From positions 62,001 to 124,292 of the forward strand of contig CALMGJ010000013.1 of assembly GCA_937863565.1 (NCBI GenBank): a DNA stretch of 62,292 nucleotides, written 5' to 3'. Under the pieces are notes generated by a model. That model saw only the letters and a list, made by a program, of their open reading frames with translations, was not told where the DNA came from and did not search any database. Made by a program: the position numbers and the translations under genes. The stretch comes from an uncultured bacterium. Its GTDB lineage: Bacteria; AUK180. Each line of letters opens with the position of its first letter. Positions within the stretch are counted from its first letter, which is position 1. Of this stretch, positions 1 through 62,292 are shown in pieces.

Positions 1-595
1 TGGGATTGTTTCGGAATTTTCGCAGAAAACCGGGCGATGGCAAGCGGTAGTTCAGGTACCTTTTCAGAAGGGAGGGAAAATCCTCATCCTTCATCTTAAA
101 TGCATTTAATCCGCAGGCAGCGAATCCAGTCGGCCCCGAAAGATAGAGCAGGTCCCCGGGCCGGGCACCGTGTCTTGAGTAGAAGAACTTCTTCTCCACA
201 GTGCCGATCAATGTCATGGACAGGTCGTCCGTTCCGGAGATGTTCGTATCGCCACCCAATATTTCAATACCGAATTTGCCTGCGTATTTCTCCATCATCT
301 TCATATAACCGGGAAGATTCCTCTTTCTGACTGAGGCATATATGAAGCCGAATCTGGCTTCGCCTCCCTTGACAAGCACATCGGAAATATTCCTCACGAA
401 GAGTTTCTCCATCACGCTCCCGGCAGGATCGCCCCGGAAGAAATGTATGCCTTCCCTTACTCCGTCGAGGGTAACGAGAAAATATGTTCTCTGATCTTTT
501 TCAAAAGCAGCGCAGTCGTCGCCGATGCCGATATTTTTTCCTGAAGCCCTGAATTTTCTCTCCAGAAGAGAGATCAGGGCCGCTTCACTTTTCAA
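1..595 (-). CDS. thiL: Thiamine-monophosphate kinase (3' end runs off the window; absent from ORF track)
   Basis: Manual translation from TTG at 595: MKSEAALIS...GIGDDCAAF...EGIHF...NISDV...GGDTN...GARPGDLLYLSGPTG; frame open to the window edge; start overlaps the nnr stop. Confidence 0.9.
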   Translation of the reverse strand, partial: MKSEAALISLLERKFRASGKNIGIGDDCAAFEKDQRTYFLVTLDGVREGIHFFRGDPAGSVMEKLFVRNISDVLVKGGEARFGFIYASVRKRNLPGYMKMMEKYAGKFGIEILGGDTNISGTDDLSMTLIGTVEKKFFYSRHGARPGDLLYLSGPTGFAACGLNAFKMKDEDFPSLLKRYLNYRLPSPGFLRKFRNNP

Positions 596-2066
596 TGATC
601 TCATTTCCGGTCATCCCGAACCCTTCGATTATAGATGCCGCCGTGATGCCGAGCATGCCTTTTCTTCCGGCAAGCCGGACGGCCGTAGCCCCGATCAGAT
701 ATAGGGCTATGTTGGAAGCGTCCAGCATCGAATATCCCTGCGCTAGAAAAGATGCGAGAACTCCGCTTAAGGCATCGCCCGTTCCCGCTTTCGCCATCCA
801 GGGCGTACCATAGGCGGAGATATAGACCTTGCCGTTTGGGAAAGCCGCGTAGGCCAGGCCGCTTTTCAAGATGACCGGCAAACCGTTTTTAATCGAAAAA
901 CGCCGGAGGTCCTGAAGCATATCCGGGCTTCGCATACCTCCCGCGGCGGCGAACTCGCCGGCATGCGGAGTGATAATAATGTTTTTCAGCCGCGTTCTTT
1001 TATGGAGAGAGAGAACGGGATCTATTCCGTCAGCATCAGCAACGATCTTTCCCGGGAACCCGACAAGAGCTTCCACCAGTGCATCCGGCAGTGCCCATCC
1101 CTTGCCGGCACCGCAACCAATAACGAGCGCATCACTTTTCATGATCTCGTCAAGGACCTTGTTCATTTTCCCTGCAGGAGTGCCGGCCAGACATTCCGGT
1201 AAAGTCCTGAAGATGATCTCTGAACCTGCGGGCAATTTCCCGAAATCGGGAGGAACAACGGTATAGACCATCCCCGCACCGCTTTTCAGTGCGGCTTTGG
1301 CGCTGAGCACGGGAGCGCCTTTGTACAGCCTGCTCCCGCCTATCACCGTGACCGTACCGTTATCGTACTTATGCCGTCCGATCTTTCTTTTCCTGATGAC
1401 AGGCGTTCTAAACAGAGCTGTATCGGAGATAAGCAGTTCGGGCGGTATGGAAACGTTCCTGACCACCGTTTTACCGAAGTACTCCGCCCCGTCGTTCTGG
1501 ACAAGGCCTTTTTTATATGCCCCGAAAGTGACGCAAAGGTCAGCATTCACGCAAACGGATTTTCGACCTGTTTCACCGGAAAGGCCGGAAGGTATATCCA
1601 GGGAAAGAACGAAATTCCCTGCACGCTTCAGTTGATTGATCCGTTTGACCGCCTTTTCGTATTCCGGCGCCAGTTCTCCGGAGAACCCCGTGCCCAAAAC
1701 GGCATCAACGATGCAGATGCCCTCCTGTTCCTCCAGTGATAATTTTCCGATGCCGTATTTCTCGATCCTCATTTTTTCGGCAGTTTTATAGTTCATATAA
1801 GCAGGCGTTCCTTCTTTCGGTATTCCCGTGTAATAAACTCTTACACTACCGCCGCCGTTCATTATATGTCTGGCAAGAGCCCATCCGTCGCCGCCGTTAT
1901 TTCCTTTTCCGCAAACCACGACGGCATCGCGGAATCCCCGTTCCGTCATGATCCTGTATGCCTCAATGGCGGCATTCTCCATAAGGACGATACCCGGTAT
2001 TCCGTAAACATCGATGCTTTTCTTGTCACACTCCCTCATTTCGTCTACGGAAAGCACATATTCCAT
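585..2066 (-). CDS. nnr: Bifunctional NAD(P)H-hydrate epimerase/dehydratase (YjeF/Nnr)
   Basis: LMENAA, CGKGNNGGDG, VDAVLGTG, SLDIPSG, then GGSRLYKGA, TPHAGEF, AGTGDAL; start moved to ATG 2066 after GAGGGG. Confidence 0.93.
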   Translation of the reverse strand: MEYVLSVDEMRECDKKSIDVYGIPGIVLMENAAIEAYRIMTERGFRDAVVVCGKGNNGGDGWALARHIMNGGGSVRVYYTGIPKEGTPAYMNYKTAEKMRIEKYGIGKLSLEEQEGICIVDAVLGTGFSGELAPEYEKAVKRINQLKRAGNFVLSLDIPSGLSGETGRKSVCVNADLCVTFGAYKKGLVQNDGAEYFGKTVVRNVSIPPELLISDTALFRTPVIRKRKIGRHKYDNGTVTVIGGSRLYKGAPVLSAKAALKSGAGMVYTVVPPDFGKLPAGSEIIFRTLPECLAGTPAGKMNKVLDEIMKSDALVIGCGAGKGWALPDALVEALVGFPGKIVADADGIDPVLSLHKRTRLKNIIITPHAGEFAAAGGMRSPDMLQDLRRFSIKNGLPVILKSGLAYAAFPNGKVYISAYGTPWMAKAGTGDALSGVLASFLAQGYSMLDASNIALYLIGATAVRLAGRKGMLGITAASIIEGFGMTGNEIIEK

Positions 2067-2067
2067 A

Positions 2068-3327
2068 TCAATCCCCCTCAGAGAAGTAATCGAATTCCTC
2101 ATCCCCTATGATGATCGTATCACCGTCCTTCAGTCCGTGCTTTTTAAGTATCTTGTCCACTCCTTCCTTTTTCAGGTATCTTCTGAAAAAATAAGCGGCA
2201 TCCTCCTGCCGGAAATCAATCTGTTTGATCGTCTTCTCAAGCCGGCCGTGTATCCTGAACATCCCGTCTGACAATTTCTCTACTTCTTCAACAAGAAGCC
2301 CCTGTTCGTAAACGAAGATCTCTTTTCTTGAGATGGTGACCGCAGGAGGGTTTTCATCGAGGATTTTTTTCATGGTATGAACGAGCGCGGATAATCCCGT
2401 TCTTTCCTTTGCCGAAATGAACATCGTGCCGGGAATACCGATGCGCGGTTTCCTTCCTTCAATAAGATCGGTTTTATTGACAGCGCACATGCTCGGTTTT
2501 TCCGCCATCGATTCATTGAAGCGGAATATTTCATTTTTAAGTTTTTTATACTGTTCGGACAGGGATATCCCTTCATGAGACGCCGGGTCCAGCAGATATA
2601 GAAGTGCGCGGCACCTTTCAACGTGTTTGAGGAATTTATGTCCGAGCCCCTTGCCTTTATGAGCGCCCTCGATGAGGCCGGGTATGTCGGCCACTATGAA
2701 ATCCCCCTCATCCCCGGCAATTACGATACCGATATTTGGCACGATCGTAGTGAACGGATAATCGGCGATCCTTGGTTTCGCATTCGAGATCGCCGAGATC
2801 AGCGAGGATTTCCCAGCGTTCGGAAAACCTATTATGCCTATGTCGGCCAGGATCTTCAGCTCAAGGATGAAACGGCTCTTATCCGTGATCTCGCCTTTCA
2901 GGGCGAAGCGCGGCCTGTTCATCTTGGAATTCCTGAATCTTGCATTCCCAAGGCCTCCGCGGCCCCCTTTCAGAAGGAGCACTTCTTCCCGGTCATGCCT
3001 GAAATCGTAAACGATATTGCGCTTTTCATCATACACGACAGTTCCGACAGGCACTTCAACGAGGGCATCCTTGCCGGAAGCCCCTTTTTTATTATTATTC
3101 TGCCCGTGCTCGCCGGGACCGGCTTTAATATGATGCAGGAACCTGAACTTGTGTAGAGAGCGGATATTCTTGTCGCTTCTCAGAATGATATTCCCGCCGT
3201 CGCCGCCGTCACCTCCTGTAGGTTCAGGTTTTGAATTGATATTGAACCTCATGAAAGCGACGGAGCCGTTGCCTCCATTCCCGCTTTTCATGTAAAGTTC
3301 TGCATAATCCAGAAAATCCGCGTTCAT
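2068..3327 (-). CDS. obg: Obg/CgtA GTPase with C-terminal OCT domain
   Basis: Gly-rich N-terminus GNGGNG..GGDGGDGG; GFPNAGKSS, YPFTT, DIPGLIEGA, NKTD, ISAK. Confidence 0.97.
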   Translation of the reverse strand: MNADFLDYAELYMKSGNGGNGSVAFMRFNINSKPEPTGGDGGDGGNIILRSDKNIRSLHKFRFLHHIKAGPGEHGQNNNKKGASGKDALVEVPVGTVVYDEKRNIVYDFRHDREEVLLLKGGRGGLGNARFRNSKMNRPRFALKGEITDKSRFILELKILADIGIIGFPNAGKSSLISAISNAKPRIADYPFTTIVPNIGIVIAGDEGDFIVADIPGLIEGAHKGKGLGHKFLKHVERCRALLYLLDPASHEGISLSEQYKKLKNEIFRFNESMAEKPSMCAVNKTDLIEGRKPRIGIPGTMFISAKERTGLSALVHTMKKILDENPPAVTISRKEIFVYEQGLLVEEVEKLSDGMFRIHGRLEKTIKQIDFRQEDAAYFFRRYLKKEGVDKILKKHGLKDGDTIIIGDEEFDYFSEGD

Positions 3328-3782
3328 GAAAGAAGCCTCAGCATTTCAAGTCTTTTAGATTCGTTCTTTTTATTCCTGAAGCAATGAGCATAAACCTGCC
3401 CTTCGGTGCGAGCCCTGTATGCGCTGATGAATTCTTCGGAAAAAAGCGCCGTCGCGCCGTGATTCTGCGTTTTTGAGAAGATCTTCCTGTCCGAAGAGAC
3501 CACAACTGTAGGTTTTCCCCTGTTCCCGTATGCCATCCTGATCAGTTCTCTGTCGGCGTCAGCTTTACTGTCGGTGAAGACCACTGAGAGATTCTCGCAG
3601 ATCTCTTCCTTTCGAAGCGAATCCCCGGAGCCGTCGAATACGATAATGAAACGGAATCCCTTCTTAAGTCCGCAGTAAACGATCAGCTTGCCGATGAGCT
3701 CCTTCCTCCTTTTCTCGAGTGATCCGTCTCCTGCCGTCATTTTGAAAAGCAGATTATATCCGTCCAAAAAGACCTCCGTCAT
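3324..3782 (-). CDS. YacP-like NYN (PIN-fold) ribonuclease
   Basis: DGYNL, IVFDG, ADREL and VVSSD motifs. Confidence 0.85.
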   Translation of the reverse strand: MTEVFLDGYNLLFKMTAGDGSLEKRRKELIGKLIVYCGLKKGFRFIIVFDGSGDSLRKEEICENLSVVFTDSKADADRELIRMAYGNRGKPTVVVSSDRKIFSKTQNHGATALFSEEFISAYRARTEGQVYAHCFRNKKNESKRLEMLRLLS

Positions 3783-5101
3783 AGGATATATTTTTTCAGG
3801 TCCTCATTGCCTTCGAACTCCTTCAGACGGCTTTGTACGAACTCCCTGTCTATTTTAAATTCGGTATTCCCGGCACATGGTGTATTGAAAGAGATATCCT
3901 CAAGAAGGAATTCCATTATCGTGAAAAGTCTTCGGGCGCCTATATTCTCCGCCGTTTGATTCGTTTTAAATGCGTTCGCGGCGATCTCGTCTATTCCCGA
4001 TCCGGTAAAATCGAGATCCACGCCTTCCACACCCAGAAGTGCTTTGTACTGCATCACCAAGGAGTTCTTCGGTTCGAGGAGGATCCGCTTGAGATCGTTC
4101 TCGGAAAGAGCGCTAAGTTCGACCCTGAGCGGGAACCTTCCTTGAAGTTCGGGAATAAGATCGGACGGTTTTGAGACATTGAACGCGCCGGCGCCGATAA
4201 AAAGGATATGGGAAGTATCCAAAATCCCGTAGCGTGAAGATACTTTCGTCCCTTCCACCAGCGGAAGAAGATCCCTCTGCACTCCTTCCCTGGAGACGTC
4301 AGGGCCGGAAGCCTTGGAGTAATTCCCCGCGATCTTATCCATCTCGTCAATGAAGATGATCCCCTCATTCTCCAGTTTTTGCCTCGCTTCAAGAATCACT
4401 TCGTCGGTATTTATGAGCTTATTTTTCTCGTCTTCCTTGAAATACTCGAAAGCATCCCTTACCTTCATTCTTCTGTTCTTCTTCTTTCCTTTGCCGAACA
4501 AGCCCTTGAACAGATCGGGGACGCTCATATCAATTTCCTCTATTCCCTGATTGCTGATATACTCGATCTTCGGAAGGGGCACCATCGATTCCACTTCCAC
4601 ATCGATCTCCTTATCGTCGAAGTCCCCTTTTTCGAATTTTGATTCTATGAAAGCCGTTGTGCTGTTCTCCTCCGTTTCCTCTTTTCCCGAGAGCAGCTTG
4701 ATCAGCTTGGAGCGCGCCTTCTCCAGGGCGCGCGTTTCCACTTTCCTGGCCTTCTCGTTCTTCACGATATTGATCGAGATCTCCATAAGGTCTCTTATCA
4801 TCGATTCGACATCCCGGCCGACATAACCGACTTCGGTGTATTTGGTTGCCTCTACTTTTAAAAAGGGTGCCGAGGTCATAATTGATAGCCGACGGGCGAT
4901 CTCGGTCTTTCCAACGCCGGTCGGCCCTATCATGATGATATTTTTAGGGTAGATCTCCTTCTGCAGGTCGGCAGAAAGCTGCTTCCTTCTCCACCTGTTC
5001 CTCAGAGCGATCGCTACAGTTCTTTTCGCTTTAGCCTGTCCCACAATGTATCTGTCCAGTTCTTCTACCGTTTTTCCCGGTGTAAAATTTTCGAAATCCA
5101 T
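3779..5101 (-). CDS. hslU: ATP-dependent protease ATPase subunit HslU
   Basis: IGPTGVGKTEIARR, TEVGYVGRDVES, SREGVQRDLLP, ELQGRFP, NIGARRL, C-terminal KYIL. Confidence 0.98.
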   Translation of the reverse strand: MDFENFTPGKTVEELDRYIVGQAKAKRTVAIALRNRWRRKQLSADLQKEIYPKNIIMIGPTGVGKTEIARRLSIMTSAPFLKVEATKYTEVGYVGRDVESMIRDLMEISINIVKNEKARKVETRALEKARSKLIKLLSGKEETEENSTTAFIESKFEKGDFDDKEIDVEVESMVPLPKIEYISNQGIEEIDMSVPDLFKGLFGKGKKKNRRMKVRDAFEYFKEDEKNKLINTDEVILEARQKLENEGIIFIDEMDKIAGNYSKASGPDVSREGVQRDLLPLVEGTKVSSRYGILDTSHILFIGAGAFNVSKPSDLIPELQGRFPLRVELSALSENDLKRILLEPKNSLVMQYKALLGVEGVDLDFTGSGIDEIAANAFKTNQTAENIGARRLFTIMEFLLEDISFNTPCAGNTEFKIDREFVQSRLKEFEGNEDLKKYIL

Positions 5102-5110
5102 GTTATCTCC

Positions 5111-6976
5111 TTAACTGATGATCTGTACCTGGTTCCTTCCGTTGTTCTTTGCCAGGTACAGCCCCTTGTCCGCCTTCTCGATCAGCGTGTTCTTATCCAA
5201 GCCCATTGAAGGGTAATGGGAAAGGCCGATGCTCACCGTTACGCGCACGACATTATTGATGATGTCCACGCGCATGCCTTCTATGTTCTTCCGCAGGCGC
5301 TCGGCGATATCCCTCCCTCTGCGCAGGTCAGCATCCGGAATGAGCGCGATGAACTCTTCTCCTCCGTAACGGGCCGTTTTGGAATCGTCATTGCCGGCAT
5401 ATCCGGTGCCGAGCGCATCAGTGGGCCTGAGGGATCTTCTTAAAGCCTCGGCGACACGCATTATCACTATGTCTCCCGCTTTATGCCCGTAAGTATCGTT
5501 GAACTGTTTGAAATGATCGATATCCATCATCATGATGCAAAATTCCCTCCGGGGGCTTTTTGAGTGCTCCAGATGCTCCTCTATCAGTTCCTGGAACTTC
5601 TTATGATTATAAAGTCCGGTAAGGCCGTCCCTGATGGCAAGGCCCGAGAATTTCTCAAAAAGAGCCCTGTTCTCTATGATGCGCCTGAGGTTCTCCACGA
5701 TTATATCCACCATGTTCCTCTCATTCTCGGAGATGTTCTTCTTTGTCTCCGCAAGGATCACATAATGTTTGGATAAGGCCTGGACGATCATCACTATAAG
5801 ATATTTGGATATCGGCAGCGTGTCCACACTGCCCGAGATCTTAAGCTGAACGTTTTTATTGTTCCTCAGGTCTGTGATGATCTGGTGCCGTCCCTGCGCA
5901 ATGACGCTCGTGAGATAATGGTCCTGTTCGATATTGAACCATGCGTTCGTGATAGCGTTCTTCGAGGTCGAATGTACGATCCTGTATCGGCAATTGTCAT
6001 ATTCGATGAAATTGAAATTCACGAGTCCGAATTCGGAACGCATCTTTTCTTCGAGAACCGCGGCTGTCCTGTCCAGTTTTTCCTCTCTATTGAGCGCGGA
6101 TAGAGTGCTGAAGAAAAAATTGAACTCCTCCCTTTGCTTGATTATGCTTTTATAAAGATTCAGTTCCGTGAAATATCCGATGATATCATTAAGGTAAAGC
6201 CGGTAAAAATCCTTCTTCTCGGCAAAACCTGCAGTACCGGTGCAGATGCCGACCATACCTGTAAAACCTTCGAACGTGACCCTTTCAATTATTATGCCGT
6301 CCAGAGCGACCGGAGCATTGAAGATGAAATAATCCGAGGATTTAAGTTTATCCCCATGATCGCAGACGGCATGACGGCCTTCAACGATGCCGCGGATCAG
6401 AGGGGCAGCATTAAGTCCGATCTCTGCGCGGAGGTATCTTCTCTCGTTCGTATCGGTCAAAACCATATTGTCGCCCTTTTTAACATAGATGAAGATGAGG
6501 AAATCCTCATCGTACATCTTCACAAGTTCAAATTTTTTCTTAAGTTTGAACTTCAGCGTTTTAAGATACTGCTCTTGAAATTCCTCTCCGTACTCGATGG
6601 AAGGAAAATGCTCGAGTTCCTCATGCGGCGCATCGGTCTCCGTTCTAATAAACAGGCGTACAAAGGTCCAGATGCCGGCAAGAGCGGCAAGTGAGTAGAT
6701 ATAGAAATCGATCTGAAGCGGTTTTTTCAGGATGAAAAGCGAATGGAGGACTGCAAGGATAAAGACGACGACGCCCTGCAGTCCTGCGAACAGTACGCCG
6801 ATCGCGGACATGAGCAGCGTAATGAAGTAGTATTCGACCGGGCCCGTCCGGAAATAAGATGTTACAAGGGCATATATGATGAACGTATAGACCCAGAAAA
6901 AATTTTTCAGATGGTTTTTCTTTCTTTGAAGTAGGAAAAATCCTGCATTGAATAGAATGAAGAGCATTGCTGCCAT
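5111..6976 (-). CDS. Membrane-anchored diguanylate cyclase (TM helices, GAF-like region, GGDEF domain)
   Basis: DGLTGLYN, DIDHFKQFNDTYGH, ARYGGEEF, ADKGLYLAK; start moved from TTG 7012 to ATG 6976 because 6984-7012 is a consensus promoter. Confidence 0.9.
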   Translation of the reverse strand: MAAMLFILFNAGFFLLQRKKNHLKNFFWVYTFIIYALVTSYFRTGPVEYYFITLLMSAIGVLFAGLQGVVVFILAVLHSLFILKKPLQIDFYIYSLAALAGIWTFVRLFIRTETDAPHEELEHFPSIEYGEEFQEQYLKTLKFKLKKKFELVKMYDEDFLIFIYVKKGDNMVLTDTNERRYLRAEIGLNAAPLIRGIVEGRHAVCDHGDKLKSSDYFIFNAPVALDGIIIERVTFEGFTGMVGICTGTAGFAEKKDFYRLYLNDIIGYFTELNLYKSIIKQREEFNFFFSTLSALNREEKLDRTAAVLEEKMRSEFGLVNFNFIEYDNCRYRIVHSTSKNAITNAWFNIEQDHYLTSVIAQGRHQIITDLRNNKNVQLKISGSVDTLPISKYLIVMIVQALSKHYVILAETKKNISENERNMVDIIVENLRRIIENRALFEKFSGLAIRDGLTGLYNHKKFQELIEEHLEHSKSPRREFCIMMMDIDHFKQFNDTYGHKAGDIVIMRVAEALRRSLRPTDALGTGYAGNDDSKTARYGGEEFIALIPDADLRRGRDIAERLRKNIEGMRVDIINNVVRVTVSIGLSHYPSMGLDKNTLIEKADKGLYLAKNNGRNQVQIIS

Positions 6977-6983
6977 ATTATTT

Positions 6984-7012
6984 ATTTTATCAAAATTCCC
7001 CGTATAATTCAA
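6984..7012 (-). promoter_or_regulatory. sigma70-type promoter of the DGC-hslU-obg operon
   Basis: TTGAAT-N17-TAAAAT with extended TG; ATG 7 nt downstream. Confidence 0.7.
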
Positions 7013-7100
7013 TCATTATTTCTTTACGGGGATATCTCCCGTATTCGGGTGCCTGCACAGCCGGACGCTTTATCCGTATTTTTCCTTTTTAGCACATCCG

Positions 7101-7109
7101 TGATATAAT
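7101..7109 (+). promoter_or_regulatory. Extended -10 promoter of radical SAM gene
   Basis: TGaTATAAT, 6 nt before ATG 7116. Confidence 0.65.
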
Positions 7110-7115
7110 CCCCTG

Positions 7116-8168
7116 ATGAGAACACACATCCTTTTCACTAAAAATATCATCCGGCTCGTCAAAGAAGCGGCCACATCAGCGGGAGCGAAGGAGCATGGAA
7201 TACTTCTTCGCATTGTTAAAGACCAGAAAAGAGCCGCTCGGCAAAGAAAAAGATCATTGAAGAAAGGTATGCATATCCCGCAAATAATGATAGCTTCCAT
7301 CACCGGGAAATGCTCTATGAACTGCCTTGGTTGCTTTCATAAGGCTCATGCAAGGACTTTAAATGAACTCAGCGACGGTGACTGGTTGCGGATTTTCAGA
7401 AGTGCTTCGGAACTCGGGATCTCCGTCTTCATCATCGCGGGCGGAGAGCCCTTCGGACGCCCGGAAATACTAACAGGGCTTTCTGCATTCAGTGATGTGC
7501 TTATAGCCGTGTACACGAACCTGATGACGCTCGACACTGTGATGCTCGATCTTTTCTCGAAGAGCAGGAACCTTATCCCCGTCATTAGTCTGGAAGGCGG
7601 TGAAAACGCTACTGATTCAAGAAGAGGTAAAGGTGCATTCGCATCCATCATGAATAACATGCTTTTGATGAGGGATGCCGGAATTTTCTTCGGCACCAGT
7701 ATAACAGCCTGGTCGGAAAACCTTGAAGAGATCACGGCAGGACCGTTCATTGGGGAGCTTATCGCTTCCGGATCGTCTTTTTTTTCTTTTGTCGAGTATG
7801 TTCCTGCGGACCCCGCAGCCCCCTACTCGGTCCTGACCCGGGATGACCTGGAAGCATTAGAGGAAAGAATGAAGGCGCTCCGAAGAGAATGCCGAAAACC
7901 TTTCTTTCTTTTCCCCGGTAATGAAGAGCAGTACGGAGGCTGCCTGGCTGCGGGAAGGGGTTTTTTTCATGTGGCGCCGGACGGAGCGGTCGAACCCTGC
8001 CCCTTTGCGCCTGTTTCGGACTCTGCCTTACCGAAAACCGGAATGATAGAGGCATTGAATTCTCCTTTATTCAAAAAGATACGCAATAAACCCCTTACAT
8101 TAACTGAAAAGAATGGAGGATGTTCTCTTCGGTCTGAACGCAATTTGCCTGCGGATGACCGGTTATGA
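7116..8168 (+). CDS. Radical SAM protein with SPASM/twitch-like C-terminal Cys region
   Basis: CSMNCLGC (CxxxCxxC), GGEP, GGCLAAG...VEPCPF, GGCSL. Confidence 0.9.
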   Translation: MRTHILFTKNIIRLVKEAATSAGAKEHGILLRIVKDQKRAARQRKRSLKKGMHIPQIMIASITGKCSMNCLGCFHKAHARTLNELSDGDWLRIFRSASELGISVFIIAGGEPFGRPEILTGLSAFSDVLIAVYTNLMTLDTVMLDLFSKSRNLIPVISLEGGENATDSRRGKGAFASIMNNMLLMRDAGIFFGTSITAWSENLEEITAGPFIGELIASGSSFFSFVEYVPADPAAPYSVLTRDDLEALEERMKALRRECRKPFFLFPGNEEQYGGCLAAGRGFFHVAPDGAVEPCPFAPVSDSALPKTGMIEALNSPLFKKIRNKPLTLTEKNGGCSLRSERNLPADDRL

Positions 8169-8855
8169 GACCACTGAAGAGAAAACTCCGTGCCTGTCTT
8201 TCCCGATAACGGGGAGCATTGATACCGAATCGGTGCGGAGCGACATCGATATATCGTTGCATTTCTTGAGGGCAACGAGATTTCTCCCGTTGGAAGTTCT
8301 GGAGAAAAGACCGCCCGGCATATACCTGAACTTCATGTAAAGCGAAAAAGCCTTCGTGCAGAGCCTTCCATGAACAGACCGGCGGAACCGTGATGCGATG
8401 TATCCGGCATAATAAAGATCCTCATAGGCGGGACCGCCCTTCGTTCCTGCCAAGATAAACGCGGTATCCCCCGTTACGGCACCGGATACGGCGGCGGCGT
8501 TAAGGAAACTCCCTATCACGGCCTTTCTACCGGCGAATCTTTTAAAAAGCGGTGTTCCGTTGGTAGTGAAATGAACGAAATCCTTTGTTCGAATGTCAGC
8601 GTTCATTATTTCATAAGGGCTGTTCCCGAGATCGAACCCGGCCGGTCTTTCCCCTCCGATCTCTCCGAGAATAACGGCGTTCACCTCTTCTTTTAACTTG
8701 AAAGCATTATTCAGATCATCTTCGAAGTAGATCCTCTCCGCGCCCTTTGAATGCAGCAGACATACAACGGAAGAAGCCCTTAAGATGTCGACAAGGATGA
8801 AAAGACGGTATTTCTCCTCGGGGACATCCTCGAAAGAATAATAGATGTCAATCAC
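8163..8855 (-). CDS. comB: 2-phosphosulfolactate phosphatase family protein
   Basis: VDILRASS, GFDLGNSP, TTNGT, LNAAAV, YED; likely GTG start at 8855. Confidence 0.85.
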   Translation of the reverse strand: MIDIYYSFEDVPEEKYRLFILVDILRASSVVCLLHSKGAERIYFEDDLNNAFKLKEEVNAVILGEIGGERPAGFDLGNSPYEIMNADIRTKDFVHFTTNGTPLFKRFAGRKAVIGSFLNAAAVSGAVTGDTAFILAGTKGGPAYEDLYYAGYIASRFRRSVHGRLCTKAFSLYMKFRYMPGGLFSRTSNGRNLVALKKCNDISMSLRTDSVSMLPVIGKDRHGVFSSVVS

Positions 8856-9270
8856 CGAAAATATCCTCGGTTTGCTTAAAGAGGTCAAGGATCTTCTCCT
8901 TTGCGAAGAGCTTGCCTGTGCCGAGCCCGGGGCATTCTAAAAACTCGTAGTTCATCGATTCCCTGTCCTTAAAAACGCTCTTCCAGAACGGGTAGGTCCT
9001 GCATTGGACAGGTCTTACTTCGTATATCGGACATCTGCCCTCACTGTCAAGGAAGATACACTGTTCATGAGACGCATCATCCTTCAATGTGATGTGCCCG
9101 TCGCATTCCTTCGTATACTTTCCCAAAAAGATCTCCACACCGATACCGAGAAAGTCGGCGATCAGGTCGGCCTCAGAGGGGTTTATCCACACATATCCCT
9201 GTCCCCTGCAGCACCTTGAACAGCCTTTCAGACACCTGAAGCGGATGCCTTTGCCTATCAGCTTATCCAT
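8848..9270 (-). CDS. YkgJ-family Cys-cluster (zinc/iron-chelating) protein
   Basis: CLKGCSRCC, CIFL, CPIYEVRPVQCRTYPFW, CPG. Confidence 0.88.
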   Translation of the reverse strand: MDKLIGKGIRFRCLKGCSRCCRGQGYVWINPSEADLIADFLGIGVEIFLGKYTKECDGHITLKDDASHEQCIFLDSEGRCPIYEVRPVQCRTYPFWKSVFKDRESMNYEFLECPGLGTGKLFAKEKILDLFKQTEDIFGD

Positions 9271-10078
9271 ATTTCCACCTGTTATGAAGCCAGAAATACT
9301 GCGAAGGATAAAGCCTGATCATCTTCTCGAGTTTGGCAACATAAGCTTTTGCCATTCCGGCAGCATCTGCGGCAGGGCATTCCGAGGCTTCAAAAACGAT
9401 CTTTTTGCCTTCCTTATATGAAAAGATGAAAACAGGAAAACCGTTGAATTTCTCCGCTATTTTAAATGAACTGAAATAGAATTTCGTAGGTCTTCCGAAG
9501 AATTCCACGGAGATCCCCTTTTCGATCGGCCGCTGATCGACAAGCATCCCGATATCGTAACCGCTTTTCAGGTGCCTTATGATATCAAGGGATTTTCTTC
9601 TTTCGATAAAGATGCCGCCGCTCCTGCTTCTGAACTTCAGCATGAAATCGTTCACATCGCGGTCCCGTATCTTCTGATAAAGGACCACTGCGGTCCTGAA
9701 AAACCTCTTGATGTAGACCGGGATCAATTCCCAGAATCCAAGATGCCCGGTATAGTAGAATATCTGCCTGCCGCTTTTAACCGCATTTTCAAGGATTTCA
9801 CGTCCTCTGAGTTCGGCTTTCTTGATCAATTTCTCCGGGAAGAAATAATAATAAACTGTTTCTACCGTCTGAAAGAAAAAGTGCCTGTATATCTCCCGGA
9901 ACAGTATGTCATAGAAGTAGATTGACCTTCCGGGGAACGCTATTTTTAGGTTCTTGATGACTACGTTCTTCCTGATGCCGATCACCATAAGGGCTTCTGC
10001 CGAGAGAGCCCCGAAAAAATGCATGATGTTTGGAAAGGACCGCGTCAGGTAGTACAGGAATTTTATCAAAACGTTCAT
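9263..10078 (-). CDS. lpxL: Lipid A late acyltransferase (LpxL/HtrB family)
   Basis: GHLGFWE (HxxxxE), LVDQR, VEFFGRP, YPSQYFWLHNRWK. Confidence 0.82.
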   Translation of the reverse strand: MNVLIKFLYYLTRSFPNIMHFFGALSAEALMVIGIRKNVVIKNLKIAFPGRSIYFYDILFREIYRHFFFQTVETVYYYFFPEKLIKKAELRGREILENAVKSGRQIFYYTGHLGFWELIPVYIKRFFRTAVVLYQKIRDRDVNDFMLKFRSRSGGIFIERRKSLDIIRHLKSGYDIGMLVDQRPIEKGISVEFFGRPTKFYFSSFKIAEKFNGFPVFIFSYKEGKKIVFEASECPAADAAGMAKAYVAKLEKMIRLYPSQYFWLHNRWKYG

Positions 10079-11928
10079 TTGATATTGTACAGTTTATGGT
10101 AAAGTCCCTCTTTTGAAAGAAGATCTGCGTGCTTCCCGCTTTCCGCGATCGTTCCGCCGCTCATCACATAGATGAGATCGGCATTGATGATCGTTGAAAG
10201 CCGGTGAGCGATAATGATGTTCGTTCTCCCTTTCATGAGTTCGTTCAGCGCATTCTGCACCAGTTTTTCAGATTCGGAATCAAGAGCGGAAGTCGCTTCG
10301 TCCAGTATGAGCACCTGAGGATCCTTGATCAGCGCTCTGGCTATTGCTATTCTCTGTCTCTGTCCCCCGGAGAGAGCGTATCCGCGTTCCCCTATCACTG
10401 TATCGTATCCTTCCGGAAGGGCTTCTATGAATTCCGCTGAACCGCTCACCTGGGCTGCGCGCTCCACTTCCCTGAACGAAATATCCCCGTGGCCGTACGT
10501 GATATTGTTCTTTATCGTGTCGTTAAAAAGGAAAGTATCCTGCGATACATACCCGATCAGCCGGCGCAGGTCGCCGATATTGATCTTTCTTATATCCGTG
10601 CCGTCAATCGTTATCGAACCTGCCGTAACATCGTAGAACCTCAGGATAAGATTGCCTACAGTAGACTTGCCCGCTCCCGATTCGCCGACAAAAGCATATG
10701 TCAATCCTTTACTGATCTCAAAATCGACATCTTTGAGGACTTCGTTCCCCTCATTGTAGGAAAAGGAAACCCTGTTGAAATTGATGGAAAGCCCGAGCGT
10801 TTTAAGTGGTTTCGGAGCATCGGCTTCCCGTACTTTTATCTTCTCCTCAAGAATATCCTTGATCCTCTCGATGGCGGGGATTGATTTCTTGATCGAAGCG
10901 AACGCCTCCGTCAAAGTCCTCGTCGGCTGATACAGAGAAAAAAGAGCGAAGAAATATGCGAAGAATGTCCCCGTTGACATCTCCCCTTCCGCTATCTGGA
11001 AACCGCCGGCAATGATGGCAAGAGAGATCGCGATCGAGGCAAGGAACTCGTTCGAGGGCGTCAGAAGAGCCCATGCGCGATTACCCTTCATCATGGCATT
11101 GAAGTATTCCCTGTTCACGGATTTAAATCTCTGTATCTCGTATTCTTCCATGTTGAAGGCCTTCACGATCCGGATCCCCTGAATGATCTCCTGCATGATA
11201 GAGGTCAGGTCCCCGATCTTTCTCTGAGAGGTCTTCGAAGCTTTCTTGATCTTATTCGACAGGATGCTCACGGGATAGACCAGCCCGATCACCGCGACGA
11301 TAGCGATCAGCGTCATCTTCCAGTTCAGGTAGAAAAGTATGCCCAGGGCGAAAATAAAATTGAGCGGCTCCTGTATGATCTGCGTTCCGGCATTGGAGAC
11401 CGTTTGTTGTACGAGCGTTACATCATTGGTGATCCTTGACATGATCTCGCCTGTTTTGGAGGAATCAAAATATTTCATGGAAAGGTTCTGGATATGTGTA
11501 TAGATAGAATTTCTCAGATCCAGCACGACCTTTTCGCCGATATAAAGCATCATGTATTTCCGAATATACCAGAACATACCCTTTAGAAGGTAAACGACGA
11601 TCAGGAAGACGGAGATCATCAGAAGCGAAGACAACAGGTAACGCATCGCTTTTTCATTCTCTATCGGAACGGCGGGAGAACCCGTTACGGGAACCTTGTT
11701 CTTCGAGAAGAAATCCTTTATGTTCCATTGATCCCCGTAGGATATGTCTTCACCCCGCGAAAGCGCTTGAGCCTTGGTGAAAACATTGTCTATTACGTTC
11801 TTGACGAAGAAGATCACACTCGCGTTCAGCGCGGAATAGAGCACCATGAAAAGAAGGGCCGTTAAAAACCTCTTCCTGTGCTCTATGATCTTGCCGAAGT
11901 AAAAATCCCGCACCTCTTTTCTATTCAA
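10075..11928 (-). CDS. msbA: MsbA-like ABC exporter (TMD+NBD)
   Basis: GEIMSRITND, GESGAGKS, LSGGQRQR, ILDEATSALD, IAHRLST; directly upstream of the lpxL-like gene. Confidence 0.8.
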   Translation of the reverse strand: MNRKEVRDFYFGKIIEHRKRFLTALLFMVLYSALNASVIFFVKNVIDNVFTKAQALSRGEDISYGDQWNIKDFFSKNKVPVTGSPAVPIENEKAMRYLLSSLLMISVFLIVVYLLKGMFWYIRKYMMLYIGEKVVLDLRNSIYTHIQNLSMKYFDSSKTGEIMSRITNDVTLVQQTVSNAGTQIIQEPLNFIFALGILFYLNWKMTLIAIVAVIGLVYPVSILSNKIKKASKTSQRKIGDLTSIMQEIIQGIRIVKAFNMEEYEIQRFKSVNREYFNAMMKGNRAWALLTPSNEFLASIAISLAIIAGGFQIAEGEMSTGTFFAYFFALFSLYQPTRTLTEAFASIKKSIPAIERIKDILEEKIKVREADAPKPLKTLGLSINFNRVSFSYNEGNEVLKDVDFEISKGLTYAFVGESGAGKSTVGNLILRFYDVTAGSITIDGTDIRKINIGDLRRLIGYVSQDTFLFNDTIKNNITYGHGDISFREVERAAQVSGSAEFIEALPEGYDTVIGERGYALSGGQRQRIAIARALIKDPQVLILDEATSALDSESEKLVQNALNELMKGRTNIIIAHRLSTIINADLIYVMSGGTIAESGKHADLLSKEGLYHKLYNIK

Positions 11929-13180
11929 TGCACAAGCCTGCCCTCAACCTTTGAAGCGCACCAGCGAGCAAATTCTCGTTATTGTAATGCAGAAGTGCGA
12001 TAACCTCGTTCTTCGCAACCTTATCCCCTTCTTTCTTTATGAGTTCGATACCTGCGGAATGGTCAATATGATCCTCTTTCCTGTTCCGGCCGGCGCCGAG
12101 CATAAGGGCTGAAATGCCGAACTCAAAAGCATCCATTCTTTTTATCAGTCCTCTCCGTGAAGCCTTGAATTCTTTGATATTCCGGGCCGGTTTCATGAGC
12201 CCGACATTCTCGATCACGCGCGGATCGCCGGCCTGCATCTCGATGATCTTCGCGAAACGTTCAAGATAAACTCCCGTAGAATATCTTTTCCTGATCTCTT
12301 TCAAAGCCTCTTGTTCTGTTCTAAAAATGCCCGTGATCACCAGCATCTTTGCGGCCAGAAGTTCAGTAAGGTTCCGCGAATCCTCCGGGCCGCCGCCCTT
12401 GAGTATATCGATAGATTCAACGATCTCAAGCCTGTTCCCGATCATATTCCCGAGAGGCGTATTCATATCGGAAAGCACATGAGCGGCTTTCCTTCCGGCA
12501 ATACCGGTCACTTTAGTCAGCGAGCAGGCAAGTTTTTCGGCAAGTGCTCTCGTTTTCATGAAAGCGCCCGAGCCGAATTTCACATCAAAGATGAAATGTT
12601 GCGCTCCTTCTGCAAGTTTCTTGCTCATGATGCTCGCCGTAATGAGGCCTATGCTTTCAACCGTGGCGGTGACATCGCGGAGCGCATAGAGCTTCTTGTC
12701 GGCCGGAGCTATCTTCTCCGTTTGCCCTATCATGGCCGTTCGGTTCTTTTTGAGAAGTCTCAGAAAATCCTTCTTCCCTATATTGACATTGAAACCGGGG
12801 ATGGATTCCAGTTTATCCAGTGTTCCGCCTGTATGGCCGAGGCCGCGGCCCGACATCATGGGCACGATAACGTCGAAAGAAGTGATTATGGGGACAAGAG
12901 GGATCGATATCTTATCGCCGACGCCACCCGTAGAATGCTTATCACATGTAGGAAGATCAAAGCCGGAAAGGTCATACTTCTCGCCTGAGGACACCATGGC
13001 TTCCGTTAATCCGAGTGTTTCCTCAAAATCCATTCCTTTGAAGAAAACGGCCATGAGAAGGGCGGCCAGCTGATAATCGGGGATCTCGCCGGACGTATAG
13101 CCCTTTATTGCGTAATCGATCTCGGAGCGGGTGAGTTTTCCCCCTTCCCTTTTCTTATATATGACATCGTACATTCTCAT
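11921..13180 (-). CDS. pdp: Pyrimidine-nucleoside/thymidine phosphorylase
   Basis: DKHSTGGVGDK, SGRGLGHTGGTLDKLES, SIMSKK; start at ATG 13180 (TGATG overlap). Confidence 0.93.
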   Translation of the reverse strand: MRMYDVIYKKREGGKLTRSEIDYAIKGYTSGEIPDYQLAALLMAVFFKGMDFEETLGLTEAMVSSGEKYDLSGFDLPTCDKHSTGGVGDKISIPLVPIITSFDVIVPMMSGRGLGHTGGTLDKLESIPGFNVNIGKKDFLRLLKKNRTAMIGQTEKIAPADKKLYALRDVTATVESIGLITASIMSKKLAEGAQHFIFDVKFGSGAFMKTRALAEKLACSLTKVTGIAGRKAAHVLSDMNTPLGNMIGNRLEIVESIDILKGGGPEDSRNLTELLAAKMLVITGIFRTEQEALKEIRKRYSTGVYLERFAKIIEMQAGDPRVIENVGLMKPARNIKEFKASRRGLIKRMDAFEFGISALMLGAGRNRKEDHIDHSAGIELIKKEGDKVAKNEVIALLHYNNENLLAGALQRLRAGLCIE

Positions 13181-14154
13181 CAGAAGATCACCTCTGAGGA
13201 ATCTCCGACATTCAACGATCTGGGATGCCCTTTTATCAAAGCGCGTCCTCCGATAAGAGAATTCTCCAGGTTCACGCAATATATCTCCGCATCTTTGTCA
13301 ACGATCGAGTTTTTAATGATCGAACTTTTAATGATCACATTCTCCCCTACCGAGACATACGGGCCGATGATCGAATTCTCCACCTGAGCGCTCACGGGGA
13401 TGAAGCAGGGAGGAATGATCACGCTGTTCTTTACTTCGGTTACGATATGGTTCTTGGAAAGCAGATGCTTGTTCGTCGAGATCAGTGTCTCGGGTTTACC
13501 GCAGTCGAACCATCCCTCTATCTCATGCGGGACAAGCTCTTCTCCGTTTTGGATCATATGCTCAAGTGCATCGGTCAGCTGGAACTCGTTCTTGGTGCGG
13601 ATATTGTTCTTGAAGATATGTTCGAGCGATCTTTTGAGGATATCCCACCTTTTTATATAGTATATGCCCACAAGCGCAAGGTCGGAAACGAAATCCTTCG
13701 GTTTCTCGATCAATTTCGTTATACGGCCTTCTTTTACCACGGCTACACCGAAACGGGACGGATTATCCACTTTTTTAACGGCAAGGACCGACCTTTCTTC
13801 CTTGAGGAAAGAATAATCTGTATCGAATATCGTGTCGCCGAGTACGATAAGGACCTTATCGTCAGGTTTAATATATTCGCCTGCAAGTGATACCGCATGC
13901 CCCAACCCTTGCCTTTCTTTCTGGAAGACAAAAGAGAATTTGTTCTCGGGGAATTCTGAGATGACGAATTCTTTTATTTTCTCACCAAGATAACCGAGAA
14001 TGAATATGAACTCGGAATCGGGCGTTTTGTTCAATTTCTCTATTATATACGAGATGATCGGCTTACCTGCTATATTGATAAGCACTTTCGGTATGGTATG
14101 CGTATGCGGACGCAGTCTCGAGCCTTCTCCGGCAACGGGTATTATTATCTTCAT
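13180..14154 (-). CDS. Sugar-phosphate nucleotidyltransferase (long glucose-1-P thymidylyltransferase type)
   Basis: PVAGEGSRLRPHT..PK, GLGHAV, EKP, WFDCG, C-terminal hexapeptide repeats; start at ATG 14154 after AAGGAG. Confidence 0.9.
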   Translation of the reverse strand: MKIIIPVAGEGSRLRPHTHTIPKVLINIAGKPIISYIIEKLNKTPDSEFIFILGYLGEKIKEFVISEFPENKFSFVFQKERQGLGHAVSLAGEYIKPDDKVLIVLGDTIFDTDYSFLKEERSVLAVKKVDNPSRFGVAVVKEGRITKLIEKPKDFVSDLALVGIYYIKRWDILKRSLEHIFKNNIRTKNEFQLTDALEHMIQNGEELVPHEIEGWFDCGKPETLISTNKHLLSKNHIVTEVKNSVIIPPCFIPVSAQVENSIIGPYVSVGENVIIKSSIIKNSIVDKDAEIYCVNLENSLIGGRALIKGHPRSLNVGDSSEVIF

Positions 14155-14155
14155 A

Positions 14156-14740
14156 TCAACTCCTTTTACATTCTGCATAAATGGCGGGGTCGGCAATGCC
14201 TTTTTTGTTCCTTCCCTTAACAAGGAAGATGTCGGCGCGTTTTTTCGACGGGATGCGGAAGATCATTTCTACAGGTTTGAGAGAGCATTTTTCCATCTCC
14301 TTCATACATTCGAAAAGCCTGGCGGCGGGATAAATGACGCAGAAATGACCTGCCGGTTTCAGAAGATAGTTCACCGCCCTGAAAAGGGAGGCCATATTGA
14401 ATTCATCGCTCTCCGTCCTGTCCCTTGTTCCCTCAAAGTCTTTACTTGGCCGGCCGCAACCCTTTTTGAAATAGGGAGGATTGGAGATAACGATATCAAA
14501 AGAGTGCGCTTTGAATATCTTCTTTATATCGGAGATGCTCTTTCTGTGGAATTTCAGGTTCTTCAGTCCGCTTCCGGAATGTTCCCGGAACGGATCTATT
14601 CCGTAGAAATGCGCATCGGGGTTCTTTTCGGCAAATTCCGCGAGAAGTTCTCCCCGGCCGCAGCCTATGTCAAGGCAATCGCATTCCGGGAGGATAGGGG
14701 CATGTCTGTACAGGAATAAACTGTCGTCATTTAACTTCAT
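14156..14740 (-). CDS. SAM-dependent methyltransferase, tRNA m6A37 (TrmN6/YfiC)-like, short form
   Basis: LDIGCGRG motif I, SNPPYF motif IV, LLKPAG. Confidence 0.7.
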   Translation of the reverse strand: MKLNDDSLFLYRHAPILPECDCLDIGCGRGELLAEFAEKNPDAHFYGIDPFREHSGSGLKNLKFHRKSISDIKKIFKAHSFDIVISNPPYFKKGCGRPSKDFEGTRDRTESDEFNMASLFRAVNYLLKPAGHFCVIYPAARLFECMKEMEKCSLKPVEMIFRIPSKKRADIFLVKGRNKKGIADPAIYAECKRS

Positions 14741-16079
14741 CTTTTTTCAGTTTGTATTTTTCGATCTTCTTGTACAGATTGGATCTCTGCATCCTCAGGT
14801 GGTCGGCAGTCTTCGAGATATTCCAATCCATTTTTTCAAGGGCGCCTAGGATGAATCTTTTTTCCACGAAATCCATATATTCGTTATATGTGGCCGGGAC
14901 ATCCGCCTCCGGAGGTTCCGTGACGCCGGCCGCGGTAAGTTCGGGGATGACTTCTTTCAGCGTTTCACGCGTAAGCCTTTCTTTATCCGAGATGAGCAGG
15001 ATCCTTTTCAGATAATTCTTGAGTTCCCGTATATTACCCGGGAAATCATGCGCCTTCAGCATACTCATCGCATCAGGGGAGAATTCGATAAAGCCTGCGT
15101 TCACGGATGTGCTCTGCAGATATTCTATCAGAACGGGAATATCCTCCCTGCGTTCTCTCAAAGGCGGGATCTGTATAGGCACTTCGTTCAGCCTGTAGTA
15201 AAGGTCCTCCCTGAACCTCTCCTTCTTGATCTCTTCTTCGAGCTTTTTATTCGTCGCGGCAATGAACCTCACATTGACCTCTTTTTCTTTCGAGTCGCCC
15301 ACTGCCGTGAACTTTCTGAACTGGATCGCCCGAAGCAGTTTCGCCTGCGTCTGCAGCGACATATCCCCGATCTCGTCCAGGAAAAGAGTTCCCTCGTGCG
15401 CAAGCTCTATCTTGCCTGTACGGTCGGTATCCGCACCCGTGAAAGCGCCTTTCTTATAACCGAACAGCTCGGATTCGATGAGATTATCGGGAAGGGCAGC
15501 GCAGTTCACGACAATGAATTTCCCCTTCTGGTTAGAGGCTTTGTATATCATCCTTGCAACGACTTCCTTGCCCGTACCGTTCTCGCCTGTAATGAGGATC
15601 GTGGCGTTAGACGCGGCCACGCGGCCGATCACGTTCTTGATCTTCACGATCGCAGGAGAATGTCCCACAAGTTCCATGGAAGCCTGTTCGTCAATATAGT
15701 TCTGTATCGTGCCCTGCATACTTTTTTCTTCCTTGGCATGATTGAGGATGAATTTCAGGCGCTCCCTTTCCACAGGTTTCGGCAGATAATCGATCACGCC
15801 GAGCTTGATGGCTTTAACTGCATCTGCCGGATTACTGTGCCCCGTTATTATATAGATCAGCGCCAGAGGTAAGGTCTCCTTTATCCGGGGCACGATCTCC
15901 AAGCCTTCCATGTCGGGAAGCTTGACATCGAGGAAGACGATATCGGGTTTTTCCTTTTCACATGCCTGGACCGCCTCGGCTGCCGTGCCGGCAGTTACGA
16001 CTTCATGACGCTCGTATTTGATGACGGTCTTGAACGTTTCCCTGATGGCGGGTTCATCGTCAACGATCAGAACTTTCAA
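14727..16079 (-). CDS. sigma54-dependent response regulator (REC-AAA+-Fis HTH, NtrC/NtrX-like)
   Basis: IVDDE, FLDVKLP, GENGTGKE, ESELFG, GAFTGA, FREDLYYRL, C-terminal HTH; TTG start after AAGGAGG. Confidence 0.93.
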   Translation of the reverse strand: MKVLIVDDEPAIRETFKTVIKYERHEVVTAGTAAEAVQACEKEKPDIVFLDVKLPDMEGLEIVPRIKETLPLALIYIITGHSNPADAVKAIKLGVIDYLPKPVERERLKFILNHAKEEKSMQGTIQNYIDEQASMELVGHSPAIVKIKNVIGRVAASNATILITGENGTGKEVVARMIYKASNQKGKFIVVNCAALPDNLIESELFGYKKGAFTGADTDRTGKIELAHEGTLFLDEIGDMSLQTQAKLLRAIQFRKFTAVGDSKEKEVNVRFIAATNKKLEEEIKKERFREDLYYRLNEVPIQIPPLRERREDIPVLIEYLQSTSVNAGFIEFSPDAMSMLKAHDFPGNIRELKNYLKRILLISDKERLTRETLKEVIPELTAAGVTEPPEADVPATYNEYMDFVEKRFILGALEKMDWNISKTADHLRMQRSNLYKKIEKYKLKKDEVK

Positions 16080-16851
16080 GTTTACCGACCTCCTTTTCAA
16101 GTATCAGGCGGTTACCCATGCCGGGAACAAACAGATGCTGGAAGCTGTCCATCACCTGTTCGATGATATAGATGCCAAGCCCGCCGTGATGGCCCTCTCT
16201 GATATACCCGTTGACATCCATCTTCTCAGCCTCCTTTTCAGTCGGATCGAACTGGTCGCCGTTGTCAACAAGAACGAATCTCAATTTAGGGGCTTTATAC
16301 TGCGCCTGGACGATAAGATGCTTTTCATTGCTCCCCTGATAAGCATATTTCATGATATTGGCCACGGCCTCATCGATGGAAAGAACGATAAGATTGCCTT
16401 CCTCTTCGGTCAGAGGAAGGTTATGCAGAACGGACCATATGAACTCCCTGATCGAATTGAGATTGTCCAGTTCGCCTGAAAAGGCCATCTCCATTGTGAA
16501 ATACTGCAGAGAGGATTGCCTTTTCTCTTTTAAAAAGGACCTTGCTGCGCCGAGGTCCGAAAAAACAGGGATATTCGCAGCCACATTATATTCTGTTAAT
16601 TTTTGATAGCACCCGTTGCTGCTTTCACAGATGATCGCGATATGGCCAAGGTTCTTTTTCACCCTGTTCGCAAGTACGGTGAGGTTCTGAATTATATTAG
16701 GGGAAATATCGGATATGCCGTTCAGATCCAGAACGAAGGTCTTATCGCCTTTCATTATAAGAGAATTGATGTTCTTCTCCAACTCAATGAAATTTGAATC
16801 CTGAAATTCGTCACGGACATTGAAGATGACCAGGTTCTCCTTCTGGATCAT
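16060..16851 (-). CDS. STAS domain fused to RsbW-type anti-sigma HATPase
   Basis: N-terminal FVLDLNGIS STAS-like segment; C-terminal DEAVANIMKYAY, DNGDQFDP, GGLGIYII. Confidence 0.8.
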   Translation of the reverse strand: MIQKENLVIFNVRDEFQDSNFIELEKNINSLIMKGDKTFVLDLNGISDISPNIIQNLTVLANRVKKNLGHIAIICESSNGCYQKLTEYNVAANIPVFSDLGAARSFLKEKRQSSLQYFTMEMAFSGELDNLNSIREFIWSVLHNLPLTEEEGNLIVLSIDEAVANIMKYAYQGSNEKHLIVQAQYKAPKLRFVLVDNGDQFDPTEKEAEKMDVNGYIREGHHGGLGIYIIEQVMDSFQHLFVPGMGNRLILEKEVGKLESSDR

Positions 16852-18239
16852 TTTTCCTCCTCCGCGAACAATGAAGGTTCGGGCCAGCCCTTTTTCTTCA
16901 ATTCCTCGATGAATTTTTCGGCGTCTGCGCGTTCATAAAAACGCTTCACACGGACACGGTACCAGTGTTTTCCGTTTATATCGGCTTCAATGATATATGG
17001 CGAATAACCTGCCGTTTTAAGTTTTTCGATCTCCTCTTCCGCATAGGTTTTATCAAGGAATGATCCGGAGTGAACGCAATAGATGATCTTAGGCTGGATC
17101 TCGGGAGGTTTTGTCTCCTCTGCCGGTTTCACAGTTTTCTCCTTCGGTGTTTCAGGTAAAGTTTCTTTGCCGGACTCTTTTACCGGCGCTTCCGCCTTCG
17201 GCATGGGATCAGGTGTTTTAGCGGCCCCGGGCTTCTTCAGGAAAAGGAAATATGCCGCAATGACAAGGACGGGAATTACCGCCAGTACAGCAATGGGGAA
17301 TTTTTTCTTGGACGGGATGCTTTTCTCCGCCTTTTCCTTTTTCTCTTTATGCGGTCTTTCCTTAGGAGGTTTATCTTTTTTAGGCGGTTTGACTTTCGGG
17401 GTTTTTCCCTCCTTCACGGGTTTTACCGCAGGAACTCTTTCTTTTTTCTGCTTAACCTTTTTTCCTTTTTTACCGGCCGGTTCCTTTTCTTCTTCTTCTT
17501 CTTTCTCCCCGGTCTCTTCCTTTTTTACGGGAGGAGCGGTCTCTTTCCCGGTGCTTCCGCTGCCAAATCCTGAAGGGATGAAGGACTGTTCCTCTTTCTC
17601 GTCCTTTTTGCCCAGGCTATCGTCGATCACGTCAAGGATCCCGGATGGGGATACGGCAGAGGAGGACTCTTCGCTCTCGAAAATATCTTTGATATCGGTA
17701 TTGATGGAGGGAGCAGCGTGGGCTTTGACCTTGGGATCTATGATCGTTTCGTCGCTTTCCTGAGGTTCCGGATCGGATCTCACTTTATCGCCGAACACCG
17801 CATCGAGCTTCGAGTCGATATCATCCTCCCCCGAGGACGGCGATGATTGCATTTCGGCTATTATATCCATTGCGAAGGCGGAAAGAGGAGAATTCATGAG
17901 TATCCTGGAATTCTCTTCGGGGTCTTTCATGATAAAGCGTTTCAGCTGCTGTTCATTGAGCAGGTATGCGGCATCAGTGACGACCTTGAAGATCTTTTCC
18001 ACACCTTCCTGAACGATGGTGTACGTTACTTCCTCATTGACAATGGAAAGAAGTTCAGATCTTCTGATCTCTTCCATAAGGGTGCCGAATGCGATATTGT
18101 TCTTTTTGCAGTAAGCCTTGAGCATCACTCCTTTGTTCTTTGTCTCCTTCGAGATACAGAAAGGATAGAAAGGTACCTTGCGTGTAGTATTGAAATTGTT
18201 CACCAGTTCTTCCAAAAGATGCTGCAGGGAATCGTTCAT
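16848..18239 (-). CDS. Bitopic membrane protein with C-terminal SPOR domain
   Basis: Acidic and Lys/Pro-rich linker, TM IAVLAVIPVLVIAAYFLFL, then YCVHSGSF...WYRVRV. Confidence 0.85.
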   Translation of the reverse strand: MNDSLQHLLEELVNNFNTTRKVPFYPFCISKETKNKGVMLKAYCKKNNIAFGTLMEEIRRSELLSIVNEEVTYTIVQEGVEKIFKVVTDAAYLLNEQQLKRFIMKDPEENSRILMNSPLSAFAMDIIAEMQSSPSSGEDDIDSKLDAVFGDKVRSDPEPQESDETIIDPKVKAHAAPSINTDIKDIFESEESSSAVSPSGILDVIDDSLGKKDEKEEQSFIPSGFGSGSTGKETAPPVKKEETGEKEEEEEKEPAGKKGKKVKQKKERVPAVKPVKEGKTPKVKPPKKDKPPKERPHKEKKEKAEKSIPSKKKFPIAVLAVIPVLVIAAYFLFLKKPGAAKTPDPMPKAEAPVKESGKETLPETPKEKTVKPAEETKPPEIQPKIIYCVHSGSFLDKTYAEEEIEKLKTAGYSPYIIEADINGKHWYRVRVKRFYERADAEKFIEELKKKGWPEPSLFAEEEK

Positions 18240-19864
18240 TATGTCACTCCAACTTCCAGTATTACCCGTATCTCCGGTTTCTGTATATTGCCTGCGCCTT
18301 CATCGAGAATAAAGGTGACTTCTTCATCGATCCAGCCGGAATATTTTTCCGGAAGCACTAATATGTCCTTCTTCGAACCCTTAGGTTTGATTATCCGGAA
18401 CCTGTCGTCACTAGCCGAGATAGTCATTTTCACGGGAAGGGAATTCAGTTCGGATTCATTGCGGAGCTGGACCCTGAAAGAGCATTCCTCACCCACTTTT
18501 AATTTATTGCTCTCCCTTGAGATCTTCGTGTTGAGGAACCTTCTCAATGAGGCCAGGATATTACGGATCTTCATTTCCTCTTCGAGGCCATTGAACATCT
18601 CCGTGAATTTCTTCTTGAACCTCTTTTTATCTGCCTCCATCTTATCAAGGGCTTTCCCGAAGTTCTTCCTCTCCTTTTCGGTCACTCCTATGATATCTTC
18701 TTTGATCTTGACATAGTTCGTGTAGAATCTCTTCTTGAACACATTGAGGTTCTTGAACTGGTTATTGGAGACGAAATTCCTCGTTTGGAGGTTCTCGTAC
18801 AGCTCAATGATATCAGTGCAGATATCGATGAGCCCGAGCAGTTTCCGGTCCGTTTTCTTTTCTTCGAAATCAGATTGTTTTTTCAGATAATCGGAGAGAG
18901 TTTTATTGATCTTCCAGAGCTCCAGCTCTTTCGGGATATCCTGAGCGAAAAGATCGAAGAACACGTACGAGAAAAGGAAGTCCTTAAAAGAATCGTATAT
19001 AAAAGGATTGTCGCTGATATGATTGTCCCAGTCCAAGCCGAAGATCACCGTATTGTTCAAAGACATGATCATCGATCCTTCCCCCAGGTCGAAAATATTG
19101 AGGTCGAAATACTTTGCCCTCTTTTTCACTATTTCCTGGTCCCTCAGATATATGGAGACCTCGATCGTTTCCTCTTTGAGTATCCTGTCCTCGAGTATCA
19201 CATCGTACTTGATCGTCTCTTCTTTGTAATCGGGGAAGAGTTTCACTTTGGAACTTTTCTTGATGGGGACCTCTCCGATCATTACGGCGTACGACAGTTC
19301 CGCGTCCCTGACAGGTTTGACCGGATCCACGTCTATTTCTATGATCTCCTCGTAATTCAATATCGTCTCGTAGACCTCTTCTAAAAGCCTCTGCCCTTTT
19401 TTATCCACTACCAAGGGGATCTTGAGATTTATCGGTTCTATCTCCCTGTTTATGGCATGGATCTGAAGTTTTGTGAACTCGCCCTTCTCTCCGTACACGA
19501 GTTTATCCTCCGTGATCTCAACGTCATAGTGCTGCCCGGCCGAGAAGAGATATGAGGAGATGATGCCCGCATCGTTCGTACTTTTCGATATCCATTGGAT
19601 GTATCCGATGAAATTGAATCTTGTCGAAAAGGTCTTCGGAAGCGAAACGTTCCATGCGACCTTTTGCGATGCTCCGTTGACGAGGGAGATATCCTTGGTC
19701 TCCGCATTGATCTTCAAACTTTCCTTTTTTATATTCGTTCCGATTATATGCAGGTTCACAAGATAATTCGCATCTATATCGGAAGACACGAGTCCGGAGA
19801 TCAGTATTGTCTCTCCCGGTTTCACATCGCTCTTTGAGGCCCGGAAAAACTCTATCTTAATCAT
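18239..19864 (-). CDS. Hypothetical soluble protein (possible Ig-like ends, central coiled coil)
   Basis: 541-aa ORF overlapping both neighbours; no signal peptide or TM; no recognisable motif. Confidence 0.75.
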   Translation of the reverse strand: MIKIEFFRASKSDVKPGETILISGLVSSDIDANYLVNLHIIGTNIKKESLKINAETKDISLVNGASQKVAWNVSLPKTFSTRFNFIGYIQWISKSTNDAGIISSYLFSAGQHYDVEITEDKLVYGEKGEFTKLQIHAINREIEPINLKIPLVVDKKGQRLLEEVYETILNYEEIIEIDVDPVKPVRDAELSYAVMIGEVPIKKSSKVKLFPDYKEETIKYDVILEDRILKEETIEVSIYLRDQEIVKKRAKYFDLNIFDLGEGSMIMSLNNTVIFGLDWDNHISDNPFIYDSFKDFLFSYVFFDLFAQDIPKELELWKINKTLSDYLKKQSDFEEKKTDRKLLGLIDICTDIIELYENLQTRNFVSNNQFKNLNVFKKRFYTNYVKIKEDIIGVTEKERKNFGKALDKMEADKKRFKKKFTEMFNGLEEEMKIRNILASLRRFLNTKISRESNKLKVGEECSFRVQLRNESELNSLPVKMTISASDDRFRIIKPKGSKKDILVLPEKYSGWIDEEVTFILDEGAGNIQKPEIRVILEVGVT

Positions 19865-21029
19865 AGTTCTCCCTGGCAATATGATCCGCGAACGGTTCCA
19901 GAGCGGGAGGATCCAGCAGCATCGAGACACTGTAGCCGGAGAAGTGCATATCGTGGACCTTTATCCCCTTTTTCCCGATCATGCCTACGATCTTCCTGTA
20001 GAACTCCTCATATTTACCGTAACCCCAGCCTACGACAAGGATCCTCTTAAAAGGGCCCTTTTGGGAATATGCAAAACCTTGGCGGTCGAGCGTTCTTTCA
20101 ATGCTCTTCAGATGGGAGGGATTGACCGTGAAAAGCAATCTATCCCTGCTTTTCCCTTCCCCGCTCAATTTGTCGAGGAAATTGATATTGGGGTCGGCGC
20201 TGAGCAATTTCACTATACTTTCATCTGAAATATCCTTCACTATGATCTGGTACTCGTCGTCCTTCACGCTCAAAGCGAGCATCTTCTCGCCGGCAAATGA
20301 GAAATCCTCATTGACTACTACGGTCCTTTCGGAACTGTCAAGGGACTTGATGATCAGGGGGACGCTGTATTTGGCAGCCAATTCAGCAGCTTTAGCAGAG
20401 ACGATCTTTACATCGCCGCGGGCAAGTTCGAGGAGGCTCGTATAATCTATTTTCTTGATCCGTTTGCCCTTCTTAAGCGAAGGGTTCACATTCAATATCC
20501 CCTCCGTATCCTTGTAGAACTCTACGAATTCCGCCTTAAGAGCGGCCCCCAGGGCGACCGCGGTAAGATCGCTGCCGCCACGGCCGAGAGTCGTTATTTC
20601 TTCAAGTGCATTGACGCCCTGAAAGCCGGCAACGATGACGACTCTCCCGAAATGGAGTTCTCCAAGTATCTTTTCCGAGTTGATCTTGAATATGCTCGCA
20701 TTCCCGTGCTCCGAGTCCGTTATCATACCTATCTGATGCCCCGTGAAGGAGATAGCGGGGATATGGATGCTCTGCAGATACAGGGAAAGCAGCGCCCCGG
20801 ATTTTTGTTCCCCCGTGGAAATGAGCATATCAAGTTCGCGAGGGTCAGGATCGCTGCACAGGGCTTTGGCATATGAGATCAGCTTGTCTGTTTCTTTTTT
20901 CAGCGCAGAAACGACGGCGACGACCGACACTTGCCTTTTCAGTGTATCCTTTATATTCTTGCCTATGTGTGCCAGATCCGAAAAATCGCTGAGTACGGAA
21001 CCTCCGTATTTCTGGACGATCAGGCTCAT
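19857..21029 (-). CDS. lysC: Aspartate kinase
   Basis: VQKYGGS, VVSA, STGEQ, VAGFQG, TTLGRGGSDLTAV; divergent ACT region. Confidence 0.9.
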   Translation of the reverse strand: MSLIVQKYGGSVLSDFSDLAHIGKNIKDTLKRQVSVVAVVSALKKETDKLISYAKALCSDPDPRELDMLISTGEQKSGALLSLYLQSIHIPAISFTGHQIGMITDSEHGNASIFKINSEKILGELHFGRVVIVAGFQGVNALEEITTLGRGGSDLTAVALGAALKAEFVEFYKDTEGILNVNPSLKKGKRIKKIDYTSLLELARGDVKIVSAKAAELAAKYSVPLIIKSLDSSERTVVVNEDFSFAGEKMLALSVKDDEYQIIVKDISDESIVKLLSADPNINFLDKLSGEGKSRDRLLFTVNPSHLKSIERTLDRQGFAYSQKGPFKRILVVGWGYGKYEEFYRKIVGMIGKKGIKVHDMHFSGYSVSMLLDPPALEPFADHIARENYD

Positions 21030-21949
21030 TTAAAATTCTCTCTGTACCAATCCGCCGTCTTCTTCAGTCCCCTTTTAATGTCCACCGAGGGTTTCCAATT
21101 CACTGCCTTGCCGATCTTCTTGTATGAGAGGCAGCTGCGGAGAAGTTCTCCGGGCCTCAGTTCTAGCATGATAGGCACTCTTTCATAGTGAAGTTCGGGA
21201 GCAAGCACCTTGAATATTTCATTGACGGATGTCTCCGTCTGAGTGCAGACGTTATAAGTGCCGTGCTTTTTTGTTTCGAAGATCTTCATCATGGCGTCAA
21301 CCGCATCAGAAACATAGATGAAATCCCTTGTCTGGTTCCCGTCGCCGTATATGTTTATCTTCTTGTCCTTCAGCATCCTGTGTACGAATATGGATACGAC
21401 CCCTGCTTCGCTCTGAGGGTTCTGGCGGGGACCGTAGACATTGGAGAATCTGAACACCGAATATTTGAAATTATAGATCTTCTTGAAGCATGCCAGGTAT
21501 TTCTCTATCGTGAACTTATCGATGCCGTAAGGAGAGAGAGGTTCGATGGGATGGTCTTCCGAGGCGGGGTATTCGAGCTGATCGCCGTAGACGGCTCCTC
21601 CCGTCGAAGCGAAATAGATCTCCTTGGCGCCGTATTTCGCGGCATTGACGATGAGGTTCACCGATCCCTTGACGTTCACGTCAATTTCATATTCTATCTC
21701 GCTCAGCGATTTACGGATGTCTATCTGCGCTGCGAAATGGAATACGGTATCGATCTCGTGGTTCTGGAAGATCTTCTTGAGATTCAGGGAACGCACGTCC
21801 ATCTTATAGAATATCGCGCTTTTATTCACATTTTCCTTGAGCCCCGTTACAAGATTGTCGATGATGATGACGTTCTTCCCGCTTTGAATGAGACGGTCAG
21901 CAAGATGTGAGCCGATGAATCCGGCACCGCCTGTAATCAGTATGTTCAT
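21026..21949 (-). CDS. NAD-dependent nucleotide-sugar epimerase (UDP-glucose 4-epimerase-like)
   Basis: TGGAGFIGSH, ASTGGAVYG, SPYGIDK (YxxxK), NVYGPRQ, TRDFIYV. Confidence 0.92.
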   Translation of the reverse strand: MNILITGGAGFIGSHLADRLIQSGKNVIIIDNLVTGLKENVNKSAIFYKMDVRSLNLKKIFQNHEIDTVFHFAAQIDIRKSLSEIEYEIDVNVKGSVNLIVNAAKYGAKEIYFASTGGAVYGDQLEYPASEDHPIEPLSPYGIDKFTIEKYLACFKKIYNFKYSVFRFSNVYGPRQNPQSEAGVVSIFVHRMLKDKKINIYGDGNQTRDFIYVSDAVDAMMKIFETKKHGTYNVCTQTETSVNEIFKVLAPELHYERVPIMLELRPGELLRSCLSYKKIGKAVNWKPSVDIKRGLKKTADWYRENFK

Positions 21950-22671
21950 TTTAAACCTTCCTTCATCTTTTTTACCGCAGTTCCGAGGCCTAAAAGAGAA
22001 GCATAGCTTACCAGGAAATGGCCTATGCTGGCCTCTTCGATATATTTATTCCGAACGAACGGTTTTATATTGTCGATTGTAAGTCCGTGTCCTATGTGGA
22101 CCCTCAGACCTTTTTTAAAAGCGTATTCCGCGGTCTTTCTTATCTTCATGACCTCTCTTTTTATCCCGGATTCATTTCCCTGAAGATAGGCATTGGCGTA
22201 TATTCCGGTATGGAGTTCAACGATATCCGCCCCGGCACGCGCAGAAGCATCCACTGCACTTTTTCCGGGTTCTATGAAAAGGCTTACGGCGATCCCCGCT
22301 TTTTGCAGGACAGGAATTGTTTTTTTCAATTCACCCGCAATAGGGCTAAGCGCAAGACCGCTCTCCGTAGTCAGCTCCTGCCTTTTCTCAGGAACAAGCG
22401 TTACCTGGAAGGGTTTGATCGAAAGTGCTGTTCTGATCATTTTAGGAGTGAAGGCCATTTCGAGGTTCAACCTGTCTATTATCTTCTTAAGTACGCGCAG
22501 ATCGGAGGGCTGCGTATGTCTGTGATCCTCTCTCAGATGTACGGTTATCCCATGAGCACCGGCTTTGACCGCGATAATGGCGGCTGCCGCCGGCGAAGGG
22601 AAGCCTTCGCCTCTTTGCTCTCTTAATGTTGCGATATGGTCTATGTTTACAGAAAGTTTCATAAACTCCAT
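21946..22671 (-). CDS. pdxJ: Pyridoxine 5'-phosphate synthase
   Basis: LSVNIDHIATLR, ITVHLREDHRH, LNLEM, TLVPE, ELHTG, GHGL, SIGH; start 22671 or 22662. Confidence 0.96.
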   Translation of the reverse strand: MEFMKLSVNIDHIATLREQRGEGFPSPAAAAIIAVKAGAHGITVHLREDHRHTQPSDLRVLKKIIDRLNLEMAFTPKMIRTALSIKPFQVTLVPEKRQELTTESGLALSPIAGELKKTIPVLQKAGIAVSLFIEPGKSAVDASARAGADIVELHTGIYANAYLQGNESGIKREVMKIRKTAEYAFKKGLRVHIGHGLTIDNIKPFVRNKYIEEASIGHFLVSYASLLGLGTAVKKMKEGLK

Positions 22672-22680
22672 TTTATTGGT

Positions 22681-22710
22681 ATTATAACATTTTAAATACG
22701 CAAAAATCAA
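22681..22710 (-). promoter_or_regulatory. sigma70-type promoter of the pdxJ-to-comB operon
   Basis: TTGATT-N18-TATAAT with extended TG. Confidence 0.65.
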
Positions 22711-22745
22711 GGGTTTTATGATAAATATGTCACTTTTTTGAGCAC

Positions 22746-24320
22746 TCAGCGCTTGATGAACATGTAAATCACGCTGCTAAGGACAATAATGAAGAAAATT
22801 ATACTTTCAAATATTTTTATCTTTTTAGGAGGGGCTGTTTTAGAACCCTCCGCTTTTGCATAGGTCAGCGAAGCACTGATCTTGGCATATTTCTCCTTGT
22901 TAAAACCTGTAAAAAAGTTTTCGCTGTCATTCTCACTGACGCTGAACGACCGCTTGAGTGTTCTCCGCATTCCGTTTTTAATATATCCGATATTCACTGT
23001 GAGAGCATTATCGGTAGTATTCGCAGTAAATTCGGATATATCCTTCCCGATCATTTTCCCATTGATCTCCACATCGCCTTTCCCGGAAAAAATGAATCTC
23101 ACGGGAAGCCCTTTCACGGGATTGTTCCTGTTCATTGAAATATGTTCTTCCTCCGAAAGCCGTTTCAGGAAACGGTCCGCGGCGCCGTCGACAAGTTTTT
23201 TTATATTCCTGTTCCCGGAAAGGTAAGCGTGCGAGTAATTGCTCAAAAGAAGAAGCACGCCGGAATCCGTTTCGGCGATAATCGGTTTTCCTTCATCATC
23301 CGACACGGCTGTTCTTCCATCCGGTTTTCCGGCCGGGAAGATATCCCTGAAAAGCTCGCCGTTCAATTTGAGCATTTGTCCGCTGTTCTTTCCGCCGGCC
23401 GCGGTACCCACATGGAGAGACGGGCCGTTCACAGGATACTTCGCAGATCCCTCATTGTAGTATACGATCCCGTGATAGACGGAAAGGTCTCCGGCAGGTT
23501 TTGAAATACTGAGGGTGTCCGTTCTGTAGCCTCCTGCAGCAAGAAGACGGGTTATGATCCCTATATCCGCGGATGGGTATCTGTAGACAACAAGTATCCG
23601 GGGGTCTTTTTTAAGTACGGTGATATCCCTCGTTATCATATTATCGAAAAAAGGATCGTCCGCATATGCGGCGACCGTGAACTGGTAGACCCCGTGAGCA
23701 GGGAAAACAGGCCGGAGAGGTACGAATGTCACTCCTTCTTTCACGCGTGTTTTAACTTCACATTCCTTTTTGCCGTCTATCATGCCGATGAGAACGGTCC
23801 CTTTTTCAGTATCCGATACGATCTTCACAAACACGGGATCGCCTGAACCTTCCTCAAGGACCTCAGGATACAAAGCCTCTACGGAAATGTTCTGTGGTGT
23901 CTGTTCCTTTTCTAGAGGCTTTAATTCGATATCGGCTTTCAAAGGCCGGTCGAAAGGGAGATCGGTATAGTTGAAATCGGAAAAAAAGACAGCTTTTTTC
24001 CCAAAGATCGAAGAGAAAAGAGCCGTTCTCCGAAGAAGCGCGAAGATACCGGAATCCGTGCCGTCAAAACCCCGGCAAGCAGTAAAACCGTTCTGAGCGG
24101 AAAGCATGCCGTTATCCGTTGCAAGGGCCTGTACGGCCATGCTTCGGGAAGTATCCGCTATACTGACACGGTCCGCCGTCACGACCTGTTTGAGTGTCAC
24201 GGCGATACCGGACAGTGTAAGCAGCATCAGAAGCGCGGGAATTATACGGGCAGATCTATGGCCTCTGCGGAAAAGACTTAAAACGATATACGCGGAAACT
24301 GATAAGATGACCGGGAACAT
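22746..24320 (-). CDS. Membrane protein with degenerate vWA (MIDAS-like) motif
   Basis: N-terminal hydrophobic segments, ADTSRSM (DxSxS), FFSD, C-terminal TM followed by KR. Confidence 0.6.
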   Translation of the reverse strand: MFPVILSVSAYIVLSLFRRGHRSARIIPALLMLLTLSGIAVTLKQVVTADRVSIADTSRSMAVQALATDNGMLSAQNGFTACRGFDGTDSGIFALLRRTALFSSIFGKKAVFFSDFNYTDLPFDRPLKADIELKPLEKEQTPQNISVEALYPEVLEEGSGDPVFVKIVSDTEKGTVLIGMIDGKKECEVKTRVKEGVTFVPLRPVFPAHGVYQFTVAAYADDPFFDNMITRDITVLKKDPRILVVYRYPSADIGIITRLLAAGGYRTDTLSISKPAGDLSVYHGIVYYNEGSAKYPVNGPSLHVGTAAGGKNSGQMLKLNGELFRDIFPAGKPDGRTAVSDDEGKPIIAETDSGVLLLLSNYSHAYLSGNRNIKKLVDGAADRFLKRLSEEEHISMNRNNPVKGLPVRFIFSGKGDVEINGKMIGKDISEFTANTTDNALTVNIGYIKNGMRRTLKRSFSVSENDSENFFTGFNKEKYAKISASLTYAKAEGSKTAPPKKIKIFESIIFFIIVLSSVIYMFIKR

Positions 24321-24323
24321 CCT

Positions 24324-25376
24324 TTATTTAAGTCCGAGAGCGCCTTTCAGAATAAGTGCCGCAGAGAGTGAGAAGTCCACGAGCAGCGTCTCGTCATCCG
24401 CCGAGAATTTATTCTTCTTCATGGATTCCACATTGAGAACGCCGATGAGCCGGTCGGATATCATAAGAGGAGCGGCGAGTTCAGCGCCCGTTTGGGAGCC
24501 TTCAACGGATAGGTATCGAGCGTCCTTTGATACATCGTTCACGCGGATAGAATGACGCTCCTTTGCGCAAAGTCCGGTCACTCCCTTGCCGAGAGGAATG
24601 CTCAAACCGTCCTTATACCGGTCGCTCAGACCGTATGAAGAATACAGGTTGAGGGCCACGGCACTTTCATTGTAGATGAGCACGCCGGCCGAATCGGCTT
24701 CGAATATCTCGGCCAGTTTTTTCACGATCAGGTCAAGCACTCTTCTCGGTTCGAGGTCCAGAAGAAGCATCCTGTCCACTTCTCTTAGGTTTTCAAGGGC
24801 TTTCACGCGGCGAATATCCTTCTGGCGTATCAGCGTATTCTGAAGAATAAGTTTATAGAACGGGATCATCAGCTCATAAACGGAAAGATCGTGTTTATCG
24901 AATTCAGAACTTCCCGTTTTGTCCGCGCTGAAAAGGCAGTAATGCATCCCATCCTCGTTGATCAGAGGCTCGAAAAGAGCCGATTGCAGATTAAAGGCCG
25001 AGAAGAGCTCTTCGGGGAAATGAGGCTCATTTTGCCGCGCCGCACTGAACAGAACGGCCTTCCTGCTGTCCAGAAGAGGGAACATCTCTTTTTTCCCCGT
25101 CATGAACGAGCTCAATTCTCCCTTGTCGATCCCGAACGAGAATATGACATCATACTGTTCTTTTATATTGTCGCGGTAGAACACGGCGCATTTCGTGATT
25201 TTCATGAGCCGCATGATCGAGGATGCGATAGCCGAGACGGTATCCTCTACTCCGGCGGCCGGTTTTTCCATTAGCACATTGACCTCTTTAAGAAGGGCGA
25301 TGAGCTCTCTTGATCTGAGAGAATCGTCGATATGCTTAAGGTCAGGCCGGAAGAGCTCTTTAAAGATATTCTTCAT
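24324..25376 (-). CDS. Tandem GAF-domain protein without output domain
   Basis: C-terminal GAF: GKGVTG...VNDVSKDARY...LAAPL...IGVLNVES...FSADD; N-terminal degenerate GAF. Confidence 0.82.
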   Translation of the reverse strand: MKNIFKELFRPDLKHIDDSLRSRELIALLKEVNVLMEKPAAGVEDTVSAIASSIMRLMKITKCAVFYRDNIKEQYDVIFSFGIDKGELSSFMTGKKEMFPLLDSRKAVLFSAARQNEPHFPEELFSAFNLQSALFEPLINEDGMHYCLFSADKTGSSEFDKHDLSVYELMIPFYKLILQNTLIRQKDIRRVKALENLREVDRMLLLDLEPRRVLDLIVKKLAEIFEADSAGVLIYNESAVALNLYSSYGLSDRYKDGLSIPLGKGVTGLCAKERHSIRVNDVSKDARYLSVEGSQTGAELAAPLMISDRLIGVLNVESMKKNKFSADDETLLVDFSLSAALILKGALGLK

Positions 25377-25714
25377 CTTATCGCCTCATCCCCCGTTTCA
25401 CCTGTACGTATTCTGATCACTCTTTCAACGGCCTCGACCCAGATCTTTCCGTCACCCATCCTTCCCGTCTGCAGGAATTCCTGGAGCTTTTCGAGGATAT
25501 GTTCCAGATCGCTGTCGAGAACGAGCATTTCTATCCTGCATTTCGGAAGGTCAATGATCTCGAAATTCTTGCCCGAGACGAGTTCCTTATGACCATACTG
25601 CCGCCCGAATCCCGTCACGTCGGAAAGCGTCCCTCCCTTTACCGGAATGGTCTTCAGGAATTTCAAAAGGTCCTTTTTTATATTTTCTCTGAATATGACG
25701 GTTATTTTCTTCAT
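25373..25714 (-). CDS. P-II family signal transduction protein
   Basis: GFGRQYG, LPK, TGRMGDGKIWV, RIRTGE; 113 aa. Confidence 0.93.
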   Translation of the reverse strand: MKKITVIFRENIKKDLLKFLKTIPVKGGTLSDVTGFGRQYGHKELVSGKNFEIIDLPKCRIEMLVLDSDLEHILEKLQEFLQTGRMGDGKIWVEAVERVIRIRTGETGDEAIR

Positions 25715-25719
25715 AGTAT

Positions 25720-25748
25720 ATTTTACAAAATTAAACGATTTATTTCAA
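25720..25748 (-). promoter_or_regulatory. sigma70-type promoter of PII operon
   Basis: TTGAAA-N17-TAAAAT, 5 nt before ATG. Confidence 0.7.
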
Positions 25749-25785
25749 GCGTTTAACCGGGCGGTGCCGGTTCTGCTTTCCGCGG

Positions 25786-26137
25786 TCATTTCCTCGGCTT
25801 CTTCCAGACAGATACCGTCATCTCGTCAATATAGGCTTATCCTCCAGGGATAGAACTTACAGAACAGCCCGGAAAACGGCATCTGCCGACATCATCCAAT
25901 CCGTTCCCAGAGGATTGTCCTTCTGGAAATCCGTTGCTACAGAGGCGGGGCATATGGGCGTGACTTTGACATTACAGAGCTCTCTTCGAGAGCAAGCGAT
26001 TTCAAGTAGCCCAGCGCTTCCCTGTCCCTGCCTGAGATCATAACCCTGACGCCCGATCTTGCGAGTGTAAGGGTGATAGCCTTTCCTATCCCCCTGTTCC
26101 CTCCTGTGACGATCGCCGTTCTGCCTTTCAGTCCCAT
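25786..26137 (-). pseudogene. Decayed short-chain dehydrogenase/reductase
   Basis: TGGNRGIG N-terminus joined directly to LKSLALE; frameshift to NVKVTPICPASVATD; in-frame TAA; second frameshift to AYIDEMTV. Confidence 0.8.
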
Positions 26138-26218
26138 AGTTCTCCCTTTTCTTCATTCTACATTTTTTCTTCATTAGTCCAAATATTTCAGACGGTAAGA
26201 ACGCACTTCCCCACCCGG

Positions 26219-26247
26219 TTGATTTTTTTTTGAAATATATGTAAAAT
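26219..26247 (+). promoter_or_regulatory. sigma70-type promoter
   Basis: TTGATT-N17-TAAAAT, 5 nt before ATG 26253. Confidence 0.7.
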
Positions 26248-26252
26248 TCGGA

Positions 26253-29189
26253 ATGAACACAAAAACATTAGAAAAGATCACTTTCTGGGCACAACTTGCT
26301 ACCATGCTCTTTCTTTCCTTCCTTGTTGCGATATTGCTTTCCCGTCAGACCGTGGACAGTTCAATTCTGAAAACATCGTGGGCTTTCGCACTGGCTCCGG
26401 TGATATTTTTTCTGTTCGTGATACGAATATCCCTTTTCAAAGGCGTCTATAAGCTCACGTTTTTGGAATACATCGTCCTCTCATACTATATCTGGGCGCT
26501 TCTCAATACGCTTTTCATCTCGCATTTCAGGCACGAGAGCCTTCTCCATCTTTTTAAAATATCATCGTACGTGATGATCTTTTTCGCTGCCGGAGAGATC
26601 TCCGGGAAAAAGGAATTCCGGGATATCTTCAATTATTTCATGATCTCTCTTGCGGGTGCGCTGATCACCTACGGCATGATGCAGAAGCTCGGCATGGATA
26701 TTTTCCAATGGGAGGGCGCTTCATCCGCGAACAGGATACTTTCCACTTTCGGGAATTCCATCTTCTATGCTAATTTCCTCCTCATGCTGTTGCCCTTCAT
26801 ATTCACGAATCTCGTCAAGGAAGTGCTCGGTTTCCTTAAATCTAAAAAGGACGTTTCTCCCATCTCCTTTCTACTGTCTCTTATTATCATGTTCGGCGTC
26901 CTCTGGCTTCTTGCGGCAATAGCATTCCGCATCTCCAAAGCCAAAGGGGGGTTTTCCGTACCGTTCCACAGATATGCGGTCATATCTCTTATTCTCGTAT
27001 ATGCGCTGATCAACTACTTCCTCATGAAAAAACTCAAGACCACGTACATGATCGTTTATCTTCTTTCGGCGAGCGTATTCGGCGTCTTCTCTCTGATATT
27101 CACCCTCTCCAGGGGGGCCTGGCTCGGTTTCATCCCGATGTTCATTTATTTCCTCTTTTTCACGGCTCTTTTTTTGAACAGGTTCGGATATCTGAAAATG
27201 CCCGGGAAGAATGTCTTTTTCGCCTCCTTCGCGGTCTTTGCAGGGATCATCCTTCTGGTGTTCCTGTTCCTGCCGGACAATATCAAGAACAGAGTGAAGG
27301 ATATCAAGCTCTCATCAACAACCGTCCAGGTTAGAACTACGATCTGGAAAGGAGCGTTGAGGATGATAAAGGCAAAGCCGGTCGGAGGTTTCGGCAGCGG
27401 CACTTTTCAACTCAATTTCCCTTCTTACAGACCCGATGATTATTCGACCAAGGCCGTTTCCAATAATACGATAAACACTCATTGCGAATACCTTCAGGTA
27501 GCGTCGAACATGGGGATGATCGGTTTTCTGATATTCGTTTTCCTGGGTTTCTCTCTCGTCGCGACAAATGCCCGATATCTGAAGAGGCTCATGAACGTAG
27601 ACGATTTTTTCTTCATGCTCTCCCTCGGGAGCGCCATTCTCGGGATACTCGTTCACGCATTATGGTGCGTTTCGATGCGTTTTACATCAACGATCATATA
27701 CTATTATCTTTATATCGGCTTCCTTTCCGGAATGGTCCGGTTCTATAAAGGGTCCGGCGGCGAGGAGGTGCGCGGCAAACCTTCATTCGCACTCTATCTG
27801 GGACTGGCAGGCATCCTGATCATTTCGCCCCTTTGGATGATAAAGGCGGATAAATTCTATGTGCGGGATTATTTCATTAGGCAGGGCATGCTGGCTGAGG
27901 AGGACATCAACAGAATAGATGCGGACGAGAGGCAGGCCGATTCATACCTGAACGATTCCCTTAAGAACGGGAAACCCAACGGGAAAGCACTCGAATTCAT
28001 GCTCAAGATTAGCAAATACTGGTACTCGATAAGGGCTTTTGCCCTGGATGCGCGGGAGAGGGCCGTATTTGAAGGATTCTTTAAATCCGCATCTAAGGAA
28101 AGAGAGCTCGATCCCAAGCGCAAGTACGGCATCAGGATCGTCCGGAACGATATGTACGAATTCCTTGCTCATAAGATGACTTTCGAAAAGATCGATGCCT
28201 TTATGACCGCCTATACTTCCATTTTCAATATTAATTATTCCGGGAAGAAAGCAGGCACGCGGAAAAAATATCTGCAGATATCAGTCGACTGGCTCATGAG
28301 CCTTATCGAAACGGGAAGGACGGGGTTCCCCGATATTCTTGCCGAGGCAGTGGAAAAATACCGCAGGGGCACGCTTTCCGTGCAGGAACTGGACGAACTC
28401 AGAAAGGTCTTTAAAAAATTCACGGCGTCTTTGAAGAGAGTTTATAATACCAGAACGGTCCTGTTCTATAATATGGGCATCATCACTGATTTCATCACCT
28501 ATGACTGTCATTATAAGAAGGCAAGCGCCTATTTTGAACTCGGCATGGTCAAGGAAGCTCTGGAATCATATGATGAACTCGAAACGATAGCCCCGGAATA
28601 CACTCAGCTCTCCTACAATAAAGGCGTCGTTCTTCGTAAGCTCGCCCACAGTGAAAAAGGCGATCCCGGTAAAAGGAACGAGCTTCTCCAAAGATCCGTA
28701 GATGAGCTGGAAAAAAGCCGCATCATCAATCCCTACTTTATCAACACAAGAATGCTTCTTGCGGCCGATTATGAAGAGCAGGGTAAATACGATCTTGCCA
28801 ATGAGGAATATATGTTCTCTTACCGCTACTCGGTGGACCAGGTGATGAATTACCTTTATCCGCATCCCAATACGATTATGTTCAGAAGGAGCGATATCGA
28901 AAGGGGTATTCAGATCTTTGTGAATTCAGCCCGTAAGATCGACGCATATTTCGAGAATAATTCCCGGAATGAGGACCTGGACGCCTTTAAAAAGGAATAC
29001 ACCCTGGCAGTGGAAGGGATCAAAGAGAAGAGTGTGAAGCTCTTCGAGGAGTTCTCAAGCACTTCTTATCCCCCGGAGATAACGAACGAGAAAAAGAAAC
29101 AGCAGGCCATGGGATTTCTGAAAAGCATAGAGATAACCATGGACAGGGTGAAGGAACTCGTCAGATCTTCCACCAGTATTCAAGATTAA
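26253..29189 (+). CDS. O-antigen ligase (Wzy_C)-family membrane protein with C-terminal TPR region
   Basis: Many TMs, STFGNSIF, TLSRGAW, RTTIW..GGFGSGTF, HCEYLQ..GMIG; TPR-like repeats in C-terminal third. Confidence 0.85.
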   Translation: MNTKTLEKITFWAQLATMLFLSFLVAILLSRQTVDSSILKTSWAFALAPVIFFLFVIRISLFKGVYKLTFLEYIVLSYYIWALLNTLFISHFRHESLLHLFKISSYVMIFFAAGEISGKKEFRDIFNYFMISLAGALITYGMMQKLGMDIFQWEGASSANRILSTFGNSIFYANFLLMLLPFIFTNLVKEVLGFLKSKKDVSPISFLLSLIIMFGVLWLLAAIAFRISKAKGGFSVPFHRYAVISLILVYALINYFLMKKLKTTYMIVYLLSASVFGVFSLIFTLSRGAWLGFIPMFIYFLFFTALFLNRFGYLKMPGKNVFFASFAVFAGIILLVFLFLPDNIKNRVKDIKLSSTTVQVRTTIWKGALRMIKAKPVGGFGSGTFQLNFPSYRPDDYSTKAVSNNTINTHCEYLQVASNMGMIGFLIFVFLGFSLVATNARYLKRLMNVDDFFFMLSLGSAILGILVHALWCVSMRFTSTIIYYYLYIGFLSGMVRFYKGSGGEEVRGKPSFALYLGLAGILIISPLWMIKADKFYVRDYFIRQGMLAEEDINRIDADERQADSYLNDSLKNGKPNGKALEFMLKISKYWYSIRAFALDARERAVFEGFFKSASKERELDPKRKYGIRIVRNDMYEFLAHKMTFEKIDAFMTAYTSIFNINYSGKKAGTRKKYLQISVDWLMSLIETGRTGFPDILAEAVEKYRRGTLSVQELDELRKVFKKFTASLKRVYNTRTVLFYNMGIITDFITYDCHYKKASAYFELGMVKEALESYDELETIAPEYTQLSYNKGVVLRKLAHSEKGDPGKRNELLQRSVDELEKSRIINPYFINTRMLLAADYEEQGKYDLANEEYMFSYRYSVDQVMNYLYPHPNTIMFRRSDIERGIQIFVNSARKIDAYFENNSRNEDLDAFKKEYTLAVEGIKEKSVKLFEEFSSTSYPPEITNEKKKQQAMGFLKSIEITMDRVKELVRSSTSIQD

Positions 29190-32100
29190 ATACGTCCAGA
29201 GGATGGGGCCTGAACCCCTTGAGGTTCTTCAATGTCATTGTGTATTGAAGTGAATGATTCAGAAACAGTGCCGGTGCTTCGGCGATGATCTTGTTTTCTA
29301 TCTCGGCGTACAGATCAAGTCTTTTTTCCCTGTTCATCATCGTCATCGCGATATCGAGTTTCTTGTCTATATCGGCATCCCTGTACCAGAAATAATTGCC
29401 GGAGACGCCTATATTGCGTGAATGGAACAGCGGATAGAAGAAATTATCCGGATCGCCGTTGTCGGAGATCCAACCTAGCAGGAAAAGCTGATTCGTTCCT
29501 TCTTTACAGCGTTTTATCAGCTCTGCCCATGATACTTCATTCAATTCGACAGCAATATTTACATCCGTAAGATATTCTTTTATCAACTCCGCTTTTTTCC
29601 TTTCGGCATCGCCTGATGAGAACGAGAGCGTAAACGGCATCTTGATGCCGTTCTTGAGACCTGCGCTCCTTAAAAGGGCCGCAGCCTGTTCCGGATCATA
29701 ATGATATGCTTCTTTTCTCTGTTGTTTGAGGATTCCGGGAGGAAGAACGCCGTCAGCCGGTATTGCCATTCTTCCATACGCCTCCTTGACGACTTTAGAC
29801 TTGTCTATCGCATAACAGATCGCCTTTCTTACCGCGCTCAATTGAAGCTCGGGGCGGGAGGATATATTAAAACCGAGGTATCTCACATCCAACTGGGATA
29901 CACTGTATATATTTCCTTCATAGGATATCTTCTGGTCTTGAACAATAGATACAAGATTGGCATTGGGTATCATGATATCGGTCTTGCCTGTTAGAAAATC
30001 GTTCTGGATCTTCTTTTCGTCATTCTCTATCAGGATATTGATACGGTCGAAATTATCCGTGTTCAGGAAATAATGTTCGGATTTCTTGAGAACGATCTCC
30101 TTCGGGTCCATCCGGTCTATCACGAAAGGGCCGATCCCGACGGGGATCTCCTCCAATACCGTATTCCCTTTCCATAAGACCGAACCGGTTATAGTTCCCA
30201 GGTTGCTGTAAAAAGGTGTATAGAGTTCCGAGAATTTAAAGGCGAACTTTTTCTTACTTATATAAATGAGCCCGTCTATGAACTTCCTCTTGCCTTCCTC
30301 AAATTCCTTCGCTCCTTCCAGGAACTCGAAGAAGTACTGGTTCGGGGAAGGATTCCCTACATTGAAGATCTTGTAGAAAGAGAATATCACATCCTCGGAA
30401 GTCACTTCCTCGCCGTTATTGAAGAAGATATCGTCCCTCAGGGTTATCTCGATCAGATATCCGTAATTCTTTATTTCCCATTCTTTGATGATATGCGGAA
30501 GTATCGAAAGCGAATTGGATATCTTGAAAAGTCCCGAATGAAGGAAATTTAAAAATTTCATCGAAGTATTGTCGGTCACCATATGAGGATCGAAAGTGAT
30601 CGGCCGGTTGTTGAAAACAAGTGTAAGTTCTCTTAAGCGCGAGTGCTTCTTATAATCCCTGAACTCCATATCACAAGCGAATCTGCGGAGAATATCCCGG
30701 TCTTTCGTCAGCATCAGTTCCTTGATGAACACTTCGATCGTTTTATTATAAGAGATCACCCTTTTGAAGTATTTTTCGCTTTCCTTGTAAATGCTCAGCA
30801 GCTCGTTTATCTTTGAAAGCGAAAGTTCGGAGAAGGTGTTCATGTTCTTGATATTCTCGAGTGTCTCCCCAAAATTCTCCTTTATAAAAGCGTTATTGTT
30901 GAGTATCTCCCCTCCCAGATCCTTTATATCGTCGATGAGCTCGAAGATCCTTGAAAGGTCGGTCAAGGCCTTCGAAACGTAGATACCCAGCGTTTCCACC
31001 TCGGAGATGCTCTTTTTGATGAGAAGCTCGATCTGCAGATTAGAATCGGAATTCTCCTTCGTGATGGAGCGTATCTGCTTTATGATGGAGAGTATGTCCT
31101 CTTTGATATCAGGGTTTTTTTCCGCTTCCATCGCGGAAAAATATGAAAGATCATTGATCTTGTTCAGGAACTCGAATATCTTCTTCAGTCTCTGTGTGAA
31201 ATTATTAAGGAAGTTCTCGTACATCTGGAGGTTAAGATAGAATGAATTGAGAAGGAGTTTCAGGTTCGCGAACACCCTCGGATCTATATCCGAAGTTGAG
31301 ACATTTATCTGGTACATAGGAACGATGATCTCTTTGAGCCCCTCAAATTCCTTTATCAGAAGTGAGAATTTCTCCATCGCACCCTGAAAGAAATCATACT
31401 CCCCTATCAAAGAGTAATAATCCTCATTGAACTTCATCTTAAGATTATTCAATTGATTCACTCCGTTCTCCAGCGTAACGGAGAATTTCGTGTATATCGA
31501 AGAGAAGATCCCCTTGAAATGGCTGAACCGGCCGTCATCGCCGGTTATCGCGCACTCCTTCACATTGGCGAGGTACTCAAGATTGAAGAGTTTATCGGGG
31601 AAGAACTGAATATCCGGGTCCTTGAAATAATTCTCCTCTTCCGAGTAGATGTTTAGAAGGTAGTAATCTTCGAGGAACATCTCTTCGTAAATCCCCACGT
31701 CGTTCTCGTCAAGCATCTTGATCTTGGCCTTGAAAAGGTTATCCGTCCTTTCCACGAGGTCTTCGAACAGGTTCAGAAGTTTACTTTTAAAGAACTCAAA
31801 ACGGCCTATCTCGAAATCATGGTCGCCACGGTCAGTGTGCTCGCAGATGATCCCGGCCTTCCTGAAATTCGCCTCAAGCATCTCCTCTATGTGCTGCGGG
31901 AATTTCTCTTTCTTGTAAACCTTCAATTTCATTTCTCCCGAGGAACCGGCAACGGCATTTTCTATGACGCGCTTCCCTTCACGGCAGAATGAATAGGTAT
32001 CGAAGTTCCCGGCAAGAAGGTTGAATATCGGACGGCGCTGATCGACGGAGAGTTTTCCGGACAACATGAAGTAATAAAAACCGGTGTTGACCTTTTCCTT

Positions 32101-33621
32101 GCCTTCTCCGAAAGCTATCTCGTAGTCCGATTCCTGCCCGAACAGGATCTCCTCTATGAAAATATTACGCGATAAGTAGTGCTGGTTAGGCACCATTCTC
32201 CCTTCCTTCATGCAGAACTGGCCGCATGTGTTCTCAAGGTATGTTCCCGGATAAGAGTCCCTCCAAATCACCGGTATGGAATTCTTGCCGAGTTTGTATA
32301 TGAAGTCGGGATCGTTCTTCTTTAACTGGATATAAAGTCCGAACTTCCCGAGGAAACCTATCCCGTCTATCACTTTTGAGGAGCCTTCCATGAACTTCTC
32401 ATAACCCTCGATATTGGAAAAATCGCTGTCGCCGGCATTTTTCAGGTAGTTCTCCAGAGAATACTTAACATCTTCCGCTTCCAGAACATTGCCGTTAGCG
32501 AACAGCACATCTGTGCGGAGATAGACCATAATGATCTTCTTGGTATGGATATACTCGTGCCGCTGGATGATATTGGGAAGCACATCGTTCCTTTGTACGT
32601 TAACAAGCGGCCGGAACAGGAGCTTGAAGATGAAGATATCCCTCAGTGACGATATCCTGTACGGATCGAAACCTGTGATCGGGTCCTTTACACTTATGTT
32701 CTTCTCATAATAATCCGGGTCGTCCAGAAAATGCGTTCCCAGACGGACTATTTCGTTCAGACCGTCCAAAGAGATCTTCAGTTCATCGAAAATGGCTTTG
32801 AACTCGTCGAATCTCAGCGAATTGAGCTTGCTGTTCTCGTTGATGCCTTTGAGGATCTTGTTGAGCTTGTCCTGAATATCGTTCAGTTCGCTCAGAATAT
32901 ACGCGATGATCCCGCTGGAACGCTTCAACTTGGGCGTGATCACTCTTATCCTGTTATGGTAGTCCTTGAAAATATCGATATCGTTGTTCACCTTGACAAT
33001 ATTGGCATGTATGCTTTCCTCGAGCTGGCCGAACTTCTTGTTCTCCGCCTTGATCTTCTGGCTCAATTCCGAATACTGAGCGAAATCCACTCCGAACTTA
33101 TTGATGATATTGATGATCTCCTCGGAATAAGAAGTGACATTGTCCGCGATTATCGATATCGTCCTCTGCTGTTCCTGGCCTTTGAAGGATTTGATGATCG
33201 TGTTGAGTGCAAGCTGTTTTACGGAATTGGCCATCTTATAAAGCGATTCGGAATTGGCCTTGAACTTATCGAAGAGTTTTTCGAGAGTATAATTGGTGCT
33301 TTCGATGTTCTCTGTCACAAAATTGATGACCTGATTGTACTGACTGATCTCGAGGAAATACTTCAGAAGCTTCTCGAGTTTCTCGGACAGGGCGCGGGCG
33401 TTCTGCATGATCTTGATGGAATTTGTGCTGAAATTGGCGGATTCGCTCTGGATGCTCTTCACGAGCTCGTTCAAATCGCCTATCACCTCTTCCTGTATAT
33501 CGGAGATCGTCTTGAACTGCTGGAACTGGTCCTTGAAATTGTTGTAGTGTATCTCCTCGTACTTCTGTTTGTCGCGGATATAGTTTATGATATTGAGGAT
33601 ATTAGGAATATCGTATTTCAA
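29161..33621 (-). CDS. Giant soluble fusion: 2x [MCP-like coiled-coil hairpin + family-5 solute-binding domain]
   Basis: QLALNTII...ISIIADNV resembles the MCP tip; SBP5 motifs FDP...LR.DV.F.NG....EDV.(Y/F)S occur twice; the second SBP has GIGPF, VRKAICYAID, LGWISD.DP; TTG start overlaps the ATPase stop. Confidence 0.8.
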   Translation of the reverse strand: MKYDIPNILNIINYIRDKQKYEEIHYNNFKDQFQQFKTISDIQEEVIGDLNELVKSIQSESANFSTNSIKIMQNARALSEKLEKLLKYFLEISQYNQVINFVTENIESTNYTLEKLFDKFKANSESLYKMANSVKQLALNTIIKSFKGQEQQRTISIIADNVTSYSEEIINIINKFGVDFAQYSELSQKIKAENKKFGQLEESIHANIVKVNNDIDIFKDYHNRIRVITPKLKRSSGIIAYILSELNDIQDKLNKILKGINENSKLNSLRFDEFKAIFDELKISLDGLNEIVRLGTHFLDDPDYYEKNISVKDPITGFDPYRISSLRDIFIFKLLFRPLVNVQRNDVLPNIIQRHEYIHTKKIIMVYLRTDVLFANGNVLEAEDVKYSLENYLKNAGDSDFSNIEGYEKFMEGSSKVIDGIGFLGKFGLYIQLKKNDPDFIYKLGKNSIPVIWRDSYPGTYLENTCGQFCMKEGRMVPNQHYLSRNIFIEEILFGQESDYEIAFGEGKEKVNTGFYYFMLSGKLSVDQRRPIFNLLAGNFDTYSFCREGKRVIENAVAGSSGEMKLKVYKKEKFPQHIEEMLEANFRKAGIICEHTDRGDHDFEIGRFEFFKSKLLNLFEDLVERTDNLFKAKIKMLDENDVGIYEEMFLEDYYLLNIYSEEENYFKDPDIQFFPDKLFNLEYLANVKECAITGDDGRFSHFKGIFSSIYTKFSVTLENGVNQLNNLKMKFNEDYYSLIGEYDFFQGAMEKFSLLIKEFEGLKEIIVPMYQINVSTSDIDPRVFANLKLLLNSFYLNLQMYENFLNNFTQRLKKIFEFLNKINDLSYFSAMEAEKNPDIKEDILSIIKQIRSITKENSDSNLQIELLIKKSISEVETLGIYVSKALTDLSRIFELIDDIKDLGGEILNNNAFIKENFGETLENIKNMNTFSELSLSKINELLSIYKESEKYFKRVISYNKTIEVFIKELMLTKDRDILRRFACDMEFRDYKKHSRLRELTLVFNNRPITFDPHMVTDNTSMKFLNFLHSGLFKISNSLSILPHIIKEWEIKNYGYLIEITLRDDIFFNNGEEVTSEDVIFSFYKIFNVGNPSPNQYFFEFLEGAKEFEEGKRKFIDGLIYISKKKFAFKFSELYTPFYSNLGTITGSVLWKGNTVLEEIPVGIGPFVIDRMDPKEIVLKKSEHYFLNTDNFDRINILIENDEKKIQNDFLTGKTDIMIPNANLVSIVQDQKISYEGNIYSVSQLDVRYLGFNISSRPELQLSAVRKAICYAIDKSKVVKEAYGRMAIPADGVLPPGILKQQRKEAYHYDPEQAAALLRSAGLKNGIKMPFTLSFSSGDAERKKAELIKEYLTDVNIAVELNEVSWAELIKRCKEGTNQLFLLGWISDNGDPDNFFYPLFHSRNIGVSGNYFWYRDADIDKKLDIAMTMMNREKRLDLYAEIENKIIAEAPALFLNHSLQYTMTLKNLKGFRPHPLDVFNLEYWWKI

Positions 33622-35303
33622 AGCGATGTGACCCTGAGCACCTCCTGGATGGTCGTTATGCCTTTGATCACTTTCATTACGCCTGCCTCTCTCAATGTAC
33701 TGATCTTTTTACCGGAGCAGTATTCGCGAATATCCTTCGTACTCCCTTCCTCTGAGATCATCTTCGAGATATTGTCGTCGAAAGGTATGATCTCGTAAAT
33801 GGCCTCCCTGCCTAAATAGCCTGTATTATTGCATTCCTTGCATCCTTTTCCCTTGGTGAAGATGAAATCATCACCGGCTATATTGAGGAGTTTCAACTCA
33901 TGCTCTTCGGGCTTGTAATATGTCTTGCAGAAATTACAGACCTTCCGCGTCAGTCTTTGAGCGATCACGCCCAATATGGTAGATGAGATCAGGTAATTCG
34001 GAATGCCCATATCGCGGAGTCTGTCTATGGCGGACACGGCATCGTTGGTATGGAGTGTGGATAGAACAAGATGCCCCGTAAGTGCGGCGCGTATGGCGTG
34101 GTCTATGGTCTCTTTGTCCCTCATCTCCCCCACCATGACCACATCCGGGTCCTGTCTCAGCATCTCTCTCAATACGGAGGCGAAATCGAGGCCGATCGCG
34201 TGATTGAGGTTTATCTGATTGAAATCCTCATTTATCAGTTCAACCGGGTCCTCAACGGTCACGATGTTCAATGTATCGTTCTTCAGATGATTCAGCGTCG
34301 CATACAATGTCGTGGTCTTACCGGATCCCGTAGGGCCTGTGATGAGCACTATGCCGTGCGTATGATCGATGATGTTCTTGTAGCGTTTATATTCGTTCTT
34401 ATCCATGCCTAGATCGGCGATGTTCTTGCTGAGATTCTCCGGATCAAGGAGCCTGAGCACTATCTTCTCTCCGAAAAGAGTAGGCACCACGGCTACCCTG
34501 AGTTCGACCGCCCTGTCATTGTGCTCGACCCTGATTCTTCCGTCCTGCGGCTTCCTCCGTTCAGAAATATCGAGACCCGCCATTATCTTGATCCTTGCGG
34601 TCATTGCGAACTGGAGTGTTTTCGGTATCTTGCGGACAGTATGGAGCATGCCGTCGATCCTGAGGCGGATGTTCACGGTCTCCCTTTTCGGTTCGATATG
34701 TATGTCCGACGCTCTCTGATCGATCGCCTTATGGATGATCAGGTCGATGAGATTAATGATCGGTTGTTCCTTTTCGAGTATCCTCGAGATCTGGGATATA
34801 TCCGTCGTATTCAGAAGATCGATCCCCCTCACGTCGATGAGTGCCCTTTCAATGGAATTGGAAAGACCGTAGAATTCATTGATCACTTTGTTGATATCGC
34901 GGTCCATTACTAGCGTAAAGATGATCTTCCGGGGATGGTACAGTTTCACCAGGTCGTCATATTCCGCAGTCGTGAGCAGTCTGGAAAGGGCGAGTACGGC
35001 CTGCTTATCGGTTTTTACGGTGCACACGGTCTTTATGTTCCTCGCGAAGGATTCGGGGATATTGCCGGTTATCTCGGGATCCAGTTCAAGGGGATCGACC
35101 TTTGTGAACTCTATCCCTATCTCGGCGGCAAGGTTCTTCTTGAAATCCTCCTCTGACAAGAACTTCCTTCTGATCAGGATCGTTTCTATCGCCTCGCCGC
35201 TTTTCTCGCTTTCAAGCGCCGCTGAATCGATATGCTCCTTCTTCACGAGCTTGTTCTTGCTCAGAAACTCTTTAAAATTCAGTCTCTCCCTTATCGGCAG
35301 CAT
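33618..35303 (-). CDS. GspE/PilB-family secretion/pilus assembly ATPase
   Basis: ASDIHIEP, PQDGR, GPTGSGKTTT, TVEDPVE, LRQDPDVVMVGEMRD, TGHLVLSTLHTN, CxxC..CxxC zinc motif. Confidence 0.95.
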   Translation of the reverse strand: MLPIRERLNFKEFLSKNKLVKKEHIDSAALESEKSGEAIETILIRRKFLSEEDFKKNLAAEIGIEFTKVDPLELDPEITGNIPESFARNIKTVCTVKTDKQAVLALSRLLTTAEYDDLVKLYHPRKIIFTLVMDRDINKVINEFYGLSNSIERALIDVRGIDLLNTTDISQISRILEKEQPIINLIDLIIHKAIDQRASDIHIEPKRETVNIRLRIDGMLHTVRKIPKTLQFAMTARIKIMAGLDISERRKPQDGRIRVEHNDRAVELRVAVVPTLFGEKIVLRLLDPENLSKNIADLGMDKNEYKRYKNIIDHTHGIVLITGPTGSGKTTTLYATLNHLKNDTLNIVTVEDPVELINEDFNQINLNHAIGLDFASVLREMLRQDPDVVMVGEMRDKETIDHAIRAALTGHLVLSTLHTNDAVSAIDRLRDMGIPNYLISSTILGVIAQRLTRKVCNFCKTYYKPEEHELKLLNIAGDDFIFTKGKGCKECNNTGYLGREAIYEIIPFDDNISKMISEEGSTKDIREYCSGKKISTLREAGVMKVIKGITTIQEVLRVTSL

Positions 35304-35320
35304 ATATTACTCCTTTGGGA

Positions 35321-35349
35321 ATTATAAACTTTTCTCATTTATTTGCCAA
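35321..35349 (-). promoter_or_regulatory. Internal sigma70-type promoter upstream of the ATPase
   Basis: TTGGCA-N17-TATAAT overlapping the maf stop, followed by AAGGAG SD. Confidence 0.6.
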
Positions 35350-35913
35350 ATCATCAAGCAATTTTTTATAAAGGCAGTGGAACGAACACAGGGGGAAACC
35401 TACGACATTGAGATAATCCCCTTCGATCCTCTCTATGAAAAGCGCAGCGCTGTCCTGAACGGCGTAAGCGCCGGCTTTGTCCATATAGTCCTCATTCTTC
35501 AGGTACAGGGCAAGTTCCTCATCCCCTATCTTCCGGAAGTAGACCTTAGTCGTCTCCTTTTTAACGTGAGTGCGTCCGGAAGACCTGTCATGCACTGCAA
35601 GGTATGATATCACCTTATGCATTCTTCCGGATAGCGACCTCATCATCCGTTCCGCATCCTTTCTGTCCTTGGGTTTACCGATATACTTTTCCCCTATCTT
35701 TACTACAGTATCGCAAGCCACCAGTATTTCGCCGTCGAACATGCTCTTCACGGAATGCAGTTTCCCCAGCGCCGCTTTCAATATGTCGGCATCAGTGCGG
35801 AGCAGCATGGACGATTCGTCGAAACGCGGGTTAACTGCTTTCTTCAAGAACCCGAATTTCTTTAAAATGGCGATGCGCCGCGGCGAGGTCGATACGAGAA
35901 TAACTTTCCTCAT
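35335..35913 (-). CDS. maf: Maf nucleoside triphosphate pyrophosphatase
   Basis: STSPRR, CDTVV, GKP, LSG..H, DKAGAY, NVVGFP. Confidence 0.93.
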   Translation of the reverse strand: MRKVILVSTSPRRIAILKKFGFLKKAVNPRFDESSMLLRTDADILKAALGKLHSVKSMFDGEILVACDTVVKIGEKYIGKPKDRKDAERMMRSLSGRMHKVISYLAVHDRSSGRTHVKKETTKVYFRKIGDEELALYLKNEDYMDKAGAYAVQDSAALFIERIEGDYLNVVGFPLCSFHCLYKKLLDDLANK

Positions 35914-37226
35914 CCCCTGATCTTTTTCAGCACCTCGGCGGACCTCGTCTTCATTATCTCCTCCGTTTCAGCCTCCAGGACAAGGCGTAGCAGAGGCTCG
36001 GTATTCGATTTCCGTATATTGAACCACCACCTGTCGTAGATCACAGTAAGCCCGTCAACCCTGAACTGTTCCCCGTCGCTGTAAGCCTTTGACACTTCCT
36101 CTATCTTCCCGTCTTTGTCGTCCACCTCGGAATTGATCTCGCCACTGGGAAAATATTTCTTGTAAGCCGCGGCCAGTTCGGAAAGAGGTGCGTTCTTTTC
36201 CGCAAGGAAGTTCAGCATCTTCATAAGAGTGATCACGCCGCTGTCAGTATAGAAGTTCTCCTTGAAATAGAAGTGTCCCGCGAGTTCACCTCCGAAGAAA
36301 GCATCCTTTTCTCTCATCATCTTTTTCAGGTATGCATGCCCGACCTGGCACAGGTATGAATGGCCGCCGGCGGCAGATACGGATTCCCTGATCATCTTTG
36401 TCGAACGCACATCGTATATCACTCCGTCATTGCCTTTGCGAACGAACCACTCGCCGAGCATGGCCGTTACGATATCCGCGGCGATGTTCTCGCCTTTCTC
36501 GTCGATGAACATGATTCTGTCCGCATCGCCGTCGAACGCTATGCCGAAATCGTATCTCCCTTCCCTGACCTTCTTTTTGATATCCCTGAGGTTCTCTTCT
36601 TTCAGAGGGTCCGCTTCGTGATTGGGGAAGTTCCCGTCCGGTTCCATATAGATGCCGTCATAAGCGATACTGAGATCTTTAAGGATCCCGGGGACGGTGT
36701 GGCCGGCCATGCCGTTGCCCGCATCGATCGCGATCCGGAAGTGCCGGTCGGTCTTCAAGAATTTTCTCACATGCATTATATATTCCGGCATGATATCCAA
36801 TTTCTCGACACGGCCTTTTGGGCCGGGTGAAAGTTCTTCCTCGGCGCACAGCTTTTCAAGGCGGTCGAGCCCCGTTTCAAAACCTACGGGAACGGCGTTC
36901 TTTTTAGCGACCTTGAACCCGTTGTATTTCGGGCCATTATGCGAAGCGGTGATCTGAACACCGCCGTCAAGGCCGTGATGCACCACTGCGAAGTTGATCA
37001 TCGGTGTGCTGATAAGGCCGATGTCGTAGATGATACAGCCGGCGTCTGCGAGCCCTCTTATGAGCTCTTCCTTCAATTTCGGCGAGGAGTTGCGCATATC
37101 GCTTCCCACAGCGATCTTTTTGCCTTCTATGATCCTGGGCAGGAAGAACCCTATCCTGTACGCCAGTTCGTCGGTCAGAGCTTCTCCGTATACGCCTCTG
37201 ACATCATAAGCTTTGAAAACTCCCAT
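35910..37226 (-). CDS. Phosphomannomutase/phosphoglucomutase
   Basis: FKAYDVRG, TASHN, FDGDADR, GELAGH, SNTEP. Confidence 0.95.
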   Translation of the reverse strand: MGVFKAYDVRGVYGEALTDELAYRIGFFLPRIIEGKKIAVGSDMRNSSPKLKEELIRGLADAGCIIYDIGLISTPMINFAVVHHGLDGGVQITASHNGPKYNGFKVAKKNAVPVGFETGLDRLEKLCAEEELSPGPKGRVEKLDIMPEYIMHVRKFLKTDRHFRIAIDAGNGMAGHTVPGILKDLSIAYDGIYMEPDGNFPNHEADPLKEENLRDIKKKVREGRYDFGIAFDGDADRIMFIDEKGENIAADIVTAMLGEWFVRKGNDGVIYDVRSTKMIRESVSAAGGHSYLCQVGHAYLKKMMREKDAFFGGELAGHFYFKENFYTDSGVITLMKMLNFLAEKNAPLSELAAAYKKYFPSGEINSEVDDKDGKIEEVSKAYSDGEQFRVDGLTVIYDRWWFNIRKSNTEPLLRLVLEAETEEIMKTRSAEVLKKIRG

Positions 37227-37227
37227 A

Positions 37228-40014
37228 TTATGCCTCCTTTTTTATATATTTTTTCAGATGAGCGCCCGTATGCGACCGTGGACAGGCGATTATTTCCTCG
37301 ACCGTGCCGCAAGCCAGTACGAATCCTCCTCCGTCGCCGCCTTCGGGCCCGAGGTCGATGATCCAGTCAGCGTTCTTGATCACATCCGGATTATGTTCGA
37401 TAACGACAACGGTGTTGCCTTGGTCCCTTATCTTTTCGATCACGGAGAGCAGACGGGCCGTATCCTCGAAATGTAACCCGGTTGTAGGTTCGTCCATGAA
37501 GTACAACGTGCCCTTGTTCGTTTTCTTGGAAAGTTCCCTTGCGAGTTTTATCCTTTGCGCCTCGCCGCCGGAAAGAGTCGGCGCCGGCTGTCCGAGCTGG
37601 ATATATGACAGCCCCACGTCCATAAGAAGTTTTAGCTTCCTTTTCAAATAAGGGATGTTCTTGAAAAAATCATAGGCTTCTTCGACGGTTATATCCAGAA
37701 CATCGCTTATGTTCTTATCCCTGTATTTCACTTCGAGCGTATCCTTGTTGAAGCGCTTGCCTTCGCAGATATCGCACTTCACATATACGTCCGGAAGGAA
37801 GTGCATCTCGATCTTCTTCACTCCGTCACCCTGACAGGCCTCGCACCGTCCGCCTTTGACATTGAAGGAGAAAACGCTCTTCGTGAAACCGCGGGTTTTG
37901 CTTGCCGGGAGCTCGGCATAGATGTCTCTGATATGGTCGAAAACCTTCGTGTATGTGGCGATATTTGATTTCGACATCCTTCCTATTGGGTCCTGAGAGA
38001 TATACTTCATCTCGACGACCTTGTCCTGGTTCTCGAACATAGCGTATTTGCCCGGCCTTTCAGATGAAAGACCTTTTTCCCAAAGCAGCCCCTGATAGAA
38101 TATCCTGTCCATGAGAGTGGATTTCCCGGCGCCGGAAACGCCTGTTATGCAGACGAAACGGTTCAGCGGGATGCCTACAGAAATCCTTTTCAAATTGAAC
38201 TCTTCCGCGCCATACACTTTCACGGTCTCCGTATCCGCATCAGTGTGCATTCTGCTTATTGACGTATCCTTCCGGCCGCTCATGTAAAGACCGGTCAGGG
38301 ATCTCGACGAACGCAGCCCTTTGAGTTCTCCTTCGTAAACGATCCTGCCTCCGTGTATGCCGGAACCGGGACCGAGATCGACGATCCAGTCTGCGGTCTC
38401 TATCGTATCCCTGTCATGCTCTACGACTATTACTGTATTCCCGATATCCCTGAGTTCGGTCAGGGATTCGAGAAGTTTGCTCGTATCTCGTGGGTGGAGC
38501 CCTATCGTAGGCTCATCCATGATATATATTACTCCCGTGAGCCTCGTGCCGAGTTGAGTAGCGAGCCTTATCCTCTCCATCTCGCCTCCCGAAAGCGAGT
38601 CTATGGTCCTGTCAAGCGAGATATAGGAGAGCCCGACATTTTTCAGGAAATTGAGCCTGGTCCTAATTCCCGTAAGCACAGGATGTGCGATCTTTTCGTT
38701 TGCACCCTTGAACGATACGTGCTTGAAGAAAGAGCACAATTCCTCTACCGACATCGATGTCAGGTCCCAGATATTTTTCCCCTCTATCCTTACGGAGAGT
38801 ACATCGTCTTTCAGGCGTTTCCCCTTGCAGGTGCGGCAGGGCGTTTTCGTGAAGAATCTCATATACCAATCCCTCATCGCCTGAGATTGTGTTTCCCTGA
38901 AACGCCGTTCTATGATATTGGCAACGCCTTCGAATACTCCGTCCTCGCCCCAGAAGAGGAATTCCTTTTCCTTTTTGTTCATTTTTTCAAAACTCTTTTT
39001 AAGGTCGAGGCCCTGCTTTGCCGCAAGTTTGATGATATAAGACGCAAAATTCTCCGAACCGAGACCCGGAATGTGCGAGAAAAGCCCGGCGGATAAAGTG
39101 AGCTCTCCATCCCTAGCCATCATATCCGGCGAAACGGAATAGACGAAACCAAGACCGTCGCATGAAGGACACGCTCCGTAAGGACTGTTGAAGGAAAAGA
39201 CCCTGGGAGAAAGTTCCGGTATCGACCATCCGCATTCGGGACAGAAGAATCTCTGAGAGAAGATCTTCTCCGCTGAACCGTCCGCGAATTTCCCGTTCTG
39301 AAGCGATATGCTCACTAATCCGCCGGATTCCTTGAAGGAAAGAGCAAGGGAATCGTAAAGCCGAGTTTTGATGTCGTTCTTGATGACAAGGCGGTCGATC
39401 ACGAGATCGATATTGTGTTTTTTATTCTTTTCAAGTTCACGGGCGGCAGTTTCTTCGATGGAAAGCATCTCCCCGTCAATGCGTATCCTCACGTATCCCT
39501 TCTTCTTGAATTCCTCGAAAAGTTCTTTGTACTGCCCTTTCTTGCTCCTTACGATGGGAGATAGTATGAACAGTTTCGTTTCATCGGGAAGTTTCATTAT
39601 CTCTTCTGCGATCTCGTCGACCGTTCTTGCTGTGACCGGGATATTGTCATTCGGACAATATGGAATTCCTACACGGGCGAAAAGGATCCTGAAATGATCG
39701 TAGATCTCAGTGATCGTTCCCACTATGGAGCGCGGATTGTGCGAAAGCACCCTTTGCTGAATGGCGATCGCAGGCGAAAGCCCTTCTATGTATTCGACCT
39801 CTGGTTTTCCCTTCATCCCCAAAAACTGCCTGGCATAGGTCGATAGAGATTCGACATATCTTCTCTGACCCTCTGCATAGATCGTATCGAACGCAAGAGA
39901 GGATTTGCCGGACCCTGAAAGACCTGTGAACACGATGAATTTATTCTTGGGCAATTCAAGGCCGATCCCTTTCAAATTATGTTCCCGGGCGCCTTTTATG
40001 ATTATCTTATCCAT
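37228..40014 (-). CDS. uvrA: Excinuclease ABC subunit A
   Basis: GAREHNLK, GLSGSGKSSLAFDT, zinc fingers, two ABC signatures LSGGE, GVSGAGKS; start ATG 40014. Confidence 0.98.
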   Translation of the reverse strand: MDKIIIKGAREHNLKGIGLELPKNKFIVFTGLSGSGKSSLAFDTIYAEGQRRYVESLSTYARQFLGMKGKPEVEYIEGLSPAIAIQQRVLSHNPRSIVGTITEIYDHFRILFARVGIPYCPNDNIPVTARTVDEIAEEIMKLPDETKLFILSPIVRSKKGQYKELFEEFKKKGYVRIRIDGEMLSIEETAARELEKNKKHNIDLVIDRLVIKNDIKTRLYDSLALSFKESGGLVSISLQNGKFADGSAEKIFSQRFFCPECGWSIPELSPRVFSFNSPYGACPSCDGLGFVYSVSPDMMARDGELTLSAGLFSHIPGLGSENFASYIIKLAAKQGLDLKKSFEKMNKKEKEFLFWGEDGVFEGVANIIERRFRETQSQAMRDWYMRFFTKTPCRTCKGKRLKDDVLSVRIEGKNIWDLTSMSVEELCSFFKHVSFKGANEKIAHPVLTGIRTRLNFLKNVGLSYISLDRTIDSLSGGEMERIRLATQLGTRLTGVIYIMDEPTIGLHPRDTSKLLESLTELRDIGNTVIVVEHDRDTIETADWIVDLGPGSGIHGGRIVYEGELKGLRSSRSLTGLYMSGRKDTSISRMHTDADTETVKVYGAEEFNLKRISVGIPLNRFVCITGVSGAGKSTLMDRIFYQGLLWEKGLSSERPGKYAMFENQDKVVEMKYISQDPIGRMSKSNIATYTKVFDHIRDIYAELPASKTRGFTKSVFSFNVKGGRCEACQGDGVKKIEMHFLPDVYVKCDICEGKRFNKDTLEVKYRDKNISDVLDITVEEAYDFFKNIPYLKRKLKLLMDVGLSYIQLGQPAPTLSGGEAQRIKLARELSKKTNKGTLYFMDEPTTGLHFEDTARLLSVIEKIRDQGNTVVVIEHNPDVIKNADWIIDLGPEGGDGGGFVLACGTVEEIIACPRSHTGAHLKKYIKKEA

Positions 40015-41549
40015 TTGAATAAATTTTTGTTCAGGACTATATGATGCTTCCATGTCCTGTTGTTGGTAAAGGGATAATCAGCCCGGAAATGCGCTCCGCG
40101 GGATTCCGTTCTTTCCAGAGCGGTGTGGCTGATGAGAAAACCGTTCACAATAAAACTTTTAAGTATCACATTCTCCAGTTTAAGATCGGTCACCCCGCCG
40201 TACTCCACCCAGAGGTCCCTGAACAGCTCCGTATTCTTCCTCAATCCGTCCCCCGTTCTTTCGATGCCGGCATTTTTCTCCATTTCCGATCTTATTAGCG
40301 AAATGATCTCCTTCGCATTTCCGATTTCCCTTCCCTTCGCATCCGGAAGCGGGATCTCCTTAACAGGGGTTTTCCTCAGATGTCTGGCATTGTCGGCCGC
40401 TCTTTTGGCGAATACGAGCGATTCGAGGAGGGAATTGGAGGCAAGCCTATTGGCTCCGTGCAGGCCGCTCGATGTCGTTTCTCCGGAGGCGTAAAGGCCT
40501 TTAAGGGAAGTTTTCCCATTGGCGGCGATCCTTATGCCCCCCATGAAATAATGGGCGGCAGGAACAACGGGGATCTTCATCGTCGAGAGGTCTATCCCGA
40601 GATTTTTCAATCTCGAGGTGATCGTGGGAAATCTTTCTTCGAACCTTTCGATGCCGATCGGGGAAATGTCTAAAAGGACATTGCTTATATCCTGCTTTCT
40701 CATCTCGTTGAAGATGGCGATCGATACGATATTACGGGGTGCAAGGTCTTTGAGCGGATGGTATTTTTCCATGAAGGCGTTCCCTTTATGGTCTGTCAGG
40801 ACAGCGCCTTCGCCACGAACGGCTTCGGAGATGAGAAATCTGGGAAAGATATCCGCGGCCAGGCTCGTGGGATGGAACTGCACGAATTCCATATCCATCA
40901 CATCAGCGCCGGCAAGGAATGAAAAATATATTCCGTCGCCTGTCGAAACGGGAGGGTTCGTAGTATTGAGATAGACCTGGCCGACTCCGCCCGTAGCTAT
41001 GAAAACGCCCTTGGCGAAAACATCTATCAATTCTCCTCCGCTCACGGCGCGGACCCCGAGGACACGGCCGGCCTTCTCTATAAGAGAGTACGTATATGCG
41101 TCCTCGAGCAGTTCTATAGCCGAATTCCTGATCTTGGTCGCAAGGACCGTTTCAATATTTGCACCTGTCGCGTCGCCGCCGGAATGCAGCACTCTTGAAA
41201 CGCGGTGAGCGCCTTCCTTGGTAAGATTATAACCCGCACCGTCCGTATCGAACCTTACGCCCCAGTCGATCAGCTCTTCGATCCTTTTCGGGCCATCCTT
41301 TACCATTTCCCATACCGCTTCGGGATTGCACAGGCCGTCCCCCGCATTAATCGTATCGGCAAAATGATATTTTGGCCTGTCGAGTTCAGAGAACACTACG
41401 GCGACGCCGCCCTGAGCGTGATATGTGGAACCTTCTATTACTTTGCCTTTCGTCAAGACGAGAACAGAGCCGAGCTTGATCAGTTCCAGCGCCATTCTCA
41501 GACCGGCGATGCCGCTGCCCACGACCGCGAAATCAACGGATTTCTTCAT
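40002..41549 (-). CDS. nadB: L-aspartate oxidase
   Basis: GSGIAGL, AQGGVA, QFHPT, SEAVRGEG, AHYFMGG, HGANRLASNSLLE, ESRGAH. Confidence 0.96.
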   Translation of the reverse strand: MKKSVDFAVVGSGIAGLRMALELIKLGSVLVLTKGKVIEGSTYHAQGGVAVVFSELDRPKYHFADTINAGDGLCNPEAVWEMVKDGPKRIEELIDWGVRFDTDGAGYNLTKEGAHRVSRVLHSGGDATGANIETVLATKIRNSAIELLEDAYTYSLIEKAGRVLGVRAVSGGELIDVFAKGVFIATGGVGQVYLNTTNPPVSTGDGIYFSFLAGADVMDMEFVQFHPTSLAADIFPRFLISEAVRGEGAVLTDHKGNAFMEKYHPLKDLAPRNIVSIAIFNEMRKQDISNVLLDISPIGIERFEERFPTITSRLKNLGIDLSTMKIPVVPAAHYFMGGIRIAANGKTSLKGLYASGETTSSGLHGANRLASNSLLESLVFAKRAADNARHLRKTPVKEIPLPDAKGREIGNAKEIISLIRSEMEKNAGIERTGDGLRKNTELFRDLWVEYGGVTDLKLENVILKSFIVNGFLISHTALERTESRGAHFRADYPFTNNRTWKHHIVLNKNLFKWIR

Positions 41550-42337
41550 TATCCGGAATGCTCTTCATCGGGAAAGGAACCGTTCTTGATCTCTGAAGCG
41601 AATCTCTTCAAACCGTCAACAGCCTCTTCCCAGAGGTTCTTATAGTTCTTGGCGAATTTTGGCTTAAGCTTGTCGTAGAAACCAAGCACATCATGCCATA
41701 CGAGGATCTGGCCGTCCGTTCCCGGACCGCTGCCGATGCCGATCGTTGGGATGCCGATCCGTTTCGTGACCTCGTCTGCCGTCGATGCGGGGATATTCTC
41801 GAGAACGATGGCAAAAGCTCCGGCTTTTTCCATCTCGACCGCGGAACGAAGAAGGTATTTTTTATCGACCTCTTTTTTCCCGATCTTCTTATATCTTCCG
41901 AATTTGAGGATGCCCTGGGGCGTGAGCCCGATATGGCCCATGACGGGAATGTCGGCAAACACGAGTTTTTTGATCAGGCGGCACACTTCCGTGCCTCCCT
42001 CTATCTTCACGGCATCCGCACCTTCGCGGATCAGGCGGCCGGCGTTCCGTACGGCTTCTGCCGGAGAGATCTTATAGCTCAAGAACGGCATATCCGATAC
42101 GATGAAATGGTCCGGTGCGCCGGATCTTGCATATTTGGTATGCAGGATCATCTCCTCCATAGAAACATTGAGGGTATTTTCCGCACCGCCGAGGACCATC
42201 CCGAGAGAATCCCCTACCAGAAGAGCTTCGATCCCCGCGGAAGACGCGGTTCTCGCGCTGACATAATCGTATGCCGTCGTCATTACGATAGGCCTGTTGC
42301 TTTTCTTGAAAATATTTATGCTTCTCATATATACCAT
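41549..42337 (-). CDS. panB: 3-methyl-2-oxobutanoate hydroxymethyltransferase
   Basis: TAYD, LVGDSLG, DMPF, AVKIEGG, GHIGLTPQ, TIGIGSG, DGQILV. Confidence 0.97.
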   Translation of the reverse strand: MVYMRSINIFKKSNRPIVMTTAYDYVSARTASSAGIEALLVGDSLGMVLGGAENTLNVSMEEMILHTKYARSGAPDHFIVSDMPFLSYKISPAEAVRNAGRLIREGADAVKIEGGTEVCRLIKKLVFADIPVMGHIGLTPQGILKFGRYKKIGKKEVDKKYLLRSAVEMEKAGAFAIVLENIPASTADEVTKRIGIPTIGIGSGPGTDGQILVWHDVLGFYDKLKPKFAKNYKNLWEEAVDGLKRFASEIKNGSFPDEEHSG

Positions 42338-42345
42338 AATTTAAT

Positions 42346-42374
42346 ATTATATAAAATAATCTTCAATTTTTCAA
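42346..42374 (-). promoter_or_regulatory. sigma70-type promoter of panB-nadB-uvrA operon
   Basis: TTGAAA-N17-TATAAT, 8 nt before ATG 42337. Confidence 0.7.
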
Positions 42375-42443
42375 ATCTTTCGGCAATGGGAATATTCCCT
42401 TTCACCTTGCCCGCCCTGTTGCGGTCAGGAGCGTAATGCAGTT

Positions 42444-43937
42444 TTAATGCGCCTTTTTCCCCGTTAAGGAAACTGTCGTGATCGCGGCAATGGAAAGTAA
42501 GAACGCGAACACAAGGTCGATATGCGTGGCCTTGAAAACGGGTATGAGATTGATCACGATAATCGTTAAAAGAGCAACGATCATACCTGCCAGAATGCCT
42601 GCCTTAGTGGCCTTTTTCCACCAGAGCGAGAAGAACATGGCCGGGCCGAACACGGCGCCGAGGCCGCCCCAGGCGAAAAGGACAAGATGGTATACGAGCT
42701 GGCGGGTGAATATCGCGATAAGGAATGCCACTATGCCTATGGTAATGGTCGCGATCCTGCTCACGAGAATAAGTTCTTTCTGATCCGCATTCTTCTTGAA
42801 AAGGTGATGGTATATATCCTCGGTGACGGCGGACGTTGAAGCAAGAAGCTGTGAATCGGCGGTCGACATCATCGCCGCGATCGCGCCCGATATCATGATG
42901 CCGGCGATCACAGGCGGCATTAGCGCTTTCGCCATCACTGGCATGAGCTTCTCGGGATCGCTGATAAGGGTTCCGAGCACTGCCGTATCTTTGAACCATC
43001 CTCCCTTCAGTATCAGATCGGCGGAGATCCCCTCCGTCAGCCCGTTCCTTAAAAATGCGATGCCGAAGATACCTATGAAAGTAGCGCCCCAGAAGGCCAG
43101 AAGAGCCCAGAGCGAGGCGATCAGCATGCTCTTTTTCAATTCTTTCCTGTCATTGATGGCCATAAAGCGCGCCACGAGGTGCGGCTGGCCCATATATCCG
43201 AGGCCTATGCCCAATGCGCCGGTTATGGCCAGGAAAAGAGGAAATCCCGATTTGACCCCTGTGACATTGAGCAGCTGCGGATTAACGAACCTGATACTTT
43301 CCGCAGCCCTGGCGAAGCCGCCGAGAGCAATAAGAGCGGCTATCGGAAGTAACACGAGCGTGAACACCATAATGATCCCCTGCACGAGATCCGTCCAGGC
43401 CACGGCGAAGAACCCTCCCATCACCGTATAGAAAAGTATCACTGCGGCTCCGATCACCATTCCCCAGAACTCCGGGATATTGAACGCGGCATTGAGCACT
43501 TTCCCTGCGGCAAGGAATTGGGCGGCAACATAGATCGTAAAGAAGAATATGATCACGCAGGCAGTGAATATCCTCAGTATCCTCGACCTGTCCGTGAATC
43601 TCGCTTCAAAATAATCCGGAACGGTTATCGCATCGTATCTCTCCGTATCGGTCCTCAATTTCCGTGCAATGAAGATCCACGAGAACATGATCCCTGCCGT
43701 GCATCCCACGGCGGGCCAGATACCTAAAAAACCGCTCGCGAAAGCTATGCCGGGCACTCCGATAAGAAGCCAAGCGCTCTCTCCGCTTGCGCGTTCGGAG
43801 AAGGCAACGACCCAGGGGCCTAATTTCCTTCCCGCGATAAGGTAATCCGAAAGTGTTTTCGAAAGCCTGCAGGTCATTATCCCGACAAAGAATACAAGGA
43901 CGAGATAAACGATGAAGCTTATCAGCACAGCGTTCAT
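42444..43937 (-). CDS. putP: Sodium/proline symporter (SSS family)
   Basis: DYLIAGRKLGPWV, ASGESAW, GGFFAVAWTD..QG, GYMGQPH, AAMMSTADSQLL, AWGGLGA. Confidence 0.88.
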   Translation of the reverse strand: MNAVLISFIVYLVLVFFVGIMTCRLSKTLSDYLIAGRKLGPWVVAFSERASGESAWLLIGVPGIAFASGFLGIWPAVGCTAGIMFSWIFIARKLRTDTERYDAITVPDYFEARFTDRSRILRIFTACVIIFFFTIYVAAQFLAAGKVLNAAFNIPEFWGMVIGAAVILFYTVMGGFFAVAWTDLVQGIIMVFTLVLLPIAALIALGGFARAAESIRFVNPQLLNVTGVKSGFPLFLAITGALGIGLGYMGQPHLVARFMAINDRKELKKSMLIASLWALLAFWGATFIGIFGIAFLRNGLTEGISADLILKGGWFKDTAVLGTLISDPEKLMPVMAKALMPPVIAGIMISGAIAAMMSTADSQLLASTSAVTEDIYHHLFKKNADQKELILVSRIATITIGIVAFLIAIFTRQLVYHLVLFAWGGLGAVFGPAMFFSLWWKKATKAGILAGMIVALLTIIVINLIPVFKATHIDLVFAFLLSIAAITTVSLTGKKAH

Positions 43938-44041
43938 TTCCCGGCCTCGTCATCTTTTGCAAATTTTGCGTACGCTACGGCAGTTGCAACAAGAACTAGA
44001 ATTATGGGCGCTATGATGAAAAACACTGTCCAGAACGGCAT
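43934..44041 (-). CDS. 35-aa single-pass membrane peptide (absent from ORF track)
   Basis: MPFWTVFFIIAPIILVLVATAVAYAKFAKDDEAGK; AAGGAGG SD; its TGA overlaps the putP ATG (ATGA). Confidence 0.8.
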   Translation of the reverse strand: MPFWTVFFIIAPIILVLVATAVAYAKFAKDDEAGK

Positions 44042-44063
44042 GGCGACCTCCTTTTCGTATTTT

Positions 44064-44092
44064 ATTTTAACTGTTTTTCCCTTTCATGTCAA
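44064..44092 (-). promoter_or_regulatory. sigma70-type promoter of small ORF-putP
   Basis: TTGACA-N17-TAAAAT. Confidence 0.75.
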
Positions 44093-44161
44093 ATAGGGCC
44101 GGGCGGGGGGCACTACGCGATCAAACGAACCGCGCTCTTCTCCCGTTCTCTTTCAATACCG

Positions 44162-44815
44162 CTATCCGTTATTCTGAGTTACGATATGCGCGATCCTCTC
44201 TGCGAGTGAGAGCATAGCATCAATGTCCTTTGTTTTCAGGATATTCTCTTTCTTCTCTATTAAAATGAAGCGTCCCTCTTTTTTCTCTGAGATGATGCTG
44301 CATTTCCGGACGGGAACCTTGAAATGCTCTGCTGTTCCTATAAAAGCAGTAACGGAAACCTCACGAAGGAGGCTGTCGAGAACGGCTCGCGTGAAACGGG
44401 ATTCGAACCAGACGGTGTCAGAGGTTCCTGTCAGGAAATAATCCCTCAGTTCCCCGATATCCTCCGGGAGGGGTTCTCCGAATTTCACCTTCCTTTCATC
44501 AAGGTTTATGGAGAAATCAGGGACCGGTATTTCCACGGATATGACCATGCCCCAGTGATGCCCCGTATACCCCTTCCCTTCTTTCTCGGCCCAGGATATA
44601 AGTATAAGGTCGTAATCGGAAGCCCTTTTATATCCGACCGCATAGAATTTCTGCAGGGGGAATATGCCACTTGCGATCCTTTCGGGAGCGAGATGCGCAG
44701 CAAGGACGATCCTCTCGAATTCATCAAGCGCCGGCTGCCAGCGGCGATGCCTGGTCAAAAAGCTCCACAGGGCCATTCCTGAAACGAAAATGACCAGCAT
44801 TATGAAAAGAGGCAT
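44162..44815 (-). CDS. Hypothetical N-terminally anchored membrane protein (paralogue A)
   Basis: N-terminal TM; AAGGAG SD; shares GYKR, WG, PDF and WFE motifs with neighbour. Confidence 0.75.
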   Translation of the reverse strand: MPLFIMLVIFVSGMALWSFLTRHRRWQPALDEFERIVLAAHLAPERIASGIFPLQKFYAVGYKRASDYDLILISWAEKEGKGYTGHHWGMVISVEIPVPDFSINLDERKVKFGEPLPEDIGELRDYFLTGTSDTVWFESRFTRAVLDSLLREVSVTAFIGTAEHFKVPVRKCSIISEKKEGRFILIEKKENILKTKDIDAMLSLAERIAHIVTQNNG

Positions 44816-44838
44816 ACTATCTCCTTTTGATATCGGTT

Positions 44839-45498
44839 TTACACAGGTTCGTAGGCAGTAGCCAGGATCTTCGCGAGTTTCTCGGAAAGCGAGATCACCT
44901 GGTCTATATTGTTCGCTTTATTCATGTTTTCTTTTTTCGTGATAAGGACGAAACATCGTGTTCTATTATCCTGAAGAACAGGGCTCTTTCTGAGAGGGAC
45001 GGTGAAACTTCGCACCGTTTTGATCGATTCGATGCCGTCATATTCGGCAAGGAGTTCCTGAAGGCGGTATCCCGTAAAGTGAGTTTCAAACCATCCCTTG
45101 TCCTTCGAATTCATATAGAAATCCTTTCCCGTTCCATCACCTTCGGGCCTTATCCCCTTTCTGAAAAGGGATTCGAAACCCTTTCTTGAGATGATGAAAT
45201 CCGGGATGTTCCCGGGCAGGAACAATGCCGTCCCCCAGCAGCTCACAACATAGTTCTTCCCTCTCTGCTCTTCCCAAGTAACGAGGAACATATCGAATCT
45301 CGGGTATCTTTTATATCCCGCTTTATGAACGCTTTTTATGAACATGAACCTGCTCTCTATCGTCTCAACGGAAAAACCCCTTGACGATGCGATCTCCTCA
45401 AAAAGTTCATTGTCCTTTTTCAGCTTTTTATTCACCGCTTTCACGATCACTACCATAACGCCGAATAAAAAAATGATAATGCTTATCCATTCCGGCAT
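44839..45498 (-). CDS. Hypothetical N-terminally anchored membrane protein (paralogue B)
   Basis: N-terminal TM; GGAGGG SD before ATG 45498; paralogue of 44162-44815. Confidence 0.75.
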   Translation of the reverse strand: MPEWISIIIFLFGVMVVIVKAVNKKLKKDNELFEEIASSRGFSVETIESRFMFIKSVHKAGYKRYPRFDMFLVTWEEQRGKNYVVSCWGTALFLPGNIPDFIISRKGFESLFRKGIRPEGDGTGKDFYMNSKDKGWFETHFTGYRLQELLAEYDGIESIKTVRSFTVPLRKSPVLQDNRTRCFVLITKKENMNKANNIDQVISLSEKLAKILATAYEPV

Positions 45499-45565
45499 AT
45501 CGCCCTCCATCTTCCCGGCCTTGATCCGGAGCGCCGGTTGCCCTTTATTCTTCAGCGCGGATGCG

Positions 45566-46648
45566 CTACAGTTTAATATGCCCTATTATACTTGGAACGA
45601 GAAAAAGGATATTCGGAAGATTCGTTGCGAGCACGGGATGCAGCACACCTTTTTCCGAAAGATCGAACCCGATCAGCATGAAGATATAATAAACGAAGAT
45701 GAAGGCTATGCTGACCGCGATTCCGAGAGCCCTGCTCCCCACTTTCAATTTAAGCGCAAGAAAAAGCGCGAAGCCGAGAAGAGAGAGAGCGGCAAGAGGT
45801 ATCGAGAATCTCTTGTACAGTTCCGTAAGGTTCTTATTCCGTACATCGGGCGGAAGTTCTTCTTTCAGGGCCGCTCTGAGTTCGCGGAGCGTCATGCTGC
45901 GGGGTCCGAAATCGGTTATGTCGGAATGCTGGAAACCCGTGGAGAGGTCGATGTTCACTATCATTCTGTCATAAATGCCGTTAATGAGATCGCCGTTCTC
46001 GAGAAGCTTGGAAAAGCTTCCATCTTTCATGATGAACTGGTAGAGGAACCTGTCGGGATCCTTAAAGAATTCACCTGTTCCGGCAAAGATTATCATGGTG
46101 CCGTCCTGTTCTTTCATTCTCAAGTTGATATTGTTCAGGATGTTCTTTTTCCTGTCGAACTCTTCGGTATAGATGATGATCTTGTCGCTCACCTCGGAGA
46201 ATTCCTTCTCGTTAATCACAAGTTGAACCTTCTGCGTAATGGCGTTGAAGAGAGTTTTAATGTACATCTTGTTCGATTCCGGCATAACGAACAGGTTGAA
46301 CAGCGTCATTGCTATGCATAAGAGCACGGCGAAGGAGACAAATGGCTTCACGATATCTGCTTTGCCTATGCCGAGCGTTTTCATAGCGATGATCTCCTTC
46401 GCTTCGGATAGCCGTCCTATGCTGAGGACCACGCCGAGTATATAGGCCATCGGCACGGCAATGGATAGAAGGGCCGGCATAAGGAAGAACAGAAGTTTAA
46501 TGATGACCACGGGGCTTATCCCTTTATTGACAATGAATTCCAAGAGTTCCTCGATCTTGGATACGATCAGTATGGTGGAGAATAGGGCTATACCGAAAAG
46601 AAATGTCTTGATGCTCTCCTTCAGGAGATACCTTTCAGCGATTTTCAT
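45566..46648 (-). CDS. lptF: LPS export ABC permease LptF/LptG family
   Basis: RYLLKE, 3 TMs, RLSEAKEIIAMKTLG, beta-rich periplasmic segment, RFSIPLA, final TMs with LPNI. Confidence 0.85.
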   Translation of the reverse strand: MKIAERYLLKESIKTFLFGIALFSTILIVSKIEELLEFIVNKGISPVVIIKLLFFLMPALLSIAVPMAYILGVVLSIGRLSEAKEIIAMKTLGIGKADIVKPFVSFAVLLCIAMTLFNLFVMPESNKMYIKTLFNAITQKVQLVINEKEFSEVSDKIIIYTEEFDRKKNILNNINLRMKEQDGTMIIFAGTGEFFKDPDRFLYQFIMKDGSFSKLLENGDLINGIYDRMIVNIDLSTGFQHSDITDFGPRSMTLRELRAALKEELPPDVRNKNLTELYKRFSIPLAALSLLGFALFLALKLKVGSRALGIAVSIAFIFVYYIFMLIGFDLSEKGVLHPVLATNLPNILFLVPSIIGHIKL

Positions 46649-46681
46649 CCGTTCGTAGTGCCTCCTTTCGCCGGAATGCGC

Positions 46682-49444
46682 TTAAAAATCCGCCCCTATA
46701 TTGAATTGAAAATACGTCCTCGGGTAGACCTTGAAAAAATCCCATTTCTTGGCAAAATCGAACATGAGGTCGAAATACCCTACCTGGAACCGTATGCCGA
46801 AGCCGACGGACGCCCTTATATCGTCGAATCTCAATTCACCGCTCTCTTTGGTAAATGCCCGGAAATCATCGTTCAGCCAGGCGCTGCCCATATCGACGAA
46901 CATCACACCCCTGATATAATAAAAATTGAAAAGGCCGGAGAATCTGATGATATCGATGAAAGGTATGCGCATTTCAAGGTTCGAGAAAAAGGCATTATTC
47001 CCGTAGATCGACATGGGATAATATCCACGTATCGTTCCGATCCCCCCGAGATAGATATAATTCTTGTCGTCTCCCCATGAATTGTATTCAAAGAACCTGA
47101 ACGCAAGAGAGCTTCTCATCGTAAGCCTGAAATAAGCGCGGTAATCGAGAATGAAACTGTAGTTGGAAAAATAGCTCTTCGTGAGAGGATATGAGTTGGT
47201 GAAGGAAAGCATGTACCGGCTGCCGCTATTGTACGTGAAGAAACCCGCTTTCGTGGAATCGCTTATGAAACTCACGGTATTGGAGAACATCCTTTTCTGG
47301 CTCGGGTATCCGTAGATGATGCGGAAAATATCATCCCAGTAGGCAACCCCGTATTTGATCTCGTACTCGAGTCTCTTATATTTACTTAAGGGGTATATCA
47401 GAAAGAGCGAAGCGCCGTAGGAGCCCTCGCTCCCTATATCCTGATATTCCCAGAAATAATAATCGTTCCTGAGATTAAAAACGGAGACGCCCCAGTTGAG
47501 GCGGTGCCGCTGAGTGAAATAATAAGCATAGAAATTATCGAATTGCCTTACGGCGTCGATGTTAAGGACCAATCTGATATCACCGAGAATGTCGGAAAGC
47601 GTTATATTCGAGTAATTCTCGATTATACCGTTCTCGTAAGTTATATAAGAGGATACGTTCACAGGGAACAGTTTCAGCTTGTAATCCTTTACGTTCTTCA
47701 AGTATTTTACATCACTGTAATCGGGTTTTTCGGAAAGATCGGAAAAAGCCTTTTCCGCTTCGGTCCCGTATTGTTTCATTTCTGAAAGTTTCCGGAGAAA
47801 TGTCCTGTAGGTGCCCTTGAAATACGAAGTGAACGCAACGGATCTGCCGTCCGGGGAGAGCTGGGCCATGAAATTCCCCCCCTGGGTGTTCGTTATCCTG
47901 GATGTGAACCCGGTGCTCAGGTCATGGATAAAAAGATTTGGGATGCCTGCGAACCTGTCTGAAGTGAAGATGATCTTTCCGCCGTCAGCCGATATGTTCA
48001 GTTCAACATCATTGCCCGGCCCGCCCGTTATCTGGGTCTCCGACCCTGTGGAAAGGTCGAGGCGGAATATCTTGTCCAGGCCGGCGGTCCTTCTCGTGAA
48101 GTAGAGCCCGTCGCTCACGGGATCGTAATTGACGAATTTACAATACTCCCTTCCTTCGGTGACCGGTGCGGTCTCGCCTACCGCTGTATCAAAGATGTAA
48201 ATGCTTCTCCCGAGACTGTTCTCCGCGGTAAAAAAGATGCTGTAATTATCTTTCCAATCCGGATATCGCGGTTTTAAAAGATCCCCCATGCGGTATTTAT
48301 CGACCGTACCCGAGAGGATATTTATCACAAGAAGAACATCTGCGCGTCCGTCCCGGGCGAATACGGCCAGTTTGTTCCCGTCCGGGGATATGCTCATCGA
48401 GTTCTCCTCAACGATGATATACTCGTAAAGCCCTGTATAGAAAGGCGTGAGGCGCTTCAGCGTCTTCATTCCCGAATCATCTGTCACGTATATGTCCAGA
48501 TTGGCGTTTTTCGTCGTGATAAGGGCAAGTGTTTCTCCCGAAGGGAAGAATACGGGTTGCACCCATATATCGTCCGGAGCGTTCTCGAAAAAGAATGGGG
48601 TGCCGTATTCGGAATCAGGATCTTCAAGGACAGCGACCTCGGGCCAGTACTTCTTCTTGAGATAAGTGAACCATTTATCGTTCACTTGCTTATAGCTCAT
48701 ATTGAGGACTTTCTTGAAAATATCGTTCAGCGAATGCTGCGAGGAGCGTTTCAGGTAACGCACGAATTTACGGAAGGTTTCCAGTCCGAATGTTTCCATG
48801 AACCAGTCCGTGAAGCTCTGGCTGAGTTTATAGCATTTGTAAGCATCGGGAGTATAAGAGAAATTCTCCATCTCCTGCAGGGTGTAGAGGTCATTGTTCA
48901 TCACGGCATCCCTGAGGACCATGATGCCCTTCATATCCCAGAATTGCGAAAGATGCTCCGCTGTTCCTTCCATGAACCAGTCCGGGGGTGCCCGCGAGAA
49001 CAGAGAACTCCTGAAGATATGATACTGGAAGATATGCGTAAGCTCATGCCAGACAAGCGCCTTTAATTCCTCGTAAGGAGAATCTATAGGGACCACCAGC
49101 CTGTTCATCAGCATTTCAGCGAAACCGCCTACCTGCGGAGGGATGAAACCGGAGATGATATTGGTCTGCTCGAAATCACGGTGCGTACGGTATAGAATAA
49201 CGGGGGTTTTTTCTTTTATCTTGAACTGGAAGAAATCAGAATGATGCCTGTATGCGCTTTCCAGCATATCGATGATCTCAAGAAGCCTTTCCTCCTCGCC
49301 GAAATAGTAATAGACATTGAAGTGTTCCGACTCTTTGATGAACCATTTGAAATCCTGATACTGTATCTTGTTCTTCCCGAAAGCGGAAGCGGAACCGCAT
49401 ATGAGGATGAGGGCCGCGATAAGGATATATTTCTTAACGGACAA
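46682..49444 (-). CDS. Omp85/BamA-superfamily protein with N-terminal HExxH peptidase-like and TolB-like beta-propeller domains
   Basis: Signal peptide, HELTH..WFMEG.AE, repeated SPDG/SADG blades, IRGY, FVDMG, terminal YFQFNIGADF. Confidence 0.85.
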   Translation of the reverse strand: MSVKKYILIAALILICGSASAFGKNKIQYQDFKWFIKESEHFNVYYYFGEEERLLEIIDMLESAYRHHSDFFQFKIKEKTPVILYRTHRDFEQTNIISGFIPPQVGGFAEMLMNRLVVPIDSPYEELKALVWHELTHIFQYHIFRSSLFSRAPPDWFMEGTAEHLSQFWDMKGIMVLRDAVMNNDLYTLQEMENFSYTPDAYKCYKLSQSFTDWFMETFGLETFRKFVRYLKRSSQHSLNDIFKKVLNMSYKQVNDKWFTYLKKKYWPEVAVLEDPDSEYGTPFFFENAPDDIWVQPVFFPSGETLALITTKNANLDIYVTDDSGMKTLKRLTPFYTGLYEYIIVEENSMSISPDGNKLAVFARDGRADVLLVINILSGTVDKYRMGDLLKPRYPDWKDNYSIFFTAENSLGRSIYIFDTAVGETAPVTEGREYCKFVNYDPVSDGLYFTRRTAGLDKIFRLDLSTGSETQITGGPGNDVELNISADGGKIIFTSDRFAGIPNLFIHDLSTGFTSRITNTQGGNFMAQLSPDGRSVAFTSYFKGTYRTFLRKLSEMKQYGTEAEKAFSDLSEKPDYSDVKYLKNVKDYKLKLFPVNVSSYITYENGIIENYSNITLSDILGDIRLVLNIDAVRQFDNFYAYYFTQRHRLNWGVSVFNLRNDYYFWEYQDIGSEGSYGASLFLIYPLSKYKRLEYEIKYGVAYWDDIFRIIYGYPSQKRMFSNTVSFISDSTKAGFFTYNSGSRYMLSFTNSYPLTKSYFSNYSFILDYRAYFRLTMRSSLAFRFFEYNSWGDDKNYIYLGGIGTIRGYYPMSIYGNNAFFSNLEMRIPFIDIIRFSGLFNFYYIRGVMFVDMGSAWLNDDFRAFTKESGELRFDDIRASVGFGIRFQVGYFDLMFDFAKKWDFFKVYPRTYFQFNIGADF

Positions 49445-50108
49445 TGAGATACCTCTCCATTCTCTGTTTTCTCGGCATATAATCGGAGAAAGCGTTCTTC
49501 AGATATTTCTCCATGCTTGCCATCATATATTCCTCGGTCTCCGGGACGCTGTCGGAATATTCATCGCTTCCGGAAAACCTTTTTTCGAATATCAGTTCGT
49601 CCTTGCGTGCGTCGTAGAGAAAGAACACTACCGCAATGTTCATGATCACCTTCTTCTCGAATGTCTCCTTGTAATAATATGAATTGTACACGGGATCGAA
49701 AACCCTCCTGTAAACATATCCCTCGGAGTGAGTAATGTCAAGATCGACGGAAGTGAAAAGTATACGGTCAGCGGATGCACGTGCCGGAAAACGTATATCC
49801 GAGAACGATATGTTCTTCGGGTCCTTCCTGTCAACGGTGAAGGAGAATGTATTGGACACCGTGCTCTCCACATTGAGTTCGGAAAGAGTGTCTCTGGCGA
49901 AACCCGGGAAATCGTTCCTTAATGCGTCCAGGGGTTCTTCCGCCGCGGAAGAGATCTTCACATCGGGGCGTGTTAACATGATCCCTGAGATCCCCGATGC
50001 GGACATCTTTGGTTTCAAGGCCATCTCCCAGGAATGTTTGACATAATGCATGCAGCCGGATGAGAGAAGGACCGCGGAAATGAGGAGCATCCTAATCGTT
50101 CTTTTCAA
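49434..50108 (-). CDS. Putative lipoprotein
   Basis: Signal peptide ending LSSG-C. Confidence 0.7.
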   Translation of the reverse strand: MKRTIRMLLISAVLLSSGCMHYVKHSWEMALKPKMSASGISGIMLTRPDVKISSAAEEPLDALRNDFPGFARDTLSELNVESTVSNTFSFTVDRKDPKNISFSDIRFPARASADRILFTSVDLDITHSEGYVYRRVFDPVYNSYYYKETFEKKVIMNIAVVFFLYDARKDELIFEKRFSGSDEYSDSVPETEEYMMASMEKYLKNAFSDYMPRKQRMERYLIVR

Positions 50109-50418
50109 GTATCTCGGTCACCCTTCTTTTATTCACTTCAACGCCTCTATTCGTCTTGATTATTTCGAGGGCCGCTTCGTATTGGGCCAGCGCTTCCTCG
50201 TATCTCCCCTGTTTTTCGAGACAGACGCCCAGATTATTCCGGGCGGCCCAATCTGAAGGATCCTTTTCGATGAGTTTTCTGAACCTGAACTCAGCTTCCC
50301 TGTTGAGATTCATCTGCATCGCCTTGATCCCGTAATTGTTCTCGAGACGCACGGTATTCATTCCGCATCCTTGAAAGAGAACAATAATAAGTGCTGCAAG
50401 AGTGAATATCCTTCTCAT
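50092..50418 (-). CDS. Small TPR lipoprotein
   Basis: LFQG-C lipobox; AARNNLGVCLEKQGRYEEALAQYEAAL TPR. Confidence 0.8.
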   Translation of the reverse strand: MRRIFTLAALIIVLFQGCGMNTVRLENNYGIKAMQMNLNREAEFRFRKLIEKDPSDWAARNNLGVCLEKQGRYEEALAQYEAALEIIKTNRGVEVNKRRVTEILEKND

Positions 50419-50777
50419 TCCTTGTACGCCGCTGCGAAAGCCACCGCATAATCCTGTTCATGCGAGATAGAAAGCTCCAACCTGATGTCTTTGACAAGTT
50501 CTCTCATCTCGGCGCTTTCGAATTCCGCAAAAGGCCCGTTAGGGCCGGTGATGACCGTCACATCGCTGAAATCGAAGGATATCTTGAAAGGCGATAAGGC
50601 CTTGTATAGCGCTTCCTTCGCCGCGAAACGGCCTGCTACCGTCTCCCACGGGCTTTCATGGGAATCCATATATTCGATCTCCTTCGCGGAGAAAAGTCTC
50701 TCAAGTTTTTTTCTCTCCGAGAACACTTCCTTTATCCTCGAAACGGAAACTATGTCCGTTCCCAATTTGATGATCAT
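50415..50777 (-). CDS. acpS: Holo-ACP synthase
   Basis: [19 protein letters not shown]. Confidence 0.95.
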
Positions 50778-52021
50778 AATCTGTTCTGATACAATGGGAA
50801 TCTCTTGCAGAGTTCTTCCACTTCCGCTTTAACTTTGGAGATATTCTCTTCATCCTTGGGGCTTTCAAGCACTCGGTTTATGAATGAGGCTATCGTTCTC
50901 ATATCCTCCTTACCCATACCTCTTGTCGTGACGGCGGGCGTGCCTACCCTTATGCCGGAAGCAACGAAAGGTTTCTCGGGATCGAACGGGATCGTGTTCT
51001 TATTGACCGTTATTCCTGCCTTCTCCAGGGCTTTCTCGGCCCTTTTCCCGGTAATGTTCTTCGGCCTCATATCAACGAGCATAAGATGGGTGTCAGTGCT
51101 GTCCGAAACGAGCCGGAGCCCGTGCCCGGTGAAAGCCTCAGCAAGGGCTTTTGCATTATCGAGCACGGCCTGCTGATATTTCTTGAAGTCGTCGCTCAGC
51201 GCTTCTTTGAAAGCGACCGCCTTTGCCGCGATCACATGCATGAGCGGGCCGCCCTGTATCCCCGGGAAAACATATTTATCGAGCATCTCCGCATACTGCG
51301 ATTTGCACATTACCATACCTCCGCGGGGGCCGCGCAAGGTCTTATGCGTAGTGGTGGTCACTATATCGGCATAAGGTATCGGGGACGGGTGAAGCCCTGT
51401 TGCGACAAGGCCGGCGATATGAGCTATGTCTACCACGAGATAAGCGCCCACTTCGTCCGCGATCTCCCTGAATTTCGCAAAATCCAGCGTTCTCGGATAT
51501 GCCGAAGCACCCGCCATGATAAGTTTAGGCTTAGCTTCCAGAGCCTTGACCCGTAGTTCCGAATAATCTATCATTTCGGTGTCCTTGTTCACCATGTACG
51601 GCACGACTTTGTAGAATTTTCCGGAAAAGCTGAGGGGATGACCGTGTGTCAGATGTCCTCCGTGAGAAAGGTCCAGGCCCATGATCGTGTCACCCGGCTG
51701 AATGAGCGTGAAATATGCCGCCATATTCGCCTGTGAGCCCGAATGTGCCTGTACATTAACGTGTTCAGCCTTGAAAAGCTCTTTCGCTCTCGCGATCGCG
51801 AGCTTCTCGGCCTCGTCGACGAATTCACAACCGCCGTAATATCTCTTATCGGGGTACCCTTCTGCGTATTTATTCGTCATTACCGAACCGAGCGCTTCAA
51901 GAACGGCTTCGGAAACGAAATTCTCCGATGCGATCAGTTCGAGATTAAATGCCTGCCTTTGGGTTTCTTTGAGCATTGCACTGAAAATTTCGGGATCTGT
52001 CTTTTTAAGATTTTCATTCAT
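50774..52021 (-). CDS. glyA: Serine hydroxymethyltransferase
   Basis: [34 protein letters not shown]; start ATG 52021 after GGAGG. Confidence 0.98.
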
Positions 52022-52203
52022 TCGGAACCTCCGGGTCATCTTTTTGGATTATACCATAATTTTATTAAAAAACAAAAGACCATATTCTTCATTTTCATCC
52101 GGCTTGTGGCCCCGGCCGCGAACACAACAATACAACGTTCAATTATCGTAAAAAGTCACATTTTAGATAGAATAGAGACAGAATACCGCAAGGATCTTTG
52201 CCG

Positions 52204-53301
52204 TCAGCCGGCCGCTTCGGAGTACTCCTTCTCGAGTGAATCCACGAGCTCCTGCACTTTCATTATCCTGTCGATACGGTATGCGTTAGCTCCGGTGAAA
52301 GCGAACCCGTTCTCCAGTTTACCCAGCTTTGCGTTCGTGAGAGCGAGCGCGATACAGTATGGGACATTCTGGTACTCACAGGTCCTGAGGCATTTCCAGG
52401 GGCATTTGAACGGTTTCTTGAGTCCGGCCTCGACATCGTTGAGGAAAGCGTTCCTCACAGCACGGCCGGGAAGACCGACCGGACTGTGTATGAGCATGAT
52501 ATCCTCTTTTTTGCATTTGATATACATATCCTTGAATTCCGGAGCGGCATCGCATTCTTCCGTTGCCACGAACCTTGTGGCCATCTGAACTCCAGCCGCT
52601 CCTTTTTTCATGATTTCGTATATGTCTTTTCCCGTATAAATGCCTCCGCCGGCTATCACGGGAATGTCCTTACCGTATTTCTTCCTGAAAGGTTCCACTT
52701 CGGCAATGACCTCAGGCAGAAGATTCTCCAGCCGGAAAGCCGGATCTTCGATATTTTCCCACTTGTATCCGAGATGACCGCCGGCCATGGGACCTTCAAG
52801 AACAACGGCGTCCGGTATATATTCGAAATGCCTTTCCCAGTACTGGAATATCATCTTGGTCACTCTTCCGGACGATACGATGGGCACGAGTTTCGGGAAT
52901 ACTTTTCTTGAAGGATCCAGAGGTTTCACTTTTGGATTGTAGGAGGGAATGCCGGCGCCCATGAATATAATATCTATCCCGCAGTCCACTGAAGCGTCCA
53001 CAAGATTGTCAAAATCGCTGAGCGCGACCATTATATTCACCCCGAGGATCCCTTTGGTCATTTTCCTCGCCTTCAAGATCTCTTTTCTGAGAGCGGACCT
53101 GTTGGCCGCATTCACGTTCTTAAAAAAATCTATCTCGAACATTCCGATGCCGGCTGTCGCTATAACACCGATCCCGCCTGCATTTGCAACAGCGGAAGCA
53201 AGACCGGAAAGAGAGACGCCGACACCCATACCTCCCTGAATGATGGGGATACGCGTTTCAAGATCGCCGATTCTAAGCGGCGGCATTTTTTTAGAATTCA
53301 T
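52204..53301 (-). CDS. Nitronate monooxygenase-family flavoprotein (FabK/FabX-like) with C-terminal Cys cluster
   Basis: PIIQGGMGVG, EGPMAGGHLG, AGGI, GVQMATRF, CPWKCLRTC..YC. Confidence 0.88.
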   Translation of the reverse strand: MNSKKMPPLRIGDLETRIPIIQGGMGVGVSLSGLASAVANAGGIGVIATAGIGMFEIDFFKNVNAANRSALRKEILKARKMTKGILGVNIMVALSDFDNLVDASVDCGIDIIFMGAGIPSYNPKVKPLDPSRKVFPKLVPIVSSGRVTKMIFQYWERHFEYIPDAVVLEGPMAGGHLGYKWENIEDPAFRLENLLPEVIAEVEPFRKKYGKDIPVIAGGGIYTGKDIYEIMKKGAAGVQMATRFVATEECDAAPEFKDMYIKCKKEDIMLIHSPVGLPGRAVRNAFLNDVEAGLKKPFKCPWKCLRTCEYQNVPYCIALALTNAKLGKLENGFAFTGANAYRIDRIMKVQELVDSLEKEYSEAAG

Positions 53302-53489
53302 CTGTTCCTACTCCGAATCAAGATGACGGTATACCGAGGGCATAATATTGTTTATCCGGCCTCAATACATCGCATTTTGAAATGCTTTATATAATTTTAT
53401 CATTTTTTGTAAAAAAAAACAAATCACATTTTTATCAGGTCCATTTAGATTATCGCAGTGCCCGTTTATAATTTAAAGAGGGAGAAAAG

Positions 53490-53562
53490 CGCCTGAGCAG
53501 GGACTCGAACCCCGAACCTAATGGTTAACAGCCATCCGCTCTGACCGTTGAGCTACTCAGGC
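53490..53562 (-). tRNA. tRNA-Asn(GTT), CCA not encoded
   Basis: Cloverleaf: acceptor GCCTGAG/CTCAGGC, D stem GCTC/GAGC, anticodon loop CT-GTT-AA, T loop TTCGAGT, G73. Confidence 0.95.
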
Positions 53563-53573
53563 GCAGAAGTTGT

Positions 53574-53601
53574 ATTATATGAAATTTTATTTTTAAGTCA
53601 A
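53574..53601 (-). promoter_or_regulatory. tRNA promoter
   Basis: TTGACT-N16-TATAAT, ending 11 nt upstream of the tRNA. Confidence 0.75.
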
Positions 53602-53603
53602 GC

Positions 53604-53960
53604 CTATTTTGCCGAAAAGGCCTCAAGCGCATCGAAAACGCCCCTTAATCCTGCAATGGCGGGGCCGCCACCCATTGCCGCCGCCACATAAGCGCCTTCA
53701 AGTATCTCCTCTTTTGAGGCTCCGGCTTGAAGGGCATCGGCCACATGGATAGCCAGGCAGTAGTCGCAGCGCGTTTGCACGGCAAGGGCCACTGCGATTA
53801 TTGTTTTCATTTTATGAGGCAAAGCTCCGTCTTTCGTAACGGCGCGGTTGAATGCCATGAAAGAGTTCATCACATCGGGGGCATGTCCTCCCAATTGTTT
53901 CATGACATCCTGGATCTGAGCAAGTTTTTTACCCATGTTCTTCTTAATACTCTCTTCCAA
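53604..53960 (-). CDS. Carboxymuconolactone decarboxylase/AhpD-like protein
   Basis: GAL..K...IAVALAV..RCDYCLAIH...GAS.EEI.E...MGGGP; TTG start. Confidence 0.88.
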   Translation of the reverse strand: MEESIKKNMGKKLAQIQDVMKQLGGHAPDVMNSFMAFNRAVTKDGALPHKMKTIIAVALAVQTRCDYCLAIHVADALQAGASKEEILEGAYVAAAMGGGPAIAGLRGVFDALEAFSAK

Positions 53961-54013
53961 TTTTTCCCCCTTTACCGTATTTTACACTATTTTTGTTTTT
54001 TTTTACAGAATAA

Positions 54014-54022
54014 TGTTATAAT
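54014..54022 (+). promoter_or_regulatory. Extended -10 promoter
   Basis: TGtTATAAT, 5 nt before ATG 54028. Confidence 0.65.
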
Positions 54023-54027
54023 TTTAT

Positions 54028-54738
54028 ATGAAAGCCGATCATATTCCGGATAAAGGACCGGGAGAAAAACTCCTTTTTATCTTTCTCCTTTCCGTTGCTT
54101 TCGGTTTCTTAGAAGCCGCAACTGTGATCTATCTTCGCAGCATGTACTATCCCGGAGGTTTTTCCTTCCCCCTCAATTCCTTTCTGGACCTTCACATCTA
54201 TTTCGTTGAGATCTTAAGGGAAGCAGCCACAATGCTCATCATTTTTTCCGCTGCTGCGCTCTGCTGGAAGGATCTTAAACGAAGGTTCTTGACTTTTTTC
54301 CTTATATTCGGGATATGGGATATCTTCTACTATGTTTTCCTCAAGATCTTCCTCGATTGGCCGGCTGTAATGTCTGAGTTCGATGTGCTCTTTCTCATCC
54401 CGATCACTTGGACCGGTCCGGTCTGGGCACCGGTTTGTGTCAGCGTCATCTTCATCGCTTCCGCTCTTTTTCATTTTAAAAGACCCGGCAAAATCTCCAT
54501 TCTGAACTACGGTCTTTTTCTCGGCGGATTATTCCTGATCTACTTTTCTTTCACGATAGATTACTACGCTTTCCTGAGGGCGCACGATTTCTTTTCAAAT
54601 CCTACCGTTGCGTTCGGAAGACAGATCGTATCCGCTTATGTCCCCGGAAGATTCCCCGTAGAGATATTCATACCGGGAACGGTTCTTGTATTAACGATCT
54701 TTTTCGATCTCGGAAAGAGAAAACCGCGAGCTCAGTAA
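54028..54738 (+). CDS. Hypothetical polytopic membrane protein
   Basis: About 6 hydrophobic segments; LEAATVIYLR, REAAT, WDIFYY, DVLFLIP..WTGPV. Confidence 0.8.
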   Translation: MKADHIPDKGPGEKLLFIFLLSVAFGFLEAATVIYLRSMYYPGGFSFPLNSFLDLHIYFVEILREAATMLIIFSAAALCWKDLKRRFLTFFLIFGIWDIFYYVFLKIFLDWPAVMSEFDVLFLIPITWTGPVWAPVCVSVIFIASALFHFKRPGKISILNYGLFLGGLFLIYFSFTIDYYAFLRAHDFFSNPTVAFGRQIVSAYVPGRFPVEIFIPGTVLVLTIFFDLGKRKPRAQ

Positions 54739-54947
54739 GAGAATATCTTGTCTTTGGACCTGTGCCCGGCAGTCAGCTCGAGGGAGCTCGGGGGTATTTT
54801 CAGGAATTCCGCAAGCAGTTTTCTCACGCTTTCATTAGCTTTACCGTCGACAGGCGCCGTGGTCACGCGGACGCGGAAAGACCCGTCCGTGAGCTGTTCG
54901 ACGCTATTCCTGCTTGCCTTTGTTATTACCCGTACTTTTATTTTCAC
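54732..54947 (-). CDS. DUF167/UPF0235 (YggU-like) protein
   Basis: VRVTTAPVDGKAN, GHRSKDK. Confidence 0.88.
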   Translation of the reverse strand: MKIKVRVITKASRNSVEQLTDGSFRVRVTTAPVDGKANESVRKLLAEFLKIPPSSLELTAGHRSKDKIFSY

Positions 54948-55548
54948 CTTTCATCTCATTAACAAGATGCTGAAGTTCATTGGCCTTCTTCTGGAAGAAA
55001 TTCTTCAGGTCATTGAGTAGTTCTTCGCGGTATTTTTTCAGTTTACCGATATCATCCTGATAGTTCTTCTTTATCGATTCTATCTCGGAAAGATATTTAT
55101 TCCTGTGTTCCTTTGCGCTTTTTACGATCTCGGCAGCTTCGTTCTCCGCGGTTTCGATGATCTTGTTTTTTTCGGCGGTAAGTTCATTTTCCTTTTTGCT
55201 GAGATTGTCCTTTATCGCCTGATGTTCTTTCTCGTACTTGCTTTTCAACTCCTCGGCAATAGTTTGAGTGGACAGGAGCGCATTGTTCATTTTGGTTTCC
55301 ATGTCCTTGTATCTTTTCACATCGCCTTCAAGTCTGTTGATCACCTCCTTTAAAAGAGCGTTCTCCTTCCAGAGGTCCTGATAACTTTCGTATATCTCTA
55401 TAATGAAATCGTTCACTTCTTCCTGAGCATATCCTTTGAGCTTTTTCGTGAATTCCTTGTTTTTTATCGCGATCGGGGTGAGTCTGGAGCTCTCCTCCTT
55501 TTTCTTCTTTGCCCATTCGAGAAGATTGCCGTCTTCATTAGCGGTCAT
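54904..55548 (-). CDS. divIVA: DivIVA-domain coiled-coil protein
   Basis: LTPIAIKNKEF.K.LKGY...EVNDF followed by long coiled coil; start ATG 55548 after AAGGAGG. Confidence 0.85.
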   Translation of the reverse strand: MTANEDGNLLEWAKKKKEESSRLTPIAIKNKEFTKKLKGYAQEEVNDFIIEIYESYQDLWKENALLKEVINRLEGDVKRYKDMETKMNNALLSTQTIAEELKSKYEKEHQAIKDNLSKKENELTAEKNKIIETAENEAAEIVKSAKEHRNKYLSEIESIKKNYQDDIGKLKKYREELLNDLKNFFQKKANELQHLVNEMKGENKSTGNNKGKQE

Positions 55549-55616
55549 TGTTCCCTCCTTGGCGGACATCCGTCCTAATGGTGCCGGGCCGGCAGCGTTC
55601 GCGAATAATATTCGGA

Positions 55617-57506
55617 TCACTCACCGGCGCGCCTTCTATTTATCACATCGAGAAAAGCGTCCATTGTCATTGCCGCCATCTCGCCTTCTTTTCTTCCGTT
55701 CGGTTTAATGAGACCCGCCTTTTCCTCGTTCTCCCCGACTACGATGAAATACGGGATCTTCTGAAGACGGGCATCCCTTACTTTATAGCCGAGTCTTTCA
55801 TTCCTTCCGTCCACATAGGCCCTGATGCCTTTCTTCAGAAGTTCTCCGCATACCTTCTGAGCATAATCGGAGGTATTGTCGGATACGGGAAGCACTACGG
55901 CCTCTTTGTAAGAAAGCCACAACGGAAGGTCCCCTTTGTAATGCTCGAGAAGGACCCCGAAGAACCGTTCGATGGAGCCCAGAAGCGCCCTGTGTATCAT
56001 GATCGGTCTTTCCTTGTCGCCTTTTTCATTGATATATGAAAGGTCAAACCGCTCAGGTTCATTGAAATCGAACTGAATGGTGGTTGTCTGCCATTCCCTT
56101 TTCAGGGCATCCTTTATTTTGACGTCTATCTTCGGACCGTAAAAAGCGCCGCCGCCGCGGTCTATGGTGAAATCCATACCGTAGCTCTTCACAGCCGCGG
56201 TCAGAGCCGCTTCCGCGCGGTCCCACTCTTCCTTTGTACCGACAGCCTTTTCCGGCATTGTGGCCAGATAGACCTTGAAATCGGAGAATCCGAATTTTTT
56301 CAGGAAGAAGAGGTTGAAATCGAGAAGTTTCTTCACTTCCGTCTCAAGGTCATCGCGTACGCAGAAGATATGCGCATCGTCCTGTGTGAAACCCCTTACC
56401 CTGAGAAGGCCGTGAAGAACACCCGATTTTTCATACCTGTACACGGTGCCCAGTTCGGCATATCGGATGGGAAGTTCCCTGTAGCTTCTTAATTTTTCCT
56501 TGAAAACAAGGATATGGAACGGGCAGTTCATAGGTTTGACCAGATATTTATCCCCTTCGGGAAACTCCATCTCCGGATAGAGATTATCCCTGTAAAAATC
56601 AAAATGCCCCGAAATGGTCCACAGATGAGAACGGGCCACATGCGGTGTTGAAAGGAGTTCGTAGCCGTTCTCGAGATGCTCCTTTTTCCAGAGGTCTTCG
56701 ATACGCATCTTGGTATATGCGGCGCGCGGTTTCCAGATGATGAGGCCGGGGCCGACTTCCGGAGAAATAGTGAAAAGGTCCAGTTCCTTTCCGATCTTCC
56801 TGTGATCCCTCTCCAACGCTTCCCTGTAGAACGCGAGATAATCGTCCATCTCCTTTTTTGAGGGGAACGAGATCCCGTATACGCGCTGGAGCATCTTGTT
56901 CTTCTCGCTGCCCCGCCAGTATGCTCCGGCAACGGACATGACCTTGAAGCTTTTCGGGAAAGAAGTATCCGGAAGATGCGGACCGCGGCAGAGATCGAAA
57001 AAATCACCCTGGCGATAGATCGTGACAGTATCGTCCGCTATCTCTGAAAGTATCTCGACCTTATATTCATTATTTTCTTTCCTGTATATCTCTATTGCCT
57101 CGGTCCTTTTTATCTCCTCCCGAGTCAGCTGTATCTTCTGTGATACGATATTTCTGAATTCCTCCTCGATCTGTCCGAACTCCTCTTCGGTTATCTTGTG
57201 CTCCATATCTATGTCATAGTAAAAACCGTTCTCTATGGAAGGCCCGATGGTGAGCTTTACGCCCGGATAGAGGTGCATCAGCGCCTGAGCCATGATATGT
57301 GCGGAAGTATGCCAGAGTATATCAAGTCCCTCGGGACTTTTCACAGTAACGGTCTCGGCCGTCATCCCGTCAGTGAGTTGAGCATAGATATCCTTTAAAT
57401 TCCCGTCGATCTTCAATGCAATGACATCCCTGTCAGTGAGGATGATCCTTCTGAGAGCTTCGGCGTTTTCAGCCGAGATCTCTTTTCCGTCAAGTACCAG
57501 CTTCAT
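55617..57506 (-). CDS. thrS: Threonine--tRNA ligase
   Basis: HTSAHIMAQA, DLCRGPH, RDHRKIG, KPMNCP, RVRGFTQDDAH, AFYGPKID, IHRALLGS.ERF. Confidence 0.98.
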   Translation of the reverse strand: MKLVLDGKEISAENAEALRRIILTDRDVIALKIDGNLKDIYAQLTDGMTAETVTVKSPEGLDILWHTSAHIMAQALMHLYPGVKLTIGPSIENGFYYDIDMEHKITEEEFGQIEEEFRNIVSQKIQLTREEIKRTEAIEIYRKENNEYKVEILSEIADDTVTIYRQGDFFDLCRGPHLPDTSFPKSFKVMSVAGAYWRGSEKNKMLQRVYGISFPSKKEMDDYLAFYREALERDHRKIGKELDLFTISPEVGPGLIIWKPRAAYTKMRIEDLWKKEHLENGYELLSTPHVARSHLWTISGHFDFYRDNLYPEMEFPEGDKYLVKPMNCPFHILVFKEKLRSYRELPIRYAELGTVYRYEKSGVLHGLLRVRGFTQDDAHIFCVRDDLETEVKKLLDFNLFFLKKFGFSDFKVYLATMPEKAVGTKEEWDRAEAALTAAVKSYGMDFTIDRGGGAFYGPKIDVKIKDALKREWQTTTIQFDFNEPERFDLSYINEKGDKERPIMIHRALLGSIERFFGVLLEHYKGDLPLWLSYKEAVVLPVSDNTSDYAQKVCGELLKKGIRAYVDGRNERLGYKVRDARLQKIPYFIVVGENEEKAGLIKPNGRKEGEMAAMTMDAFLDVINRRRAGE

Positions 57507-57514
57507 ACTGTCTC

Positions 57515-57952
57515 CTATTTCATGAGCGCGCTTACTAAGGGATACACGATATGCGAGCCTTCTATCGTCCTTTTCATAAATCCGAACTCCTCCTTGAGCA
57601 TCACCGCGAACGAGAAGATAAGGAAAGCGATGATCAAACCGAAACCTCCTCCGAGTATCGAATCGAGGATCTTAAGCGGTGTATTCGCGATGAACTGTTT
57701 GAGAAGGAATGTGAGCAAACTTAGAACCGCCAGAGCAAAAGTGAATGTTATGGCATATGAAAGACCGCCGGCCAGGGCGGGGTTCAAATTGAAATTGAAT
57801 ATGCCTCTGACCTCATCCCCAAGATAGATCGCAAAAAAGATCGATCCGAGAAGCGCGAGCACGGGCAATACAACCCCCGATATACCCTTTTTATAGAATA
57901 CGGCAATCGATATGAGCAGAATAAGGCAGCAGCCTATATCAAATAAATTCAT
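57515..57952 (-). CDS. cvpA: CvpA (colicin V production) family membrane protein
   Basis: MNLFDI, KKG, LDSILGGGFG, 4 TMs; start ATG 57952. Confidence 0.8.
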   Translation of the reverse strand: MNLFDIGCCLILLISIAVFYKKGISGVVLPVLALLGSIFFAIYLGDEVRGIFNFNLNPALAGGLSYAITFTFALAVLSLLTFLLKQFIANTPLKILDSILGGGFGLIIAFLIFSFAVMLKEEFGFMKRTIEGSHIVYPLVSALMK

Positions 57953-59096
57953 GGATTCTGCCTTCCAGCAGCCGCAGATATTCGTCATATTTCGAAGCGG
58001 GGAAAAGGCAGCCCGCCGCGCGGGGATGGCCTCCTACAGAAATGTATTTGAAATTCTCCCCGATCCCGAGAAGGAGCTTTATCAAGTTCACATCGATCTT
58101 CTCGCCCTGCCTTATCTCCCCGGATATCTCATCATCGAACTGATTGAAGATGTAGATGATCTTGTCCGGATGGTCATCCTTGAGACGGCTTGCGATAACG
58201 CCGAGTATATAATGCGGAGTATTGATCCTGTAGACGAGCAGCGGGATATCTTCGTATATCTTCGCTTCATCCTTTGCTCCATCGTAGATCTTCTCGATAT
58301 CGCTTTTCAATTCCTGCCTTTTTGAGAAAAGAGAGGCGGCCTCCTCCTCGTTCGAATATACGAACGTGTAATCGTTCTTTTTCATTGCCTTTTGAAGTAC
58401 CTTGAATGAAATATTGTCTTCCCCGTTCGGATTATGGAAAAAACCGGCATTTACGAAATAAACGAGTTTCTCAAGAAGGTTCTTGTAATCCTCGTTCTCT
58501 ATCTCTTTGAGAAGTTCGGGAAACTTATCTCTGATCTCGTTCTTCAGCTCTTCATATTCATCGAAGGCATGATCTCCGCGCAATCCGAGGGCGGCCAGCC
58601 AGGGGTAATCGTTCTTAGAGAAATGTTTGAAGAGCGAATATCCGAAATAGGCTGCGGGATGCCAGATACGGGGTATTCCCAGCATTCTGGCGTTCAAGTA
58701 TTCGATCGATCTGGGAATGGCGTCCTTATAGGATCCGTCAATATTATGATGATCGTAGATGAAGACATTGTCTATCACATCGGCCCAGTGTTTAAGCGTC
58801 TCCGGTTCCTTTCCCAGATCAAGGTCGGTCACGAGGAGAACATCCGGCGCAAGATGATCTATCAGAGCCTTTTCGTTCTTGAGCTTGTAGGATTTCGTGG
58901 AAACCCACAGTATCTCATCAGGATACCTTCCCCGTATCTCCTTTACTGTTTCAGCGATATATAAAGCGGAAACGACGCCGTCGCAATCGCCGTGATGCAT
59001 CAGGACGACTTTCTGGCCGTGTCCGATCTTCTTAAAAAATGTAATGGCCCTTTCGACCATCTCTTCCCAGTTAAGGTAGTTCCATTTGACCATCAT
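57939..59096 (-). CDS. DHH-family phosphoesterase (DHH + DHHA1)
   Basis: HHGDCDG, TDL, DHH, GD, GGHPRAAG; start ATG 59096 or 59093 after AGGTGG. Confidence 0.88.
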   Translation of the reverse strand: MMVKWNYLNWEEMVERAITFFKKIGHGQKVVLMHHGDCDGVVSALYIAETVKEIRGRYPDEILWVSTKSYKLKNEKALIDHLAPDVLLVTDLDLGKEPETLKHWADVIDNVFIYDHHNIDGSYKDAIPRSIEYLNARMLGIPRIWHPAAYFGYSLFKHFSKNDYPWLAALGLRGDHAFDEYEELKNEIRDKFPELLKEIENEDYKNLLEKLVYFVNAGFFHNPNGEDNISFKVLQKAMKKNDYTFVYSNEEEAASLFSKRQELKSDIEKIYDGAKDEAKIYEDIPLLVYRINTPHYILGVIASRLKDDHPDKIIYIFNQFDDEISGEIRQGEKIDVNLIKLLLGIGENFKYISVGGHPRAAGCLFPASKYDEYLRLLEGRIHEFI

Positions 59097-59112
59097 TCCA
59101 CCTATAGCATTT

Positions 59113-59141
59113 ATTTTATACTTTTTTCCAATAATTGTCAA
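59113..59141 (-). promoter_or_regulatory. sigma70-type promoter of DHH-cvpA-thrS
   Basis: TTGACA-N17-TAAAAT. Confidence 0.75.
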
Positions 59142-59163
59142 GTTTTTAATGGGATCGAGCGTA

Positions 59164-60561
59164 TTAGACGGAAGGTTTGCCTGATATTTTCCCGGATTGG
59201 AGAACACCCTTTGGAAAAGTAAGTTCCACCACTGTCCCTGATCTTTTCCGGACAGATACTTTTAGCGTACCGCCGAGTCTTTCCATCGTTTTCCTTATTA
59301 TCAGGAACCCGATCCCCCTTCCGGTTATTTCACCACCTGGAGCGCTCTGCGATATCAGCAGGTTCGCCGCAGATGGTTTCATACCGATCCCGTGATCGCA
59401 GAATACAATGATAATGCCCTTCTGATCCTCCTCAATATCAACGGTCATCATTCCGGATTTTCCGTGGATCACGGCATTGCTTACGATGTTCTCGAAAAGA
59501 GAATAGAGCGTTTCATCCGCAATAAGCTCCGCATCGCCTTTGATCCTGAACGGTATGTCAAAGTGTTTGAACGTATGTGCAATGGCCTTTTTCAGATCTA
59601 TCCTCTTTCTTCTCCTGTTTTTGGTAAGATACCTTTCGAGATTCCCTATCTTACCGATAATCTCCTTGCTCTGATCAATCTGTTTTACCGCATCCTTTAA
59701 AAGGGCTTTATTCCCGTTCTTGAGAAACATTTCGAGAGACATCTCGATCACGCTAAGTTTATTTGAGATATCATGCCCCAGTATCCTGTTCAAAAGCCTT
59801 GTCAGTTCGTTCAATTCCTCAAGCTGCCGGCGCAGTTTTTCCTTTTCGGAAATATCCCTTGAGATGTACAGCATCCCTGTAGGGCCTTTTCCCGGCTCTT
59901 CCAGAACGGCGCCGGAGATCTCAAAATCCCTTCTGCCCTTTCCGATCGTGAACAATTCAACGTTCATAGGCCCGATGGTCCCGGTCCGCATAAGATACCG
60001 GATATTTTCTTTCGTGAACAATTCCAGGCCCGGAGCCATGAAATCAAGGACCGATCTTCCGAGGATCTCTTTGCGGGATCGTATACCGTGAACCCTGAGG
60101 GTCGCTTCATTGCATTCGATGATCTTATGTTTCAGGTCCGTAATAATAACGCTGTCTTTACTTATTTGAAGAGCCTTATATATCATTGATATCTTCTGTT
60201 CTATAGCTTTCTTTTCCGTTCTGTCGACGAGCAGATTGAAAACACAGGGAAGACTCTTCCACTCGATAAGGAAAGTACGGGCCTCGAACCATCTCACTCC
60301 CCCGCTCTTCATGTTCATCCTGAATTCGCATGAAAAGTCCGATGTGCTCTTGACGGCATTTATCTGCGCCCGTTCGAAGCGCTGTCTGTCGTCTTTATAA
60401 ATGACCGAATACAGGTCTTTGCCCGGCTCCTTTCTGTTCCTATACCCTGAGAGCGCAGCGAATTTCTCATTTACAAACACCGGAATACCGTTTCTCGTGA
60501 TCAGGATACCGTGCGGGATCTTCTTGATGATCTCGTAATAAGACTTTTTTTTGTTTTCCAT
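59164..60561 (-). CDS. Soluble PAS-PAS sensor histidine kinase
   Basis: Two PAS/PAC domains, H-box LGHDISNKL, N-box NIVSNAVIHG, DHGIG, GRGIG. Confidence 0.9.
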   Translation of the reverse strand: MENKKKSYYEIIKKIPHGILITRNGIPVFVNEKFAALSGYRNRKEPGKDLYSVIYKDDRQRFERAQINAVKSTSDFSCEFRMNMKSGGVRWFEARTFLIEWKSLPCVFNLLVDRTEKKAIEQKISMIYKALQISKDSVIITDLKHKIIECNEATLRVHGIRSRKEILGRSVLDFMAPGLELFTKENIRYLMRTGTIGPMNVELFTIGKGRRDFEISGAVLEEPGKGPTGMLYISRDISEKEKLRRQLEELNELTRLLNRILGHDISNKLSVIEMSLEMFLKNGNKALLKDAVKQIDQSKEIIGKIGNLERYLTKNRRRKRIDLKKAIAHTFKHFDIPFRIKGDAELIADETLYSLFENIVSNAVIHGKSGMMTVDIEEDQKGIIIVFCDHGIGMKPSAANLLISQSAPGGEITGRGIGFLIIRKTMERLGGTLKVSVRKRSGTVVELTFPKGVLQSGKISGKPSV

Positions 60562-60581
60562 GTATGATCCTTTACTTTTTG

Positions 60582-60610
60582 ATTATAGTGAATTATCAAT
60601 CAAAAGTCAA
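60582..60610 (-). promoter_or_regulatory. sigma70-type promoter of the kinase gene
   Basis: TTGACT-N17-TATAAT. Confidence 0.75.
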
Positions 60611-60635
60611 TTTAAAAAGCCGGATATTCAATCTA

Positions 60636-60664
60636 TTGATTTTTAAGTTCTTTTCAGATATAAT
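60636..60664 (+). promoter_or_regulatory. Divergent sigma70-type promoter
   Basis: TTGATT-N17-TATAAT, 7 nt before GTG 60672. Confidence 0.72.
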
Positions 60665-60671
60665 GTTTAAG

Positions 60672-62292
60672 GTGAGAAAATTTGCACTGATCCTCCTTGC
60701 TCTGATATGGATGCTGTCTTCTTTTTCAGCAGCAGGGATAAAGGAGGCAATGGACCTTTTCAAAGCCGACAGATTCGCGGAGGCGGAGAAACTGTTCCTC
60801 GATCTTGTCGGTCAGAATCCGAGGAATCTCATCATCTATCCTTATCTTATTAAATGCCTATATGAGAACAGTAAAAGCGATGAAGCTTTAAAATACCTCG
60901 AAATACTTGACGGGAATAATTCTCCTGCGGCTCAAAGACTGATCGATAGAGCTCTTTACTCGGAGATCCTGTACGAGAAAGGGGAATATTCCGGCGCGCT
61001 TCTGATGGCCGAGAACGGAATAGAACATTCGAAAGATGTGCAGAAAACGGCAAGGCTCGAGATACTCCGGGACCTGAGCAGACTGGCACTTGAGGACTTC
61101 GTCAAGGAAAAGGGCATCAGGATCGACCGCGGGAAATGGATGGGGTCCGCCCTGCTTCAATATTATATATGCGCCATCTATGGGATCAAGGATGCCATCG
61201 GGCGTTTTCCCGGAGCGGCGGATGACAACGAATGGGCAAGCACACGTGATAATTCAATGTCAGGATACCTCAAGGAGAGTTCAAGCCATCTCGATGAGCT
61301 TATGAAGAAGATGGATGGCGATTCGAAGGATATCGGGAAAGGAGATGAAGCGCTTTGCCTGGAAATGCTCGTTGAGAGAACTAAGGACGAGATCTGGCGG
61401 CTTACTTTGAGGGACAGCATCTCTAAAGCTGTCATCGCTAAAAGAACAAGGGCGGCAAAGACGTTCTTGAACGAATATAATGCGAAATTTCCCGGCCGGC
61501 CTTTGCCCGGAGCGGCGAACCTTATTCGTAAGGTAAGCTCAGAGCGGAACATTGCTGTCCTTTTGATCGTCTTTGTGATCTCTACCTCGGGTATTGCTTT
61601 GTTCTTCTTTTTAAGAAAGAAAGGGATCGGGATAATGATAAAACCGTTCAAGGGCAGAACCGCAGAAGATCGGAGATCAACAAAGGAAGAACAGGGCCCT
61701 GAAACGGTTTCGGCCGGTCCCGTGAAAACCGCAGAGAAGATCACCGAAGGGAAAGAAGATATCATCGTGAAACCGGAGAACGAAGGACCTGAAGCGCCTG
61801 CCGGACCGCTCCCGGAGATCCCCTCTGTAACCGTTGGAACGGGGGTCGTAAAAGAAGAAGAAGGATCATCTGTTCTTAAGGAAGAAGCAATAAACGGTGG
61901 AACGGAATCATCAGTTGAAGGACTTGAAAAACCGGTCAATGAGGAAATGCCTGCCGAAACCGTAAGCAAGGCACTCGAAAAAGAAGAATGCAAAAAATCA
62001 ACGGAAACTGAAGAACAGGCAATACTGCCTGCCGAAAAGCTCCGTGATGAAAAAGAAGGAATAAGCGCAAGCGAGGCGACCGGGGAATCCGGACCTGAAA
62101 AAAAGCCGGACCTTTTCGCGGTTGCCGATTCGCCGGATATCGGAGGATTGTTCGGAGAAGAAGGGAACGGGGTTAAGGAAAGAACTGTTGTGCCGGTGCC
62201 GGAAGCAGTCGGCAATATGCCGGAAGCAGGCGGCAATGTGCCGGAAGCAGGCGGCAATGTGCCGGAAGCAGGCGGCAATGTGCCGGAAGCAG
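60672..62292 (+). CDS. Type I membrane protein: signal peptide, TPR-like region, TM, acidic repetitive tail (partial; absent from ORF track)
   Basis: Manual translation MRKFALILLALIWMLSSFSAA...FAEAEKLFLDLV...IAVLLIVFVISTSGIALFFFLRKK..., open to the window end. Confidence 0.85.
   Translation, partial: MRKFALILLALIWMLSSFSAAGIKEAMDLFKADRFAEAEKLFLDLVGQNPRNLIIYPYLIKCLYENSKSDEALKYLEILDGNNSPAAQRLIDRALYSEILYEKGEYSGALLMAENGIEHSKDVQKTARLEILRDLSRLALEDFVKEKGIRIDRGKWMGSALLQYYICAIYGIKDAIGRFPGAADDNEWASTRDNSMSGYLKESSSHLDELMKKMDGDSKDIGKGDEALCLEMLVERTKDEIWRLTLRDSISKAVIAKRTRAAKTFLNEYNAKFPGRPLPGAANLIRKVSSERNIAVLLIVFVISTSGIALFFFLRKKGIGIMIKPFKGRTAEDRRSTKEEQGPETVSAGPVKTAEKITEGKEDIIVKPENEGPEAPAGPLPEIPSVTVGTGVVKEEEGSSVLKEEAINGGTESSVEGLEKPVNEEMPAETVSKALEKEECKKSTETEEQAILPAEKLRDEKEGISASEATGESGPEKKPDLFAVADSPDIGGLFGEEGNGVKERTVVPVPEAVGNMPEAGGNVPEAGGNVPEAGGNVPEA
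62196..62292 (+). repeat. 21-bp coding tandem repeat, at least 4.6 copies (VPEAGGN)
   Basis: GTGCCGGAAGCAGGCGGCAAT units at 62196, 62217, 62238, 62259 and a partial unit at 62280; first two differ by one base each. Confidence 0.95.

Follow-up and report, generated by a model that had tools for sequence, protein, structure and literature searches.

Gene content and layout of the locus

The window, i.e. the whole stretch of 62,292 nucleotides that was analysed, carries on its minus strand a gene for a 1486-aa receptor-like protein, in which two coiled-coil hairpins alternate with two family-5 substrate-binding protein (SBP5) domains. The gene, its parts and its two neighbours are as follows:

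29161..33621, minus strand: whole gene, 1486 aa, TTG start
32722..33621, minus strand: hairpin 1, aa 1-300, of MCP (chemoreceptor) signalling-hairpin origin
33136..33216, minus strand: tip 1, aa 136-162, QLALNTIIKSFKGQEQQRTISIIADNV, gapless in-register alignment to MCP tips
31537..32721, minus strand: SBP5-1, aa 301-695, shrunken, degenerate family-5 SBP domain
30652..31536, minus strand: hairpin 2, aa 696-990, degenerate MCP-type hairpin
31072..31155, minus strand: tip 2, aa 823-850, NDLSYFSAMEAEKNPDIKEDILSIIKQI, in register via the second tips of P0011, P0020, P0027 and P0078
29164..30651, minus strand: SBP5-2, aa 991-1486, intact DppA-like family-5 SBP domain
33618..35303, minus strand: gene for a PilB/GspE-type ATPase of 561 aa, upstream of the receptor gene and translationally coupled to it, putative partner
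26253..29189, plus strand: convergent gene for a 978-aa Wzy_C protein (O-antigen-ligase-like, with TPR)

The four-part order (hairpin, shortened SBP5, hairpin, complete SBP5) given in the initial annotation was borne out by Pfam, AF2 and profile comparisons. The arms of hairpin 1 measure about 146 and 151 residues, and both hairpins are matched, with arms of about 150 residues. The absence of export and membrane signals was likewise confirmed, i.e. neither a signal peptide nor a lipobox is found at the N-terminus MKYDIPNILN, and no TM segment in Kyte-Doolittle windows of 19 residues, the highest mean being 0.98. As also stated earlier, no ABC permease lies nearby: BPD_transp_1 is absent from the window's contig, and the genome's four matches are located on contigs C9 and C19. 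At their 3' ends, the Wzy_C gene and the receptor gene overlap by 29 bases, and the orthologue in the sister family is also flanked by a Wzy_C gene in one genome. An MsbA-type ABC exporter is encoded 17 kb from the receptor gene.

On the other side, the TTG start of the receptor overlaps the stop codon of the ATPase gene by four bases (TTGA). The ATPase matches T2SSE in Pfam (E 5e-132), with MshEN at the cut-off, and carries a Walker A and two CxxC motifs; inspection by eye for the MshEN c-di-GMP motif did not reveal it.

Internal duplication and origin of the hairpins

Over the Pfam cut-offs, SBP_bac_5 (aa 1041-1404, E 2.8e-73 in the whole protein) was the sole family found in the 1486-aa protein, MCPsignal not being among the matches. 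Scanned alone, SBP5-2 covered profile positions 3-366 of 368 with 223 bits (E 7.4e-66); SBP5-1 gave a partial match at aa ~360-452, restricted to profile positions 15-99, with 29.6 bits (E 5e-7) against a cut-off of 32.4. The internal duplication proposed earlier is real, since aa 314-486 and aa 1007-1181 share 27% identity in BLASTP (E 2e-12) and hhalign relates SBP5-1 to SBP5-2 at 98.3% over 341 columns (E 2.6e-14). The first copy has lost the GW..DNGDPDNF motif, and its identity between genera is just 28-32%, compared with 45-57% for the other three parts. Both domains together are the only SBP_bac_5 domains of the genome.

The closest solved structure to SBP5-2 is E. coli DppA (1dpp), to which it aligns end to end (E 2.9e-45). 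D1387 is invariant and aligns to DppA D408, the contact of the peptide amino group, and F1334, which is Tyr or Phe in relatives, aligns to R355, the contact of the peptide carboxylate. With Phe or Tyr at the R355 position, binding of a free dipeptide in the DppA manner appears unlikely. SBP5-2 is presumed to be the ligand sensor.

That the coiled coils are homologous to MCPs, as the initial annotation held, is supported along several lines. The Pfam MCPsignal profile itself speaks against it, giving an insignificant 10.5 bits at aa 94-163 of hairpin 1 (E 0.55; cut-off 34.6); P0008 scores 11.8 bits. Searched against the PDB, the profile of hairpin 1 found MCPs in seven of nine matches, with the tip in register, the best being the Thermotoga maritima proteins 2ch7 (TM1143; E 9e-4) and 3G67 (TM14; E 6e-3). 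An HMM of hairpin 1 only, run among 148 sequences, matched P0011 collinearly over aa 24-295 (35 bits, E 9e-11), i.e. the first-hairpin region that Pfam assigns to MCPsignal in P0011 (E 3.5e-22). Alignment to the first hairpins of the relatives reached 95.9% (E 5.8e-9; hhalign) compared with 36% for the reversed control, and 28 of 30 matches in the ESM Atlas were MCPsignal clusters (score 0.95).

Hairpin 2 is connected through intermediates. It aligns to the relatives' second hairpins at 90.8% (E 1.2e-6; reversed controls 9-16%), and these in turn to canonical MCP hairpins at 99.9% (both hhalign); the direct comparison with canonical MCP hairpins found no match (2.7%). An HMM built from hairpin 2 alone finds its counterpart in P0027, the second hairpin of that protein (E 1e-6), the BLAST alignments to P0011 (from aa 798, E 3e-102) and P0005 (from aa 787, E 1e-69) run collinearly through tip 2, and in the ESM Atlas 26 of 30 matches were MCPsignal clusters (score 0.91-0.92). 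Compared directly by hhalign, hairpins 1 and 2 gave nothing (0.2%), being too diverged for the duplication to show. A set of six MCP sequences was indecisive for the hairpins (69% vs 60% for reversed controls), with reversed hairpin 1 reaching 59.6% against it, so that reversed controls of coiled coils are not clean here; the larger first-hairpin and second-hairpin sets took over from it. Taken together, these comparisons support the descent of both coiled coils from MCP signalling hairpins, that of hairpin 2 via intermediates only.

Both tip motifs lie where they had been placed: they align to MCP tips without gaps and coincide with the hairpin turns of the AF2 model (aa 145-148 and 834-839). 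Neither fits the canonical MCP tip consensus. Counted by eye, tip 1 shares 10 of 26 positions with the tip of Tsr, and it keeps LALN, an E-Q-x-R turn and the pattern IIA..V, all in register; tip 2 retains few MCP tip positions. In place of GRGF, the Phe of which is essential in Tsr, tip 1 carries QRTI and tip 2 IKED. Within the family, the hairpins are most strongly conserved at their tips, with 25 of 50 positions at aa 127-176 and 26 of 50 at aa 815-864 invariant in four lineages, compared with about 19% elsewhere in the hairpins, which places both tips under selection for a contact of some kind. The second-hairpin tip is also degenerate in P0011 and the MCP-MCP relatives, and less so in the P0007 group. 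A crude regular expression based on the consensus found methylation-type motifs in none of six two-hairpin proteins vs all four single fusions; its pattern [ASTG][ASTG]xx[EQ][EQ]xx[ASTG][ASTG] is absent from either hairpin of P0001, P0003 and P0008.

Relatives and known systems

Single MCP-SBP5 fusions, which the initial annotation had mentioned, do exist and account for 19 of the best 150 matches, plus P0006. In addition, (MCP-SBP5)x2 doubles (P0007, P0011, P0013, P0040 and P0110) and MCP-MCP-SBP5 forms (P0005, P0020, P0027 and P0078) were found, and the two-hairpin layout recurs among unannotated metagenome proteins. The architecture is thus not unique to the protein studied here, as P0007, P0011, P0013 and P0040 have it as well, with an intact MCPsignal. 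No description of a two-hairpin MCP-SBP5 architecture was found within the literature searched, so that the case which the initial annotation named as refuting, a 2x architecture already known as a conventional chemoreceptor, did not arise there. Within the same literature, no paper paired MCPsignal with SBP_bac_5, nothing relevant was found on tandem MCP signalling domains, nor on a single-chain kinase control module, and its titles and abstracts yielded no cytoplasmic chemoreceptor with a C-terminal SBP fusion. In the databases, all of these proteins, P0004, P0011 and P0078 among them, go by the name 'ABC transporter substrate-binding protein', which misleads.

In the P0007 group, both SBP5 copies form sister clades nested among the single fusions, which points to a duplication separate from that of the P0011/P0001 lineage; SBP5-2 and the second SBP5 of P0011 form one clade (SH-aLRT 97). 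The two-hairpin layout thus appears to have evolved on two or more occasions. The receptor gene is present in eight of the nine genomes of the phylum, the ninth genome being 69% complete. Across the six genomes (four genera) of family f1 it has diverged to 38% identity, and the copies in the sister family f2 are of the P0011 type. P0011 (1605-1606 aa), from the sister family in the same phylum, is an orthologue collinear over all four parts; its MCPsignal is still recognised by Pfam, its tip 1 has kept GKGF, its first SBP5 is intact, and no ATPase gene lies next to it.

The single MCPsignal-SBP_bac_5 fusions (~808-844 aa; e.g. P0006 of Acetoanaerobium pronyense) share the same building block, i.e. 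a soluble MCP hairpin followed by a C-terminal SBP5, but each chain holds a single unit. Their tip is canonical, methylation-type motifs occur in four of four, and they presumably dimerise. The soluble MCPs of Thermotoga maritima (TM14, 3G67; the cytoplasmic domain of TM1143, 2CH7) are likewise cytoplasmic antiparallel coiled-coil hairpins with a U-turn tip. They are homodimers with one hairpin per chain and canonical tips, in contrast to the two different hairpins, decayed tips and two SBP5 domains of the 1486-aa protein. Engineered single-chain constructs of receptor signalling domains, in which two MCP hairpins per polypeptide mimic the dimer, are symmetric, whereas the protein described here is natural and asymmetric.

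Sensing by a family-5 SBP on behalf of a chemoreceptor has a precedent in E. coli, where DppA (1DPP/1DPE) serves as ligand sensor for Tap (PMC8050422); there, a free periplasmic SBP docks on a membrane receptor, whereas the SBP of the 1486-aa protein is fused and cytoplasmic. The chemoreceptor-linked SBPs in passages of PMC8050422 and PMC10443332 are only free SBPs docking on receptors. In E. coli phylogroup B2, the chemoreceptor-like Tls acts via a partner outside the chemotaxis pathway (PMC12623472). MCP-like as it is, Tls differs from the 1486-aa protein: it resembles Trg, sits in the membrane and sequesters FlhDC, with neither an SBP fusion nor a second hairpin.

A putative single-chain bundle and its output

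Ordinary MCPs form their four-helix bundle as homodimers. For a protein with two hairpins in one chain, the simplest interpretation is the single-chain pseudo-dimer proposed in the initial annotation, in line with the modelled bundle of a relative and with weak co-folding support. AF2 of aa 1-1000 predicted helices at 40-144, 149-257, 781-833 and 840-969, in a model that is poor as a whole (mean pLDDT 51, pTM 0.34; arms ~60-83) and in which the packing is unreadable. The distant relative P0027 (aa 1-609) was modelled better (mean pLDDT 86.4, pTM 0.59) and shows four helical stretches, each some 150 residues long. Single-chain four/five-helix bundles align to residues 77-541 of this model (TTYH2 with Z 17.1 over 309 aa, ClyA with Z 14.4), and its residues 306-609 match 2ch7_B (Z 13.3, rmsd 4.0, 304 aa), the bundle being deduced from the aligning PDB folds rather than from coordinates. 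Foldseek on the same model returned mostly meaningless long-helix matches with huge rmsd, 2ch7_B alone being usable.

Co-folding of hairpins 1 and 2 scored 0.59 (runs of 0.59, 0.60 and 0.56), classed as weak support, compared with 0.00 for the best of three controls; at least 80% of contacts are common to the runs, and the partner pLDDT is at least 71. Of 157 solved complexes, 116 reached the mark applied, as did two of 215 mismatches; passes at 0.60 or below comprise just 18 of these complexes and both of the mismatches. The score may also stem from solved MCP dimers that the model has memorised.

The ATPase gene lies directly upstream in all six family-f1 genomes with the receptor gene (four genera), and in neither of the two family-f2 genomes, where a different gene precedes the receptor, i.e. 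an HD-domain gene (by Pfam in G008, by eye in G007); an ancestral adjacency was rejected on this ground. The sister-family orthologue of the ATPase sits elsewhere, beside pilin-like genes. In family f1, the wider gene order uvrA-pgm-maf-ATPase-receptor is conserved as well, and because the adjacency is confined to one family with syntenic neighbours, it may be plain synteny.

A search of the genome for cheA and cheW found both, i.e. two CheA and CheW-domain matches at seven places, together with two CheR and two CheB. There are two Che clusters, one of which includes a PATAN domain along with a PilT-like ATPase, and only two Pfam-positive MCPs. Type IV pilus genes are present, including four PilB-like and three PilT-like ATPases, and no FHIPEP match (FlhA-family flagellar export gene) was found in the genome, which is 95.5% complete.

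The reading we prefer, at a probability of about 0.6, is that of a soluble, cytoplasmic, single-chain descendant of MCPs with two hairpins, in which SBP5-2 is the sensor and the output concerns type IV filaments. An ancestral unit of MCP hairpin plus SBP5 would have been duplicated in tandem, and hairpins 1 and 2 would most likely pack into one intramolecular four-helix bundle. This pseudo-dimer would be asymmetric, with a more MCP-like tip in hairpin 1 and a degenerate one in hairpin 2. At the tip-distal end of the bundle, SBP5-2 would sense a small cytoplasmic ligand, probably peptide-like, and the closure of its clamshell may travel along the bundle as far as the conserved tips. SBP5-1 would be a relic in decay, its main remaining role being to connect helices 2 and 3. 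The signal most likely bears on type-IV-filament behaviour, either via CheW/CheA or directly via the ATPase, the Che proteins and the coupled PilB-like ATPase being candidate output partners. This output is suggested by the loss of GRGF, the lack of a methylation motif, the coupling to the ATPase, the absence of a flagellar export gene and the presence of Che and type IV pilus genes. The receptor gene occurs in nearly all genomes of this small uncultured phylum, which has Che and type IV pilus genes and yielded no flagellar export gene; it therefore probably helps the cells to decide whether to move or to attach.

It is possible, if doubtful, that the protein is a working chemoreceptor, i.e. 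a third, soluble receptor next to the two canonical MCPs, which inserts its single-chain bundle into the CheW/CheA arrays of one of the two Che pathways and couples a cytoplasmic metabolite to type-IV-pilus motility. The complete Che sets, the MCP-like residues kept in tip 1, the conservation of both tips and the sister-family orthologue, which has GKGF and scores as MCPsignal, are in line with this, but the replacement of GRGF in both tips, the MCPsignal score below the Pfam cut-off and the methylation-type motifs missing from all six two-hairpin proteins, as opposed to the four single fusions, are not.

We consider it unlikely that in this family a rewired receptor docks on the PilB/GspE-type ATPase with which it is co-translated and gates it, a cytoplasmic ligand thereby acting directly on a type IV filament motor without Che proteins. 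The TTGA overlap, an adjacency kept in six of six family-f1 genomes despite divergence of the receptor to 38% identity, tip decay and new adjacency in the same lineage and the pilin-like genes beside the sister-family ATPase would all fit such gating, but the adjacency amounts to a single evolutionary event and the housekeeping neighbours are equally syntenic. A chemoreceptor-like protein with a non-Che partner has its precedent in Tls (PMC12623472). It is tempting to speculate, at similarly long odds, on a natural asymmetric pseudo-dimer with one silent hairpin that left the Che pathway and is now a ligand-gated regulator of the coupled PilB-type ATPase; if true, this would be a direct switch from metabolite to pilus motor.

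An ordinary ABC-transporter substrate-binding protein, as the database names of P0004, P0011 and P0078 and the strong SBP_bac_5 match would have it, is highly improbable given about 600 residues of MCP-type hairpin, relatives with a Pfam MCPsignal, and the lack of a hydrophobic N-terminus, signal peptide, lipobox, TM segment and BPD_transp_1 permease on the contig.

MCP dimers are symmetric in sequence and are used asymmetrically in signalling arrays. Under the preferred reading of a single-chain MCP descendant, naturally diverged hairpins would reveal which half needs which residues, and this asymmetry would become testable with natural sequences. The two-hairpin MCP-SBP5 proteins also imply a role for family-5 SBP domains in sensing within the cytoplasm. 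SBP5 pairs were also seen fused to STAND NTPases and Ser/Thr kinases, fusions that point likewise.

The receptor gene and its relatives

P0001, the window protein, belongs to an undescribed class of soluble MCP-SBP5 receptors with two hairpins per chain and is itself decayed, its parts following one another in the order hairpin 1, SBP5-1, hairpin 2, SBP5-2. The architecture described in the initial annotation, i.e. two coiled coils alternating with two SBP5 domains and no TM segment, was borne out. The start codon and the stop of the gene upstream overlap (TTGA), AGGAGG is found 19 nt upstream of the start, and no hydrophobic segment was found in P0001 (maximum 19-residue Kyte-Doolittle mean 0.98). 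The gene and three patches that are near-invariant in four lineages are located in the window as follows:

29161-33621, minus strand: receptor gene encoding P0001, single open frame of 1486 codons, TTG start
33295-33348, minus strand: patch ISQYNQVINFVTENIE, P0001 aa 92-109
31366-31413, minus strand: patch SL.GEYDFFQG.ME.F, P0001 aa 737-752
30766-30831, minus strand: patch S..SLSKINELLSIYKE.EKYF, P0001 aa 931-952

The last two patches lie around 90-100 residues either side of the turn of hairpin 2 (tip 2) and therefore at the same height of this hairpin, near the SBP5 junctions.

On Pfam, P0001 matches SBP_bac_5 alone, in full at aa 1041-1404 and partially at about aa 360-452. SBP5-1 is related to SBP5-2 by BLASTP (E 2e-12) as well as by hhalign (98.3 %, E 2.6e-14, 341 columns), is around 100 residues shorter, the GW..DNGDPDNF segment being gone, and is the fastest-evolving part of the protein, with 28-32 % identity between genera versus 45-57 % for the other three parts. 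SBP5-2 (aa 991-1486) aligns end to end with Escherichia coli DppA (1dpp, E 2.9e-45); the Asp matching D408 of DppA is invariant and an aromatic residue occupies the position of R355, these DppA residues contacting the amino group and the carboxylate of the peptide, respectively. All SBP_bac_5 domains of the genome are found in P0001, and its four BPD_transp_1 permease hits are on contigs other than that of the window.

The same protein, at 1438-1488 aa, was recovered from four lineages when 5.8 billion proteins were searched by word index. When 1.84 billion representatives were searched exhaustively with HMMER, only five hits had an E value of 1e-30 or lower, the closest addition being P0011 (E 4e-44), a collinear orthologue from the sister family (f2) of the same phylum. 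The receptor gene is present in eight of the nine representative genomes of the phylum (i.e. all there are), and the genome without it is 69 % complete. The protein of the window's own family (f1) is of the decayed type, while both f2 genomes encode the P0011 type, in which MCPsignal is Pfam-positive and neither SBP5 domain is decayed. In the f1 genome G001, two frames of 946 and 574 aa make up the orthologue (L024, G001:C252, 818-5304), a split that reflects either an assembly frameshift or a pseudogene; P0009 is a 932-aa piece of it with a garbled tail.

Three related architectures were found further out, i.e. proteins of 808-844 aa with a single MCPsignal-SBP5 unit (19 of the best 150 hits, plus P0006), (MCP-SBP5)x2 proteins (P0007, P0013 and P0040, as well as P0110, which ends after the second hairpin) and an MCP-MCP-SBP5 layout (P0005, P0020, P0027 and P0078). 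A maximum-likelihood tree built from the SBP5 domains by a quick, short search, with long-branch warnings on the first copies, groups the second SBP5 of the P0001 family with that of P0011 (SH-aLRT 97) and resolves both SBP5 copies of the P0007 group into sister clades nested among the single fusions (97). On this basis, the doubled form seems to have had two or more origins. It also seems that family-5 SBPs have been widely recruited as cytoplasmic sensors, frequently as tandem copies.

Source names, returned for four of the 16 proteins listed, read ABC-transporter substrate-binding proteins, one of them adding 'methyl-accepting chemotaxis protein'. Pairs of SBP_bac_5 (four stretches in P0018) were also seen fused to other domains in P0012, P0018, P0025, P0030, P0112 and P0014, the partners being STAND AAA_16 NTPases, Ser/Thr kinases, a BTAD regulator, a SIR2-like domain and a DyP peroxidase.

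MCP origin of the hairpins and state of their tips

Pfam MCPsignal gave no direct support for MCP hairpins in P0001 (E 0.55). Judged by several independent lines of sequence comparison, hairpin 1 is nevertheless of MCP origin, as had been proposed for both coiled coils. For hairpin 1 (aa 1-300), a profile of four family members searched against all PDB sequences yielded nine hits, seven of which were MCPs, the best matches being 2ch7 (E 9e-4) and 3g67 (E 6e-3) with the tip in register. An HMM built from the hairpin-1 coiled coil alone aligned residue by residue with the N-terminal 295 residues of P0011 (35 bits; E 9e-11 among 148 sequences), a stretch that is itself Pfam MCPsignal (E 3.5e-22). 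Hairpin 1 also matched the first hairpins of nine relatives by hhalign (95.9 %, E 5.8e-9; reversed control 36 %), and MCPsignal clusters made up 28 of its 30 hits in a language-model atlas (score 0.95).

For hairpin 2 (aa 696-990), the same origin is reached by a transitive link: it matches the second hairpins of the relatives (hhalign 90.8 %, E 1.2e-6; controls 9-16 %), which in turn match canonical MCP hairpins at 99.9 %, while hhalign of hairpin 2 directly against the latter gave no match (2.7 %). In the atlas, 26 of its 30 hits were MCPsignal at 0.91-0.92, a score also attained by 4-10 % of shuffled proteins.

The tips, i.e. the turns of the two hairpins, form a graded series from canonical MCPs through P0011 to P0001 in a gap-free alignment.

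Tips of P0011 and P0001, aligned without gaps; the canonical MCP tip, a 25-residue consensus, is the common reference for tips 1 and 2
P0011: tip 1 NQLSINASIKSLKAGDKGKGFAVIA; tip 2 NNFSLYASIEAARTSGFEQELKEIS
P0001: tip 1 KQLALNTIIKSFKGQEQQRTISIIA; tip 2 NDLSYFSAMEAEKNPDIKEDILSII

An AlphaFold model of P0001 aa 1-1000 was poor overall (mean pLDDT 51, pTM 0.34); its helices are interrupted at aa 145-148 and 834-839, precisely at the tips. Within the P0001 family, the tips are the most conserved hairpin parts, with 25/50 and 26/50 positions invariant versus around 19 % elsewhere. Hairpin 2 lacks both the LALN Asn and GRGF in P0001, P0011 and the MCP-MCP-SBP5 proteins P0005, P0020, P0027 and P0078, whereas the P0007 group retains the Asn and not GRGF; in the P0001 family, GRGF is gone from hairpin 1 too. 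A crude methylation-site pattern was present in all four single fusions checked and in none of six two-hairpin proteins.

Two hairpins within a single chain

Exactly two hairpins of matched length per chain recur in three gene layouts, which is consistent with an MCP-type four-helix bundle formed within one chain. The single-chain pseudo-dimer previously suggested for P0001 is the best-supported mechanism, the support coming from structural models, namely that of P0027 and the co-folding of the P0001 hairpins.

Folded from a six-row alignment, aa 1-609 of P0027, its MCP-MCP part, gave a model with a mean pLDDT of 86.4 and a pTM of 0.59, whose helices (2-305, 308-457 and 459-608) amount to four segments of around 150 residues. 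Their packing was deduced from structures aligning to the model rather than read from coordinates, such matches reflecting the geometry of the model and not kinship: single-chain long four- or five-helix bundles align to residues 77-541 (TTYH2, Z 17.1, 309 residues, rmsd 5.5; ClyA, Z 14.4), and this coverage is possible only if all four helices of the model are side by side. The TM1143 hairpin aligns to residues 306-609 (Z 13.3, rmsd 4.0, 304 residues).

Co-folding of P0001 aa 35-300 with aa 696-975 scored 0.59, 0.60 and 0.56, versus 0.00 for the best of three controls, with at least 80 % of contacts common to the runs and a partner pLDDT of at least 71; the resulting verdict was 'weak support'. 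In the calibration, 116 of 157 solved complexes and two of 215 mismatches attained the mark; only 18 of the 157 did so with a score of 0.60 or lower, as did both passing mismatches. The score may stem from likeness to solved MCP dimers.

Chemosensory genes and the neighbouring ATPase

The genome is 95.5 % complete, and FHIPEP, the FlhA-family flagellar export gene, was not found in it. It encodes two Pfam-positive MCPs and two Che clusters, with CheW and CheA on contigs C29 and C36; the first cluster includes a classical CheA, the second a CheA-REC hybrid as well as a REC-HD-GYP protein. The content of the first suggests that pilus retraction is under chemosensory control:

L026 (G000:C29), 3742-15303: cNMP-binding protein, CheC/CheD, DUF4388 (PATAN)-TPR protein, long TPR protein, PilT-like ATPase

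Four PilB-like (full-length PilB/GspE-type) and three PilT-like ATPases are encoded on contigs C10, C27, C13 and C9, as well as two secretins; despite this number of ATPases, the genes found included just one PilC-type platform gene (C10:1938-2918).

The gene immediately upstream of P0001 encodes an intact PilB/GspE-type ATPase (P0156) and holds this position in all six f1 genomes with the receptor gene, from four genera; the gene order uvrA-pgm-maf-ATPase-X is also conserved in f1. In f2, the ATPase orthologue (53 % identity, versus 36-39 % for paralogues) is located elsewhere and followed by an aminotransferase and pilin-like genes; together, these may constitute an operon for a minor type IV filament:

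L028 (G008:C160), 606-4670: ATPase orthologue, aminotransferase, two N_methyl (prepilin-type) genes, small ORF without Pfam match

The adjacency being confined to f1, with the orthologue elsewhere in f2, it reflects one lineage-specific event coinciding with the decay of the tips, which as a functional hint is at most suggestive. Signalling to a partner other than Che proteins, as proposed in the initial annotation, is conceivable.

The receptor gene has a Wzy_C gene as a neighbour in f1 as well as in the one f2 genome checked:

Window 26253-29189, plus strand: Wzy_C (O-antigen-ligase-like) and TPR protein, 978 aa, convergent with the receptor gene and overlapping its 3' end by 29 bases
L021 (f2 genome G008), 5527-6780, same strand as the receptor gene: Wzy_C protein, 418 aa

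Since pilin O-glycosylating enzymes are members of the Wzy_C family, a link of this neighbour to pili is conceivable.

Elsewhere in the window, at 24324-25714 (minus strand), a gene for a P-II nitrogen regulator overlaps the next gene by 4 bases; the 350-aa product of the latter has a C-terminal GAF domain and no domain assigned to its N-terminal half. A 524-aa ORF without Pfam match comes next (22746-24320).
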